The notes beneath the pieces are model-generated. The model was not told the origin of the DNA. It was given only the letters and a program-made list of their open reading frames with translations, and searched no databases. 48,307 bases of DNA from Phycisphaeraceae bacterium (lineage in GTDB: Bacteria > Planctomycetota > Phycisphaerae > Phycisphaerales > Phycisphaeraceae), in assembly GCA_029260675.1 (NCBI GenBank), contig JAJDCV010000282.1:1-48307 (forward strand). The letters run 5' to 3'. The position numbers and the translations under genes are program-made. Positions 1-48,307 of this stretch are shown piece after piece. Each line of letters begins with the position of its first letter. Positions within the stretch are counted from its first letter, which is position 1.

Positions 1-99
1 GTACGAGAGCGCCAATAACAAAAGCCCGACGCCGACGGCGAGCTGCCTGGTATTTGACTTGGGAAACGGCCCCTGATCGTGATGGCTTGGTTTAGGCAT
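1..99 (-). CDS. hypothetical protein, N-terminal fragment running off the window start
   Basis: ATG at 99..97, overlapping the end of the ahbAB gene by 8 nt. Reads MPKPSHHDQGPFPKSNTRQLAVGVGLLLLALSY with no stop down to position 1. The hydrophobic stretch suggests a membrane anchor or signal peptide. Too short for the ORF track, so this is a weak call. Confidence 0.25.
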   Translation of the reverse strand, partial: MPKPSHHDQGPFPKSNTRQLAVGVGLLLLALSY

Positions 100-1087
100 C
101 GGTGAAGTACTTGACGCGTTGTTTTTTGAATTCGGTGCTGCTGTAGAGCGTGCGTTCGCCGGTGACCCCGAAGGGGGCGAGGTCTTGTTTGATCCGGTCG
201 ATCACGGCCTGGCATTCTTCTTCGCTGCGTGCGTGGATCATGGTGTATAGGTTGTAGGGCCAGGCGTCCGAGCACGGGCGCTGGTAGCAGTGGCTGACCT
301 CGGGCGCATCGGCGGCGATCTTGCCGGCCTCTTCGATGTGCTGATCGGGGACGCGCCAGACGGCCATGCCGTTGGCGGTGAACCCGGCCTGGCGGTGGCG
401 CAGGATCGCGGCGAATCGGCGCATCACGCCGGCGTCCTGCATCTTCTTCATCCAGGCACACAGCTCGTCGAAACCAACGCCGGCTTCCTGGCAGGCCTGT
501 TCGAACGGCTGATCGACAAGCGGCAGGTCTTCCTGAAGGGCGCGGATATAGGCCTTGTCGGTTTCGGTCAGCTCGACGGGGTCTTTATGGCTTTGGTGTC
601 TGGGACGCGGCGCTGCCCCCGGTTTGCCGGGCTGGTCGCCGCCGACGTCAAGCTTTACGCCGATACGGAAGGTGCGGATGGTTGGTAGCGGCAGGTAGTC
701 TTCGAACTTTGCGTCCTTTGCCAGCTGCTTCATGTGCTCGTCCAGCGACTCGCCGGGCGGCACGGCCAGGGTGAACCATAGGTTGAACTCGGCGTCGCGG
801 CGGTAGTTGTGGCTGACGCCGGGGTGTTGGCTGACCACGTCCGCGGCCTCTTGTAAACGCTCCTCGGGCACGCGCGCCGCGGCAAGTGTGCCGGTGTAGC
901 CGAGCATCTTGGTGTCGAAGATCGCGGAGACCTGCCGGATGATCCCGGTGGCCTTGAGTGCTTTAACACGAACCAAGACCTCCTGGGCGGTCAAACCGAG
1001 TTCGTGACCCATCGCCTGCCAAGGCGAGTCGGACAAGGGGAAATCGAACTGCATGCGGTTAAGCAGTTGCTTGTCCAGTTCGTCCAT
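92..1087 (-). CDS. ahbAB: fused AhbA-AhbB type siroheme decarboxylase (NirD/L/G/H family, two Lrp/AsnC-like halves)
   Basis: Internal ATG of ORF 92..1315 at residue 77 (MDELDKQLLNRMQFDFPLSDSPW...). The longer ORF would overlap hemA. There are two tandem halves with the family pattern (LDxxDxxLLN..FPL...P, then a second half LTETDKAYIRALQEDLPLVDQPF) joined by a Pro/Gly-rich linker. The gene sits next to hemA. Confidence 0.8.
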   Translation of the reverse strand: MDELDKQLLNRMQFDFPLSDSPWQAMGHELGLTAQEVLVRVKALKATGIIRQVSAIFDTKMLGYTGTLAAARVPEERLQEAADVVSQHPGVSHNYRRDAEFNLWFTLAVPPGESLDEHMKQLAKDAKFEDYLPLPTIRTFRIGVKLDVGGDQPGKPGAAPRPRHQSHKDPVELTETDKAYIRALQEDLPLVDQPFEQACQEAGVGFDELCAWMKKMQDAGVMRRFAAILRHRQAGFTANGMAVWRVPDQHIEEAGKIAADAPEVSHCYQRPCSDAWPYNLYTMIHARSEEECQAVIDRIKQDLAPFGVTGERTLYSSTEFKKQRVKYFTDA

Positions 1088-1119
1088 GACGTGTTCGCGG
1101 GTTGGTTGAGTCGTCGGGG

Positions 1120-2412
1120 TCAATTCTGTTCTCCGGATGATCCGTTGCCGGCCTGCTTGCTTGCGATGTCGTGCAGTGTCTGTGCCAGTGTTTTCGAGAC
1201 ACCGGTGCCGCCGTGCTCTCGGAGTGTGGATACGCAGGGGTGCATGAACTTGTTGACCAGGCGTTGGGTTGCCTGGAGGATCGCGGCTCGCTGCTCGTCG
1301 GTCAAGCCGGAGCACGCGTTGAACAATTCTTCCAGCTCGTGGTCGTGAACGGCCTGGGCGTCCTGGTAGAGCTGCTGGATCATCGGTCGTGCCTGGCTGA
1401 CTGCCAGCCAGTGATCGAACTCATCGATCGATTCGTCGAGGATCTGCTCGCATCGCCCGACCTGGTTCATGCGGTGTTGTTGATTCTCGGCGACGATGCG
1501 GCCCAGCTCGTCGATGTCGTAGAGGTAGACGCTGCCGTACTCGCCGACCGCGGGGTCGACGTTGCGCGGTACGGCCAGGTCGATCAGGAAGATCGGGCGT
1601 CGGCGTCGTTGCTTCTGGATGGCTTCGATGCGCTGTGTCGTGATGATCGGGCGTGGGCAACGGGTCGCGGCGACGACGATGTCGGCGTTGGCGAGCTGTT
1701 CGTCGAGTTGGTCGTAGGGTACGGCCGAACCGTTGCAGGCCTCGGCGAGCACGCGGGCGTTGTTCAGCGTCCGGCTGGTGATGGTGAAGTTGTGGGCGTC
1801 GGCCTTGCGCAGGTGCTGGCAGACGAGCTGGGCCATCTCGCCGGCGCCGATCACCAGCACGTGCTTGTCGGCAAAGTCGCTGAAGATACTCCGGGCGACG
1901 TCCACGGCGACGGAGGGCACGGAGACCTTGCGTCGTCCGATCTCGGTCTCGCTGTGTACGCGTTTGGCGGTGTTGAACGCCTGGTGGAACAGGCGGTTGA
2001 GGTGTCGGCCTGTGGTGCCCTGCTCGCTGGCCTGGGCGAAGGCGGCCTTGACCTGCCCGACGATCTGGTTTTCACCGACGACCATCGAGTCCAGACTCGA
2101 CGCGACACGGAAAAGGTGGCGCACCGCCTGCTCGTCCTTGAGCCGGTAGAGATGTTGTTTAAAGGATCGCACCGGCAGATCGCGGGCCTGGGCCAGGAAC
2201 GAGATGATCTCGTTCTCCGTGGGGTGGTCCTGCTCGGTCGCGATCAGGACCTCGACACGGTTGCAGGTCGAGAGGATCGCCGCCTCACAGCCGGGGTACT
2301 GGTTGCGCAGCAACATCAGCGCGGTGGATACGCCCTCGGCACTGAAGGCGAGCTGCTCGCGCACCTCGACGGGCGCGGTGCGGTGGTTCAAGCCGATCAA
2401 CATAATCGTCAT
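1120..2412 (-). CDS. hemA: glutamyl-tRNA reductase
   Basis: 430 aa. The N-terminus MTIMLIGLNHRTAPVEVREQLAF and the dinucleotide-binding VLVIGAGEMA motif are typical of HemA. The ATG at 2412..2410 overlaps the ccmD stop (ATGA). Confidence 0.9.
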   Translation of the reverse strand: MTIMLIGLNHRTAPVEVREQLAFSAEGVSTALMLLRNQYPGCEAAILSTCNRVEVLIATEQDHPTENEIISFLAQARDLPVRSFKQHLYRLKDEQAVRHLFRVASSLDSMVVGENQIVGQVKAAFAQASEQGTTGRHLNRLFHQAFNTAKRVHSETEIGRRKVSVPSVAVDVARSIFSDFADKHVLVIGAGEMAQLVCQHLRKADAHNFTITSRTLNNARVLAEACNGSAVPYDQLDEQLANADIVVAATRCPRPIITTQRIEAIQKQRRRRPIFLIDLAVPRNVDPAVGEYGSVYLYDIDELGRIVAENQQHRMNQVGRCEQILDESIDEFDHWLAVSQARPMIQQLYQDAQAVHDHELEELFNACSGLTDEQRAAILQATQRLVNKFMHPCVSTLREHGGTGVSKTLAQTLHDIASKQAGNGSSGEQN

Positions 2413-2588
2413 GACGGGTCACTCCCCCCCCGATTAGACCCAGGATTGCCCTGTGGATATTTACCTGCGTTGTCTTGGTTATCGTTCGTTTTCTGCCGAC
2501 GGGCCGACAGCCATAAGGTCGCGGCATAACCCCACAGCAACAGGATCGTGACGGCGTAGGCGGCGACGGCGTGGGTGGTCGCGCTCAT
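2409..2588 (-). CDS. ccmD: haem exporter protein D (CcmD), 59 aa, absent from the ORF track
   Basis: Hand translation gives MSATTHAVAAYAVTILLLWGYAATLWLSARRQKTNDNQDNAGKYPQGNPGSNRGGSDPS*. It has one TM helix followed by RRQ, as in CcmD. The ATG overlaps the ccmC stop (ATGA at 2585..2588) and the stop overlaps the hemA ATG (ATGA at 2409..2412). It sits in the canonical position after ccmC. Confidence 0.55.
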   Translation of the reverse strand: MSATTHAVAAYAVTILLLWGYAATLWLSARRQKTNDNQDNAGKYPQGNPGSNRGGSDPS

Positions 2589-3289
2589 GTGAGTCCTCCC
2601 GCGGGGCGGACCGGGATCACATCTAGCGACGGGTCGTCCGCTTCCTGCATGGATAAGGTTTCAGCCCGTTGCAGGTGGAACCGCGCCGCGATCAGGCCGG
2701 CCGCCAGCATCGTCACCGGCACGAAGCAGGACAGCAGTGTCAATTTCATCTCAGGCGCCAGCGCGATCGACGATGGGTGGATGTCGGGCATCAGCTTGAC
2801 CGACAGATAAACCAACGGCACATCCAGGAAAGCCACAACCCCGTACACGGAGCTGACCAGCGCCCTTCGTTGGCGCGACTCGATCGACGGGCGGATCACC
2901 AGGTAGGCGACGTAGAGCAGCCACAGCACGAGACTGAAAGTGAGCCTCGGGCTCCAGGTCCACCACTGTCCCCAGGCGCTGTGTCCCCAGATCATCCCGG
3001 TCAGCAGGACGATGCTGCACAGCAGCACCGCAACTTTCGCCGAGGACGCAGCCAGGTCGTCCCAGACCTGACGCCGCTGCCAGAGGTACCCGATGCTGGC
3101 GATGAACGTGACCATACACGCCAGGAAGGTGTTAATCGCCACCGGCATGTGCAGGTAGAAGACTTTCTGCACCGTGCCCATCGTCGCCTCGGTCGGCGTC
3201 CAGGCGAAGACCATCGCGACCGCCGCGGCAAACATTGCCGCCGTTGCCAGCCAGTACGCGGTCCAGATTTTCTTTTTCAGCGTATTCAT
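2585..3289 (-). CDS. ccmC: haem exporter protein C (CcmC)
   Basis: 234 aa polytopic membrane protein with the Trp-rich WWD motif WGHSAWGQWWTWSPRLT. Confidence 0.9.
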   Translation of the reverse strand: MNTLKKKIWTAYWLATAAMFAAAVAMVFAWTPTEATMGTVQKVFYLHMPVAINTFLACMVTFIASIGYLWQRRQVWDDLAASSAKVAVLLCSIVLLTGMIWGHSAWGQWWTWSPRLTFSLVLWLLYVAYLVIRPSIESRQRRALVSSVYGVVAFLDVPLVYLSVKLMPDIHPSSIALAPEMKLTLLSCFVPVTMLAAGLIAARFHLQRAETLSMQEADDPSLDVIPVRPAGGLT

Positions 3290-3298
3290 GGGCCGCCT

Positions 3299-3976
3299 TT
3301 ATGGTTCTAGGATCAGCTCAAATACCAGCCAGCTCACGACCAGGTAGACCGCGTCGAACGCGATCAACACCGTCAGGCCCACCGAGCCCAGGGGTTCGCC
3401 CTCGCCGAAGAGCCGCGCCATCATCTGGGTCGATGCGATCACCAGCGGCAGCGACAATGGGAACACGACCATCGCCAGCAGGCCGCCCTGCAATCGGGTC
3501 GAACTCACCGCCGCGGCGAAGAGTGTCCCGACCGCTGCGAACCCGACGAAACCCCCCGCCATGATCGCGGCGAAACCGAAAGGCGAAGCCGACAGGTCGA
3601 AGCCGAACATCACGACCGCGACCGGCGTGACGACCAACGCCAGCGCCACCATCAGCGCCAGGTTGCTTATAAGTTTGCCGGCGTAGATCACGCCCCGGTC
3701 GATCGGAGCCAGCATCAGCCCGGCCAGCGCCCCGTCGTGACGCTCGACCGCCATGGTTTTTTCAAAGCACAACACCCCGCCGAACAGGTACGCGACCCAG
3801 AGTACGGCCGTGGCCGCCATCCCCGACGCGACCTGCTGCGGGCCGAGCCCAAGACCCAGCACCACGACGATCAGCACGCCCAGCACCACGACCAGCCCAA
3901 GGGTCTGTCGGCTGCGCGCCTCGATGCGCAGGTCCTTGCCGCTGACTAATGCGATCTGTCGCAGCACCTTGGTCAT
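3299..3976 (-). CDS. ccmB: haem exporter permease CcmB
   Basis: 225 aa, six hydrophobic segments. It lies between ccmA and ccmC, and its ATG overlaps the ccmA stop (ATGA). Confidence 0.85.
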   Translation of the reverse strand: MTKVLRQIALVSGKDLRIEARSRQTLGLVVVLGVLIVVVLGLGLGPQQVASGMAATAVLWVAYLFGGVLCFEKTMAVERHDGALAGLMLAPIDRGVIYAGKLISNLALMVALALVVTPVAVVMFGFDLSASPFGFAAIMAGGFVGFAAVGTLFAAAVSSTRLQGGLLAMVVFPLSLPLVIASTQMMARLFGEGEPLGSVGLTVLIAFDAVYLVVSWLVFELILEP

Positions 3977-4725
3977 CCGATCACCTCCCGCGTGACTTCC
4001 TCGGCATCGGCGTCGAGTACCGGCCGATCCGAGACGACGCCACCCTGACGCAGTACCACGACGCGCTGCGCCAATTCCAGGCTCTGGCGGACGTCGTGGT
4101 TGGTCAGGATCACGGTCTTGCCGTCGGCGTGCAGTTCGGACAGCAGAGCCGACACCGCCCGGACCGATGGCACGTCGAGTCCCGAGAAAGGCTCGTCGGC
4201 CAGCAGCAGTTCGGGCGCGTGCATCAGCGCCCGCGCGATCGACAAGCGTTGGGTCATCCCCCGGCTGAATGTCTTGACGACGCTCTGAGCGCGGTCGGCC
4301 AACCCGACACGCTCAAGCATGTCCAAGGCCCGTTGCTTGGGGCGCGACACGTCGTAGAGTTTCCCGAAGAAGATCAGGTTCTCGGCCGCCGAGAGGTCGC
4401 GGTAGAGCATCGGCTGGTGCCCGATCATGCCGAGCCTGGCCCGCAGCGCGGGGCTGGGACGTGCCGCCGATTCACCGAACAGGCACAACCCGCCGCGGGT
4501 CGCCGGGCTTAGCATCGCCAGCGTGTGCAGCAGCGTGCTCTTGCCCGCGCCGTTGGCGCCCAACAGCGCCAGGTACGAACCCATCGGCACGTCCAGGGTG
4601 ATATCACGCAGCACCCACCGCTCATCGTAGCGCTTGCTCAATCTGCGCATCGCCACCGCCGGGCTTGCCGTGCCGGGTACGGCATCGGCGAGAGGCATGA
4701 TGGATTCGGCGGTGATCGCTGTCAC
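3973..4725 (-). CDS. ccmA: haem exporter ATP-binding protein CcmA
   Basis: Walker A GANGAGKST, signature-like FSRGMTQRLSIARAL, Walker B LLLADEPFSGLD. GTG start at 4725 preceded by AAGGAAGG. An alternative ATG lies at 4698. Confidence 0.85.
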   Translation of the reverse strand: MTAITAESIMPLADAVPGTASPAVAMRRLSKRYDERWVLRDITLDVPMGSYLALLGANGAGKSTLLHTLAMLSPATRGGLCLFGESAARPSPALRARLGMIGHQPMLYRDLSAAENLIFFGKLYDVSRPKQRALDMLERVGLADRAQSVVKTFSRGMTQRLSIARALMHAPELLLADEPFSGLDVPSVRAVSALLSELHADGKTVILTNHDVRQSLELAQRVVVLRQGGVVSDRPVLDADAEEVTREVIG

Positions 4726-4750
4726 GTCGGCCTTCCTTGCGTTCTATGGT

Positions 4751-6025
4751 TTACGCAGCCGCGCTACTTGGCCCGCTTTTTTTCTTCGGCTTCAGCATCA
4801 CGAAAGTCCCGGCAAACACGAGCAGCACCGCGCCTCCACCGGCGATCAGTTTGATCATCACGGCCTGTGATGCGGGGGCGGCGGCACCGTGCACGGCTTC
4901 ATCGGGTGGTGCGTCGGGGGCCTGGATCACCAGACTCGTTGACGTGCCGGGCTGGACCTGCTTGGCGCTGTACATCCGGAACGTCTTCTCGCCTGCCTCG
5001 AACGGCGCCGCGGTCTCCAGGCCCTGCGCGGTGACTTCCAAGCCGTTGTCCGGCAGGATGACCATCAGGTGGTCGATCGCCGCGGGGTTTGCCAGCGCCA
5101 GGTTAAACAGGCCGTCTTCGGGCAACAGCATGTAGTCCACACGGAACTCGGTGGTGCCAGGCAGCAGTGGCATCGAATTAAGGATCTGGCCGCCTTGAAG
5201 CTCGAAGCCGCCGGTGTGGAATCCTTGCCCGGGCTGGACATTGTTCGCACCGACCGGGATCGGTAGCGCGAGGGTGGTACGGCCCGTGTTATGCGGATGG
5301 TCGTGTTTAGTTTCGTCATCCTGTACCGAAGCAAGCTCGTTGGCCACACCGATGTAGCTGCGGTCTGTCGGGTTGTTGATGGACCAGATCTCGGTGAGGT
5401 GCAGGTGCTGGTCAATCTGATTAGCCATCACGTGGCGCATCGCGATCCGCCATTGCGGTGCGGTGTCGGTTGTCTCGTAGACCTTCAGACTGATCAGTTG
5501 CTCGGGGTCATTGGGCCCCATCGGACGGCCGACGGATTCATAAGTCACGCCGGCGTATTCGATGATGGCCACCGGCTGCACCGGGGGGTCTAGCGGGATG
5601 CCCGTGATGACGGCCGTACCTTTGGCGTCCAGGTGGATGGTCAACTTCTTTAGCAGACCACTTCCCTGGTAAATATTGACGACCGCCTGACCGCCCGCGA
5701 TTGCCGGGCCGTCCTGTGTGCCTTGGACAGCTTTGATCATCAGCGACCCGGTGGTGATGCCCCCCGGGGTCTGTGCTGGGATCTGCGGATGATCTGCGGG
5801 CAACGGCGGATGGCCTTGCGGTAATTCGGGCTGATCTTGAGGCAGTTCGGGGTGGCCCTGGGGCAACGGCGGATGGCCCTGGGGGAGCGACCCGCCGTCC
5901 GGCTGCGTGGCCGGGGCGGCTTGCGCCTGCTCGGCCGGCTGCGTGTCTTGTGCGGACAGTGGGGTCGTCGCGTTGAAGATCGACACCGCGACGATCATGG
6001 CTGTCATGCAAATCAGGCGTTTCAT
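4751..6025 (-). CDS. hypothetical exported protein with His-Pro heptad repeats, beta-rich body and C-terminal TM anchor, embedded in the ccm operon
   Basis: Internal ATG (MKRLICMTAMIVAVSIFNATTPLSAQ, signal-peptide-like) overlaps the ccmF stop (ATGA at 6022..6025). It has five heptads PQGHPPL/PQGHPEL/PQDQPEL/PQGHPPL/PADHPQI. The C-terminal IAGGGAVLLVFAGTFVMLKPKKK looks like a membrane anchor. I recognise no family. Confidence 0.6.
   Translation of the reverse strand: MKRLICMTAMIVAVSIFNATTPLSAQDTQPAEQAQAAPATQPDGGSLPQGHPPLPQGHPELPQDQPELPQGHPPLPADHPQIPAQTPGGITTGSLMIKAVQGTQDGPAIAGGQAVVNIYQGSGLLKKLTIHLDAKGTAVITGIPLDPPVQPVAIIEYAGVTYESVGRPMGPNDPEQLISLKVYETTDTAPQWRIAMRHVMANQIDQHLHLTEIWSINNPTDRSYIGVANELASVQDDETKHDHPHNTGRTTLALPIPVGANNVQPGQGFHTGGFELQGGQILNSMPLLPGTTEFRVDYMLLPEDGLFNLALANPAAIDHLMVILPDNGLEVTAQGLETAAPFEAGEKTFRMYSAKQVQPGTSTSLVIQAPDAPPDEAVHGAAAPASQAVMIKLIAGGGAVLLVFAGTFVMLKPKKKSGPSSAAA
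5777..5884 (-). repeat. five imperfect 21-bp tandem coding repeats (His-Pro heptads)
   Basis: On the plus strand the unit ggcaacggcggatggcc(c/t)tg(c/g)gg recurs. It encodes residues 48..83 of the 4751..6025 protein. Confidence 0.6.
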
Positions 6026-8130
6026 TTCGATGCCTCCGCGTATAGCTCGGTGCTTGTTGTCTGGGTTTGTGATGCGCATTGACCCTCACCGGCCAGCGCC
6101 AGGGGGATCGTGCCCGGGGCGTGCGCGTGAGGATTGTGTTTCGGCGACTTGGTCGGGTCGTGGGCGACGGCGGTAGCCTTGATCAGCTTCGGCATCAGGC
6201 AGAAGACCGCGCCCAGGCTCATGACGATCCCGCCGACCCATATCCACGCGACCAGAGGATTGATGATCACTTGGATGGCCACGAGCTGGCCGTCGTTTTC
6301 CCAGCCGGCGAGTGTCACATAAGAGTCTTGCTTCAACGATGAGTTTAGAGCGACCTGCGCGCTGGGCTGCTCGGACTTGTCGTAGAACCGCATCTCCGGA
6401 TGAAGTTTCTGCCCGGCGTCCCCGGGGCCGGCGTCCGGCGGGGTCAGTGTGACATGCGCTTCAACCGACGTGTAATTGACTTTACGGGACTGTTTCAGCT
6501 CGCCGAAGGTGATGGTGTACCCGTTGAAGTCGGCTGAGGCACCCGGCGCGAGTTGGAAGGTGTGCTTGGTGCCAAACAGGCTCGACCCGGCAACCCCGAC
6601 CATGAGCATGACTACGCCCATGTGTACGAACTGCCCGCCGTAACGGCGGTGGTTGGCGTCGATGACACACATCGCCGCGGTCAACCACCGCTCGTCCTCG
6701 ATCTTCCGACGCTGCCGGACGGTCCGGGTCAACCCGACGCCGACACTGCACACCGCGACGGCCGTGATGGCGGTGCAGGCCAGCGCCCAGGGATTGGTCA
6801 TGCCAAAAACCATGGCCGCGATCACGGCAACGATCGCCGCGATGCCCGGCACAATCAGGCCCCGGATCAGCTGCCGTCCCGCGCCCTGGCCGTAACTCAG
6901 CAACGGCCCGACCGACATCACCGCGATCAGGGCCAGCGCCAGCGGGATCACGACCTTGTTGTAGAACTCGGCGCCGACTGTCACCGGCTGGGGCATCACC
7001 ACGCCGCTGATCAGCGGGAAGATCGTCCCGACTAAGGTGGCAAGCGTCATCAGCACCAGCAGCACGTTCAGCGCGAGGAATGCGCCCTCGCGAGTCAGCA
7101 TCCCCGCGATGGTGTCTTCACTCTTAATCAACCGGCGGCGGGCGACGACAACGACGATGCTCAGCAACACGCACACGCCCAGGAACACCAGGAAGAACGT
7201 CCCGATCACCGACTCACCAAACGAATGCACCGATTGCACGACGCCGCTGCGTGTCAGGTAGGTCCCGAAGATGCACAGCAGGAAGGTGCAGGAGATCAGC
7301 GCCGCGTTCCAGACCTTGAACATCCCCCGGTGCTGCTGGACCATCACCGAGTGAAGCAGCGCGGTCCCGGTCAGCCAGGGCAGCAGCGAGGCGTTTTCAA
7401 CCGGGTCCCAGGCCCAGTACCCGCCCCAGCCCAATTCGATGTACGCCCACTTGGCGCCGAGGATGATCCCGACGGTCAGGAAAAGCCAGGACACCATCAG
7501 CCAACTGCGTGTCGCGCCGATCCACTGGTTGTCTTTACGCCCGGCGATCAGTGCCGCCAGCAGCATCGCCCAGGGGATCGTGTACCCGGCATACCCGACA
7601 AACAGCAACGGCGGGTGCGCGATCATGTAGGGGTCTTGCAGCAGCGGGTTCAGCCCGTGGCCGTCGACCGCCTGTGCCGGCAGTTGCACGAACGGGTTGG
7701 CGGCGAACAGCATCAGGGCCGCGAAGAACCCGCATACCAATGCCAACACGCCGAGCATCGCGGCCTGCTCCGTGCGCTCACGGTTTCTAAACCCGTGCGC
7801 CGCGACCGCGGCCATCCCCGCCAGCAGCAGGGTCCAGAGCATCAGGCTGCCTTCCTGCCCGGCCCAGAAGGCGGCGACCTTGTAGCCCATCGGCAACGCA
7901 CGTTCGGTGTAGCTGGCGACGTAGGCGTTCTGGAAGTCGCTGTTGATCAACGCCGACAGCAGCGCCCAGGACCCGGCCACGATCGCCAGGCCAAGAACGT
8001 AGTGCAGCCAACGCGCCAAAGTAAGCATCTTGTCGTTGCCGAACTTCGCCGCCGCGACTGATGTGAACAACGCCCCCGCCGCCGCAAGCACCGCAATCGC
8101 CAGACTCAGGTTTCCGATCAGGGCGTTCAT
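6022..8130 (-). CDS. ccmF: cytochrome c-type biogenesis protein CcmF (haem lyase component)
   Basis: Large polytopic protein with the WWD motif LGWGGYWAWDPVENASLLPWL. The ATG at 8130 (MNALIGNLS...) overlaps the ccmE stop (ATGA). The C-terminal tail is His-rich (HDPTKSPKHNPHAHAPG). Confidence 0.9.
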   Translation of the reverse strand: MNALIGNLSLAIAVLAAAGALFTSVAAAKFGNDKMLTLARWLHYVLGLAIVAGSWALLSALINSDFQNAYVASYTERALPMGYKVAAFWAGQEGSLMLWTLLLAGMAAVAAHGFRNRERTEQAAMLGVLALVCGFFAALMLFAANPFVQLPAQAVDGHGLNPLLQDPYMIAHPPLLFVGYAGYTIPWAMLLAALIAGRKDNQWIGATRSWLMVSWLFLTVGIILGAKWAYIELGWGGYWAWDPVENASLLPWLTGTALLHSVMVQQHRGMFKVWNAALISCTFLLCIFGTYLTRSGVVQSVHSFGESVIGTFFLVFLGVCVLLSIVVVVARRRLIKSEDTIAGMLTREGAFLALNVLLVLMTLATLVGTIFPLISGVVMPQPVTVGAEFYNKVVIPLALALIAVMSVGPLLSYGQGAGRQLIRGLIVPGIAAIVAVIAAMVFGMTNPWALACTAITAVAVCSVGVGLTRTVRQRRKIEDERWLTAAMCVIDANHRRYGGQFVHMGVVMLMVGVAGSSLFGTKHTFQLAPGASADFNGYTITFGELKQSRKVNYTSVEAHVTLTPPDAGPGDAGQKLHPEMRFYDKSEQPSAQVALNSSLKQDSYVTLAGWENDGQLVAIQVIINPLVAWIWVGGIVMSLGAVFCLMPKLIKATAVAHDPTKSPKHNPHAHAPGTIPLALAGEGQCASQTQTTSTELYAEASK

Positions 8131-8543
8131 TGGGATGCCTCCAACCGCTTGGCGTGTTCTTCGGACTGGTACTTGCTGGCACACTTGGTCATCAGGGTGT
8201 CTGCCTGGAAGACGCCGGCCTCGTCGAGCTTGCCCTCGACCATCACCTCGCCGCCGGGCTTGAAGGTGTCGGGGACGACGCCCTGGTAATGCACGGAGAC
8301 GCGGTTGCTCTCGCCGTGCAGGTCGAACTTCGCGGTCAACATGGCCGGGGCAACATCGACATTCTCCTGATCGACGAGCCCAAACAGCCTGACCCGCCGG
8401 TCCTGGTAGGCCGTGTCCTGCACGAAATCATCCACGTGCAGGTAGTAAACCCAGCCGCTCTTGACCCCCGCCACCGCCAGGTAGCCCACGGAGGCGATCA
8501 GGACCATACCGGCGATCAACATCTTGATACGTACATGTGTCAT
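8127..8543 (-). CDS. ccmE: haem chaperone CcmE, Cys-variant (CXXXY instead of HXXXY)
   Basis: MTHVRIKMLIAGMVLIASVGYLAV TM anchor followed by an OB-fold-like body. The C-terminal LMTKCASKY aligns with the E. coli LAKHDENY haem-binding site. The Cys codon is at 8181..8183. Start taken at ATG 8543, because the ORF-track extension to 8654 is hydrophobic nonsense. Confidence 0.85.
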   Translation of the reverse strand: MTHVRIKMLIAGMVLIASVGYLAVAGVKSGWVYYLHVDDFVQDTAYQDRRVRLFGLVDQENVDVAPAMLTAKFDLHGESNRVSVHYQGVVPDTFKPGGEVMVEGKLDEAGVFQADTLMTKCASKYQSEEHAKRLEASQ

Positions 8544-8699
8544 AAGCCCGTCCCTTTTACACAGCGCGTCGGGATACCTCACACAAAGCAAGTGCCAAAC
8601 CACGATCACTGTTGGCACCGATGGACGATTCATAATTATCATAAAATCAAGCATTTACAAGCTATATTGGGTTTGTGTCTCCGGCCGGGGCCCCGGCAA

Positions 8700-8715
8700 C
8701 TCTCAACTTTGAGAA
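8700..8715. promoter_or_regulatory. palindrome CTCTCA-ACTT-TGAGAA, candidate transcription-factor site
   Basis: Read directly in the ccmE / hexahaem divergent intergenic region. The same TTCTCA-N4-TGAGAA architecture occurs at 26075..26090, and a degenerate copy at 31665..31680. Confidence 0.35.
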
Positions 8716-9206
8716 CCCCCATTCAAGGGCCGTCCTGTCACCGGGAAGCATCGACGGAGACCCGGGAGGGATCTCAGCATGGATCCGGTTGGAAACGGCC
8801 GGATACAGACCACCCCCAAGGCCAGGCAATGGGTGCGGTCGAAGTCGCCTCTCAAGATCGAGGCGGGCATAGCGGTACAACCCGACTCACCCGCCTGATC
8901 CGTAACCCCGACCACAATACCTCTGTTTGAAGGTAACCGGGGCTCATGCCGGACGATTCAGGCGCAGATAAAAAATCACGGGCCTTGGTTGTCCAAAGGG
9001 GTGGACCTGGTGAAACGGCTTGGCGTTCCTGGCTGAGCCACGAACTGCCAAGCCTGGATCCGTCCGAGGCCCGTTAGGGCGGGGCGAACGGATGGGGCGG
9101 CCAGTAAACGCCTCATCGATTTTGGAACCCCCGGCCCGACCACGAGCCGTGGCGATTTAGTATCGCGGAGGCTGCGATCAAACGACCCGTCATCACAACC
9201 AGCCAC

Positions 9207-10037
9207 ATGCCGAACCTCCGGCTGAACTGCCGACCCGGCTCGCTGATCGGGGTCGCCTATTGCCTGAGCCTGGCGATGCTGTGCCTCTTGTGGCTACCGC
9301 CACAAAATTCAGAAGCACGGACCTCATCGAACTACGGAACCAGGGTGAAGTCTTCCCGGTTCAATGTTGATCCACGGTGTGGCCAATGCCATCAGCCGCA
9401 ACGGACCAAGTCCCACCCGGTGGATGTCGTCCCGAGCTTCGCCCTACCCAAAGCCTTCCCCCTCACGGACGGGCTGATGACCTGCCAGACATGCCACGAC
9501 GTGATCACCGCACGAGATCATACCGAAGCCCGGATCACCAAGACCGTGAAGCTCAAAGGGTCGAGCCGGGGCAACAACCTGTGCCAAAGCTGCCATAAGC
9601 AGACCGACTCAACGCTCGCCCGGTCGATGCACGGCTCACTGGGCGGGTTGGCACACAGACGGCCTGATACGGATCAGCCCCGTCGGCCCCGGTGGGACAG
9701 TTCAGGGAACAACACCAACCGTTCAAACCTGTGCCTGACATGCCATGACGGCGTACTCGCATCGGAGTCACGTATCCGCATGGGCAACTTCAGGCCCAAC
9801 CAATCCACCCGGGGCGACCACCCGGTCAATATCTACTACGCACAAGCCGCCCGGGACATGATCCTCAATGATGCGGATGGTCGGCTCGTGAATAGCACGC
9901 AACTCGACCCCCGCCTGCGTCTCTTCAATGGCGAGATGAGCTGCGAGACCTGCCACGACCTCTATTCAGAAAACGAGCGCTTGCTTGTGATCTCGAATCA
10001 GCGATCAAAACTCTGCATGTCCTGCCACGAGATCTGA
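9207..10037 (+). CDS. hexahaem c-type cytochrome, secreted
   Basis: Six CXXCH motifs (CGQCH, CQTCH, CQSCH, CLTCH, CETCH, CMSCH) and a hydrophobic N-terminal signal. It ends CMSCHEI, like doubled-CXXCH (paired CXXCH) family proteins. Confidence 0.8.
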   Translation: MPNLRLNCRPGSLIGVAYCLSLAMLCLLWLPPQNSEARTSSNYGTRVKSSRFNVDPRCGQCHQPQRTKSHPVDVVPSFALPKAFPLTDGLMTCQTCHDVITARDHTEARITKTVKLKGSSRGNNLCQSCHKQTDSTLARSMHGSLGGLAHRRPDTDQPRRPRWDSSGNNTNRSNLCLTCHDGVLASESRIRMGNFRPNQSTRGDHPVNIYYAQAARDMILNDADGRLVNSTQLDPRLRLFNGEMSCETCHDLYSENERLLVISNQRSKLCMSCHEI

Positions 10038-10122
10038 CCGCGGGGCGACCCAATGGCCTGGCCTCATAACAGGCCTGACCGGATCACAACACCTGCTTGA
10101 ATATGCCCGCGCGACTCCGTGA

Positions 10123-11754
10123 TCAGTTGTTGTAGTTCTCGTCGTCGTGGTCCTCGCCGTGGCACAACAGCGTACACGTCCCGCTTCGGTTCCCCTGGTC
10201 GATGAAGAACGGCCCGACGTTGCCCGCCTTCGGCGAGGGGAAGACCACGGAGTTGTCAAAGTTGATCAGGTGGCTGTTGTTGGCTGTGGTCCCAGCTACG
10301 GAGTCGATCCCGTGTGCGTCGTGACAGACCGAACACGGGGTGTCCTCACCGCGGATGTGTTTATCATGCTCCTTGAAGCTGTCGTCATTGAGGATGCTGT
10401 TGCGTTCGTGACACCGGTAACACAGGGCGTAGGCCGAAGCGCTCTCGGTGGTATGGTCTGTGGTGTCGTAGCGTGCGAGCAGCAGCGGACGGAAGCTTGA
10501 GCCGTGCGCTCCGCCTGCCCCGGATCCCGGAGAGTCCGAGCCGTGGCAGTCGGTGCAATAAACCCGGCTTGAGACGGTCCACGCGGGCTTCAGGCTCGGG
10601 ACATCGTTGTTGCGTCCGGTCGTGGTGACCGGGTGGAACGAAATGGCGGACGGGCTGAACTCCTCGCGGGTGTTGTTATTGACAATCTCACGGCTGATCC
10701 ATGGCTGAACGGCGGCCTGGTCGTCGTGGCATTTGAAGCAGACCTCGAACTCGAACTGAGCCGGCGACACCGGGGCCCCGGAGCTGGTGATGCCGTCGAC
10801 CGATCCGAAGTTCGGATGGATGTTCGGTGCCGCCGCCTGCCCGGTGTCGATCGTGTGCGGCTCGTGGCAGTCCGCACAGCCGACGTGATCGGGGATCGGG
10901 TCCAGGGGGTCTGAAATGCTATCGGTGTCGTGGACAAACAACTTGCCCATGTCGGCAGCGATGTTCGGTCCAGAGGTCGTGCCGTCGTGGCAGGCCAGGC
11001 AGGCGGCCCGGTCATTGACGCCATTGAGCAGGAACGGCCCGCTGGGCGCGGTGTGTGTCTTGTGACAGCCCTGGCAGTTCTCATGCCCGGTCACGGTGGT
11101 CGAGAGGATCTGGTGACAGCTGTTGCAAAGCTGTGAGTTGGTGTTATCCATCACCGTGAAGTCCCCGAACGTGTTGTCGTGCGCGTCGTGGCAGGTCGTA
11201 CACTGCAGTTCCTGGTTCGTGTCCAGCCGGACGTCGGCGGGAAGCCCCGCGGGGGAACGCAGTTTCGGGTCCTGCCCTGCCAGGACGGAGTCGTAGCGGA
11301 ACGAGACGGGGTGATCGTCTGAAAGATCGGTCTGGAGGTTGGCGTCCGAGATCGGCATGGTCGTCACGCCGCCGGACATCTGGATGACCTGGCCCTGCGA
11401 CACCACGCTGCCCAAGGCGATCGTGCCGTCGTGACAAGACAGGCACATCTTGCTTGTGCCGGTCGGCTGACCCGGGACGGCGTCCAGCGAGCTGCTGGAA
11501 TACACGGTGTAGGCACCGACCGGCTCGAAACGGTTCCACAAAGGATGCACCGGCGAAGCCGCGTGGGGCGTGTGGCAGAACACGCACACCCGCTGCTCGG
11601 TTGCGGCGACGATCGGCCCCGGACCCGTCACCGACAGGTTGTGCGGCGTGTCGATGATGCTGGCGCCCTGCCCGATCTGACCCTCGGCCGACACAGACAA
11701 AAATACCGCCGACACGATCACGACGGCCGACAGGATAACGGTGAGTGCTTTCAT
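10123..11754 (-). CDS. dodecahaem c-type cytochrome, Sec signal, no lipobox
   Basis: Eleven CXXCH motifs plus a terminal CTLLCH (CX3CH). The N-terminus MKALTVILSAVVIVSAVFLSVSA is signal-like. The DTPHNLS...CVFCHTPH pattern matches the Geobacter-type paired-CXXCH family. The ATG overlaps the upstream NHL gene stop (ATGA). Confidence 0.85.
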   Translation of the reverse strand: MKALTVILSAVVIVSAVFLSVSAEGQIGQGASIIDTPHNLSVTGPGPIVAATEQRVCVFCHTPHAASPVHPLWNRFEPVGAYTVYSSSSLDAVPGQPTGTSKMCLSCHDGTIALGSVVSQGQVIQMSGGVTTMPISDANLQTDLSDDHPVSFRYDSVLAGQDPKLRSPAGLPADVRLDTNQELQCTTCHDAHDNTFGDFTVMDNTNSQLCNSCHQILSTTVTGHENCQGCHKTHTAPSGPFLLNGVNDRAACLACHDGTTSGPNIAADMGKLFVHDTDSISDPLDPIPDHVGCADCHEPHTIDTGQAAAPNIHPNFGSVDGITSSGAPVSPAQFEFEVCFKCHDDQAAVQPWISREIVNNNTREEFSPSAISFHPVTTTGRNNDVPSLKPAWTVSSRVYCTDCHGSDSPGSGAGGAHGSSFRPLLLARYDTTDHTTESASAYALCYRCHERNSILNDDSFKEHDKHIRGEDTPCSVCHDAHGIDSVAGTTANNSHLINFDNSVVFPSPKAGNVGPFFIDQGNRSGTCTLLCHGEDHDDENYNN

Positions 11755-12842
11755 GGCTGGTCCTCCCCCAGGTAGTCGAACACCTGAACCCGACGGTTAT
11801 AGGTATCGGCCACCCAGATACGGTTCTGTGGATCGACCCATATCCCGGCGGGCAGCCAGAACTGCCCGCGTCCGCGTCCCTCTTCGCCGAAGGTCATCAG
11901 AAGCCGGCCCTGCGAGTCGAAGACCTGCACCGCCTCGAAGGAGGCGTCGATGACATACAGGTGGCCATCACGATCGACCCCCAGCCCCTTGGGACGGGCG
12001 AAGTAACCCGGCAGGTTCCCGCCGCGGCCGATCTGACGGATCGGTTTAAGGTCCACGTCGAATTGCTGCACACGGAAGTTCAACGTATCGCTGACGTACA
12101 GCCGGCCCGAAGCGTCGACCGCGACGTTCGTCGGGAAGTTGAACCCGCCCAACTCCACACCGCGCCCACCCAGGCGCTGGATCAGCTGCCCATCTAGGGT
12201 CATCACCACCACCAGGTGAGCCTTCACGTCCGCGACGAACAGCCGGCCACGTTCGGCGTCGATCGCGATGCCCGCCGGCCGACTTAGTAATTCCCCACCC
12301 ATCCTCTTGAGATAGACCCCGTGCTGGTCAAACACGACCAGATCACCCTCGACAGAGTCCGCGACGATCAATCTGCCCGCCGGGTCGTACGCCACGCCGG
12401 TCGGTTGCGAGAACCGGCCCACGTCATCCTTGTTATTGTCATCGTCCTCGTCGGCGGGCGGGGCCCATTGCTGATACACCCGTGTAGACAGGTCAAAGAC
12501 GTGGACGACCTGGGCGTTGGAATCCGCAACAAAAAGCCTGTCCGCGCCGTCCGAGCAAACAGCGAAGGGGCTGAGCATTTTCTCCTCAGGCTCACGCCCG
12601 AACAGCGTCGCGCCGACGTTATCCAGAAACGACTTGGCGGGTTTGAGGTCCTGACCGCTGCTTATCGCGCCGACGTAACGTATGCGCGCCTTTTCGGGCG
12701 GCGCTGGCCAGATGGGGTCGTCCGGTTGTGCCTGGAAGATCATCCCCGCCGGGGTCTGACACCCTAGCAGCGCGGCCACCGCGCCCAAGGCGCAAGCACG
12801 CCGTAACCATCCGCCGACCGATGCGAGATGTATCCCTGTCAT
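11751..12842 (-). CDS. NHL-repeat six-bladed beta-propeller lipoprotein
   Basis: Internal ATG at 12842 (MTGIHLASVGGWLRRACALGAVAALLGCQTP, lipobox LLGC) with GGAAAGG upstream. The longer ORF to 13100 would overlap the barrel gene. It has repeated F..P.G.A.D..GRLyVAD...RV..F units. Confidence 0.8.
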   Translation of the reverse strand: MTGIHLASVGGWLRRACALGAVAALLGCQTPAGMIFQAQPDDPIWPAPPEKARIRYVGAISSGQDLKPAKSFLDNVGATLFGREPEEKMLSPFAVCSDGADRLFVADSNAQVVHVFDLSTRVYQQWAPPADEDDDNNKDDVGRFSQPTGVAYDPAGRLIVADSVEGDLVVFDQHGVYLKRMGGELLSRPAGIAIDAERGRLFVADVKAHLVVVMTLDGQLIQRLGGRGVELGGFNFPTNVAVDASGRLYVSDTLNFRVQQFDVDLKPIRQIGRGGNLPGYFARPKGLGVDRDGHLYVIDASFEAVQVFDSQGRLLMTFGEEGRGRGQFWLPAGIWVDPQNRIWVADTYNRRVQVFDYLGEDQP

Positions 12843-12864
12843 GGCTTGCCTTTCCGGGTGGATG

Positions 12865-14913
12865 CTAGAAGTTCCTCCGTACGCCGGCAAATAAGCTCTG
12901 CGACGTCGTGTCGCTTGAGTTGGAGCTGAACACCTCGTTGCGGATCTGCAGGAACGCGCTGGTCTGTCGATAACGCCAGTCCAGGTCAAACCGCTGCTCA
13001 AAAGACGTGCTGTCTTCGCCGATGTCTTCGGAAAGGTCGAACCACAGCAGCTCGATGCGGCCGTTGAGTTTCCTGCTGAACTCATGAGTGAACGTGCCAC
13101 TGGCGGTGAACTGAGTGGCCGTGTTGTCTTCGTCGATAAACTCGGTCTCGGTGTGCTGAACCCGGATGTCCAGCGAGTCCGTCGATGAGATACGGTCGTG
13201 CAGGATCACCTCGAAGCGGGTCTGCTCGAACGGGGAGATATCGCTGTCGTGGTCGATGTGTTCGGCCTCGAAGATCAGGACGCCGAGCCGGTATTCCACG
13301 CCCACCGCCAACTCCTCGACGTTGTTAGGCACCACCACGATGAGCCGATCGCTGCGGATAGATTCGTCGATGCTCAGGTACCGCATAAACACCCCCAGGC
13401 CGGACAACGGGCCCTCTTGTAAGTCGTACCGAAGGCCCAGGCCGACGGTGTTTGAGGTGACGTTGTGTGCCGGCTCGGGATCGACCGTGTAATCGATCTC
13501 GACGTTCTCGCCGGCGGTGATCCGACCGGTCAGGACGCGCCGCAACTCGATGCGGTTGGCCAGCACGGTGACCCGGTAGTCGATGCCCTCGCTGTAAACA
13601 GCCGGGCCGACCGGGTTGGCGATGTTGTGTACGACGATGCTTGCCGCGTCGATATTGCTGCGTGCGAGGATCACGGGGCTGGGTCCCACAAAAGCGTGCG
13701 GCTCGCGGACAACCTGAAACGGTTGGCCACGTTCGCCGTTGTCTTGCTGATCGTAGCGCAGGCGCAGGTCGCCGGAGAGCCGGCCGCGGGGCACCAGCTT
13801 CGTGTATTCCAGCGCCAGGTCGCCGAACTTCCCATCGGTCTTGAACCCGTCCGAGAAATCCTCGGCATGTCCGCCCACCTGTGCCGTCGTGACGAGGCTG
13901 TCGTACAGCCGATGACGGACAAGCGCATCGCCGTTGTAAGCACGCTGGGTCAGCCCCGCGCGTTGCTGATCCAGCGCGGTGAAGTGGTACCGGGACTCCA
14001 GGGTCGGGGAGTGCGTGAGCCTCACGATCTCATCCCATCGGAACCTCTCTTCGGCGAAGTCGCCCTGCTGATCGAAGAACTCGAAACGCGATCGGATGTT
14101 GCTCTGGTGATCGTTGCCGAAATCCACCGTATGGGTCAGGTCGGTGTCGTGCCGGGTGTAATGGATATCCGCCCTGACCGGCGCAGTCAGGTCGATTTTG
14201 TTAAGCCGGTAGTTGAAATCCAGGTCCTGATATTCCCCGAGGTTGATCTGGCTGGAGATATCTACAAGGTCTTCGATCTGGTCGAAGCTGTTATTCCCGC
14301 TTGTGGACGGATCATTCTGGCTGGTTTTTCGCTGTGTGTAGCTGAAGCTGTGCCGGGCCTGGGGGAGCGTGACCAGCCAGTTGAAACCGGAGGCGGTGTC
14401 CGTGCTCTCGATCGTCGGGCCGAACTGCCGGTCCAGCAGTGTCTGGAACTGCCGGGTGAAGACGGTCAGGGGGGTGTTGCTTCGCCGCAGGATCGTCGCC
14501 CGCGCGTCGTATTCCTGGAGCGTTTCACCGACCTGGCGGTCCCCGCTGGGCGTGTCGCTGTCGAAGTCGTTTTGCTCAAGAATCATCGACCCGAACAGCG
14601 ATAGATGCACCAGGTTAGGGTGCCGGATAAACCCGTCCGTCGAGACCTCGAACAACTCGCGGAACTCCTGCTCGGTCTCGGTGGTGGTGGGTTGCCCGGT
14701 GGTGTCCGAGGTGTCTTCCTGCCAGCGGTACTCCAGCCCCAGCGAAGCATGGACGTTGTCGAACTCCAGCAGCGGCAACTCCCGCCGGGGGTTGATAACG
14801 ATCGGATCCTCCTGGCCATAGACCGGGCCGCAGACCCCAAGCAGCATCGACATCCCGGTGGTCAGTAACGCCGGGCGTGCGGGGTGTCGCACATTCAGTT
14901 TATGCGGTGTCAT
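12865..14913 (-). CDS. large outer-membrane beta-barrel protein (porin-like component)
   Basis: 682 aa with a signal-like N-terminus (...MLLGVCGPVYGQED). There are no long hydrophobic helices. Amphipathic short strands rich in Y/F/R/D/T/N/G alternate throughout. The C-terminus ends ...LFAGVRRNF, with the terminal Phe typical of OMPs. The ATG overlaps the upstream cytochrome stop (ATGA). Confidence 0.65.
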   Translation of the reverse strand: MTPHKLNVRHPARPALLTTGMSMLLGVCGPVYGQEDPIVINPRRELPLLEFDNVHASLGLEYRWQEDTSDTTGQPTTTETEQEFRELFEVSTDGFIRHPNLVHLSLFGSMILEQNDFDSDTPSGDRQVGETLQEYDARATILRRSNTPLTVFTRQFQTLLDRQFGPTIESTDTASGFNWLVTLPQARHSFSYTQRKTSQNDPSTSGNNSFDQIEDLVDISSQINLGEYQDLDFNYRLNKIDLTAPVRADIHYTRHDTDLTHTVDFGNDHQSNIRSRFEFFDQQGDFAEERFRWDEIVRLTHSPTLESRYHFTALDQQRAGLTQRAYNGDALVRHRLYDSLVTTAQVGGHAEDFSDGFKTDGKFGDLALEYTKLVPRGRLSGDLRLRYDQQDNGERGQPFQVVREPHAFVGPSPVILARSNIDAASIVVHNIANPVGPAVYSEGIDYRVTVLANRIELRRVLTGRITAGENVEIDYTVDPEPAHNVTSNTVGLGLRYDLQEGPLSGLGVFMRYLSIDESIRSDRLIVVVPNNVEELAVGVEYRLGVLIFEAEHIDHDSDISPFEQTRFEVILHDRISSTDSLDIRVQHTETEFIDEDNTATQFTASGTFTHEFSRKLNGRIELLWFDLSEDIGEDSTSFEQRFDLDWRYRQTSAFLQIRNEVFSSNSSDTTSQSLFAGVRRNF

Positions 14914-15575
14914 CCCGGCACCGCCTCACCCTGGTCGGGCGTCTGAGGTGATACATCACCGGAATTAATTTCGTTTAGCGCCTCCGGCTTAAGAAAATAA
15001 GTCCGGTCCCCACCGTGGCCGGAGTGGCAATCCAGGCATGATCGTTTCGGGTCCGTGTGCGCCTGGGGGGTCGGCCCCAGTGTGTCGGGCATCGCGTGAC
15101 AGGTGACGCACATGACCCGGGGCGGATCCCGGAGCATGAATACCGTCGTCGACTGGTGCGGGTCGTGGCAGGCCATGCAGTCGCCAACCGCCACGGGCCC
15201 GTGCATCAGCTCGAACTGCTCGGGTTTATTGCCGTGGCATTGGACGCAGACCGAGGCATCGGGCATCAGCGCAGCCGGTTCATGTGAGGTGTGGCAGGCC
15301 TGGCAATTTCCCTCGGAATAAGGCTCGTGGAAGTTGTACTTAATCGCCAGCCGTCTGCGAGCCTGCGCCGCGGGTGAGTTGGATAGTGCTTCTGGCGGGG
15401 CGTTGGGGTCCGGGACGCCGTCGAAGAAGAATGACAGCGTCTCGTAGTGCTCTTCCGGGTTGCAACCGGTCAATGCCAACAGCGGGGGCACGCCCAGGAC
15501 CAGAACAGGCAACAGGTACAGCACCCCGACGAAGCGCTTCCGCCGGACGCAACCTGACCTGACGCGGGCTTTCAT
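14910..15575 (-). CDS. pentahaem c-type cytochrome lipoprotein
   Basis: Five CXXCH motifs (CQACH, CVQCH, CMACH, CVTCH, CLDCH) and a lipobox LLALTGC. The ATG overlaps the NHL gene stop (ATGA). Confidence 0.85.
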   Translation of the reverse strand: MKARVRSGCVRRKRFVGVLYLLPVLVLGVPPLLALTGCNPEEHYETLSFFFDGVPDPNAPPEALSNSPAAQARRRLAIKYNFHEPYSEGNCQACHTSHEPAALMPDASVCVQCHGNKPEQFELMHGPVAVGDCMACHDPHQSTTVFMLRDPPRVMCVTCHAMPDTLGPTPQAHTDPKRSCLDCHSGHGGDRTYFLKPEALNEINSGDVSPQTPDQGEAVPG

Positions 15576-16861
15576 TTCTCAGACCCGGTAGCGCTGTTTT
15601 CCACCGGTGTTTCGACTGGTGGCCGCTGCGGGTCCGTCTTGGGATCAGCCGGCTCGGTGGCGCCTGGTGGCAGCGCCCCGGACCCTGTGTCCGCGCCCCG
15701 GACGTCGGAAACCCCCAGGTTCACTTCCGCCTGGTCCGCGCGGATGTCCTCGGGCGTAGCGCCTGGCTTGAGTTGACCCAGCGCGTAGACCGCGACTTTC
15801 GCCGGCCCGAATTGGTTGGTCACGATCAGCAGCCTCTCGGCCTGGAACGCGGGGTGGATATCCTTCTCAAACAGGTCCAGGTCGCCGTCATGAACCGTCA
15901 CGCCCACGGGCAGGAACATGGCCCCGGGGTGGTCGCCCACGTTACCGAACCAGGTCAGCAGCTTGCCCTGGTGGTTGAAGACCTGGACGTTCTGGAAAGC
16001 GGCATCCACGATGTAGATCCGCCCGTCAACATCGGTCGCCAGGTGCTTGGGCCGGACAAACTCTCCGATCGCGGTCGTGAGTTTCCCGAACCCCATAAGC
16101 AGCTCGCCGTCGGGTGAAAAGATCTGGATCCTGGCCTTAAGCGCATCCCCGACGATGACGCGCCCCTGGCGGTCAACATCAATCCCCAGCGGACGCACGA
16201 ACTGACCGTCTTCCGCGCCGCCGCCCTCCTGGCCGATCCGTCCGATTTCCTGCCCGTTGGATCGGTCCAGGATCAGCACTTGCTTGCTGATATAGTCGGT
16301 GACGTAGATCCGGTCCTGTGTCACGGCCAGAGCACCGGGCTTGAATAGCCCCGGCTCAAAACGTGTCAGGTAGCGCTCGTTCTGGTCATACACGACGATC
16401 CGGTTGGCCCCCAGGTCCGCGACGTAGATCAGCCCGTCGGGCGCAATCGCGACGTCGGTCGGCCTGATCAGGCGGGTGATCCCCCCGCTGCCGATCACAC
16501 GGGTCTGCTGGCTGCGGAGGTCCAGCACGACCACGCTGGGGTTACGGATATCACAGACGTAGATCCGTCCATTGGCCGCCTCCACGCCGTAGGGCTTGTT
16601 GATCGGCAGGACCTGCTGCCCGGCCTCGCCGTAGATAAGCGCATCGAGCTTGCCGCCATCGGGCTCGACGTCCTTACTGAATTGATAGGAGTGAAGGAAT
16701 TGGATCCGGGGCTGATCGGGATAGGGAGGCCAAAAGGAATAGCGCTTGTTGGGCGCTTGGGCGGTGGGCGTGCTCCCGCAGCCGGTCAGGGCCATCAGCG
16801 CGATCAGCCCCGCCAGGGAGGCCTTAGAGAAAGTGCGGGTGATCAAGCGTGTATCCGTCAT
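15572..16861 (-). CDS. NHL-repeat beta-propeller lipoprotein
   Basis: 429 aa, lipobox LMALTGC, six NHL-like units (e.g. PYGVEAANGRIYVCDIRNPSVVVLD, PTDVAIAPDGLIYVADLGANRIVVYD). The tail is Pro-rich. Confidence 0.8.
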   Translation of the reverse strand: MTDTRLITRTFSKASLAGLIALMALTGCGSTPTAQAPNKRYSFWPPYPDQPRIQFLHSYQFSKDVEPDGGKLDALIYGEAGQQVLPINKPYGVEAANGRIYVCDIRNPSVVVLDLRSQQTRVIGSGGITRLIRPTDVAIAPDGLIYVADLGANRIVVYDQNERYLTRFEPGLFKPGALAVTQDRIYVTDYISKQVLILDRSNGQEIGRIGQEGGGAEDGQFVRPLGIDVDRQGRVIVGDALKARIQIFSPDGELLMGFGKLTTAIGEFVRPKHLATDVDGRIYIVDAAFQNVQVFNHQGKLLTWFGNVGDHPGAMFLPVGVTVHDGDLDLFEKDIHPAFQAERLLIVTNQFGPAKVAVYALGQLKPGATPEDIRADQAEVNLGVSDVRGADTGSGALPPGATEPADPKTDPQRPPVETPVENSATGSEK

Positions 16862-17023
16862 AACCAGTTGCTCCCGCCACTTGCCCAGCCCTGAAGCTCA
16901 ATCCACTGCAACGGGTTATAATACCTGTATCCGGAAATCGGTGCCGAGGTCGATAAAAGGCGAGAAGACACGAACGGCGTGGCACCTGTTTTTTTAATTG
17001 AAGCCTTAACAGGAGCCGCTGGT

Positions 17024-17047
17024 CGGGCTGGTCGAGAGACCAGCCCG
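17024..17047 (-). terminator. perfect 10-bp GC-rich stem-loop just downstream of the tetrahaem gene (terminator or attenuator)
   Basis: The arms cgggctggtc and gaccagcccg flank a gaga loop, 19 nt after the stop at 17066. No clear U-tract follows on the minus strand, so its function is uncertain. Confidence 0.35.
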
Positions 17048-17065
17048 CCAGTGGCCTTTTATTGG

Positions 17066-17686
17066 CTATTTTATGTGGCAGGCCAGGCACAGCTGGCTGC
17101 CGTTGTTGGTGACGCGGAGCAACTCTGGCAGGTTCGCCTTATTGTGAACCGAGTGGCAAGACGCGCAACTGACGACGCTCTCGGCCTGACCTGCAACGGT
17201 CATGGACCGGACCCGCACGCCGTTGGCCTTGGGGTCGGGAGCCAAGCCGGTGTCGGCGAAGTCGTACACGGCCACGGCACCGACCGGGTGGTCGTCGCTG
17301 AGGTCGCCCGTGCCGCCACCCATCTGCTTGCTGGCACCGATGAACGTGGTACCGTTGGTCGTGCCGCCGAAGCTATCTAAGGCGATCGACCCGTCGTGGC
17401 AACTCATGCATGCCTGACTGTCACGGTCCAGGCCGGCGAAACCGTCGTTGGATGTCTGGCCTTCATAAAGGGTGTAATTGGCATACGAGGGAACCTCGTG
17501 GTTCCACAATAGCCCAAGCGTGGCGCCATTGGGCGCGTTGTGAGGCGCGTGGCAGGGCTGACAGATCGTCGAGCCAGACCAGCTCTCGGCACTGAAGTCG
17601 TGGGCGGAGCCTGAAAGGGCCGCCGAGGCCACCCCCGCGAAGACCAAGACACAGGCCATCGATAGGATGTGTTGACTGAGTTTCAT
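17066..17686 (-). CDS. small secreted tetrahaem c-type cytochrome
   Basis: ATG at 17686 (MKLSQHILSMACVLVFAGVASA) with GGAG 8 nt upstream. The ORF-track start at 17728 is a TTG. Four CXXCH motifs (CQPCH, CMSCH, CASCH, CLACH). It ends CLACHIK. Confidence 0.8.
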   Translation of the reverse strand: MKLSQHILSMACVLVFAGVASAALSGSAHDFSAESWSGSTICQPCHAPHNAPNGATLGLLWNHEVPSYANYTLYEGQTSNDGFAGLDRDSQACMSCHDGSIALDSFGGTTNGTTFIGASKQMGGGTGDLSDDHPVGAVAVYDFADTGLAPDPKANGVRVRSMTVAGQAESVVSCASCHSVHNKANLPELLRVTNNGSQLCLACHIK

Positions 17687-17768
17687 TTTTACATCTCCAT
17701 TTCCAAAAGGGTTTGTGTGTTCAAACAAGAAAGCTCACCGTCCGTGTCTCGTCGCCACAAGATCTTGG

Positions 17769-17784
17769 TGCAAATGGCGTACCT
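17769..17784 (-). promoter_or_regulatory. sigma-54 type -24/-12 promoter
   Basis: Minus strand reads AGGTACGCCATTTGCA against the consensus TGGCACG-N4-TTGCW. The GG-N10-GC spacing is correct. It lies about 85 nt upstream of the tetrahaem ATG. Confidence 0.55.
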
Positions 17785-18066
17785 AAAGTAAAATGAGTCT
17801 TTTGATCCCCTGGTCGCCGTGTCAGACTGAAAAAACGACTTTCCTTGCCCCTTCTAGACCCCGGCATCCATAATTGAGAATGCACGGGCCGGCGATAGTC
17901 CATTCCCGAGAACCCCAACCTCGGGGCCTTGATTACACTTCCGGATTAATCCCGATGCGATTCAAACACCGCTCCAGGATCCGAGAAACCCCCTAAATCT
18001 CCAGGATTCTCAAGTCTACGCAATAGCTGCAACCCGGGGATCCGTGTCTGGATATGGCGGTTCACC

Positions 18067-19134
18067 TCACGGGCCGTCAGCTGTTTCAGCCGGGCCCAAA
18101 CCCTCTGCCGCCGTGCTCTTCTCAAAGGCGTTGCGGTAGGCATTCGATGCCTGCTCATACTCGCCCGCCTGCTGGTGGACCCGGCCCAGGAAGTAGAAGG
18201 CGTCGGCGGGGTCGGGGTTGATTTTCAGGGCCTCGGTCAGCGCGGTGCGAGCCTCGTCGAAACGTTCCAGCGCGACCAGCGCTCGTCCGCGCAGGGTTTG
18301 GATGCGCCAAGGGGGGACCAGGCCGGGCTCGAGCGCATCAAGAACCACCAGGGCCTCGGCGGGCTCGCCGATCATCAGATGGACCTGGGCCAGTGTCAGG
18401 CGGAGTTCAAGGTCGTCGGGGTTGGTGTCCAGCCCGCGTTTTAATTCTTCATGCGCGAGTTTGATCTGACCTTTTTCCAGGAGTCTCTGCGCCAGGTGCA
18501 GGTGGCGTGAGGCGACGTGGTTCGGGGTGCTCCCGACCGTGCCGTTGGTATCCAAGCGTTTCTTGAGTGCTTCGCTGTCGATCGTGCCCCGGGTAAATTC
18601 CAGGTAGGCCCGCATGTCTTTGGTATAGGACTCCCGCAGCCCCGGGAGGCGTGCGATGCGTTCGCCTTGGTCGTTGACGATGACGGTGCTGGGCCAGACG
18701 CGGACCGACATCAGGCCGGACGCTTCGTAATCCGGATCCACCACGACCGGCCAGGGCCACTTTTCCGACCCGGTTAGCTGGGCGGCACCGACCCCCGCGC
18801 CGTGCCCACTGACCACGGCGATGGGCTGCACATCCGCCCCGGTCGCCTCGTCGGTTAAAATCGCACGCAGCTGAGTCATCGCCTCGTCGCTGCGCGCCTG
18901 GTCGGCCATCACGAACAGAACGATGCTGATCTTCCCGGGCGCGGGCACCGAGACGTCTTTGTCGGCGGTGTCGGTCGCCCGCCAGCGGATGGGCTGAGGC
19001 GTTTCCGCCACGTCTTCCTGTCCGTATGCCGTGATGCCGGCGAACAGCGCGGCGAGACACGCGATCACGGGGTACAGCGTTCTCGGGTTGTGATTCGGAT
19101 TGGGTGTGTTGTGTGTCATGTTTGTTGCCCTCAC
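18067..19134 (-). CDS. membrane-anchored CXXC-less redoxin (TlpA-like fold) fused to TPR repeats
   Basis: The GTG at 19134 overlaps the upstream cytochrome stop (GTGA). An alternative ATG at 19119 has GAGGG upstream. The redoxin-like segment ISIVLFVMADQARSDEAM lacks the CXXC. The C-terminal half carries TPR-like repeats (...ALKINPDPADAFYFLGRVHQQAGEYEQA...). It is a paralogue of 28944..30008. Confidence 0.7.
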   Translation of the reverse strand: MRATNMTHNTPNPNHNPRTLYPVIACLAALFAGITAYGQEDVAETPQPIRWRATDTADKDVSVPAPGKISIVLFVMADQARSDEAMTQLRAILTDEATGADVQPIAVVSGHGAGVGAAQLTGSEKWPWPVVVDPDYEASGLMSVRVWPSTVIVNDQGERIARLPGLRESYTKDMRAYLEFTRGTIDSEALKKRLDTNGTVGSTPNHVASRHLHLAQRLLEKGQIKLAHEELKRGLDTNPDDLELRLTLAQVHLMIGEPAEALVVLDALEPGLVPPWRIQTLRGRALVALERFDEARTALTEALKINPDPADAFYFLGRVHQQAGEYEQASNAYRNAFEKSTAAEGLGPAETADGP

Positions 19135-20549
19135 TGGGCTTTAGGTTTGTAATCGACGGGCCTGACTCGATCGTAGGCCTTGGGCTTGTGGCATCCCGGC
19201 GAGCAGGAGCCGCCGGTTTCGGTTTGTTTGTAATTGATCGGCAGTTCCCACTTGCCGTAGGGCACAGACTCCCGCAGGTGCAGCGCAAGTGTGCTGGCGT
19301 GGACGCTGTGGCAGGCGCGGCAGCTTCGGCCACGTGGGTCCTTGTTGACGTGCAGGTAGTGCATATTCGTGCGGCCGTTTCGGAAACCGGTGAGCCCCTT
19401 GGCGTCGGGCGTGAGCACCAGCTGCTCGTCGTGACATTCGAAACACAAGCGGTATGACTCGATATCAAACGGCTGGTAGAACGTCGCGGGGTACTCGTCG
19501 ATCAAGAGTTTTGCGAACTCCGAACCGTGGACGTTGTGACAACCCCCGCAGCTCCCCTCGGCGACCGGGCCGTGCTTGATGAGGTCGGGGTCCTTGACTT
19601 CCGAAACCGACGCAACCGCCCTGCCGTCGTCCGTCGTGATGGGCTGATCGTGGCAGGTCAGGCAGAGATCGACGGGCTTGTCTTTCATGAGTTTTGCCAG
19701 GTCGCCGCCGTGGGGCGTGTGGCAGTTGACGCAGCCGCGTTCCTGTGTGACGGCGGAGTGCTGGTGCTTCGCCTCGCTGACGGCCTGCTTGATGTCCTCG
19801 TGGCAGGTCGTGCAAAGCTCGCCCGGGGCCTGCTTGACCAGCATGGGGAAGTCCGTTGCGTGGGCGTTGTGACAACCCAGGCAATCCTCTTGAGCCGGCT
19901 CGTGGACAAACCCGACCTCCGTGAGTTGCTGCCGCATCTCCATGTGGCAGCCGACGCACAACTCCATGCCCGTCTCGATCAACAGCTTGGGGTTCTTGGA
20001 TGCGTGCGGCTCGTGACACATCCCGCATGCCCCGGCGGCGACCGGGCCATGAACAAATTGCTTGTCGCCTACCACGTCCTGATGGCAAGATGCACACAGC
20101 TCGCTCATCGAAGGCTTCTTCAGTGAGTTGCGATCGAACCCGCCGTGGGGGTCGTGGCATCCTGTGCAGTCGCGCGTGACCAGCGGGTCGTGAAGCGTCT
20201 GGGCGTCTTCGACCTCGATCACGTGGCAGAAGGTGCAGGCATCCGCCTTCTCGCGCGCGGGAACGTAGCTGTGGGTTTTGGCGTCGGTGAGTGTGTGGCA
20301 GGCGTCGCAGGCGTTGACGTTTACCGGGCCGTGCAGCACGTCGTGGCGCTTGACGTTCGCGTGACAGTCCGCGGTGACGCAGCTGACCTGCTCGATCTCG
20401 GTGGTGGGCTTGGAGGGGGCTTGGGCAGCCAACTCCCCGGCGTTGGCTGGATCAGATGCGGGGGCCTGGGCGCGGAGCGTGGTCGCGATGCCCGCGAGTC
20501 CGATCGCCACGATCAACAAGAAGGCCGAGGTTAGGTGGTAGTACTTCAT
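19131..20549 (-). CDS. 15-haem-motif c-type cytochrome (paralogue 1)
   Basis: 13 CXXCH motifs plus an N-terminal CVTADCH (CX4CH) and a C-terminal GGSCSPGCH (CX3CH). It has a signal peptide. The ATG overlaps the upstream gene stop (ATGA). Confidence 0.85.
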   Translation of the reverse strand: MKYYHLTSAFLLIVAIGLAGIATTLRAQAPASDPANAGELAAQAPSKPTTEIEQVSCVTADCHANVKRHDVLHGPVNVNACDACHTLTDAKTHSYVPAREKADACTFCHVIEVEDAQTLHDPLVTRDCTGCHDPHGGFDRNSLKKPSMSELCASCHQDVVGDKQFVHGPVAAGACGMCHEPHASKNPKLLIETGMELCVGCHMEMRQQLTEVGFVHEPAQEDCLGCHNAHATDFPMLVKQAPGELCTTCHEDIKQAVSEAKHQHSAVTQERGCVNCHTPHGGDLAKLMKDKPVDLCLTCHDQPITTDDGRAVASVSEVKDPDLIKHGPVAEGSCGGCHNVHGSEFAKLLIDEYPATFYQPFDIESYRLCFECHDEQLVLTPDAKGLTGFRNGRTNMHYLHVNKDPRGRSCRACHSVHASTLALHLRESVPYGKWELPINYKQTETGGSCSPGCHKPKAYDRVRPVDYKPKAQ

Positions 20550-22174
20550 GAAGGGTCCCCATCTGTGGAGGTATCGCCGGGCCGGATCGTGGTCGGCGAC
20601 GGGTCAGCCGGTGGCGTTGCCGGGGGTGTCGCCGGGGGTGTCGGCTTGGGTGTCGGCCCACTGGAACGCCGGTAGGTTTTTTGTTCGTGGCATCCCGGTG
20701 AGCACGACCCGCCGTTCTCGGTCTTTGTGAAATTGATGGGCATGGCCCACTGCGAACCCTCGAAAGGCACGTCGGCGGCGATGTGGTCCGGGCGGTCGCT
20801 GCCGTGGATGTCGTGGCAGGCCTTGCAGGTCCGGCCTTTCTTGTCGCGATGGACGTGCAGGTAGTGCAGGTTCTGATCGCCCTCGCGGAAGCCGGTGAGC
20901 TGATCGGTGGTCTCGGTCAGCACCAGGTCGGCGCTGTGGCAGCTGAAGCACAGCGCGTAGTTAGTGAGGTCGAACGAGGCGTAGAAGGTGTCGGGGAAGG
21001 ATTGTCGCAGGAGGCGGGCGTTCTCGCCGCCGTGGACGCTGTGGCAGGCCGCGCAGTCCCCGGCTCGCACGGGCCCGTGCAGGAAACGGCGGTTCAGGGT
21101 CGACTGCATGTCGGCGATGGTCCGGCCGTCGGTCGCCTCGATGGGTTCGTTGTGGCATCGCATGCACAGGTGGTCGGCCCGGTCACGAAGCAGGTTCGGG
21201 CCGGCCGCGGCGTGTGGGTCGTGGCAGTTGGCACAGCCGTCTTCGATAAACAGCGCATCGTGCGATACCGGCTGCGATTTGATGCGCTCGGCCATCTGCT
21301 CGTGACAAGCGAAGCAGCTATCCGCAACCGGGGCGGGTAACTGATACGGGAACGCGCTGGTATGTGCGTCGTGACAACCGGTGCAGTTCTCTTTGGCGGG
21401 CTCGTGGATAAACGGCGAGTTCGCGAGCTTGACCTGGATACCCGTGTGGCAACTGAAACAGTGATCGGGCTGCTCACCCTGGCGCAGCAGGTTGCTTGCG
21501 TTGGCCTCGTGTGGTTGGTGGCAGACGGTGCACTGACCAGAAGCAAACGGGCCGTGGGCGTACTTCTGTAACGGTGTTTCGTGGCACGTCGCGCAGGTTA
21601 GTTCGATGCTCGGCTGTGTCAGCAGAAACTTGGCGTCGGACCGGTGCGGGTCGTGGCAGGCGACACAGCCTGAGTCCTCAATCGCCGCGTGCTGTTGTGT
21701 GCGTGCGCCGAGGACGGGATGGCAGAAGGTGCAGGTCTGGTTGCCGGCTCGTTTCATGGGGTAGACATGGGCACCGGCATCGGGCTCGTGGCAGGACTGG
21801 CAGTTGGCGACCGCAACCGGGCCGTGGACGTGCTTGGCGTTGACCAGGCCGGTGTGGCAGCCGGGCGTGACGCACGAAGCGTCTTCAGGCAGAGCCGTAG
21901 TCGGGCGGGGCAAAGACTCGACGGGGTCGGTCATCTGCAAGGCGTCTATACCGGCGGGGTCAGGGTGTTGGGTTTTAGTTCCGATGGGCGATTCGTAGTG
22001 CCCGGTTGACGCCGCGGCGGGCGCATCGGTCTTGCGTGCCGACCCGTCTGGGTCGCTCGGTTCTTCGTGCCCACAGCCCGAGAGCAATAGAAACAGGCAC
22101 ACACAAAGCAAACCCGGCGCGCATCGCCTCCACCTGCTGGGACCGGCTCGTGATTTAGCCGGGCGTTGGATCAC
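20546..22174 (-). CDS. 15-haem-motif c-type cytochrome lipoprotein (paralogue 2)
   Basis: The GTG start overlaps the upstream stop (GTGA). Lipobox LLLSGC. It has 13 CXXCH motifs plus CVTPGCH and GGSCSPGCH, and a Pro/Thr-rich tail PTPKPTPPATPPATPPADPSP. Confidence 0.85.
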   Translation of the reverse strand: MIQRPAKSRAGPSRWRRCAPGLLCVCLFLLLSGCGHEEPSDPDGSARKTDAPAAASTGHYESPIGTKTQHPDPAGIDALQMTDPVESLPRPTTALPEDASCVTPGCHTGLVNAKHVHGPVAVANCQSCHEPDAGAHVYPMKRAGNQTCTFCHPVLGARTQQHAAIEDSGCVACHDPHRSDAKFLLTQPSIELTCATCHETPLQKYAHGPFASGQCTVCHQPHEANASNLLRQGEQPDHCFSCHTGIQVKLANSPFIHEPAKENCTGCHDAHTSAFPYQLPAPVADSCFACHEQMAERIKSQPVSHDALFIEDGCANCHDPHAAAGPNLLRDRADHLCMRCHNEPIEATDGRTIADMQSTLNRRFLHGPVRAGDCAACHSVHGGENARLLRQSFPDTFYASFDLTNYALCFSCHSADLVLTETTDQLTGFREGDQNLHYLHVHRDKKGRTCKACHDIHGSDRPDHIAADVPFEGSQWAMPINFTKTENGGSCSPGCHEQKTYRRSSGPTPKPTPPATPPATPPADPSPTTIRPGDTSTDGDPS

Positions 22175-23718
22175 GGCTGCGCCTCGCTTGGGGTGGCATC
22201 GATCCGGGGCACGGATTTCAGTGCGTCCAGAGTGTATTTGTAGTTCTCGATCGAGACGTTGAGCAGGGCCGTCGCGTAGGTGACGTTGTGCACGCCGTGA
22301 CCGAGTTCGACCAGGCGGACATTGTGATCCGCGTCGTCCATGAGGCGTTGGAGCTTGAGAAGCTCATCGGGCGGTATCACCGCGGCAGCCAGATCCCCGC
22401 TTGCCAGTATTTGCTGCTGTTTGGTGTATGCCAGGTGCTCGCCGATCGTGTCACGCCACTCTTCGAGCACACCGCTGTAATGACCTTCATGGCAGTAATC
22501 ACAGGAGGCCTGGGCCGCGAGGTAGGTTTGCCCGGTGACCTCGGCGACTTCCTGGCTGAACTCACGCTGCTGGTGGCACGCAACGCAATCGACCTGGGCG
22601 CTATACATCGGGCTGGGCATGTCCGGCACGCCCCGGCCACCGATACCGCTGTACAAATTAGCCGGGCCGTTGTGCGACAGGTCGTGGCACTGGGCACAGC
22701 TGCTCTTCTCCCCGCCGACATGCGGGTCCGGCCCCGCCATCAACCCCCCCGTAGCCGCGAGCCCGGCCGTGAGGTGGTGCACGATCTGCACGTGGCAGCT
22801 GGAGCACTCGACCTTGTGATCGGTGATGTGCGTCTTGTGCATGAAGCTGGTCTCGCCGTAACGGGCAACCTGCGTCGCTTTGTTGTGGCAGGTCCAGCAC
22901 AGCTGCTTGGGCACGGCCCCGTCGCCCGATACCGCGTCGACATGACAGTTTTCACACGTCACACCACGGTCGATGTAGTCTTCGTGATTGAATACCCCTG
23001 TCGCGAGCTTGATCTCCGAAGCCGGTGCTTCGTGGCACGATCGGCATCCGCCCAGCGTCTGGTCGTCGCGCCCGTGTTCCAGGCCTTTGAAATGGCACAG
23101 GAAGCAGGTGTCCAGCGTCACGACCAGGTGCTGACCCTGCACGATCTGGGAGTGGCACGACACGCACCGCAGCTCCTTGCCCCGTCGAAGATCGGTCAGG
23201 TGCGGCGTGTGGTCGAACTTGATCGTGATCTCCGTGCCGCGCTGGGTTTGGATTGGCCAGTCGACTTTGCCTTCGAGCAGGCGTTGGCTGTGGCATTCCT
23301 CACGCATACACGAGCTGTCCCGGACCTCCGCGTGGGGCTTGGAGCCGTAGGTGTTGGTGATGTATTTCACGCCCTGGCTGGAGGCCTGCCACTTGCCTTG
23401 AAGCGTCTTCTCGATCCCCGGCTCGAAGTGGCACAGCACACACGCCACGTCTTTGTGCGTCGAGGTGTGCCAGGCCTGGTAATACGGCTCCATGATGTGA
23501 CATGACCGGCAGAAATCCGGCTGCATCGAGTACTCGGCAAAGCCCAACGACCCGACGACAAATCCCACTAATACCAACAACACCCATCCCCACCGGCTTG
23601 GTACGACGCGCAGCCATCGCCCTTCCCGCCGGCGCAAACCCAGCCACCGCCAGCCACGCAGGCGATGATCGGGAGCCGACACTTCTTCGATAGGACGATC
23701 CGAATTCTCTGCACACAT
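22171..23718 (-). CDS. membrane-anchored NapC/NirT/NrfH-type multihaem cytochrome (12 motifs)
   Basis: A single N-terminal TM segment (WGWVLLVLVGFVVGSLGF) is followed by FCRSCHIMEPYYQAWHTSTHKDVACVLCH, the classic NapC/NirT start. In total there are 11 CXXCH motifs plus CMREECH (CX4CH). Confidence 0.8.
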   Translation of the reverse strand: MCAENSDRPIEEVSAPDHRLRGWRWLGLRRREGRWLRVVPSRWGWVLLVLVGFVVGSLGFAEYSMQPDFCRSCHIMEPYYQAWHTSTHKDVACVLCHFEPGIEKTLQGKWQASSQGVKYITNTYGSKPHAEVRDSSCMREECHSQRLLEGKVDWPIQTQRGTEITIKFDHTPHLTDLRRGKELRCVSCHSQIVQGQHLVVTLDTCFLCHFKGLEHGRDDQTLGGCRSCHEAPASEIKLATGVFNHEDYIDRGVTCENCHVDAVSGDGAVPKQLCWTCHNKATQVARYGETSFMHKTHITDHKVECSSCHVQIVHHLTAGLAATGGLMAGPDPHVGGEKSSCAQCHDLSHNGPANLYSGIGGRGVPDMPSPMYSAQVDCVACHQQREFSQEVAEVTGQTYLAAQASCDYCHEGHYSGVLEEWRDTIGEHLAYTKQQQILASGDLAAAVIPPDELLKLQRLMDDADHNVRLVELGHGVHNVTYATALLNVSIENYKYTLDALKSVPRIDATPSEAQP

Positions 23719-23730
23719 AATGGATGACTC

Positions 23731-25926
23731 CTAGATCAAACCAAGCCCCGCCAGGACGATCAACGTGACCATCGCCAGCCCGATCGACATCGCCAATACA
23801 CCTATGACTAAAGAGGCCCTGCGCTGCCAAACCGGTGGCGTCTCCATACGCAGCGACTCCAGTTCGCCCGACTGCCTCAGCTGGCGGTATTCCATCGGCC
23901 GTTCGTGACGCAACTCGTCCTCGTCCACCACCCCGGTGAAGATCACATCATCCACCGGGAACTTCTCCGGGCGCAGATTCGCGTTAAAGAAGTGGATCGT
24001 AAAGATGAACCCCACCGCCAGCAGCGCTTCATACCCGTGCACGATGGTTGCGATGTTGAATCCCCACCCCGGGATGACGATCGAGAACACCGCGGGGAAC
24101 CAGAGCATCAACCCGGTGCCCCCGATGATGAAAGTCCCGACGATCTCGGCCCAGTAGTCGAACTTTTCCCAGTAGGTCCAACGGTCAAGCGCCGGCTTGC
24201 CCTTGCCGGTGAAGAACCAGCGGAACATCCCCAGGCAATCGGAGAAATCCTTGAGCCTGGGCAGGAGGGTGTGCGGGCCGGTGAGGAGTTTACGCGCCGG
24301 TTGCCGGCTGAATCGTTTGTAGATCCCCACGAAATGGATCACGAAATTCAAGCACAGGATGATCGCAAAGAGCCGATGCCAGAGCCCCGCGGCGTACCCC
24401 CCGCCCAGCATCACGGTCAACCCCTTGGCCCATCCCTGGTCGGAGAAGAACAAAGGCATCCCGGTCAGTGTCAGCCCGAAGAAGGTGATCGCGACCAGCG
24501 CGTGGTTCAGCCGGTTGATCTTGCGGAAACGCTTGATCGACTTGCCCTTGGCGGCGGTGTGCAGCTTCGCCTTGCGTGCGGTGTGTCGGCGGCGCTCGAT
24601 CAGCGACCGGATCAGCCACAGCACCGAGTGCACGCCGTAGAACACGAACGTGATGCTCATCAGGATCACGAAGTAGAGCCAGACGCCGTGGAGGATCGGG
24701 AAGTTCTCCCCGTCACGGTAATCGGCGTGCGGCATGAACTGTGCGAACTTGGCGTTGGCGGATTTGTGACAGGATCGGCAGGTGTCCACGAGGTTGTCCG
24801 CGTGAAGCCGGGACATCGGGTCGGCGACCGGCTGGATGTCGTGCGCCCCGTGGCAGTCGCTGCACCGGGCGGCCCGGCTGGAGCCCAGCTCGTTGACCTG
24901 CCCGTGATAACTCATCCGGTAGGTTTCGTAGAGCGAGGCCTTACCCCGCTTGTCGTTGTCGATGCGGTCGTGGCACTGACCGCACTCCCCGATGATGTCA
25001 CGCATAAACCCGGGGGTGGCGGCGTGGGTGATCGCGTGGGAGGCGTGGCAGTCGCTGCAGACCGGGGCGTTGGGGTCGCCTGCCGTGAGCTTTTGGCCGT
25101 GGATGCTGTTGGCGTAGACCTCCTCGATGCCGCGGTGGCATTGGCCGCAGGTTTCGGGGACCTGATTACGATGGATCTTTGAGGCCTCGTCGGCGGCGGG
25201 CCTGATTTCGTGCCCGCCGTGACAGTCGGCGCAGGTCGCGGCGACGATCAGCCCCGCCATCTTCACCGCCCGGCCGTGGACGCTCTGCATGTAGCTCTGA
25301 ACGTATTCGGTCTCATCGTGCCCGTTGGTTGTCTTCTCCTGGTGCTGGCTGTGGCAGCCACCGCAGAGATTGATGACGTTCAGCGGGTAGGTTTTCGACC
25401 GGCGGTCCGAGGACGGGTAGACGTCGTGCCCGCCGTGGCAATCGGCACAGGACGGCGCGCGGACGTCCCCGTCGGCGGCCGCCTCGGCATGGATGCCCCG
25501 GCGGTGTTCGGCCGCGGCCGGCTCGTGACAACTGGCCGTGCAACTGGCCGGCTCGAGTGTCATCGCGTGAGGCAAGACCTCCGCGTCCTGGTGGCAATCC
25601 GTGCATGCCAGCGCGGCGTGCGGGCCGTCCATAAGCGCATCAGGCGGCGTGAAAAGCGTTGGCCGGGATTCGGACTGACGATCCAGCAACATCGGGTCCT
25701 GCGGCGGCGCGACCATCGACCGGCGTTCCGATGGAGACAGGTCGGTGATCCGCCGTTGGCCGTGGCAGTCGTAGCAGCGGTCGTTCTGGGTCTGGGCCTG
25801 GGTCAACCTGACCGCCTGTGCCTGAGGCCAAGGCCCGGTCACCAGGAGAGCAACCATCGCCAGCAGGCCGGACGCGGCTAGACCGGCGGCGGTGGGATTG
25901 CTCGAGATCGGTTTCGGCCTTGGCAT
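23731..25926 (-). CDS. CbcL-like fusion: periplasmic multihaem c domain (11 motifs) plus C-terminal b-type cytochrome membrane domain (HydC/FdnI-like)
   Basis: Signal peptide, then 10 CXXCH motifs plus CTASCH. About six TM helices follow, with conserved His residues (NHALVAITFFG, LWHRLFAIILCLNFVIHF, IVHGYEALLAVGFIFTIHFFN). Confidence 0.8.
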   Translation of the reverse strand: MPRPKPISSNPTAAGLAASGLLAMVALLVTGPWPQAQAVRLTQAQTQNDRCYDCHGQRRITDLSPSERRSMVAPPQDPMLLDRQSESRPTLFTPPDALMDGPHAALACTDCHQDAEVLPHAMTLEPASCTASCHEPAAAEHRRGIHAEAAADGDVRAPSCADCHGGHDVYPSSDRRSKTYPLNVINLCGGCHSQHQEKTTNGHDETEYVQSYMQSVHGRAVKMAGLIVAATCADCHGGHEIRPAADEASKIHRNQVPETCGQCHRGIEEVYANSIHGQKLTAGDPNAPVCSDCHASHAITHAATPGFMRDIIGECGQCHDRIDNDKRGKASLYETYRMSYHGQVNELGSSRAARCSDCHGAHDIQPVADPMSRLHADNLVDTCRSCHKSANAKFAQFMPHADYRDGENFPILHGVWLYFVILMSITFVFYGVHSVLWLIRSLIERRRHTARKAKLHTAAKGKSIKRFRKINRLNHALVAITFFGLTLTGMPLFFSDQGWAKGLTVMLGGGYAAGLWHRLFAIILCLNFVIHFVGIYKRFSRQPARKLLTGPHTLLPRLKDFSDCLGMFRWFFTGKGKPALDRWTYWEKFDYWAEIVGTFIIGGTGLMLWFPAVFSIVIPGWGFNIATIVHGYEALLAVGFIFTIHFFNANLRPEKFPVDDVIFTGVVDEDELRHERPMEYRQLRQSGELESLRMETPPVWQRRASLVIGVLAMSIGLAMVTLIVLAGLGLI

Positions 25927-26010
25927 ACTTGACCCTCGCCGTGGTTGAGCTGCGGTAAGCCAGGTGACATGCGCCCTGGGCGCAAACTTACCGCAATGTA
26001 TGGGTCAGTC

Positions 26011-26026
26011 TGCATACCCCATGCCA
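26011..26026 (-). promoter_or_regulatory. sigma-54 type -24/-12 promoter
   Basis: Minus strand reads TGGCATGGGGTATGCA with correct GG-N10-GC spacing. It lies about 85 nt upstream of the ATG at 25926. Confidence 0.55.
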
Positions 26027-26074
26027 AGCGGCAGCGACTTAAAGCCAGCTATAAACGTATGTTAATCCCGGGCG

Positions 26075-26090
26075 TTCTCATGGTTGAGAA
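26075..26090. promoter_or_regulatory. perfect palindrome TTCTCA-TGGT-TGAGAA (extended GCGTTCTCATGGTTGAGAATGC), candidate upstream activator site
   Basis: Read directly. It is centred roughly 80-85 nt upstream of the predicted start of the 26011..26026 sigma-54 promoter. Confidence 0.4.
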
Positions 26091-26177
26091 TGCGTAGGGC
26101 CCCTCGCTCCCGATCGCAAGAGACCGGAAACAGACCTGCGGGTACGCCGCTATGCCATTGTGATGATGGGCGGTGGG

Positions 26178-27137
26178 TTACGCCTGTGTGTGCATAGGGT
26201 CCAGGAAACTGTGTTTGTAATACACCAGCAGCCCCGCAAAACTCAGCAGCAGGCACACCGCCAGCACCCCCATCACCGTCTGCTGCCGGCGCACTTCCCG
26301 CTGGCGCTTGATCAGCTCGTGGGTCTCGGTCGTGTGATCGGTGACTTCCTGGATTTCCGCTGCGAAGTTATCGATCTCGCGCATGTTGAAGCTGTGGAAG
26401 ATCTGCCGGAGCTTGGAGTGGACCTCACCGACGTGGTGATGGAGTTTTTCCAACTCGAGGTTGCGGTACCCCCAGGACTCCAGTTCGTTGTAGAGCTGAC
26501 CCGACTCGCTGATACGCTGCTCGGTCTCGGTCAACGTCTGCTTGATCTGCTTAACCACCGCCATGGTGGAGGCTTCGTGACAGGGGCTGCAACGCCCCGC
26601 CTCGGCCCGGCCTGCGGTATCGATGATCTGGGGCGTCGCGTCGGTGATCTTGTGTGAGCCCTGGCCGTGGCAGTACAGGCAGGTCGGGTCGCCGAAGTCA
26701 CCGTGCGGGCTGCCCAGGTGTTTTTCCTTGATCTGGTCGTGGCACTTGCCGCAGAAGTAGGAGACGCTTCGGCCGGTGGTGTTGCTGACGATGCCGTCCT
26801 GTGAACGCCGCATCGTCAGGAACTCGGGGTTGCGTCGCTGGTGTGCGGCACGCTTCAGGGCGTCGGTGGATTCGAACTGATCCGGGCGGACCGCCGGGTT
26901 GCCCCCGTGACAGCCATCGCACCCGACGTTGGCCTCGTAATGGACGCTGTGCTTCCACTGCAGCTCGACGATCTCGCTGGATCGGCCGGGCAGATCCCGA
27001 TGGCACTGCACGCAGGCGTTGTCGGCATAGCGGTCGGTCGGGGCCGAAGGCTCCGCCGCCGGGGGGGTGGTTTTGTCCGCGGGGCTGGCGAGGGTTAACG
27101 CCGCCACCAGGCAAGCCGACAGGATGGAGCCGGTCAT
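26178..27137 (-). CDS. pentahaem c-type cytochrome with C-terminal TM anchor (probable c-subunit of the Rieske/cyt b complex)
   Basis: Five CXXCH motifs (CVQCH, CDGCH, CGKCH, CLYCH, CSPCH), then a coiled-coil-like segment and a C-terminal TM helix VMGVLAVCLLLSFAGLLVYY. The ATG overlaps the subunit IV stop (ATGA). Confidence 0.8.
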   Translation of the reverse strand: MTGSILSACLVAALTLASPADKTTPPAAEPSAPTDRYADNACVQCHRDLPGRSSEIVELQWKHSVHYEANVGCDGCHGGNPAVRPDQFESTDALKRAAHQRRNPEFLTMRRSQDGIVSNTTGRSVSYFCGKCHDQIKEKHLGSPHGDFGDPTCLYCHGQGSHKITDATPQIIDTAGRAEAGRCSPCHEASTMAVVKQIKQTLTETEQRISESGQLYNELESWGYRNLELEKLHHHVGEVHSKLRQIFHSFNMREIDNFAAEIQEVTDHTTETHELIKRQREVRRQQTVMGVLAVCLLLSFAGLLVYYKHSFLDPMHTQA

Positions 27138-27808
27138 AGCTGTGACTCCTTATTATCCTGCGTATCGGGCGAATCTGGGGATAAATCCGGGGGCGGGGGC
27201 GGCGAGTCAAGGATCCGGCGTATGGCCTTGCGCTCGTGGGCGATCATGATGTAGAAGATGACCACCGTCACCGCCGTCATCACGAACAGGAACGGCTGTT
27301 CCAGGAAGTACTCACTGGGCGAAGCGAGTTGCTCGTGCCCGTCCACCATGTGCTCCGGCCAGCCGCCCCAGATCGTCAGGCCCATCAGCACGAAGATAGA
27401 GGCCGTCACCACCAGCCGATACCCCCAGCCCGGCCGACGGTGCGCGCCGCGGCGGTACCAGAACGGCAGCAACAACACCGCCAGCAACACCGGGCCCTGG
27501 CTTAACACGCCCAGGGTCTTACCGCTGATCCCAAACAGCTCCGTGGGCATCAGACGCAGGTGCTGGTAGACCGCCAGGAAATACCACTCGGGTTTGATCC
27601 CCATCGGTGTGGCGCCCTGCGGGTTGGCCGGCTCCTCGACGTGCATCACGCCCTTGAGCCCCGCCATCTCCAGCAGCACCGGCAGTGTCGCCAGCAGCAT
27701 GATCACCGCCAGCGTACACAGCACCACCACGATCATCTTGATGTTCTCGTTGGGCCAGAACGGCTCGAGCTGGTCCGGTCGGTATTGCTTTTTGTAATCA
27801 ACAGCCAT
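27134..27808 (-). CDS. cytochrome b C-terminal half (b6f subunit IV-like)
   Basis: 224 aa membrane protein with the PEWYFL motif (GIKPEWYFLAVYQ). Confidence 0.8.
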   Translation of the reverse strand: MAVDYKKQYRPDQLEPFWPNENIKMIVVVLCTLAVIMLLATLPVLLEMAGLKGVMHVEEPANPQGATPMGIKPEWYFLAVYQHLRLMPTELFGISGKTLGVLSQGPVLLAVLLLPFWYRRGAHRRPGWGYRLVVTASIFVLMGLTIWGGWPEHMVDGHEQLASPSEYFLEQPFLFVMTAVTVVIFYIMIAHERKAIRRILDSPPPPPDLSPDSPDTQDNKESQL

Positions 27809-27834
27809 CGGTCACTCCTGGACTCGTGAGCCTC

Positions 27835-28494
27835 TTACAACGGTCTGGATATCCCGGTTCGGCGGATCATAGCGAAGTGCATAGCCATGAACGCGCTGAT
27901 TGTCGCGGGGATGATCCAGATATGCAGCGCAAAGAAGAATCCCAGCGTCTCGCCGCTGATCGCCTCGCCACGCCTGACCCAGCGGACGATGTCCTCCCCG
28001 ATCACCGGGATCGCGCTGGGGATCTCCGTCCCGACCTTGGCGCCCCAGTAGCTCAGCTGCGTCCAGGGCAGCAGGTACCCGGTGAACGCCAGGATCAGTG
28101 TCAGCATCAGCAGCACCACCCCGCTGACCCAGTGCAGTTCGCGCGGCGAGCGGTAGACCTTGTAGTACGCGATCCGGGCCATGTGCATCAGGACCATCAC
28201 GATCATCAGGTTCGCGCTGACGGTGTGGATCCGCTGCACCAGCCAGCCCATCGAGACGTTGGACTTGATGAAGGTCACGCTGTCCCAGGCGTTGGCCGGG
28301 TCGGGCTTGTAGTACATCAGCAGCAACACGCCGGTGAAGACCTGAACGAGAAAAATCAACAGGGACAGCCCCCCGAAGCACGCCGCCCAACCCAGGGTCT
28401 TGGGGACGCGCTTCTTTGTAACGTTCTTCTCGATCAACGGCGTGAGGTTGTACCGCCGATCGAACCACCCGAAGATTGTTTTGACGATTCGCAT
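27835..28494 (-). CDS. cytochrome b N-terminal half (cytochrome b6-like)
   Basis: Four-helix cytochrome b core (FGGLSLLIFLVQVFTGVLLLMYY, RIHTVSANLMIVMVLMHM, HIWIIPATISAFMAMHF). ATG at 28494 preceded by AAGGAA. A GTG lies one codon upstream at 28497. Confidence 0.85.
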   Translation of the reverse strand: MRIVKTIFGWFDRRYNLTPLIEKNVTKKRVPKTLGWAACFGGLSLLIFLVQVFTGVLLLMYYKPDPANAWDSVTFIKSNVSMGWLVQRIHTVSANLMIVMVLMHMARIAYYKVYRSPRELHWVSGVVLLMLTLILAFTGYLLPWTQLSYWGAKVGTEIPSAIPVIGEDIVRWVRRGEAISGETLGFFFALHIWIIPATISAFMAMHFAMIRRTGISRPL

Positions 28495-28503
28495 CACGGT
28501 TCC

Positions 28504-28947
28504 TTACACAGAGATAATGATCTTGCCGTCTTTGACCTCGAAGGGGATGGGCTTGAGCGGCTCGTTCACGGGCCCGCTGACCACGCCCCCGTCCGAGCCG
28601 AACACCGCGCCATGACAGGGGCAGTGGAACTGGGCATCGCTGCTGACCCAGTTCACGGCACAACCCAGGTGCGGGCAAGAAGCGCTAAAAACGTGGGGCC
28701 CATCCGCGGTCGCCAGGATGATGACCTGCAGGCCGCGGTAAGCCTCGTACCTCGCCTGACCCTGCACGAGCTGATCCAGCGGGATCTCCAGCGGCTTGCC
28801 TTCACCGATGCGCGAGGGTTGGCTGGTCACGAACGATGCCACCGGATACGCGACCATCGCCGCGGACGCAGCGGTCATCGCACCGATGCACGCCCGGCAG
28901 AACGTCCGTCGGCCGTTGTGTTGTTCACATGTCTTGTCACAGCTCAT
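28504..28947 (-). CDS. Rieske [2Fe-2S] protein with twin-arginine signal
   Basis: CPHLGC...CPCHG Rieske boxes and an N-terminal NGRRTFCRA Tat-like motif. The ATG overlaps the upstream stop (ATGA). Confidence 0.85.
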   Translation of the reverse strand: MSCDKTCEQHNGRRTFCRACIGAMTAASAAMVAYPVASFVTSQPSRIGEGKPLEIPLDQLVQGQARYEAYRGLQVIILATADGPHVFSASCPHLGCAVNWVSSDAQFHCPCHGAVFGSDGGVVSGPVNEPLKPIPFEVKDGKIIISV

Positions 28948-30008
28948 GGTGTCGGCTCCAACTCGTAGTAGTCCAAAAGGAGTTCGGCGGCCCGCTTGAA
29001 GCTGGCGGCGGCCGCCTCGCTGTCCCCGGCCTGTTCCTGGATCAGGCCCAGCAGGTAATGCGCCCGCGGTTCGGAGGGGTTCTCCGTGAGCACCTTCCGC
29101 GTCAGCTTCTCCGCCTCAGGCAGTTCGTCACCGCCGCGGCGGGTCATCACAAACGCCAAGCCCAGCGCCGCGTCTGACGCCTTGGGATCCTGTTCCAAGG
29201 CCCGGTTGAAATGCTGCTCGGCCTCGGAGAGCCTGCCTCGCCGCAGCTTGAGTGTTCCCATCCCCACCCACGCGGCCGTCTGCTTCGGATCCAATTCAAG
29301 CGACTCGGCGTACTTCTGCTCCGCTAACGCCACCAACCCCCGGGCGGAGAGCTGGCCGGCCAGCATCGTCAGCCGGCGGGCCCGGGCCTGGTCTTCGGTC
29401 AACCCGGAATCGGCCTGCGGGTGACGCCTAGCCTCGAACTGCTCGGCCGACAGCTTCCCCGCCGCCATCAGCAGCGCGTCAGCCATTCGGTCCGAAAAAT
29501 CATTTGTCAGCGCGGCGACGGCGTGAACGATTCGACCCTCGGCATCAATCACCGCCACGCTCGGCAGCACCGCCACACGGTAGGCATCAAACGCATCTCG
29601 TTTGGCGTCGTGCAGGACGGCGATCGGGGACACGTCGGCCCCCCCGCCTTCCGTCCCCTCGGCTTGCTCTAAACGGGTGACAATCAACATCGCATCGATC
29701 GGCTCACCGCGGAACCGTTCATCGGCCAGAACCTCTTTCAACTGGGCGCAGGCACGCAAGGTTCCGCTGTGGTACAGCTCCCCGAATACCAGAACCACCA
29801 TCCGGCCGCGCAGCGAATCGGTGCTGATGACTTCCCCCGCCTCTTCTGTGAACTGGATTTTCGGGGCATCGTCGCCCTGCCGCAGGTGGGTCACCGCCAA
29901 AGCGGGATCGACCCAGGCCGTTAAAGCCAGCAGGGCCAGCCCGACAACGGCCCAGGCAGGGACCAAGCCGGCTCGGATATCAGGCGCATAGCGCTTGGCA
30001 AAGATCAC
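28944..30008 (-). CDS. membrane-anchored CXXC-less redoxin (TlpA-like fold) fused to TPR repeats (paralogue of 18067..19134)
   Basis: The GTG start overlaps the upstream cytochrome stop (GTGA). No in-frame ATG lies before the TM segment. The redoxin-like MVVLVFGELYHSGTLRAC lacks the CXXC. TPR-like repeats are present (AEQKYAESLELDPKQTAAWVGMGTLKLRRGRLSEAEQHFNRALEQDPK...). Confidence 0.7.
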   Translation of the reverse strand: MIFAKRYAPDIRAGLVPAWAVVGLALLALTAWVDPALAVTHLRQGDDAPKIQFTEEAGEVISTDSLRGRMVVLVFGELYHSGTLRACAQLKEVLADERFRGEPIDAMLIVTRLEQAEGTEGGGADVSPIAVLHDAKRDAFDAYRVAVLPSVAVIDAEGRIVHAVAALTNDFSDRMADALLMAAGKLSAEQFEARRHPQADSGLTEDQARARRLTMLAGQLSARGLVALAEQKYAESLELDPKQTAAWVGMGTLKLRRGRLSEAEQHFNRALEQDPKASDAALGLAFVMTRRGGDELPEAEKLTRKVLTENPSEPRAHYLLGLIQEQAGDSEAAAASFKRAAELLLDYYELEPTP

Positions 30009-31447
30009 TGCGAACCTCCTGTGTTGTAAGCCGTCTCGCCCGCCGGCTTATCAGTCGCACCGCCGGCTTGTACCGCCTCGCGGGTGTAGGACCGGGTGTC
30101 GTGGCAGCCCGGCGAGCAGCTCCCGCCGGTCGGCGTCGTCTGGAACTTGATCTCGAGCAGCCAATCGCTGTCGCCGAACGGGACCGAATCGCGGATGTGG
30201 AACGGGTTGCGGGATGCGTGGACCTCGTGGCAGGCCCGGCAGGTCCGACCCTTCTTCTGATTGACGTGGACCCAGTGCAGGTTCAGCTCGCCTTCTCGGA
30301 ACCGCGTGAGCCCCTTGCCGTGACGGTCCTCAACCAGATCGGGCTGGTGGCAGGTGAAGCATAACCCGTAACGCTCAATGGTAAACGGGGCATAAAACTG
30401 GGGGGGGTAATCCTTGACAAGCATGTTGGCCCGGTCGCCTGTGTGAGGCTGGTGGCAGACGGTGCAGCTATCCTCTCGGATCGGGCCGTGGTGATCCGGG
30501 TTGTCCGCGAGCAGTTCCGCCATGTCGGTCAGCGTCCGGCCATCTTCTGTCTGGATCGGTTTGTCGTGACAGCTCAGGCACATCTGGGTCTGATCCGCCC
30601 GTTGCAGCTTGGGTAGCGGCGAGTTGTGCGGCGCGTGGCAGCCCAGGCACCCGCCGGATTCGGTCATGGCCCCGTGGACCACCGGGGCGCCCGCCAGCTG
30701 CTCCTGTATCTGTGTATGACAGCTGAAGCACAGGCCCGGGGCCTCCTGATTCAGTTGGTACTGGAAGTCGGAGGCATGGGCGTCGTGGCAGTCGGTGCAG
30801 CCGTCCTTGACCGGCGCATGGGTGTGCCGCTGCTGTCCAGGATCACCCTTGAGGTCCTGGCCGTGGCAGGTCAGACACAGGGCCTGCGGTTTATCGACCA
30901 GCAGGCTGGGCTCCCACGAGGAATGCGGCTCGTGGCAGAGGATGCAGGCCCCGGACGCAACAGGGCCGTGCTTGAACTTCTTCTGGGAAAAACCGTCTTG
31001 TTTGTGGCAACTCACACACAGACCACGCGTCGGGTCGTCGACCAGCATCATCTGGTAGTCCGACCCGTGCGGGTCGTGGCACTGGGTGCATCGGCCCTGT
31101 TCAACCGGGGCATGGATCACGTCACGATGCTCCAGCGTGTGGCAGGTCTGACACAATTGATCGCCTGGCAAAGTGAGCTTGAACGTGTGCTGGGATTCCG
31201 AGAGGTATTCGTGACAGGCCTCGCACTTACCCTGAGCGACCGGGCCGTGCGTGACCTTGGATGTGCCGACCCCCGCGTGGCAGTTGACGCTCTGACAGGT
31301 ATCGGTCTTGGTGGTGGGTCTGGGCTCCGGGGTCTCGCCCCGAAGCTGACCGAACCCGCCGGCAACCAGAACGATCCACAAGCAAGCCACGCCGCAGCGA
31401 CGCATGGTAGCGCGCCGTCGTATCGAGTCGATCAGTTTATCCGCCAT
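30005..31447 (-). CDS. 15-haem-motif c-type cytochrome (paralogue 3)
   Basis: 13 CXXCH motifs plus an N-terminal CQSVNCH (CX4CH) and a C-terminal GGSCSPGCH (CX3CH). The C-terminal roughly 110 aa are collinear with the two other paralogues. Confidence 0.85.
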   Translation of the reverse strand: MADKLIDSIRRRATMRRCGVACLWIVLVAGGFGQLRGETPEPRPTTKTDTCQSVNCHAGVGTSKVTHGPVAQGKCEACHEYLSESQHTFKLTLPGDQLCQTCHTLEHRDVIHAPVEQGRCTQCHDPHGSDYQMMLVDDPTRGLCVSCHKQDGFSQKKFKHGPVASGACILCHEPHSSWEPSLLVDKPQALCLTCHGQDLKGDPGQQRHTHAPVKDGCTDCHDAHASDFQYQLNQEAPGLCFSCHTQIQEQLAGAPVVHGAMTESGGCLGCHAPHNSPLPKLQRADQTQMCLSCHDKPIQTEDGRTLTDMAELLADNPDHHGPIREDSCTVCHQPHTGDRANMLVKDYPPQFYAPFTIERYGLCFTCHQPDLVEDRHGKGLTRFREGELNLHWVHVNQKKGRTCRACHEVHASRNPFHIRDSVPFGDSDWLLEIKFQTTPTGGSCSPGCHDTRSYTREAVQAGGATDKPAGETAYNTGGSQ

Positions 31448-31597
31448 ATGGGTCCGCCTCTGGATCAGGTGAGCGTCGGATAACTACATGGACTGGGTTC
31501 CGGCCTCATTCAAAACATCAAAGGTAGGCGCCAGCTATGACATGAGACTCGCCGCGCCTACCCTTACCACACCGGGCGAACCCGCCGAACAGGTCAT

Positions 31598-31613
31598 CGC
31601 ACATCGTGTGCCA
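31598..31613 (-). promoter_or_regulatory. sigma-54 type -24/-12 promoter
   Basis: Minus strand reads TGGCACACGATGTGCG with correct GG-N10-GC spacing. It lies about 150 nt upstream of the ATG at 31447. Confidence 0.5.
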
Positions 31614-31664
31614 GAGATAAATCGTTGACTGAAACCGTGTACAGGGCTCAGATTAGCGGGGGGA

Positions 31665-31680
31665 TTCCTAATCTTGGGAA
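31665..31680. promoter_or_regulatory. degenerate palindrome TTCCTA-ATCT-TGGGAA
   Basis: It has the same half-site spacing as 26075..26090 and a similar distance to the adjacent sigma-54 promoter (centre about 85 nt upstream of the predicted start). Confidence 0.25.
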
Positions 31681-31720
31681 CTTCCTGGGAGGAGTTTGTC
31701 TTGTGATTAGGACAAACCCG

Positions 31721-31745
31721 GCGGGGCAGGAAGGACCTGTCCCGC
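31721..31745 (-). terminator. stem-loop downstream of the histidine kinase gene (possible intrinsic terminator)
   Basis: 10-bp stem (gcggggcagg / cctgtccccgc side, one G-U pair) with a 5-nt loop, about 45 nt after the stop at 31790. On the minus strand it is followed by CGGGUUUGUCC and a second 7-bp hairpin (31694..31717). Confidence 0.4.
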
Positions 31746-31789
31746 TCGGCTGTGGATGAAACAAAGGGCTTCCCCCGGGGCGCTGGGTG

Positions 31790-33124
31790 TCAATCTCGTC
31801 TGATATCCGGCTTCATCACCAACCCTTGCCTGATAGGCAGGCGGATCGTCGCGGTGACGCCTTGGCCGGGTCGGTTGGTGAATTCAATGTGTCCGCCCTG
31901 ATTACGGATGAGGTTGTAGCTGATCGCCAGGCCCAGCCCGGTCCCCTTGCCCACGGGCTTGGTGGTGAAGAAAGGTTCGAAGACCCGGGCCAGGTGCTTG
32001 GGGTCGATCCCCGGGCCGTTGTCACTGATCCAGACCCTGCACGCCTGCCCGTCGTAGGCCGTGCCGATGGTCAGCCTTGGGGCGGTCACATCGTCCAGCG
32101 CATCGAGCGCGTTGAACAGCAGGTTGGTCAGCACCTGCTGCAGCGCGTGGGACTGGACCTCGATGCCCGGATCGTCGTCGGCGAATTGCTTCTGGATCGT
32201 GACGGCGCGCTGGCGGTGGTCGAAGCGGACCATCTGAAGCGCCGACTCCACCACGCTGTTGATCGGGACGTGCTCCCACTGGTAGTCCGTCGGGTGGGCA
32301 AAATCGGTGAGTTGCTGGACGATCTGCTTGATCCGCTGGACCTGCTGCCGCAGGGCGTCGATGTTCTCGGGCTTGATGTGGCGCTCGTTGCGTTGCATCA
32401 GTTGCAGCACGCCGTCCATGCTGGCAAGCGGGTTGGAGACCTCGTGCGCGACGCCGGCCGCCATCTGCCCCAGCCCGACCATCTTCTCCTGCTGGATCAT
32501 CGCCTGCTGTTGCCGGCGCAGGGTCTTGACCAGGATGCGGTTTCGGCGGTTTTGTGCGATCAGCCTGCCGCGGTGCCGGCGTAGCGTTGAGGTGATGTGG
32601 TTGCTCAGGTAAACGGTCACGGTCAAGGTGACGATCCAGCCGATCAGGACCAGGCGGTGCTCCAGCGTCAGTGGCCAGCTGCCGGTCAACTCCAGGCTTA
32701 ACGCCAGCAGCAGCACCGCCGCCGCCATGCCGCCGTAGGCCTGCCTCGGGGCCAGCAACATGCTGGTGAAGACCATATGGAAGACGAAGAAACCCAGCAG
32801 CGGGCTATGCGCGCCGCCGGTCCAGGCACAAAGCAACGCGAGGCACGCCAGATCGGGCAGGATGTGCAGCCACACAAACATACCGCCGGGTTCGGGGTGT
32901 GAACGCAAGGAGTGACTGACACTCAGCCAAAGCACGTTGTTGTAGGCGAGGATCGCCAAGCCCACCCACGTGATCGAGTAGGCCTTGTCGTGCCACTGCA
33001 ACCAGACGGCGTCCAGCAGCGACCCCAGGACTACCGCCGCGCCGGCGACCCAGCGCAGACCAACCAGCCACCTGAGCTGGTTGGTCATGAGCCTGCTGGG
33101 CTGTATCGGTTTCGCTTCCGCCAT
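31790..33124 (-). CDS. sensor histidine kinase with a six-TM N-terminal domain
   Basis: H box [13 protein letters not shown] box [17 protein letters not shown]1 [10 protein letters not shown]2 [13 protein letters not shown]. The N-terminal roughly 190 aa are hydrophobic helices with no large periplasmic loop. Confidence 0.85.
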
Positions 33125-33144
33125 ATGCTTTACCTGCCCGGGGT

Positions 33145-34197
33145 TTAAGACCCCGCAGCGGCGGCCGGTCCGTCCTCCCGGATCGACTCCCGCAGGTCCA
33201 GCATCTTAACCCCGTCCGTGTAATCAGTCAGCACGACACGCCGGAGTTGCTTCAGCGAGCGGATGACCTGGGCCATCCGCTGAAGGTTGTCGTGGATCTG
33301 CCCCAGGTTCTTCTCCAGAGCCACATCCGATCCAGACCGCCGGCGGAGCAGTGTCAGTTGCAGCTCGATCGTGGCGATCGCGTTGTTCAGTTCGTGGTTA
33401 AGGGTCAGCGCCATCTGCTGGAGCGCCTGGACCCTGCGGAGCTCGTTTTCCTGGAGCTTCTCGGCGAGGTTGTTATACGCACGGGCCAGCTCATCAAATT
33501 CGTCTTGCTGGCCGACCGTGACCCGGTGCGCGAAGTTTTCCTGGGCGAGTTCCCGGCTGGCGTGGACCAGCCGGGCGACCGGTCGCAGGACCATGCCCGC
33601 GGCCCGCAACATCAGCAGGATCGAGCCATTGATCACGAGCAGGAAACCGATCGCGATGGACACGACCAGCCAGCGGAACCGCCCGGTCAGTTTCGATTGC
33701 TCGGCCTGGGCATGCCCCTGGACGTGCCGGGCGATGCGTAGCAGGCTCTTTCGCATCTGGGACGCGGCGTCCAGCGCCGCGAGGTTGTGGTGCCGGGCCA
33801 GCTCTCGGTCCTGTGAAGTCGCCAGGATGCCTACCCGGGACTCGAAGCCATCGATCCGGCTGACCAGGTCTTCGTAGTCTCGACGGATCTCCATCTCGTC
33901 GAGTACGTAGTGCGAGCCGATCAAATCGGAGAGCCGACGCATCGACTCCACCGCGTCGATCAGCCCGTCGAGGTGGTGCTGCCGGCCCGTCTGCAAGGCG
34001 TAAAGCTCGACCTCTATCCCCGAGAGCGTGGTGCTTAATTCGTTGACCTGGTTGACCGCGACCGAGGCCCGGTTGTGCAGGTGGTCCAGGTCCACGAAGA
34101 CGCGCTGAAGTGACCACAACGCCGCGACAGCCAACACCATCAGCAGCGCGGTCAGCGAAAAGAGGATGAGTAGAAGTTTGTGGCGAAGCATGGTCAC
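33145..34197 (-). CDS. two-TM sensor-like protein with HAMP and DHp (HisKA-like) domains but no ATPase domain
   Basis: TM1, a roughly 140-aa periplasmic segment and TM2 (WLVVSIAIGFLLVINGSILLML), then a HAMP-like linker and LNHELNNAIATIE (H-box-like). The protein ends about 70 aa later with no N/G1/G2 boxes. The GTG at 34197 overlaps the upstream stop. An ATG lies at 34191. Confidence 0.7.
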   Translation of the reverse strand: MTMLRHKLLLILFSLTALLMVLAVAALWSLQRVFVDLDHLHNRASVAVNQVNELSTTLSGIEVELYALQTGRQHHLDGLIDAVESMRRLSDLIGSHYVLDEMEIRRDYEDLVSRIDGFESRVGILATSQDRELARHHNLAALDAASQMRKSLLRIARHVQGHAQAEQSKLTGRFRWLVVSIAIGFLLVINGSILLMLRAAGMVLRPVARLVHASRELAQENFAHRVTVGQQDEFDELARAYNNLAEKLQENELRRVQALQQMALTLNHELNNAIATIELQLTLLRRRSGSDVALEKNLGQIHDNLQRMAQVIRSLKQLRRVVLTDYTDGVKMLDLRESIREDGPAAAAGS

Positions 34198-35252
34198 GGC
34201 CCCTCGGATGACTCAGTTGACGCCGGCGGCGATGGCTCGGGGTGTGCATCGACGGCCGCCTGGGTGTGCGTCGCGTCGCTGGGGACACGGGGGGGGGCAT
34301 CAGGGGAACCAAGTCTTCCCCACCCCTCGCCAAGCTGTCCGGACATGTCGTGCACGGCGTCGTATTCGTCGGTACCGCAAGGGACGAAACGTTCCGCCCC
34401 AAACATCGATAGGGCCTGCCGCCCCGCCTCTTCCTCGTGCATACGCAGAAGAGCACGCAACAACTGCTCCGTCTGGCTATCGTCCAGGTCACGGCGCACG
34501 ATCAAAGCGTTGTTGGGCACCGCTTCGCTGGACACCAGCCGGCGGAACCTGCTCCCCGTGTGCCTGGACTCGAAGGCATCGATCCGCAGGTCCTTGGCGG
34601 CACCGGCATCGACCCGACCGCTGAAGACCTCCTCGATCGCCTGATCGTGCGTCCCGACCCAGCGCATCACGACGGCATCATCCCCGGCAAGCATGCCGCC
34701 CCGTGCCAGGGCATAGATCGGGAACAAGTGCCCCGCCGTTGTCGTTCGAACCATCGCGATCGACCGGCCGGCCAGGTCGTCCAGGGTTTGGATCGGTGAG
34801 TCGTCACGGACAAATATCACGCCCCGGTAGGTCGTCACGCCGTCCGCCGTCTGCGGCTTAACCAGAACCCTGGCCTGCAGCTGATCCAGCGTCAGCGTCG
34901 CCACCATAGACCCCATGAACGCGCCGTCGATCCGGCCCCTGGCCATGTCGTTCAACGCCCCGTGGTAGGTATTGGAAGTCACCAGTTCGACTGGCCGATC
35001 CAGGGCGTCCGCGAGGTAGTCCGCCAAAGCCCGGTAGCGCTGACGCTGCGCGAAGATGTCGCGTTCGGGTATCAGTCCCAAGTAGAGCTCTGCCTGGTCG
35101 GCGGCTCCCGCCGAGCCTGCACCACCGCGGCGCTCCGAAGCGGACAACCCGGCGGGAGCTCGGCTGAGCCAAAACACCAGGGCTAACACCAACAACGCCA
35201 GCGTGATACTCAGGGCCGTGGTTGAAATACGCATGCGACCGATCGACATCAT
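34194..35252 (-). CDS. PhnD-like (phosphonate-type) periplasmic substrate-binding protein, membrane-anchored
   Basis: N-terminal TM/signal segment, then LYLGLIPERD...YRALADYL...GRIDGAFMGS...YRGVIFVRDDSPI...LAGRSIAMV..., the pattern of the PhnD/phosphonate-bd SBP family. No ABC permease or ATPase genes are adjacent. Confidence 0.65.
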   Translation of the reverse strand: MMSIGRMRISTTALSITLALLVLALVFWLSRAPAGLSASERRGGAGSAGAADQAELYLGLIPERDIFAQRQRYRALADYLADALDRPVELVTSNTYHGALNDMARGRIDGAFMGSMVATLTLDQLQARVLVKPQTADGVTTYRGVIFVRDDSPIQTLDDLAGRSIAMVRTTTAGHLFPIYALARGGMLAGDDAVVMRWVGTHDQAIEEVFSGRVDAGAAKDLRIDAFESRHTGSRFRRLVSSEAVPNNALIVRRDLDDSQTEQLLRALLRMHEEEAGRQALSMFGAERFVPCGTDEYDAVHDMSGQLGEGWGRLGSPDAPPRVPSDATHTQAAVDAHPEPSPPASTESSEGP

Positions 35253-35331
35253 TCACATCCCGTTGCTATATATAGACGTGACATCGTTCTGAAGTACACC
35301 TACAAACACCGCGCCAGACGGGGGGGTCGCT

Positions 35332-35347
35332 TGGCATCGGGTTTGCA
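35332..35347 (+). promoter_or_regulatory. sigma-54 type -24/-12 promoter
   Basis: Plus strand reads TGGCATCGGGTTTGCA, matching the consensus positions of TGGCACG-N4-TTGCA except two, with correct spacing. It lies about 60 nt upstream of the ATG at 35408. Confidence 0.6.
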
Positions 35348-35407
35348 AAGTATTATTACGGTCCCGGGCGGGGCCATCGATCTGTAATCTCCAGCGAGGC
35401 GACCGTC

Positions 35408-35788
35408 ATGATCATCCAGTTCTGCCCAGAAAAAAACGACGACCCGAAGGTGATCGGCGACCTCAAAACCCTCGTCAAGTTCATCGAGGTCTACTGTGAC
35501 GGTCAACACGCGGATGATTCACGCGAAGCGGTCGAGTTGAAAACCCATGACCTAAAAGAACTTACGGGCAAACAACCCCGCTTGTGCCCCGACTGCCAGA
35601 AGCTGCTGGCACACGCCCTGGTCAAACGGACCGTCTGCCCGATGGACCCCAAGCCCCAGTGCAAGCACTGCCCCAAACACTGCTATCACCCGAACTACCG
35701 CCAAAAAATCAAGGAAGTCATGAAGTACTCCGGCAAAAAACTCTTGATGCGCGGGCGGGTGGATTATCTGCTGCACCTGTTTTTTTAA
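35408..35788 (+). CDS. YgbA-like (nitrous-oxide-stimulated promoter family) Cys-rich protein
   Basis: 126 aa. The pattern FIEVYC...LCPDCQKLLAHALVKRTVCPMDPKPQCKHCPKHCYHPNYRQKIKEVMKYSG matches my recollection of the YgbA family. GAGG lies 8 nt upstream of the ATG. Confidence 0.6.
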   Translation: MIIQFCPEKNDDPKVIGDLKTLVKFIEVYCDGQHADDSREAVELKTHDLKELTGKQPRLCPDCQKLLAHALVKRTVCPMDPKPQCKHCPKHCYHPNYRQKIKEVMKYSGKKLLMRGRVDYLLHLFF

Positions 35789-35867
35789 CGTGACATGAGA
35801 CGACTTAGGCTGTAAATTCTTAAAGTTGAGAATAGCTCGCCCTGAATCAGACGATCGGAAGTAAAAC

Positions 35868-37133
35868 ATGACCCCTCCCAACACACCGGGCAACGGCTCC
35901 TCGACCATGACCCACCTGCGTGTCCTGGGCGATACCGACGGCCAACCCTCCCCCCCCGCGCCGCCGCTTCGCCTGGTCTTCTGGGAATCCACCGCCGGGT
36001 GTAACCTCGAGTGCGTCCACTGTCGGCGCCTGGAGGTCTCACGCGAGTTGAGTCGTAAGGACCTGGATCATCAGCAGGCCATGAAATTCATTGAGAGCTT
36101 GCCAGAGACCGGCAACCCGATCGTGGTGTTCTCAGGCGGTGAACCCCTGATGCGCCCGGATATCTTCGAACTGGCACAACGCGCCAAAGAGATCGGCCTG
36201 CCCACCGCCTTGGCGACCAACGGCACACCCGTCGATGACGCCGTCGCCAAGCGCATCGTCGATACCGGATTCCGACGGGTCTCCATCAGCTTCGACGGGC
36301 CCAGCCCCGACACACACGACAAGTTCCGCGGGATCGACGGCGCGTTCGAGGAATCGATCCGCGGGTTCAAGGCCCTGCGCAAGCTCGGGATGTCGATGCA
36401 GATCAACACCACCATCACCAAGCACAACTTCCACCTGCGCGACGAGATGTACCAGCTCGCGGTGGACCTGGGCGCCGATGCCCTGCACATCTTCATGCTG
36501 GTCCCCGTCGGCTGCGGGATGGAACTCAGCGAAGACGTCAAGCTGGACGACCAGGAGTACGAGGCGGCGCTGAACTGGATCTACGACAAGTCGCTGGAAG
36601 AACAGCTTCACTTAAAGGCAACCTGCGCCCCGCACTACTTCCGTGTGATGCGCCAGCGCGCCATGGCCGAGGGCCGACCGATGCCCCAGTCCGGCCACCC
36701 TCACAAGGGGATGGCGGACACCCGGCCGATGCCTTCGATGGGTTCCCCAACAGGTCACCCAGGCGGACACCCGGGGGGTCACCCCGGAAGTCATCCCGGG
36801 GGCGGTGACGACAACGCAAACATGAGCGCCATGACCAAGGGCTGCCTGGCCGGGCAGGCGGTGTGCTTCGTCTCGCACACCGGCGAGGTCTTCCCCTGCG
36901 GATACCTGCCGGTCAGCTCCGGCAACGTCAAGGACACCCCGTTCCCCGACATCTGGCGCGACAGCCAGATCTTCTCCGAACTACGCGACGACTCGAACAT
37001 CACCGGCAAGTGCGGATGCTGCGAATATAAAAAAGTCTGCATGGGCTGCCGTGCCCGAGCGTTTGCCGACACCGGCAGCTACCTGGCGACCGAACCGAAC
37101 TGCGGGCACACACCGGTGCGGCTGGGCGGCTGA
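35868..37133 (+). CDS. radical SAM/SPASM enzyme of the AhbC/AhbD (NirJ-like) alternative haem biosynthesis family, with a His/Gly/Pro-rich insertion
   Basis: CNLECVHC (CX3CX2C) radical SAM motif, GGEPL, and the C-terminal Cys cluster CGCCEYKKVCMGC. The insertion ...GHPHKGMADTRPMPSMGSPTGHPGGHPGGHPGSHPGGG... lies between the core and the SPASM region. Confidence 0.8.
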   Translation: MTPPNTPGNGSSTMTHLRVLGDTDGQPSPPAPPLRLVFWESTAGCNLECVHCRRLEVSRELSRKDLDHQQAMKFIESLPETGNPIVVFSGGEPLMRPDIFELAQRAKEIGLPTALATNGTPVDDAVAKRIVDTGFRRVSISFDGPSPDTHDKFRGIDGAFEESIRGFKALRKLGMSMQINTTITKHNFHLRDEMYQLAVDLGADALHIFMLVPVGCGMELSEDVKLDDQEYEAALNWIYDKSLEEQLHLKATCAPHYFRVMRQRAMAEGRPMPQSGHPHKGMADTRPMPSMGSPTGHPGGHPGGHPGSHPGGGDDNANMSAMTKGCLAGQAVCFVSHTGEVFPCGYLPVSSGNVKDTPFPDIWRDSQIFSELRDDSNITGKCGCCEYKKVCMGCRARAFADTGSYLATEPNCGHTPVRLGG

Positions 37134-37255
37134 AGACGGATGATAAGTACCGGGCCGGCGCGAGTCCGGCACGGGGTTTGTTTACAAAAGAATCAGGGCG
37201 GGCGGGACGGACCCGCTGCGGACGACAGACGGTTGAATCAAAAGGAGCCTCGGCC

Positions 37256-38521
37256 ATGATCGATGTGAGCGTCCTCTACAGCGGGTTGGAAACACCCAGC
37301 ACCCCCCACCGCTACGGACGGGAGATCACCCAGATCGATCCGCCGGAGCATCAGAAGATGGCCATCGCCAAGAGCGCCTCGGAACGCCGGCCGATCGTCG
37401 TCTGGAATATCACCCGCACCTGTAACCTCAAGTGCGTCCACTGCTACACCGACTCCGAGGCCAAACGTTACCCCGACGAGCTTTCGACCGAGCAGTGCAA
37501 GGCGGTCCTGGATGACCTGGCGGACTTCAAAGTCCCCGCCGTGCTCTTCTCCGGCGGCGAGCCGTTAAGCCGGCCTGACGTCCTGGAGCTCGCCGAGTAC
37601 GGCCGATCATTGGGCCTGCACGTCGTGCTCTCGACCAACGGCACACTGATCGACGCCGAGAAGGCCAAACGCTTCGTCGAATTGGGGTTCGCCTACATCG
37701 GGATCAGCCTCGATAGCGCCACCCCCGCTATCCACGACGAGTTCCGCGGCAAGGAAGGCGCGTTCGACAAGACGATGCGCGGCTTCCACCACTGCGTCGA
37801 TGCCGGGCAGAAGGTCGGGCTACGGCTGACGCTGACCCGTCAGACGGCCAGGGACCTGGACCAGATCTTCGACCTGATCGAGCGCGAAGGCATCAACCGC
37901 GCCTGCTTCTACCACCTCTGCCCGGCGGGCCGGGGCAACAACCTCATCAGCCTGACCCAGAAGGAAACACGCGAGGTCGTCGAAACCATCTTCGACCGCA
38001 CGCACGATCTGAACAAACGCGGCAAGCGTGTCGAGATCCTGATGGTGGACAACCACTGCGACGGGCCGGCGCTCTACCTGAAAATGCTCAAGGAAGGCAA
38101 CCCCCGCGCACAACAGGTCCTGGACATGATCACCTGGAACGGCGGCGCGAAAAACTCCAGCGGGGTCGGGATCTCCAACATCGATTTCTACGGCAACGTC
38201 CACGCCGACCAGTTCTCGATGTACCGCACATTCGGGAACGTCAAGGAACGAAAGTTCTCGGAGATCTGGCAAGACACCAGCGACCCGATCATGGCGGGGC
38301 TGAAGGATCGGCTGCCGTTGTTGAAGGGCCGGTGTGCGACTTGCCGGTTCAAGAACGCCTGCGGCGGCGGCCTGCGGGCACGGGCCGAGTCGATGACCGG
38401 CGACCCTTGGGCCTCAGACCCCTATTGCTACCTCACCGACGAAGAAATCACCGGCGAACCCGTCGGCGTTACCGATGATGAAAATCGGACCCCGGCATCC
38501 GTCGCCGAGCCCGCTAAATGA
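37256..38521 (+). CDS. radical SAM enzyme of the AhbC/AhbD (NirJ-like) family
   Basis: ATG at 37256 with AAAGGAG 9 nt upstream. CNLKCVHC radical SAM motif, GGEPL, and a C-terminal CATCRFKNAC-X21-C auxiliary-cluster motif of the CX2CX5CXnC type. Confidence 0.8.
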   Translation: MIDVSVLYSGLETPSTPHRYGREITQIDPPEHQKMAIAKSASERRPIVVWNITRTCNLKCVHCYTDSEAKRYPDELSTEQCKAVLDDLADFKVPAVLFSGGEPLSRPDVLELAEYGRSLGLHVVLSTNGTLIDAEKAKRFVELGFAYIGISLDSATPAIHDEFRGKEGAFDKTMRGFHHCVDAGQKVGLRLTLTRQTARDLDQIFDLIEREGINRACFYHLCPAGRGNNLISLTQKETREVVETIFDRTHDLNKRGKRVEILMVDNHCDGPALYLKMLKEGNPRAQQVLDMITWNGGAKNSSGVGISNIDFYGNVHADQFSMYRTFGNVKERKFSEIWQDTSDPIMAGLKDRLPLLKGRCATCRFKNACGGGLRARAESMTGDPWASDPYCYLTDEEITGEPVGVTDDENRTPASVAEPAK

Positions 38522-38529
38522 GCTGAACC

Positions 38530-39909
38530 ATGTGCAAATCGATCCTGATTGCAGAAGACGAATCGGTGTTGCGGCAGAGCCTCGCCGAACTGCTTTCCGA
38601 TGAGGGCTATGTAGTCCATCAGGCTTCGGACGGCAAAGAGGCCTTCGGTCTGATCCTCAAACAGCCGGTGGACCTGGTCCTGACGGATATCCGCATGCCG
38701 CAGATGGACGGGATCGAGCTGCTGGCCAAGCTCCAGCAGACCGCGCCGCAGACACCGGTCATCATCGTCACCGCCTACGGCACGGTCGAGAGCGCCGTCG
38801 CCGCCATGCGCTCCGGGGCGCATGATTACCTGCTCAAACCCGTCAATTTCGATGACGTTTTGCTGAAAGTAGAACGCGCCATCGAGTTCGGGGAGATGTC
38901 CCGGACCCGACAGGTCATCACCGAACAGCTCGCCGCAGAAAGCACCTTCCACAACCTCGTCGGCGAGGCCCAGAACATGACCAAGCTCTTCGGCATGGTC
39001 AGAAAACTGGCGACCGTCAAGACCAGCGTCCTGATCGTCGGGGAGTCCGGCACGGGCAAGGAGCTCTTCGCCCGGGCGGTACACTACAACGGCATCACAC
39101 GCGACAAACCCTTCGTCGCCGTCAACTGCGGCGCGATCCCCGACAGCCTGATCGAGTCCGAGCTGTTCGGCTACCGACGCGGAGCCTTCACCGGCGCGAT
39201 CCGTGACAAGAAAGGCTACTTCGAGGCGGCACACCACGGGACGCTCTTCCTCGATGAAATCTCCACACTCCCGCTGAGTGTACAGAGCTCCCTGCTGCGC
39301 GCTTTGGAACAGCGCGTCGTTGTACCCGTCGGCGACACCCAGCCCAGACCCGTCGACGTCCGGATCATCGCCGCCAGCAACCGTGATCTTAAGAAGATGG
39401 TCGACAACGGCGAGTTCCGCGAGGACCTGCTCTACCGGCTGGATGTGGTCAAGCTCGAACTGCCCCCCCTTCGGCAGCGCAAGGAAGATATCCCCGCCCT
39501 GGTCCACCACTTCATCCAGAAGTATACCCAGCAGATGAACAAGCGCGTGCTGGGCATCACCAACGACGCGATGCGCGCCATGCTCGCCCACGAGTGGCGG
39601 GGCAACATCCGTGAGCTTGAAAACGTCATCGAGCGGGCCGTCATCTTCGCCGAAGACAGGCACATCGAATCCCACGACATGCCTTTCGCCATCCCCGGCC
39701 TCGTCCACGACGACAGCGAATCACTCAAGGAAGCCATGCGGCAATTCGAGCGGCACCACATCGTCTACTGCCTGCGCCGTCACGAATACGACAAAGCCGA
39801 GACCGCCAAACACCTGGATATCGGCGTCTCGAGCCTCTACCGAAAGCTCGACGAGTTGGACATCCCCAAGAACATGCAGGAACAAGACCCCGCAGAAGCC
39901 TCGGCCTGA
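38530..39909 (+). CDS. NtrC-family sigma-54-dependent response regulator (receiver + AAA+ + Fis-type HTH)
   Basis: Receiver domain with LVLTDIRMPQMDG. AAA+ domain with GESGTGKE, GAFTGA (ELFGYRRGAFTGA) and LFLDEI. C-terminal HTH ETAKHLDIGVSSLYRKL. Confidence 0.9.
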   Translation: MCKSILIAEDESVLRQSLAELLSDEGYVVHQASDGKEAFGLILKQPVDLVLTDIRMPQMDGIELLAKLQQTAPQTPVIIVTAYGTVESAVAAMRSGAHDYLLKPVNFDDVLLKVERAIEFGEMSRTRQVITEQLAAESTFHNLVGEAQNMTKLFGMVRKLATVKTSVLIVGESGTGKELFARAVHYNGITRDKPFVAVNCGAIPDSLIESELFGYRRGAFTGAIRDKKGYFEAAHHGTLFLDEISTLPLSVQSSLLRALEQRVVVPVGDTQPRPVDVRIIAASNRDLKKMVDNGEFREDLLYRLDVVKLELPPLRQRKEDIPALVHHFIQKYTQQMNKRVLGITNDAMRAMLAHEWRGNIRELENVIERAVIFAEDRHIESHDMPFAIPGLVHDDSESLKEAMRQFERHHIVYCLRRHEYDKAETAKHLDIGVSSLYRKLDELDIPKNMQEQDPAEASA

Positions 39910-39934
39910 CCGGGCCCGAAACATGACCCGCCGA

Positions 39935-41074
39935 TCAGATCTTGACGAATGCGCGCTTAAGATACAGCCAGAAACACAAACCCCAGAGCAGCGCCCACAC
40001 GACCAGCGCGTTGATCAAGGCCGCGGTCGGCTGCGATACGTTTACTAAACCCAGCGCCCCCTCGACAAAGACCCCCACCTTGGGGTTCAGCCAAGTGTGC
40101 GCCAGCGACTCGGTGATCAAATAGATCAGGATCGGGTTGGTCCCCACCACCGCGACGATCCACCCGCCGCGCTTCAACCCAAGCCCGTCGATGATCCAGT
40201 AGAAAAACGCCAAGGCAAGCAGGCACCAGCCGCCCGAGGCGATCACATAAGGGCTGGTGCAGATGCGCTTGATCATCGGCGCCACACCGAAATAGCTCAT
40301 GCCGTAACCAACCACCACCGCCACGACGCCCCACATCGCGATCGTCGCCGCCTTCTTATGTATGGAGCCCGGGCCGATCAATAGTTTGCCCGCCAGCGCA
40401 CCCCAGATCGTGTGCGCCGCGGTCGGGACGCAGTTGATCGCCACCCAGTGGTCCGTATTGATCTTCCCCATCAGCAGCATATCGACGTAAGCCCCGAAGT
40501 TCGCACCGGCGGCGAAGGTCTGGTCATAAGGCGCGACGTGGATAAACCGATACGCCAAACCAGTCGCGCCGATCAAGGCCAATGAAACCCCCAACTGCGC
40601 CATCATCGGCCAACCCATGATCAAAAAAGCGATCAGGATCGTCACCGACAACTGCGTCAACACGTTCCACAACTCCCAGACCAACTCACCCGCGTAGATG
40701 CAATGCAGCCCCGTCCCCAGCAAAAACAAGATCAAGCATCGGCGGACGATGTGCATGAACCGGCGGGCCCAGGTGTCGCCACGCTCGGCCCGCTTGCGCA
40801 TCGAGAAAACCATCGACACGCCCACGATAAACATGAACGCCGGCTGAACCAGGTCCCAGAAAGTAAACCCCCCGTAGGCCGGGTGAAAAAACTGATCCGC
40901 GATGGGATCGAGCCAGGATATCTCAAGCCCGCGCAACGCCCCGTACACCCCCGCGCCCTCGGCGACCAGCAGCGTCATCACCAGCCCGCGGTAGACGTCA
41001 AGCGAGAACAGCCGACCGCTCGGTGCGTTCATCGGGTTTGAACGGTCATCGGTGCCGGCGGCCGTGTCACCCAT
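39935..41074 (-). CDS. DUF5009 / heparan-alpha-glucosaminide N-acetyltransferase-like membrane acyltransferase
   Basis: The RLFSLDVYRGLVMTLLV opening motif is followed by about 10 TM helices. The start is uncertain: ATG 41074 overlaps the upstream gene by 8 nt, and ATG 41032 is the alternative. Confidence 0.55.
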   Translation of the reverse strand: MGDTAAGTDDRSNPMNAPSGRLFSLDVYRGLVMTLLVAEGAGVYGALRGLEISWLDPIADQFFHPAYGGFTFWDLVQPAFMFIVGVSMVFSMRKRAERGDTWARRFMHIVRRCLILFLLGTGLHCIYAGELVWELWNVLTQLSVTILIAFLIMGWPMMAQLGVSLALIGATGLAYRFIHVAPYDQTFAAGANFGAYVDMLLMGKINTDHWVAINCVPTAAHTIWGALAGKLLIGPGSIHKKAATIAMWGVVAVVVGYGMSYFGVAPMIKRICTSPYVIASGGWCLLALAFFYWIIDGLGLKRGGWIVAVVGTNPILIYLITESLAHTWLNPKVGVFVEGALGLVNVSQPTAALINALVVWALLWGLCFWLYLKRAFVKI

Positions 41075-42923
41075 GCCCCTCACCCCCAACCGCCGGATCC
41101 GACAACGCACGCACCAGCACACGCTTGAGCACATACGCCGACACCGACGCCACCGCAAGACAAATCAGCAGGTCCATCCACCTGGAGAAAATCATCGCAC
41201 CGACGCCCAGGAGCATGGAAAAGATGAATCCCATCGACGCGAACCAGCCGATCACACTCAGCCCAAACTCGCCGCGCTCCGCCTTGAGTCCCTCACGGAC
41301 ACGGACCAGTCGCCAGCCCGCACCCGGGGGGCGGATGTCCCGGCAGAACTCCACGGCCTTGCGTGTCGGCTCAGACGACATCAGCAGCGTCACGCCAACC
41401 CAGAGGATCCCGGTACCAAACGTGGTGACCAGCAGCCGGTAGGCGAACCAGTCGATCGGCCGGCCGGCGGCGTTCAGTAACGCGTTGCCGGCCGCGTCCA
41501 CCGGGCTCGCCAGCCACCTTTCACAGGCGTTGCCGATCACCAGTGCGCCCACAACCGCCGCGATCTCCGACCAGGCCGTGACACGCCACCAGTACCAGCG
41601 CAGGATCAACACCGTCGCCACCCCGCTGGTGATCACCGTCAGATACTTGTACGCCTTGAGGATCCCCACCAACTGGGTCGATGTCACCAGCGCCAGGATC
41701 ATCAGCACAACCATCGCCAGCCGGGACGCCAACACCAGCTCCCTCTGCGGCGCATCTTTCCGGATAAACGGGTGATACATATCGTTGACAAGATACGACG
41801 CACCCCAGTTCAGCTGCGTATCCAGCGTGCTCATATACGCGGCGAGCATCGCGGCGACCATGACGCCCTTGATCCCCGTGCCCAGCATCAGGTTGATCAT
41901 CTCCGGGAAAGCGTGTTCCGCGGCGTCTCCGGTCAGCTCCGGGAAGAATACCATCGACGCCAGCCCGACAACGATCCAGGGCCAGGGCCTCAGCACGTAG
42001 TGGCAGAAATTGTACCACAGGAACGCCAGCATCGAGTCTCTCTCGGAGCGCGTCGCCAGCAGCCGCTGCACGAAGTACCCCGTCCCCGGCGCGGCCGGCC
42101 ACCAGGCGACGAAGACGTAACACATAAACGTGAACGCAATCAGATCCATCGATGACAGCGAGAGGTCCGGCGCAAAAGCCAACAGGCCCGGCTCGAAGTT
42201 CTGTGCGGCCGAAAGCCCCTGCACAAAACCCCCGCCGTCAGACACGGCGTTGAACGACACCACCGCCAGCCAGATCGTCCCCACCATCGCGAGCACGAAC
42301 TGAACCAGGTCGGTATACACCACCCCGTAGAGCCCCGCCGCCATCGAGTAGGACAGCGCGCAGAATCCGAGGATGATCAGCACCGTGTCGGTCTGCGTCA
42401 GATTGATCCAGGGTGCGCCCCCGGCGATCGGGGCCCAGGTGATCAGCGGGTCATCGCCCAGGCCCATGACCGCCTGGATCACCTTCGAGGCCGCGATCGT
42501 CACCGACGCCATGATGATGCAGTTGACCATCACCCCGTCAAAGAGCACCTTGAAGACGCGCAGGACCGACCGCTGCGGCGAGGCGTCGTATCGGCACCGG
42601 ATGAACTCGACCTCGGTCAGCACCTTGGTGCGACGCCAGAGCCTGGCAAAGAAGAATATCGTCGCGGTCTGCCCGATCGCCGCCGACCACCAGAACCAGT
42701 TGCCCTGGATCCCTTCGTTACGCGACAGGCCCGCGACATACAGCGGCGTGTCGGTCGAGAAAGTGGTCGCCACCAGAGACGTCCCGGCGATCCACCAGGG
42801 TAATGATCGGCCGGCGATAAAAAAGTCAGTCGTGTTGTGCGAGGCCTTCTTGGCAAACACAAAGCCCAGCACCATCGCGATCGTGACATACAAGGCGACG
42901 ACCAACCAGTCGATTCCTGTCAT
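41067..42923 (-). CDS. sodium:solute symporter family (SSF) transporter
   Basis: 618 aa polytopic protein. The N-terminus DWLVVALYVTIAMVLGFVFAKKASHNTTDFFIAGRSLPWWIAGTSLVATTFSTDTPL is typical of SSF/SLC5 carriers. Confidence 0.8.
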   Translation of the reverse strand: MTGIDWLVVALYVTIAMVLGFVFAKKASHNTTDFFIAGRSLPWWIAGTSLVATTFSTDTPLYVAGLSRNEGIQGNWFWWSAAIGQTATIFFFARLWRRTKVLTEVEFIRCRYDASPQRSVLRVFKVLFDGVMVNCIIMASVTIAASKVIQAVMGLGDDPLITWAPIAGGAPWINLTQTDTVLIILGFCALSYSMAAGLYGVVYTDLVQFVLAMVGTIWLAVVSFNAVSDGGGFVQGLSAAQNFEPGLLAFAPDLSLSSMDLIAFTFMCYVFVAWWPAAPGTGYFVQRLLATRSERDSMLAFLWYNFCHYVLRPWPWIVVGLASMVFFPELTGDAAEHAFPEMINLMLGTGIKGVMVAAMLAAYMSTLDTQLNWGASYLVNDMYHPFIRKDAPQRELVLASRLAMVVLMILALVTSTQLVGILKAYKYLTVITSGVATVLILRWYWWRVTAWSEIAAVVGALVIGNACERWLASPVDAAGNALLNAAGRPIDWFAYRLLVTTFGTGILWVGVTLLMSSEPTRKAVEFCRDIRPPGAGWRLVRVREGLKAERGEFGLSVIGWFASMGFIFSMLLGVGAMIFSRWMDLLICLAVASVSAYVLKRVLVRALSDPAVGGEGHG

Positions 42924-43082
42924 GTGGCGCGTCCTGTCATCTCAAGCATGAAGGGAAGGAAATCATTTCGGTCGGCCGAACAACCATACCCGGACAGGAG
43001 AACCCGGATTGCGGTTTCCGGTATCCGCCCACAGCCAGCGCACCCGATCGGGTGGATCGATGGGCTAAACTAGCACAGTAAT

Positions 43083-43198
43083 TTGTATTGTCAAGTTGAG
43101 GCGTATGGATTCCGATAAGCCAGAAAAATCTGGATTTAAAGCGTTGGCAAAGGCGCCTATACTCGGGTATGATCCGCCATCTTGTATTAACAACTTGA
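43083..43198. promoter_or_regulatory. two 17-nt direct repeats 99 bp apart (TTGTATTGTCAAGTTGA / TTGTATTAACAACTTGA), candidate operators
   Basis: 14 of 17 positions are identical. The cores GTCAAGTTG and CAACTTGAC are reverse complements of each other. They lie in the divergent region between the symporter and the DUF4832-like gene. A TTGACG-N16-GATAGT sigma-70-like pair follows the second copy. Confidence 0.3.
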
Positions 43199-43274
43199 CG
43201 CGTCGCCGATCTCCTGGATAGTGTGTTCTACGCAACAGAGTCCGGCGGCAACACGGCCAACCCAGGAGCCCGCC

Positions 43275-44636
43275 ATGAAACGGACCCGCACCCAACTGCG
43301 CACCCCATGGATCGTCTTCGCCCAGGTCTCGCTGCTGCACCTGGCTGCCTGCGGCGCACTCTCGGCGGAGAAGGTGTTCACCGCCGACAACCAACAGGAC
43401 TTCGCCAACCCCGAGCGCGGCCTCTACACGCAGTTCACCGCACAGGCCGAGTCGGGCCCCTTGATCCTTGAAGACCTCGAAGCGCTGCGTGCCGAGAACA
43501 TGACGCTGCTGCTTCGGATGTACTACCTCAAAACCTTCGTCGACAAGCCGTTGAGCGGAGCCCAACTCGATATGATCCAAAACGACTTCGCCGTGATCCG
43601 CCAGGCCGGGGCCAAGTGCGTGCTGCGCTTTGCCTACAGCCAGGGGATCGGCGAACCGGACGCACCCATCGACATCGTCCTTGGCCACATGGACCAGCTC
43701 GCACCGATCCTCAGAGAGAACGCCGACGTCATCGCCACCGTGCAGACCGGGTTCGTCGGTGCCTGGGGGGAATGGCACGCCTCGACGAACAACCTCGCCG
43801 AACCCGAAAACGCCAAACAGATCGTCCGCAAATGGCTCGATATTTTGCCCCCCTCACGCACCATCCAGCTACGCACGCCCCGGCAGAAGTGGATGATCAT
43901 GGATAACCAGACACCCCTGCAAGCCGACGACGCGTTCGCCGAAACTCCCCTGGCACGGATCGGCCACCACAACGACTGCTTCCTGTCAAGCCCCACCGAC
44001 GTGGGCACCTACGAAGATATCGAAAAGGAAAAAACCTACCTCCACGCCGAGACACGCCACGTCCCGATGGGCGGAGAGACCTGCGCAAAAGCCGAGTTCT
44101 GCGCGCCCGACAACGCACGCGACGAGATGCAAGACCTGCACTTCAGCTACCTGAATCTCGGCTACCACCCCGACGTCATCAACGCCTGGCGCGACAACGG
44201 CTACCTCGATGAAGTCAAACGCCGACTAGGCTATCGCCTCAGCCTGACGTCCATCGAATACGCCGAATCCGTGAGCCCAGGCGCGGACCTGCCGATCACG
44301 TTGACCCTCTCAAACACAGGGTTTGCCGCCCCCTATAACCCACGCGATGTGAAGCTGATCCTGATCTCAGAAGACGGCTCATCCCAGTGGGCCACCAACC
44401 TCCCCGACGACCCGCGCCGCTGGTTGCCAGGGGAAATGATCGTTATCAATACCTCCCTTCATATACCCGAAACCCAGACAGCGCCCGGGACATACCGGCT
44501 TATGCTCGCGCTGCCCGACCCCGAGCCTAGCCTAGCCGACCGCCCCGAGTACGCGATCCGCCTGGCCAACCCCGGGCTATGGGATCCAACCACGGGCCGG
44601 CACGACCTGGGCATCACGATCCAGATCACCGAGTAA
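43275..44636 (+). CDS. secreted DUF4874/DUF4832-like protein (putative glycan-active enzyme)
   Basis: ATG at 43275 with AGGAG 5 nt upstream and a signal-like N-terminus. The motifs NPERGLYTQF and GFVGAWGEWH are ones I associate with DUF4874/DUF4832. Confidence 0.55.
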   Translation: MKRTRTQLRTPWIVFAQVSLLHLAACGALSAEKVFTADNQQDFANPERGLYTQFTAQAESGPLILEDLEALRAENMTLLLRMYYLKTFVDKPLSGAQLDMIQNDFAVIRQAGAKCVLRFAYSQGIGEPDAPIDIVLGHMDQLAPILRENADVIATVQTGFVGAWGEWHASTNNLAEPENAKQIVRKWLDILPPSRTIQLRTPRQKWMIMDNQTPLQADDAFAETPLARIGHHNDCFLSSPTDVGTYEDIEKEKTYLHAETRHVPMGGETCAKAEFCAPDNARDEMQDLHFSYLNLGYHPDVINAWRDNGYLDEVKRRLGYRLSLTSIEYAESVSPGADLPITLTLSNTGFAAPYNPRDVKLILISEDGSSQWATNLPDDPRRWLPGEMIVINTSLHIPETQTAPGTYRLMLALPDPEPSLADRPEYAIRLANPGLWDPTTGRHDLGITIQITE

Positions 44637-45797
44637 CTAGCCCCCGTACCAGCCGTCGCAATACAGCCCCGCCAGCGCCAACCACCCCGCGGTCTCCGCC
44701 TGGTGGGCCACGGGCTGGTCCCAGAGATCAAGCCGGACACGGTCGGCCAACTCACCGAGAAGACGTGAACGGATCGACCGTACCAACAGATCGCACGCAT
44801 CGGGGTAGCGCGTCAATTCACTGACCAGCACAAGCCGGTGCGGGCGGATGAAGTTCACCACGTTGGCGATCCCGTTCGCCAGGTAGCCGTAGAGTGTTTC
44901 CAGCGGTTGATCACCTGACTGGTACGCAGACGACCGCTCCATCAGCGACAGGCCCCCGCCCCCGGATTGATCCCCGGCACCGCCCCCGGTTTTTTCAGCA
45001 GAACCCCCCGCCCCCTCGATGCGTTCTAGGTATGCGCTGCTGAAGATGCGTTCGAGACACCCGGTCTGCCCGCAGTAGCACCGCTCGGTGTCCGCGAAGT
45101 AGCGCATGTGCCCCAGCTCGTTGGCGCTGCTGACACACCCTCGGTTGGGCCGGCCCCCGATCAACACCGCCGCACCCAGCGCACCGTCGCTGATGTTGAC
45201 CAGTAATACGTCATGCTCAGTGTCAGCGCGATGGGTCAACTGCCAACGCGCCGCCAGCGCGTGCATGTCGTTCTCAATCACCACCGGCAGATCCCCCGCC
45301 GCGTCGCAGATCGGCGCCAGGCTCACCGGCCCCCGGCCAGGCACGACCATCCCGGAAAGGACTCGCCTGGATGCGGAATCGTACAACCCCGGCACGCTCA
45401 CCCCGACCCCCATCGTCTGCGGACCGATCGTCTTGCCCAACAACGCCGCGGCGGCCGCGATAAGCCGGCCCGGGCTATCCGAGACAAAACGCGCCAGAGG
45501 TTTGCCCAGCAGATGGCCTTGAAGATTAACCCGGGCGACACCGACCGCACCCGGCCAGACCGTCAGACCGATCATGTGCCGCCGGCCCGGATCGATCTCC
45601 AGGGGCACCCTCGGCCGCCCCCCGCTGCTGGGCAGGGCTTCGCACTCACGCAAAACCCCCCCTTCCATCAATGCCGAGGCCACGACACCCACCCGATTCG
45701 GCGAGATCCCCGTCAACCCATGCAGCTCCGACCGGCTCCGGGCCCCGTGCCGCCAGAGCTGCTGAAGCATCGAACGGTGTTCATCTGTAATCTTCAC
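44637..45797 (-). CDS. ROK-family transcriptional regulator
   Basis: N-terminal winged-HTH-like segment (SRSELHGLTGISPNRVGVVASAL), a ROK sugar-kinase-like body and the Zn motif H..Y......CYCGQTGCLE. GTG start at 45797, with an alternative ATG at 45770. The stop abuts the convergent upstream gene. Confidence 0.75.
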   Translation of the reverse strand: MKITDEHRSMLQQLWRHGARSRSELHGLTGISPNRVGVVASALMEGGVLRECEALPSSGGRPRVPLEIDPGRRHMIGLTVWPGAVGVARVNLQGHLLGKPLARFVSDSPGRLIAAAAALLGKTIGPQTMGVGVSVPGLYDSASRRVLSGMVVPGRGPVSLAPICDAAGDLPVVIENDMHALAARWQLTHRADTEHDVLLVNISDGALGAAVLIGGRPNRGCVSSANELGHMRYFADTERCYCGQTGCLERIFSSAYLERIEGAGGSAEKTGGGAGDQSGGGGLSLMERSSAYQSGDQPLETLYGYLANGIANVVNFIRPHRLVLVSELTRYPDACDLLVRSIRSRLLGELADRVRLDLWDQPVAHQAETAGWLALAGLYCDGWYGG

Positions 45798-45928
45798 AGA
45801 TCAATTAATATCATAAAATTAATTAGTATTCAACTATTATATCCAATTTAAAGCATATATGTATTGAATATTCCAACTTATTATGTATATTGATATTAAG
45901 TTTAAGGATTAATCTTTCAAGGTGAAAA
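45798..45928. promoter_or_regulatory. AT-rich divergent promoter/operator region
   Basis: About 130 bp that is overwhelmingly A/T in an otherwise GC-rich window. It has multiple short palindromes and repeats (TTAATATCATAAAATTAATTA, TATTGAATATT, TATATTGATATT). It lies between the ROK regulator and the nucleotidyltransferase operon. Confidence 0.5.
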
Positions 45929-46741
45929 ATGATGGATAAGGCGGTGATACTCGCCGGGGGCATGGGCACGCGGATGCGTAAGCAGGACGAGGCCGCCGGC
46001 CTGACGGACGACCAGGCGCGTGTGGCAGAATCCGGGGTCAAGGCGCTGATACCCATCGATCGGCCATTCCTGGACTACGTCCTGACCGTGCTCGCCGAGG
46101 CCGGGTACAAGCAGGTCTGCCTGGTGATCGGGCCGGACCACGACAATATCCGGGACTACTACCAGAAGCAGGCCCCACCGCAACACCTCTCGATCGAGTT
46201 CGCGGTGCAGGCTAAGCCGCTGGGCACCGCCAACGCGGTCGCCGCCGCCGAATCTTTCGCCGCGGGCGACCCCTTCCTGATGATCAACAGCGACAACCAC
46301 TACCCCCTGGACGCGGTCCGCGCCCTGCGTGATATCCACGGCCCCGGGCTCGCCGGGTTCGAGCGGCAGGCGCTGATCGACAAGAGCAACATCCCCGCAG
46401 ACCGGGTGCTGAAATTCGCCGCCGCGGACATTGATAATTCCGGTTACCTGCGTCGTGTCATCGAAAAGCCCACGGCAGAACAGTTGGCGGCGCTGGGCGA
46501 GCCGGTGTACCTGAGCATGAACTGCTGGCGGTTCACGCCAAACATTTTCGAGGCGTGTCGGAAGATCGACCCTTCGCCGCGCGGCGAGTACGAAATCACC
46601 GACGCGGTGCAATACTGCATCGATCACCTCGGTGAACGGTTCGAGGTCATCAAGTCGGACTCCCCGGTGCTGGACCTGTCCTCACGTCAGGACGTCGCGC
46701 CGGTGACGGCGTTGTTGGCGGGCACGGGGGTGTCGTTCTGA
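45929..46741 (+). CDS. sugar-1-phosphate nucleotidylyltransferase
   Basis: The N-terminal AVILAGGMGTRMR matches the LAGGxGTRL pyrophosphorylase motif. AAGGTGA is the RBS. The stop overlaps the next ATG by 1 nt (TGATG). Confidence 0.75.
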   Translation: MMDKAVILAGGMGTRMRKQDEAAGLTDDQARVAESGVKALIPIDRPFLDYVLTVLAEAGYKQVCLVIGPDHDNIRDYYQKQAPPQHLSIEFAVQAKPLGTANAVAAAESFAAGDPFLMINSDNHYPLDAVRALRDIHGPGLAGFERQALIDKSNIPADRVLKFAAADIDNSGYLRRVIEKPTAEQLAALGEPVYLSMNCWRFTPNIFEACRKIDPSPRGEYEITDAVQYCIDHLGERFEVIKSDSPVLDLSSRQDVAPVTALLAGTGVSF

Positions 46742-48093
46742 TGAACACGAAACACGTTGACACGGATGCCGCGGCCGAAGCGCTGACCCGGGCGGGCATG
46801 GGTAGGGCGCAAGCCGATCTGAAATCGCAATGCCTCGCGGGCTTGTCCGACTCGGTGTCGCGGATGGGGGGGCAAAGTGCCAAAGCCTACTTCATCCCCG
46901 GCCGGATCGAGGCGCTGGGCAAACACGTCGACTACGCCGGCGGACGGAGCCTGACCTGCGCCACCGAGCAGGGGTTCTGCATGGTCGTCTCACCGAGAGA
47001 TGACAACCAGGTTCGCATCATCGAGCCGACCCGGAAGCTCGAGGCGTCGTTCGCGCTGGACCCCCAACTCGAGCCCTGCGCTGACGACTGGACCAACTAC
47101 CCGATGACGCTCAGCCGACGGATCGCACAAAACTTCCTCCGCAGTTACCAAGGCAAACTGCGCGGCTGTGACATCGCCTTCACCAGCGACCTGCCCCAGG
47201 CCGCCGGGCTCAGCAGCTCCAGCGCCATGATCATTGCGATCTTCATGGCGATCGGCGATGTCAACGGTCTTGAACAGCACCCGGCATACACGGCCCAGAT
47301 CAAGTCGGACCTCGACCTCGCCGGCTACCTGGGCGCCGCCGAAAACGGGCTGAACTACGGCTCACTTAAAGGCGACCGCGGTGTGGGCACACTTGGCGGG
47401 AGCCAGGATCACACCGCGATCCTCTGCGCACAGGCCAACACGCTTAGCCGATTCTCCTACCTCCCGGTCCAGATGGAATCGCGGGTGAGCCTCCCGCAAG
47501 ACCACGTCTTTGTGATCGGTGTCAGCGGGGTCCACGCCGAGAAGGCCGGCAACGCCCAGGCGCAGTACAACCGGGCGTCTTCCCTGGCGCGTGAAGGCGC
47601 CGCGCTGTGGTGCCGCGAGACCGGCCGAGACGACCCGCACCTGGCGGCGGCGGTGGATTCATCTGCCGGTGCGATCGAGCATCTGTGCGAGATCATCGGC
47701 AAGGCCGAGGCGCCGCTGCGCCAACGTGTCCAGCACTTCCTTGATGAGACTTACCATATTGTCCCCCGAGCCTGCGATGCGTTGAGCGCGGGAGACCTCA
47801 AAGCCTTCGGTGAGTTGACCGACCGGTCGCAGCACGGGGCCGAGACAAAACTGGGCAATCAGGTGCCGCAGACCGTTTACCTGGCCAGGAGCGCCCGCAA
47901 ACTGGGCGCTTCCGGGGCGAGCGCGTTCGGGGCGGGATTCGGGGGTAGCGTGTGGGCTTTGGTTAAAGAAGATCACGCAGAGAAATTCATAGCCGACTGG
48001 TCCCGGGGATACAAGAAGGCGTTTCCGGAGCAGGCCGGTGAGGCCGTATTCATCACCACTCACGCAGGCCCAGCCGCGATGCGCGTGTGGTAA
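46741..48093 (+). CDS. GHMP-family sugar kinase (galactokinase-like)
   Basis: GRIEALGKHVDYAGG resembles the galactokinase signature. LPQAAGLSSSSAMIIA is the GHMP ATP-binding motif. Confidence 0.75.
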   Translation: MNTKHVDTDAAAEALTRAGMGRAQADLKSQCLAGLSDSVSRMGGQSAKAYFIPGRIEALGKHVDYAGGRSLTCATEQGFCMVVSPRDDNQVRIIEPTRKLEASFALDPQLEPCADDWTNYPMTLSRRIAQNFLRSYQGKLRGCDIAFTSDLPQAAGLSSSSAMIIAIFMAIGDVNGLEQHPAYTAQIKSDLDLAGYLGAAENGLNYGSLKGDRGVGTLGGSQDHTAILCAQANTLSRFSYLPVQMESRVSLPQDHVFVIGVSGVHAEKAGNAQAQYNRASSLAREGAALWCRETGRDDPHLAAAVDSSAGAIEHLCEIIGKAEAPLRQRVQHFLDETYHIVPRACDALSAGDLKAFGELTDRSQHGAETKLGNQVPQTVYLARSARKLGASGASAFGAGFGGSVWALVKEDHAEKFIADWSRGYKKAFPEQAGEAVFITTHAGPAAMRVW

Positions 48094-48131
48094 GCCCGGG
48101 CATGAAGTGCGGCTTTCAACGACGACCCAAG

Positions 48132-48307
48132 TTAGCTCGTCACGGTGCGCAGATTGCCGGCTCGTCCGGGGACAGCGATCTGCTGGAACGAGCCTGTCGA
48201 GGCGGACTCCCGTGCGGCCAGGCACATCGCGGCGCTGAGCAGCCCGTCGTCGAGTGTGGACTTAGATTTCGCCTGGCCACGGATGACGTGCAGGAAATTC
48301 TTGATCA
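48132..48307 (-). CDS. C-terminal fragment of a Gfo/Idh/MocA-like oxidoreductase (5' end outside the window)
   Basis: Hand translation gives ...IKNFLHVIRGQAKSKSTLDDGLLSAAMCLAARESASTGSFQQIAV...TS* with the stop at 48132..48134. The pattern F..I.G...P..T..DGL.A..I..A..ES..TG is typical of the C-terminal helix region of this family. Confidence 0.4.
   Translation of the reverse strand, partial: IKNFLHVIRGQAKSKSTLDDGLLSAAMCLAARESASTGSFQQIAVPGRAGNLRTVTS

Follow-up and report, generated by a model that had tools for sequence, protein, structure and literature searches.

Thioredoxin-fold TPR proteins without a CXXC motif, encoded directly behind multihaem cytochrome genes: likely private helpers or fixed partners

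Introduction

Cofactor-less private chaperones encoded inside structural operons, such as NarJ, TorD and NapD, hold their apoprotein until the cofactor is inserted. Little is understood of how c-type cytochromes that bind 10 to 30 haems or more are matured, and their heterologous production is hard. Described helpers include NrfG and SirG; these are substrate-specific TPR apocytochrome chaperones, encoded in their substrate's own cluster (PMC6976685, PMC3601427). A holdase role for CcmG, and tolerance of active-site cysteine loss by E. coli CcmG, are indicated by the titles of references given in PMC3601427. CnoX (YbbN) is likewise a holdase (PMC8129009, PMC6282202).

Systems whose CcmE is of the CxxxY type are known to work in the absence of CcmH and CcmG (PMC3601427; Goddard 2010, as cited in PMC9084895). 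The reduced set ccmABCEF, expressed in another Methanosarcina host, seemed by itself to suffice for cytochrome c biogenesis (PMC9084895). Whether non-orthologous proteins handle apocytochromes in such reduced Ccm systems (CxxxY CcmE, no CcmH/I) has been posed as an explicit open question (PMC9084895).

This article examines two paralogous proteins, A and B, encoded in a stretch of 48,307 nucleotides from a Phycisphaeraceae bacterium (contig JAJDCV010000282.1; hereafter the window), and their relatives in other genomes and metagenomes. Each combines a thioredoxin-fold domain with a TPR domain (Trx-TPR). Literature searches (Phycisphaerae multihaem/Rieske; TlpA/TPR/multihaem; thioredoxin/TPR/cytochrome maturation) brought up no account of this family; what comes nearest is a TPR/partial-NrfG gene beside CcsAB in the uet cluster of Tenderiales.

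Gene organisation in the window

A first-pass annotation had placed each of the two paralogues behind a 15-haem cytochrome gene, and both reading frames are indeed present there on the minus strand (Table 1). The two cytochromes, CytA and CytB, are 42% identical, and each carries 13 CXXCH motifs, one CX3CH motif (CSPGCH) and one CX4CH motif, i.e. 15 haem motifs. Paralogues A and B share 24% identity over 279 aa (E = 3e-14). A third 15-haem cytochrome gene, cyt542, forms a tandem with cytB and lacks a separate partner gene. The cytochrome island is flanked by ccm, hemA and ahbC/D-like genes.

Gene A is translationally coupled on both sides: its GTG start overlaps the TGA of cytA (GTGA), with AGGAGG 6 nt upstream, and its stop codon overlaps the ATG of the Rieske gene (ATGA). 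A GTGA overlap had been proposed for both junctions; it holds for A and gives way for B. At the latter junction the four letters are present, yet the gene call (P0095, 350 aa) begins at an ATG 15 nt downstream, and the orthologue alignment also begins at this inner ATG (M-T/K-H...), which is preceded by GAGGG. Paralogue B thus probably starts at the inner ATG, 15 nt inside the GTG reading frame, which leaves an 11-nt gap to cytB and no overlap.

Table 1. Positions of the genes and protein features discussed, numbered along the window.
Feature	Coordinates	Strand	Remarks
ccm cluster (System I*)	2409..8654	-	ccmE, ccmF, 442-aa gene, ccmA, ccmB, ccmC, ccmD candidate
ccmD candidate	2409..2588
442-aa gene	4751..6079
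ccmF	6022..8184
ccmE	8127..8654		CASKY motif
Paralogue B, Cys-less Trx-TPR protein	18067..19134	-	probable true start ATG 19119, 350 aa
B, TPR domain	18100..18537	-
B, thioredoxin-fold domain	18565..19002	-
B, former active site	18889..18915	-	FVMADQARS; invariant Q and S at the CXXC Cys positions
cytB, 15-haem cytochrome	19131..20549	-	472 aa
cyt542, third 15-haem paralogue	20546..22174	-	lipobox LLSGC; upstream of cytB
Cyt b6/subunit IV-type quinol oxidoreductase module	27134..28497		opened by the Rieske gene
Rieske Fe-S protein	28504..28947	-
Paralogue A, Cys-less Trx-TPR protein	28944..30008	-	354 aa
A, TPR domain	28959..29411	-	~4 repeats; conserved RGGDEL loop
A, TlpA/ResA-like thioredoxin-fold domain	29439..29894	-	residues 39-190; cis-Pro loop V-L-P-S
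A, former active site	29748..29786	-	FGELYHSGTLRAC; H80 and T83 at the CXXC Cys positions
A, signal peptide	29895..30008	-	residues 1-38; cleavage between PALA and VTH, inferred from conserved AxA
cytA, 15-haem c-type cytochrome	30005..31447	-	480 aa; Paired_CXXCH_1, E = 2.8e-66; 13 CXXCH, N-terminal CX4CH, C-terminal GGSCSPGCH

Domain architecture and fold

Both proteins have a single N-terminal hydrophobic segment, ending in a conserved AxA (PALA before VTHL in A; AYG or AYA before Q in B). This segment had been read as an anchor; its conserved end makes a cleavable signal peptide more likely. A and B are probably soluble periplasmic proteins.

The N-terminal domain has the TlpA/ResA-like redoxin fold that had been proposed for it. 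The family profile (A1) matched Bacillus subtilis ResA in the PDB (E = 1e-12), and Foldseek searches with AF2 models (pLDDT 86.7 and 86.9) gave TM-scores of 0.80-0.86 to DsbE, ResA and StoA, at an rmsd of 2.5-2.8 Å. A non-thioredoxin N-terminal domain had been named beforehand as an outcome fatal to the chaperone idea; a thioredoxin fold is what was found. The cis-Pro loop that faces the active site is kept (an invariant V147-x-P149 in A, W-P-[ST]-T in B). The C-terminal part is a TPR array, again as first annotated: the AF2 models contain about eight antiparallel helices, corresponding to about four repeats, and many Pfam TPR models matched.

The lost active site

The replacement of the CXXC motif, also noted earlier, is confirmed as HxxT in A (context FGELYHSGT) and QxxS in B (ADQARS). 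It extends to the whole family: no CXXC occurs in about 100 family representatives of ~340 aa, nor in any of 44 metagenomic Trx-TPR reading frames. Paralogue A has one cysteine, which is not conserved; the sole cysteine of B sits in the signal peptide. As none of these members has a CXXC, thiol-disulfide exchange is impossible, and so, on chemical grounds, is reduction of apocytochrome CXXCH disulfides with electrons from CcdA/DsbD; an active thiol-disulfide oxidoreductase is ruled out. Each subfamily nevertheless conserves the residues that took the place of CXXC: FGELY[HN]xx[TS], where E, Y and H are nearly invariant (subfamily A); F.x.Qxx S; and FWAGWSxRS. The FWAGWSxRS type retains the 'FWATW' context of TlpA and so shows that it descends from a canonical TlpA. 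A peroxiredoxin (AhpC/TSA) is ruled out as well; there is no peroxidatic Cys at the PxxxT/SxxC position, and the AhpC-TSA model scored 25.5 bits, under its cutoff of 26.

A conserved cassette

A multihaem cytochrome gene lies upstream of the Cys-less Trx-TPR gene at 28 of 29 related genome loci. The start and stop codons overlap by 4 nt at 23 of 27 junctions, the Shine-Dalgarno sequence lying within the cytochrome gene. In metagenomes, among the 59 family cytochromes with enough downstream DNA, 33 have a Trx-TPR gene directly downstream. The gene that follows the pair varies (Rieske, NapC-like, ResB/CcsA or none), and the pair alone can form an entire operon (L086). With the upstream cytochrome constant and the downstream gene variable, the Trx-TPR gene is tied to the cytochrome and not to the Rieske/cytochrome b genes; recurrence in dozens of independent loci excludes chance. 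The cytochrome-then-Trx-TPR pair is a conserved cassette.

The pairing is not strictly one to one. Tandem cytochromes share one Trx-TPR gene (in the window and in L091, L100, L105 and L109), and two or three consecutive Trx-TPR paralogues can stand behind one cytochrome (L134, L139, L155). Genomes hold two or three divergent Trx-TPR paralogues, each tied to a particular cytochrome gene. A further 22 of the 59 metagenomic cytochromes have no partner immediately behind them or behind a tandem cytochrome, so that the factor is not universally required, at least in cis. Two of these appear to be followed directly by a Rieske gene (L094, L146), an assignment for which a similar N-terminal signal sequence is the sole basis. 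Trx-TPR is also the fastest-evolving gene of the operon; in L015, identities are 43% for Trx-TPR, 52% for the cytochrome and 78% for cytochrome b.

Some candidate relationships were discarded. No cytochrome-Trx fusion lends Rosetta-stone support: the additional length of the 600-660-aa cytochrome variants is a further 4-haem domain, and NrfC/NrfD follow them. P0074, with TPR and redoxin-like domains, is unrelated to the family, its domain order being reversed and its redoxin-like domain of the deiodinase type. Finally, the 355-aa gene between Trx-TPR and ResB in L084 is not a B-type paralogue and matched no family.

The ccm cluster of the window

The absence of ccmG, ccmH and ccmI from the window, on which the first-pass annotation had built part of its case, is real: its ccm genes are limited to ccmA, B, C, (D), E and F, the window has no ccdA or dsbD, and A and B are its only Trx-like or TPR reading frames. 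The 442-aa gene of the cluster is unrelated to the Trx-TPR family. The argument drawn from this absence is weak. The CcmE motif is CASKY, of the CxxxY and not the HxxxY type, and ccmG/H/I are missing because the operon is the known System I* variant; there is no unexplained gap to fill. Elsewhere the cassette neighbours System II: in L084, ResB and CcsA come after the pair, and in L024 and L028 ResB/CcsA lie within 5-10 kb of it.

Possible functions

Since their genes almost always lie directly behind a long multihaem cytochrome gene, the Trx-TPR proteins are likely to be private helpers, or fixed partners, of these cytochromes. The reading favoured here, to which we give slightly less than an even chance, makes the protein a private periplasmic holdase, or an assembly factor, for the upstream cytochrome. 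Each Trx-TPR protein is translated together with the multihaem cytochrome whose gene stands immediately before its own. Its ex-active-site Trx groove and its TPR groove would bind the unfolded apocytochrome (~450 aa, 30 Cys) after Sec export. So bound, the apocytochrome would stay in solution, shielded from proteases and open to the Ccm or Ccs lyase during the attachment of 15 haems; release of the factor would follow maturation. Binding of the apoprotein, this release and any effect on haem loading are proposals.

Fast evolution and the lack of a cofactor motif suit an accessory factor more than they do an electron carrier. Also on the side of a holdase or assembly factor are the nearest solved relatives, which are cytochrome-maturation and extracytoplasmic thiol-disulfide oxidoreductases (ResA, DsbE, StoA); the constrained replacement motifs of a redox-dead site, together with the constant upstream cytochrome; and the departure from a 1:1 ratio where tandem cytochromes share one partner. 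Links to maturation genes (ResB/CcsA in L084, L024 and L028; ccm, hemA and ahbC/D-like genes in the window) and the precedents of NrfG, SirG and CnoX/YbbN point the same way. The earlier chaperone proposal is supported in part: it keeps the fold and the specific tie to the cytochrome gene, and loses its reliance on the ccm gap and on unusual haem sites. A role as specificity factor for CX3CH/CX4CH motifs is unsupported: one partner stands beside a 5-haem cytochrome with CXXCH motifs only (L088), and most of the 22 partnerless cytochromes carry CX3CH/CX4CH motifs.

A permanent, non-redox subunit or adaptor is a less likely alternative. Such a protein would stay on the mature 15-haem cytochrome and either dock it to the Rieske/cytochrome b complex, a NapC-like protein or an outer-membrane conduit, or cap and insulate one end of the haem wire. 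The 4-nt overlaps of gene A with both cytochrome and Rieske genes are typical of equimolar complex subunits, and this two-sided coupling also counts against the holdase. Most cassettes lie within structural operons, TPR proteins are classic scaffolds, and pocket residues are conserved within each subfamily; the consecutive paralogues in L134, L139 and L155 fit a scaffold equally well. The apparently generic nature of the TPR similarity to CcmI/NrfG also counts against a holdase. Against a subunit stand a downstream partner that is variable or missing, a single copy shared by tandem cytochromes, the lowest conservation of any gene in the operon, and L094 and L146, where a gene resembling Rieske in its N-terminal signal sequence alone follows the cytochrome without Trx-TPR between them.

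In a third reading, Trx-TPR would be a general replacement for CcmG/CcmI, in System I* or System II, that serves all c-type cytochromes and happens to be encoded in the largest cytochrome operon. System I* does lack CcmG/H/I (PMC3601427), the question of non-orthologous substitutes stands (PMC9084895), and both domain types match the missing functions. This reading is improbable all the same: the gene lies outside the ccm cluster, which contains the unrelated 442-aa gene instead; divergent paralogues are each bound to a particular cytochrome gene; the cassette has System I genes for neighbours in the window and System II genes in L084 and L024; and ccmABCEF by itself seemed to suffice in the Methanosarcina host (PMC9084895). 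Very improbable is a role in binding or sensing a small ligand or metal, in which haem, a metal or a quinone-like molecule, and not a polypeptide, would be bound by the remodelled pocket (His/Tyr/Glu in A) and a possible X-X-His N-terminus of the mature protein, for delivery, sensing or protection. The near-invariant E, Y and H of subfamily A would suit it, and cleavage would leave 'VTH' as an ATCUN-like N-terminus; but these pocket residues are missing from subfamily B and the SxxS type, VTH is absent from one subclade of A, and no known haem- or metal-binding family matched.

Implications

It is possible, if on balance doubtful, that the family is a widespread, undescribed class of redox-dead 'pseudo-thioredoxin'-TPR proteins that act as private periplasmic chaperones, on which the threading and haem loading of very long multihaem 'wire' cytochromes would depend. 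If so, organisms with a streamlined System I* or System II would leave the handling of apocytochromes to factors linked to the substrate, and long cytochrome wires could be produced in a foreign host only with their cognate partner. A chaperone would be a useful co-expression tool for bioelectrochemistry; a subunit would be a new component of periplasmic electron conduits. The gene is translated together with the cytochrome in Phycisphaerae, and on many metagenomic contigs it stands behind related cytochromes. The operon is also present in Fontivita pretiosa, for which a culture exists (in strain B-254 at about 917-938 kb of NZ_CP191258.1, L034), so that the idea is testable, and the Trx-TPR gene is a concrete knock-out candidate for the question of apocytochrome handling in reduced Ccm systems (PMC9084895).

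Comparison with known systems

The best sequence and fold matches of the Trx-TPR N-terminal domain are ResA, CcmG (DsbE) and TlpA, with which it shares the thioredoxin fold, the TlpA-type N-terminal β-hairpin, the cis-Pro loop and the extracytoplasmic site. It differs from them in lacking CXXC, in its fusion to TPR, and in being encoded behind a substrate-type cytochrome gene instead of in a ccm or res operon.

A periplasmic TPR domain is common to Trx-TPR, CcmI (CycH), NrfG and SirG. At the level of sequence profiles the resemblance to CcmI/NrfG looks generic: Pfam TPR_CcmH_CycH (PF23914) scores 49.2 bits for A and 30.8 for B against a cutoff of 42, while generic TPR proteins match too, and hhalign of NrfG (sequence checked against 2e2e) with A1 gives a probability of 9% (E = 0.0035). 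Trx-TPR lacks the two-helix membrane module of CcmI and has an extra Trx domain, and no dedicated lyase (NrfE/SirE) adjoins the pair in the window, where ccmF is 10 kb away.

CnoX is the only solved fold match with the same architecture, a Trx domain without CXXC followed by TPR, and for B the first-ranked full-length Foldseek match, over 311 columns, is E. coli YbbN (3qou). Owing to a different domain orientation, global superposition on CnoX is poor, at TM 0.25-0.31. CnoX is a cytoplasmic protein with C-terminal docking to GroEL, a classical Trx domain, a redox-active cysteine that forms mixed disulfides, and activation by HOCl; Trx-TPR has a signal peptide, a TlpA-type domain and no conserved cysteine.

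NarJ, TorD and NapD have unrelated folds, are cytoplasmic and serve Tat-exported molybdoenzymes. Their likeness to the proposed Trx-TPR chaperone is an analogy: a dedicated chaperone gene, translationally coupled to structural genes.

Gene Array and Trx-TPR Genes

All the relevant genes lie on the minus strand of the window, in a single long operon-like array (see table). The region forms an island of cytochromes and electron conduits, and the genome, of 62.7% GC, has its relatives in the Phycisphaerae. Three paralogous cytochromes, cytA, cytB and cyt542, each carry 15 haem motifs: 13 CXXCH, an N-terminal CX4CH and a C-terminal GGSCSPGCH (CX3CH). As the first-pass annotation stated, the two paralogous genes for Cys-less thioredoxin-fold/TPR proteins, Trx-TPR A and Trx-TPR B (24% identity, E 3e-14), each follow such a 15-motif cytochrome, A behind cytA and B behind cytB. 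Family HMMs run against every ORF of the window detected no other Trx-like or TPR gene. Downstream of Trx-TPR B come NHL-repeat proteins, further cytochromes, a 682-aa protein, then the ccm cluster and hemA.

Features of the window and their order in the array
Feature	Position	Strand	Place
Radical-SAM/SPASM gene	37178..38521	+
Radical-SAM/SPASM gene	35868..37133	+
PhnD-like binding protein and two histidine-kinase genes	31790..35252	-	First in transcription order
cytA	30005..31447	-	Upstream of Trx-TPR A
Trx-TPR A	28944..30008	-	Between cytA and Rieske
Rieske	28504..28947	-	Next after Trx-TPR A
Cytochrome b6-like	27835..28497	-	Next after Rieske
Subunit IV-like	27134..27808	-	Next after cytochrome b6-like
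5-haem cytochrome	26178..27137	-	Next after subunit IV-like
11-haem/cyt b561 fusion	23731..25926	-	Next after 5-haem cytochrome
NapC/NirT-like cytochrome	22171..23718	-	Next after 11-haem/cyt b561 fusion
cyt542	20546..22174	-	Next after NapC/NirT-like cytochrome
cytB	19131..20549	-	Next after cyt542
Trx-TPR B	18067..19134	-	Next after cytB
682-aa protein	12865..14913	-	Flanked by NHL-repeat proteins and cytochromes
CcmE	8127..8654	-
442-aa ORF	4751..6079	-	Between ccmF and ccmA
CcmD candidate	2409..2588
hemA	1120..2412

The overlap of a GTG start with the cytochrome stop codon, previously described for both paralogues, holds for A, where GTGA follows a strong Shine-Dalgarno sequence (AGGAGG, 6 nt upstream) and the stop in turn overlaps the Rieske ATG (ATGA). 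In B the GTGA is present, but an ATG 15 nt downstream is taken as the real start: the deposited gene call uses it (P0095, 350 aa), orthologues share M-T/K-H at their N-termini, and GAGGG lies upstream of it. This leaves an 11-nt gap to cytB and no overlap. Both proteins have a single N-terminal hydrophobic segment ending in a conserved AxA. Earlier regarded as an anchor, this segment is better read as a cleavable signal peptide, which would make A and B soluble periplasmic proteins. At residues 39-41 of A (29886..29894, minus strand), a cut after PALA would give the mature N-terminus V-T-H, an X-X-His (ATCUN-like) motif kept in most A-family members and replaced by AAVPPRGS in one subclade.

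Other members of the island also have distinctive features. Unlike cytA and cytB, cyt542 carries a signal of the lipoprotein type (LLLSGC) and a C-terminal tail rich in Pro and Thr; the three paralogues probably occupy different positions between inner and outer membrane. The 682-aa protein, without a family match and conserved at 30-32% identity in the same neighbourhood of four related loci (L024, L025, L028, L030), is a candidate for the outer-membrane porin in a conduit of porin and cytochromes. Against the NCBIfam model for ExtP, the b-type cytochrome in an operon for selenite/tellurite reduction, the cytochrome b6-like subunit reaches 228 bits (cutoff 290), which suggests a quinol oxidoreductase module feeding periplasmic multihaem cytochromes. 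The two radical-SAM/SPASM genes, both under curated cutoffs, resemble AhbD (haem b synthase; 436 bits) in one case and, in a near tie, NirJ1 (486 bits) and AhbC (479 bits) in the other; these scores suggest a sirohaem-dependent alternative haem pathway beside the island.

Fold, Active Site and Family Extent

The proposed TlpA/ResA-like thioredoxin fold is borne out. For this domain Pfam yields only sub-threshold AhpC-TSA/Redoxin matches in A and B; a profile from 33 family members matches Bacillus subtilis ResA (E 1e-12), and AlphaFold models (pLDDT 86.7 and 86.9) reach TM 0.80-0.86 to DsbE, ResA and StoA. The reported replacement of the CXXC is equally clear: aligned residue by residue with ResA and Etrx2, A has H80 and T83 where the two cysteines would be, and B has invariant Q and S at these positions. 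The cis-Pro loop is kept in both, and each subfamily conserves the two former active-site residues together with the loop around them. No cofactor motif was found in the proteins, which cannot perform redox chemistry. The C-terminal half of each consists of about four TPRs, in agreement with the annotated TPR array. That this domain is of CcmI/NrfG type cannot be demonstrated; against NrfG, hhalign reports a probability of 9%, and Pfam PF23914 matches generic TPR proteins too.

Clustering at 90% identity gives about 64 clusters for family A and about 41 for family B, with all members 320-370 aa long; the source names given are Phycisphaerae or Phycisphaerales only. A Trx-domain HMM searched against 1.84 billion representatives retrieved 61 proteins at E<=1e-30, as well as about 100 that are single-domain and about 340 aa long. 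Multi-domain TlpA proteins of the canonical kind, with WCxxC, first turn up at about E 1e-36 and are common below about 1e-23. None of the matched family members of about 340 aa has a CXXC, and their two former Cys positions read [H/Q/N]xx[T/S]. A further Cys-less subfamily (L088 8830..10014; L166 1727..2812; L104, L115, L117, L120) has FWATWSPRS or FWAGWSxRS, with the TlpA context intact and both cysteines changed to serine; it looks like an evolutionary intermediate from TlpA to the HxxT/QxxS forms.

A Conserved Cytochrome/Trx-TPR Cassette

Thirty genome loci were compared, including that of the cultured Fontivita pretiosa B-254. Upstream DNA is available for 29 of them, and in 28 of these the gene immediately before the A-type gene encodes a 15-haem cytochrome. 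Of 27 loci, 23 join the two genes through an in-frame (A/G)TGA overlap of 4 nt and one through an overlap of 1 nt; the other three leave 7-37 nt between them. A GGAG-type Shine-Dalgarno sequence usually stands within the 3' end of the cytochrome gene. Downstream, most loci have Rieske, and the L024-L030 clade has a NapC-like cytochrome; in L086, regulators, cytochrome and Trx-TPR gene are the entire unit, with nothing after it. Since the downstream neighbour varies while the cytochrome stays, the cytochrome is the constant partner. The pairing spans loci of very different base composition, among them a double-Trx version at 75% GC (L090) and two pairs at 39% GC (L088), the second consisting of a 5-haem cytochrome whose motifs are all CXXCH and, behind it, a Trx-TPR gene with FWATWSPRS.

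A metagenome scan seeded with the cytochrome family retained 59 cytochromes with the C-terminal CX3CH motif and enough downstream DNA. A Trx-TPR gene follows directly in 33, and in four more after another family cytochrome; the next genes otherwise are other cytochromes (nine), a Rieske-like gene (two, called on N-terminal signal-sequence resemblance only), an NHL gene (one) or nothing recognisable (ten). CxxC occurs in none of the 44 Trx-like ORFs adjoining these cytochromes. A homologue of the 15-haem cytochrome (L083 7001..11074; 56% identical) carries an additional 4-haem domain fused to its C-terminus and precedes NrfC-like (4Fe-4S) and NrfD-like genes without a Trx-TPR partner; the wire cytochrome is the same, but the quinol-oxidising module it is coupled to is another. 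On a 1.7-Mb metagenomic contig (L084 7001..13636), a 15-haem cytochrome and Trx-TPR (34% to family A, NHEPT motif) are followed by an unknown 355-aa gene, ResB and CcsA, so that a System II synthase appears to be co-transcribed with the cassette; ResB/CcsA also lie within 5-10 kb in L024 and L028.

The ccm Cluster and Possible Functions

The ccm genes are ordered ccmE-ccmF-(unknown)-ccmA-ccmB-ccmC-ccmD. CcmE ends in TKCASKY, i.e., CxxxY instead of the haem-binding HxxxY. This variant defines System I*, known from archaea and Desulfovibrio, which is without CcmH and often without CcmG and CcmI, while c-type cytochromes are still made (PMC3601427; PMC9084895; Goddard et al. 2010 cited there). 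The cluster is thus a System I* variant in a Phycisphaerae-like genome. The first-pass annotation correctly recorded that ccmG/H/I are absent from it, but their absence is a known condition of System I* and leaves no gap demanding a substitute. The 442-aa ORF, which matches nothing in Pfam or NCBIfam, encodes a signal peptide, repeats rich in His and Pro (LPQGHPPLPQGHPELPQDQPELPQGHPPLPADHPQIP), a beta-rich central part and a TM helix at the C-terminus; it is possibly a lineage-specific Ccm accessory protein and, if one exists here, at least as good a candidate as Trx-TPR. That the Trx-TPR proteins serve as a general CcmG/CcmI substitute is improbable. The suggested specificity for CX3CH/CX4CH sites is not supported: there are close homologues with the same motifs and no partner (L083, L085 and others), and the CXXCH-only cytochrome of L088 has one.

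The reading favoured, tentatively, is that the Trx-TPR protein may act in the periplasm as a holdase or assembly factor private to the multihaem apocytochrome encoded next to it. It draws on three precedents. By the titles of references 19 and 20 in PMC3601427, CcmG has a holdase role, and the active-site cysteines of Escherichia coli CcmG are important, not essential; NrfG and SirG are substrate-specific TPR chaperones encoded beside their cytochrome (PMC6976685); and CnoX, the best full-length fold match for B, is a holdase combining a Trx domain without CXXC with TPRs (PMC8129009). Translation of the Trx-TPR gene goes together with that of one particular kind of protein, which resembles a substrate. 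An accessory factor would also fit the occasional direct ResB/CcsA adjacency, the single copy common to tandem cytochromes and the position of Trx-TPR as the operon's fastest-evolving gene. The coupling of Trx-TPR A to both its neighbours, and the several consecutive paralogues at some loci, would fit equally well with a subunit that stays permanently in the mature cytochrome complex as adaptor or scaffold, the main and somewhat less probable rival. A role in binding a ligand or metal is the remotest of these readings.

Comparison with Known Systems

No paper on this Trx-TPR family or cassette was found in the literature; what comes closest in print is a TPR/partial-NrfG gene adjoining CcsAB in an electron-uptake cluster. 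The N-terminal domain shares the fold of the TlpA/ResA/CcmG superfamily but lacks its defining CXXC, and the name thiol:disulfide oxidoreductase is therefore unsuitable. The architecture parallels that of CnoX, although A and B are exported, have a TlpA-type instead of a classical Trx domain, and lack conserved cysteines. The family is built entirely from familiar domains; as a candidate accessory factor it is clear-cut, widely distributed and open to testing, and its genomic logic parallels that of NrfG and SirG.
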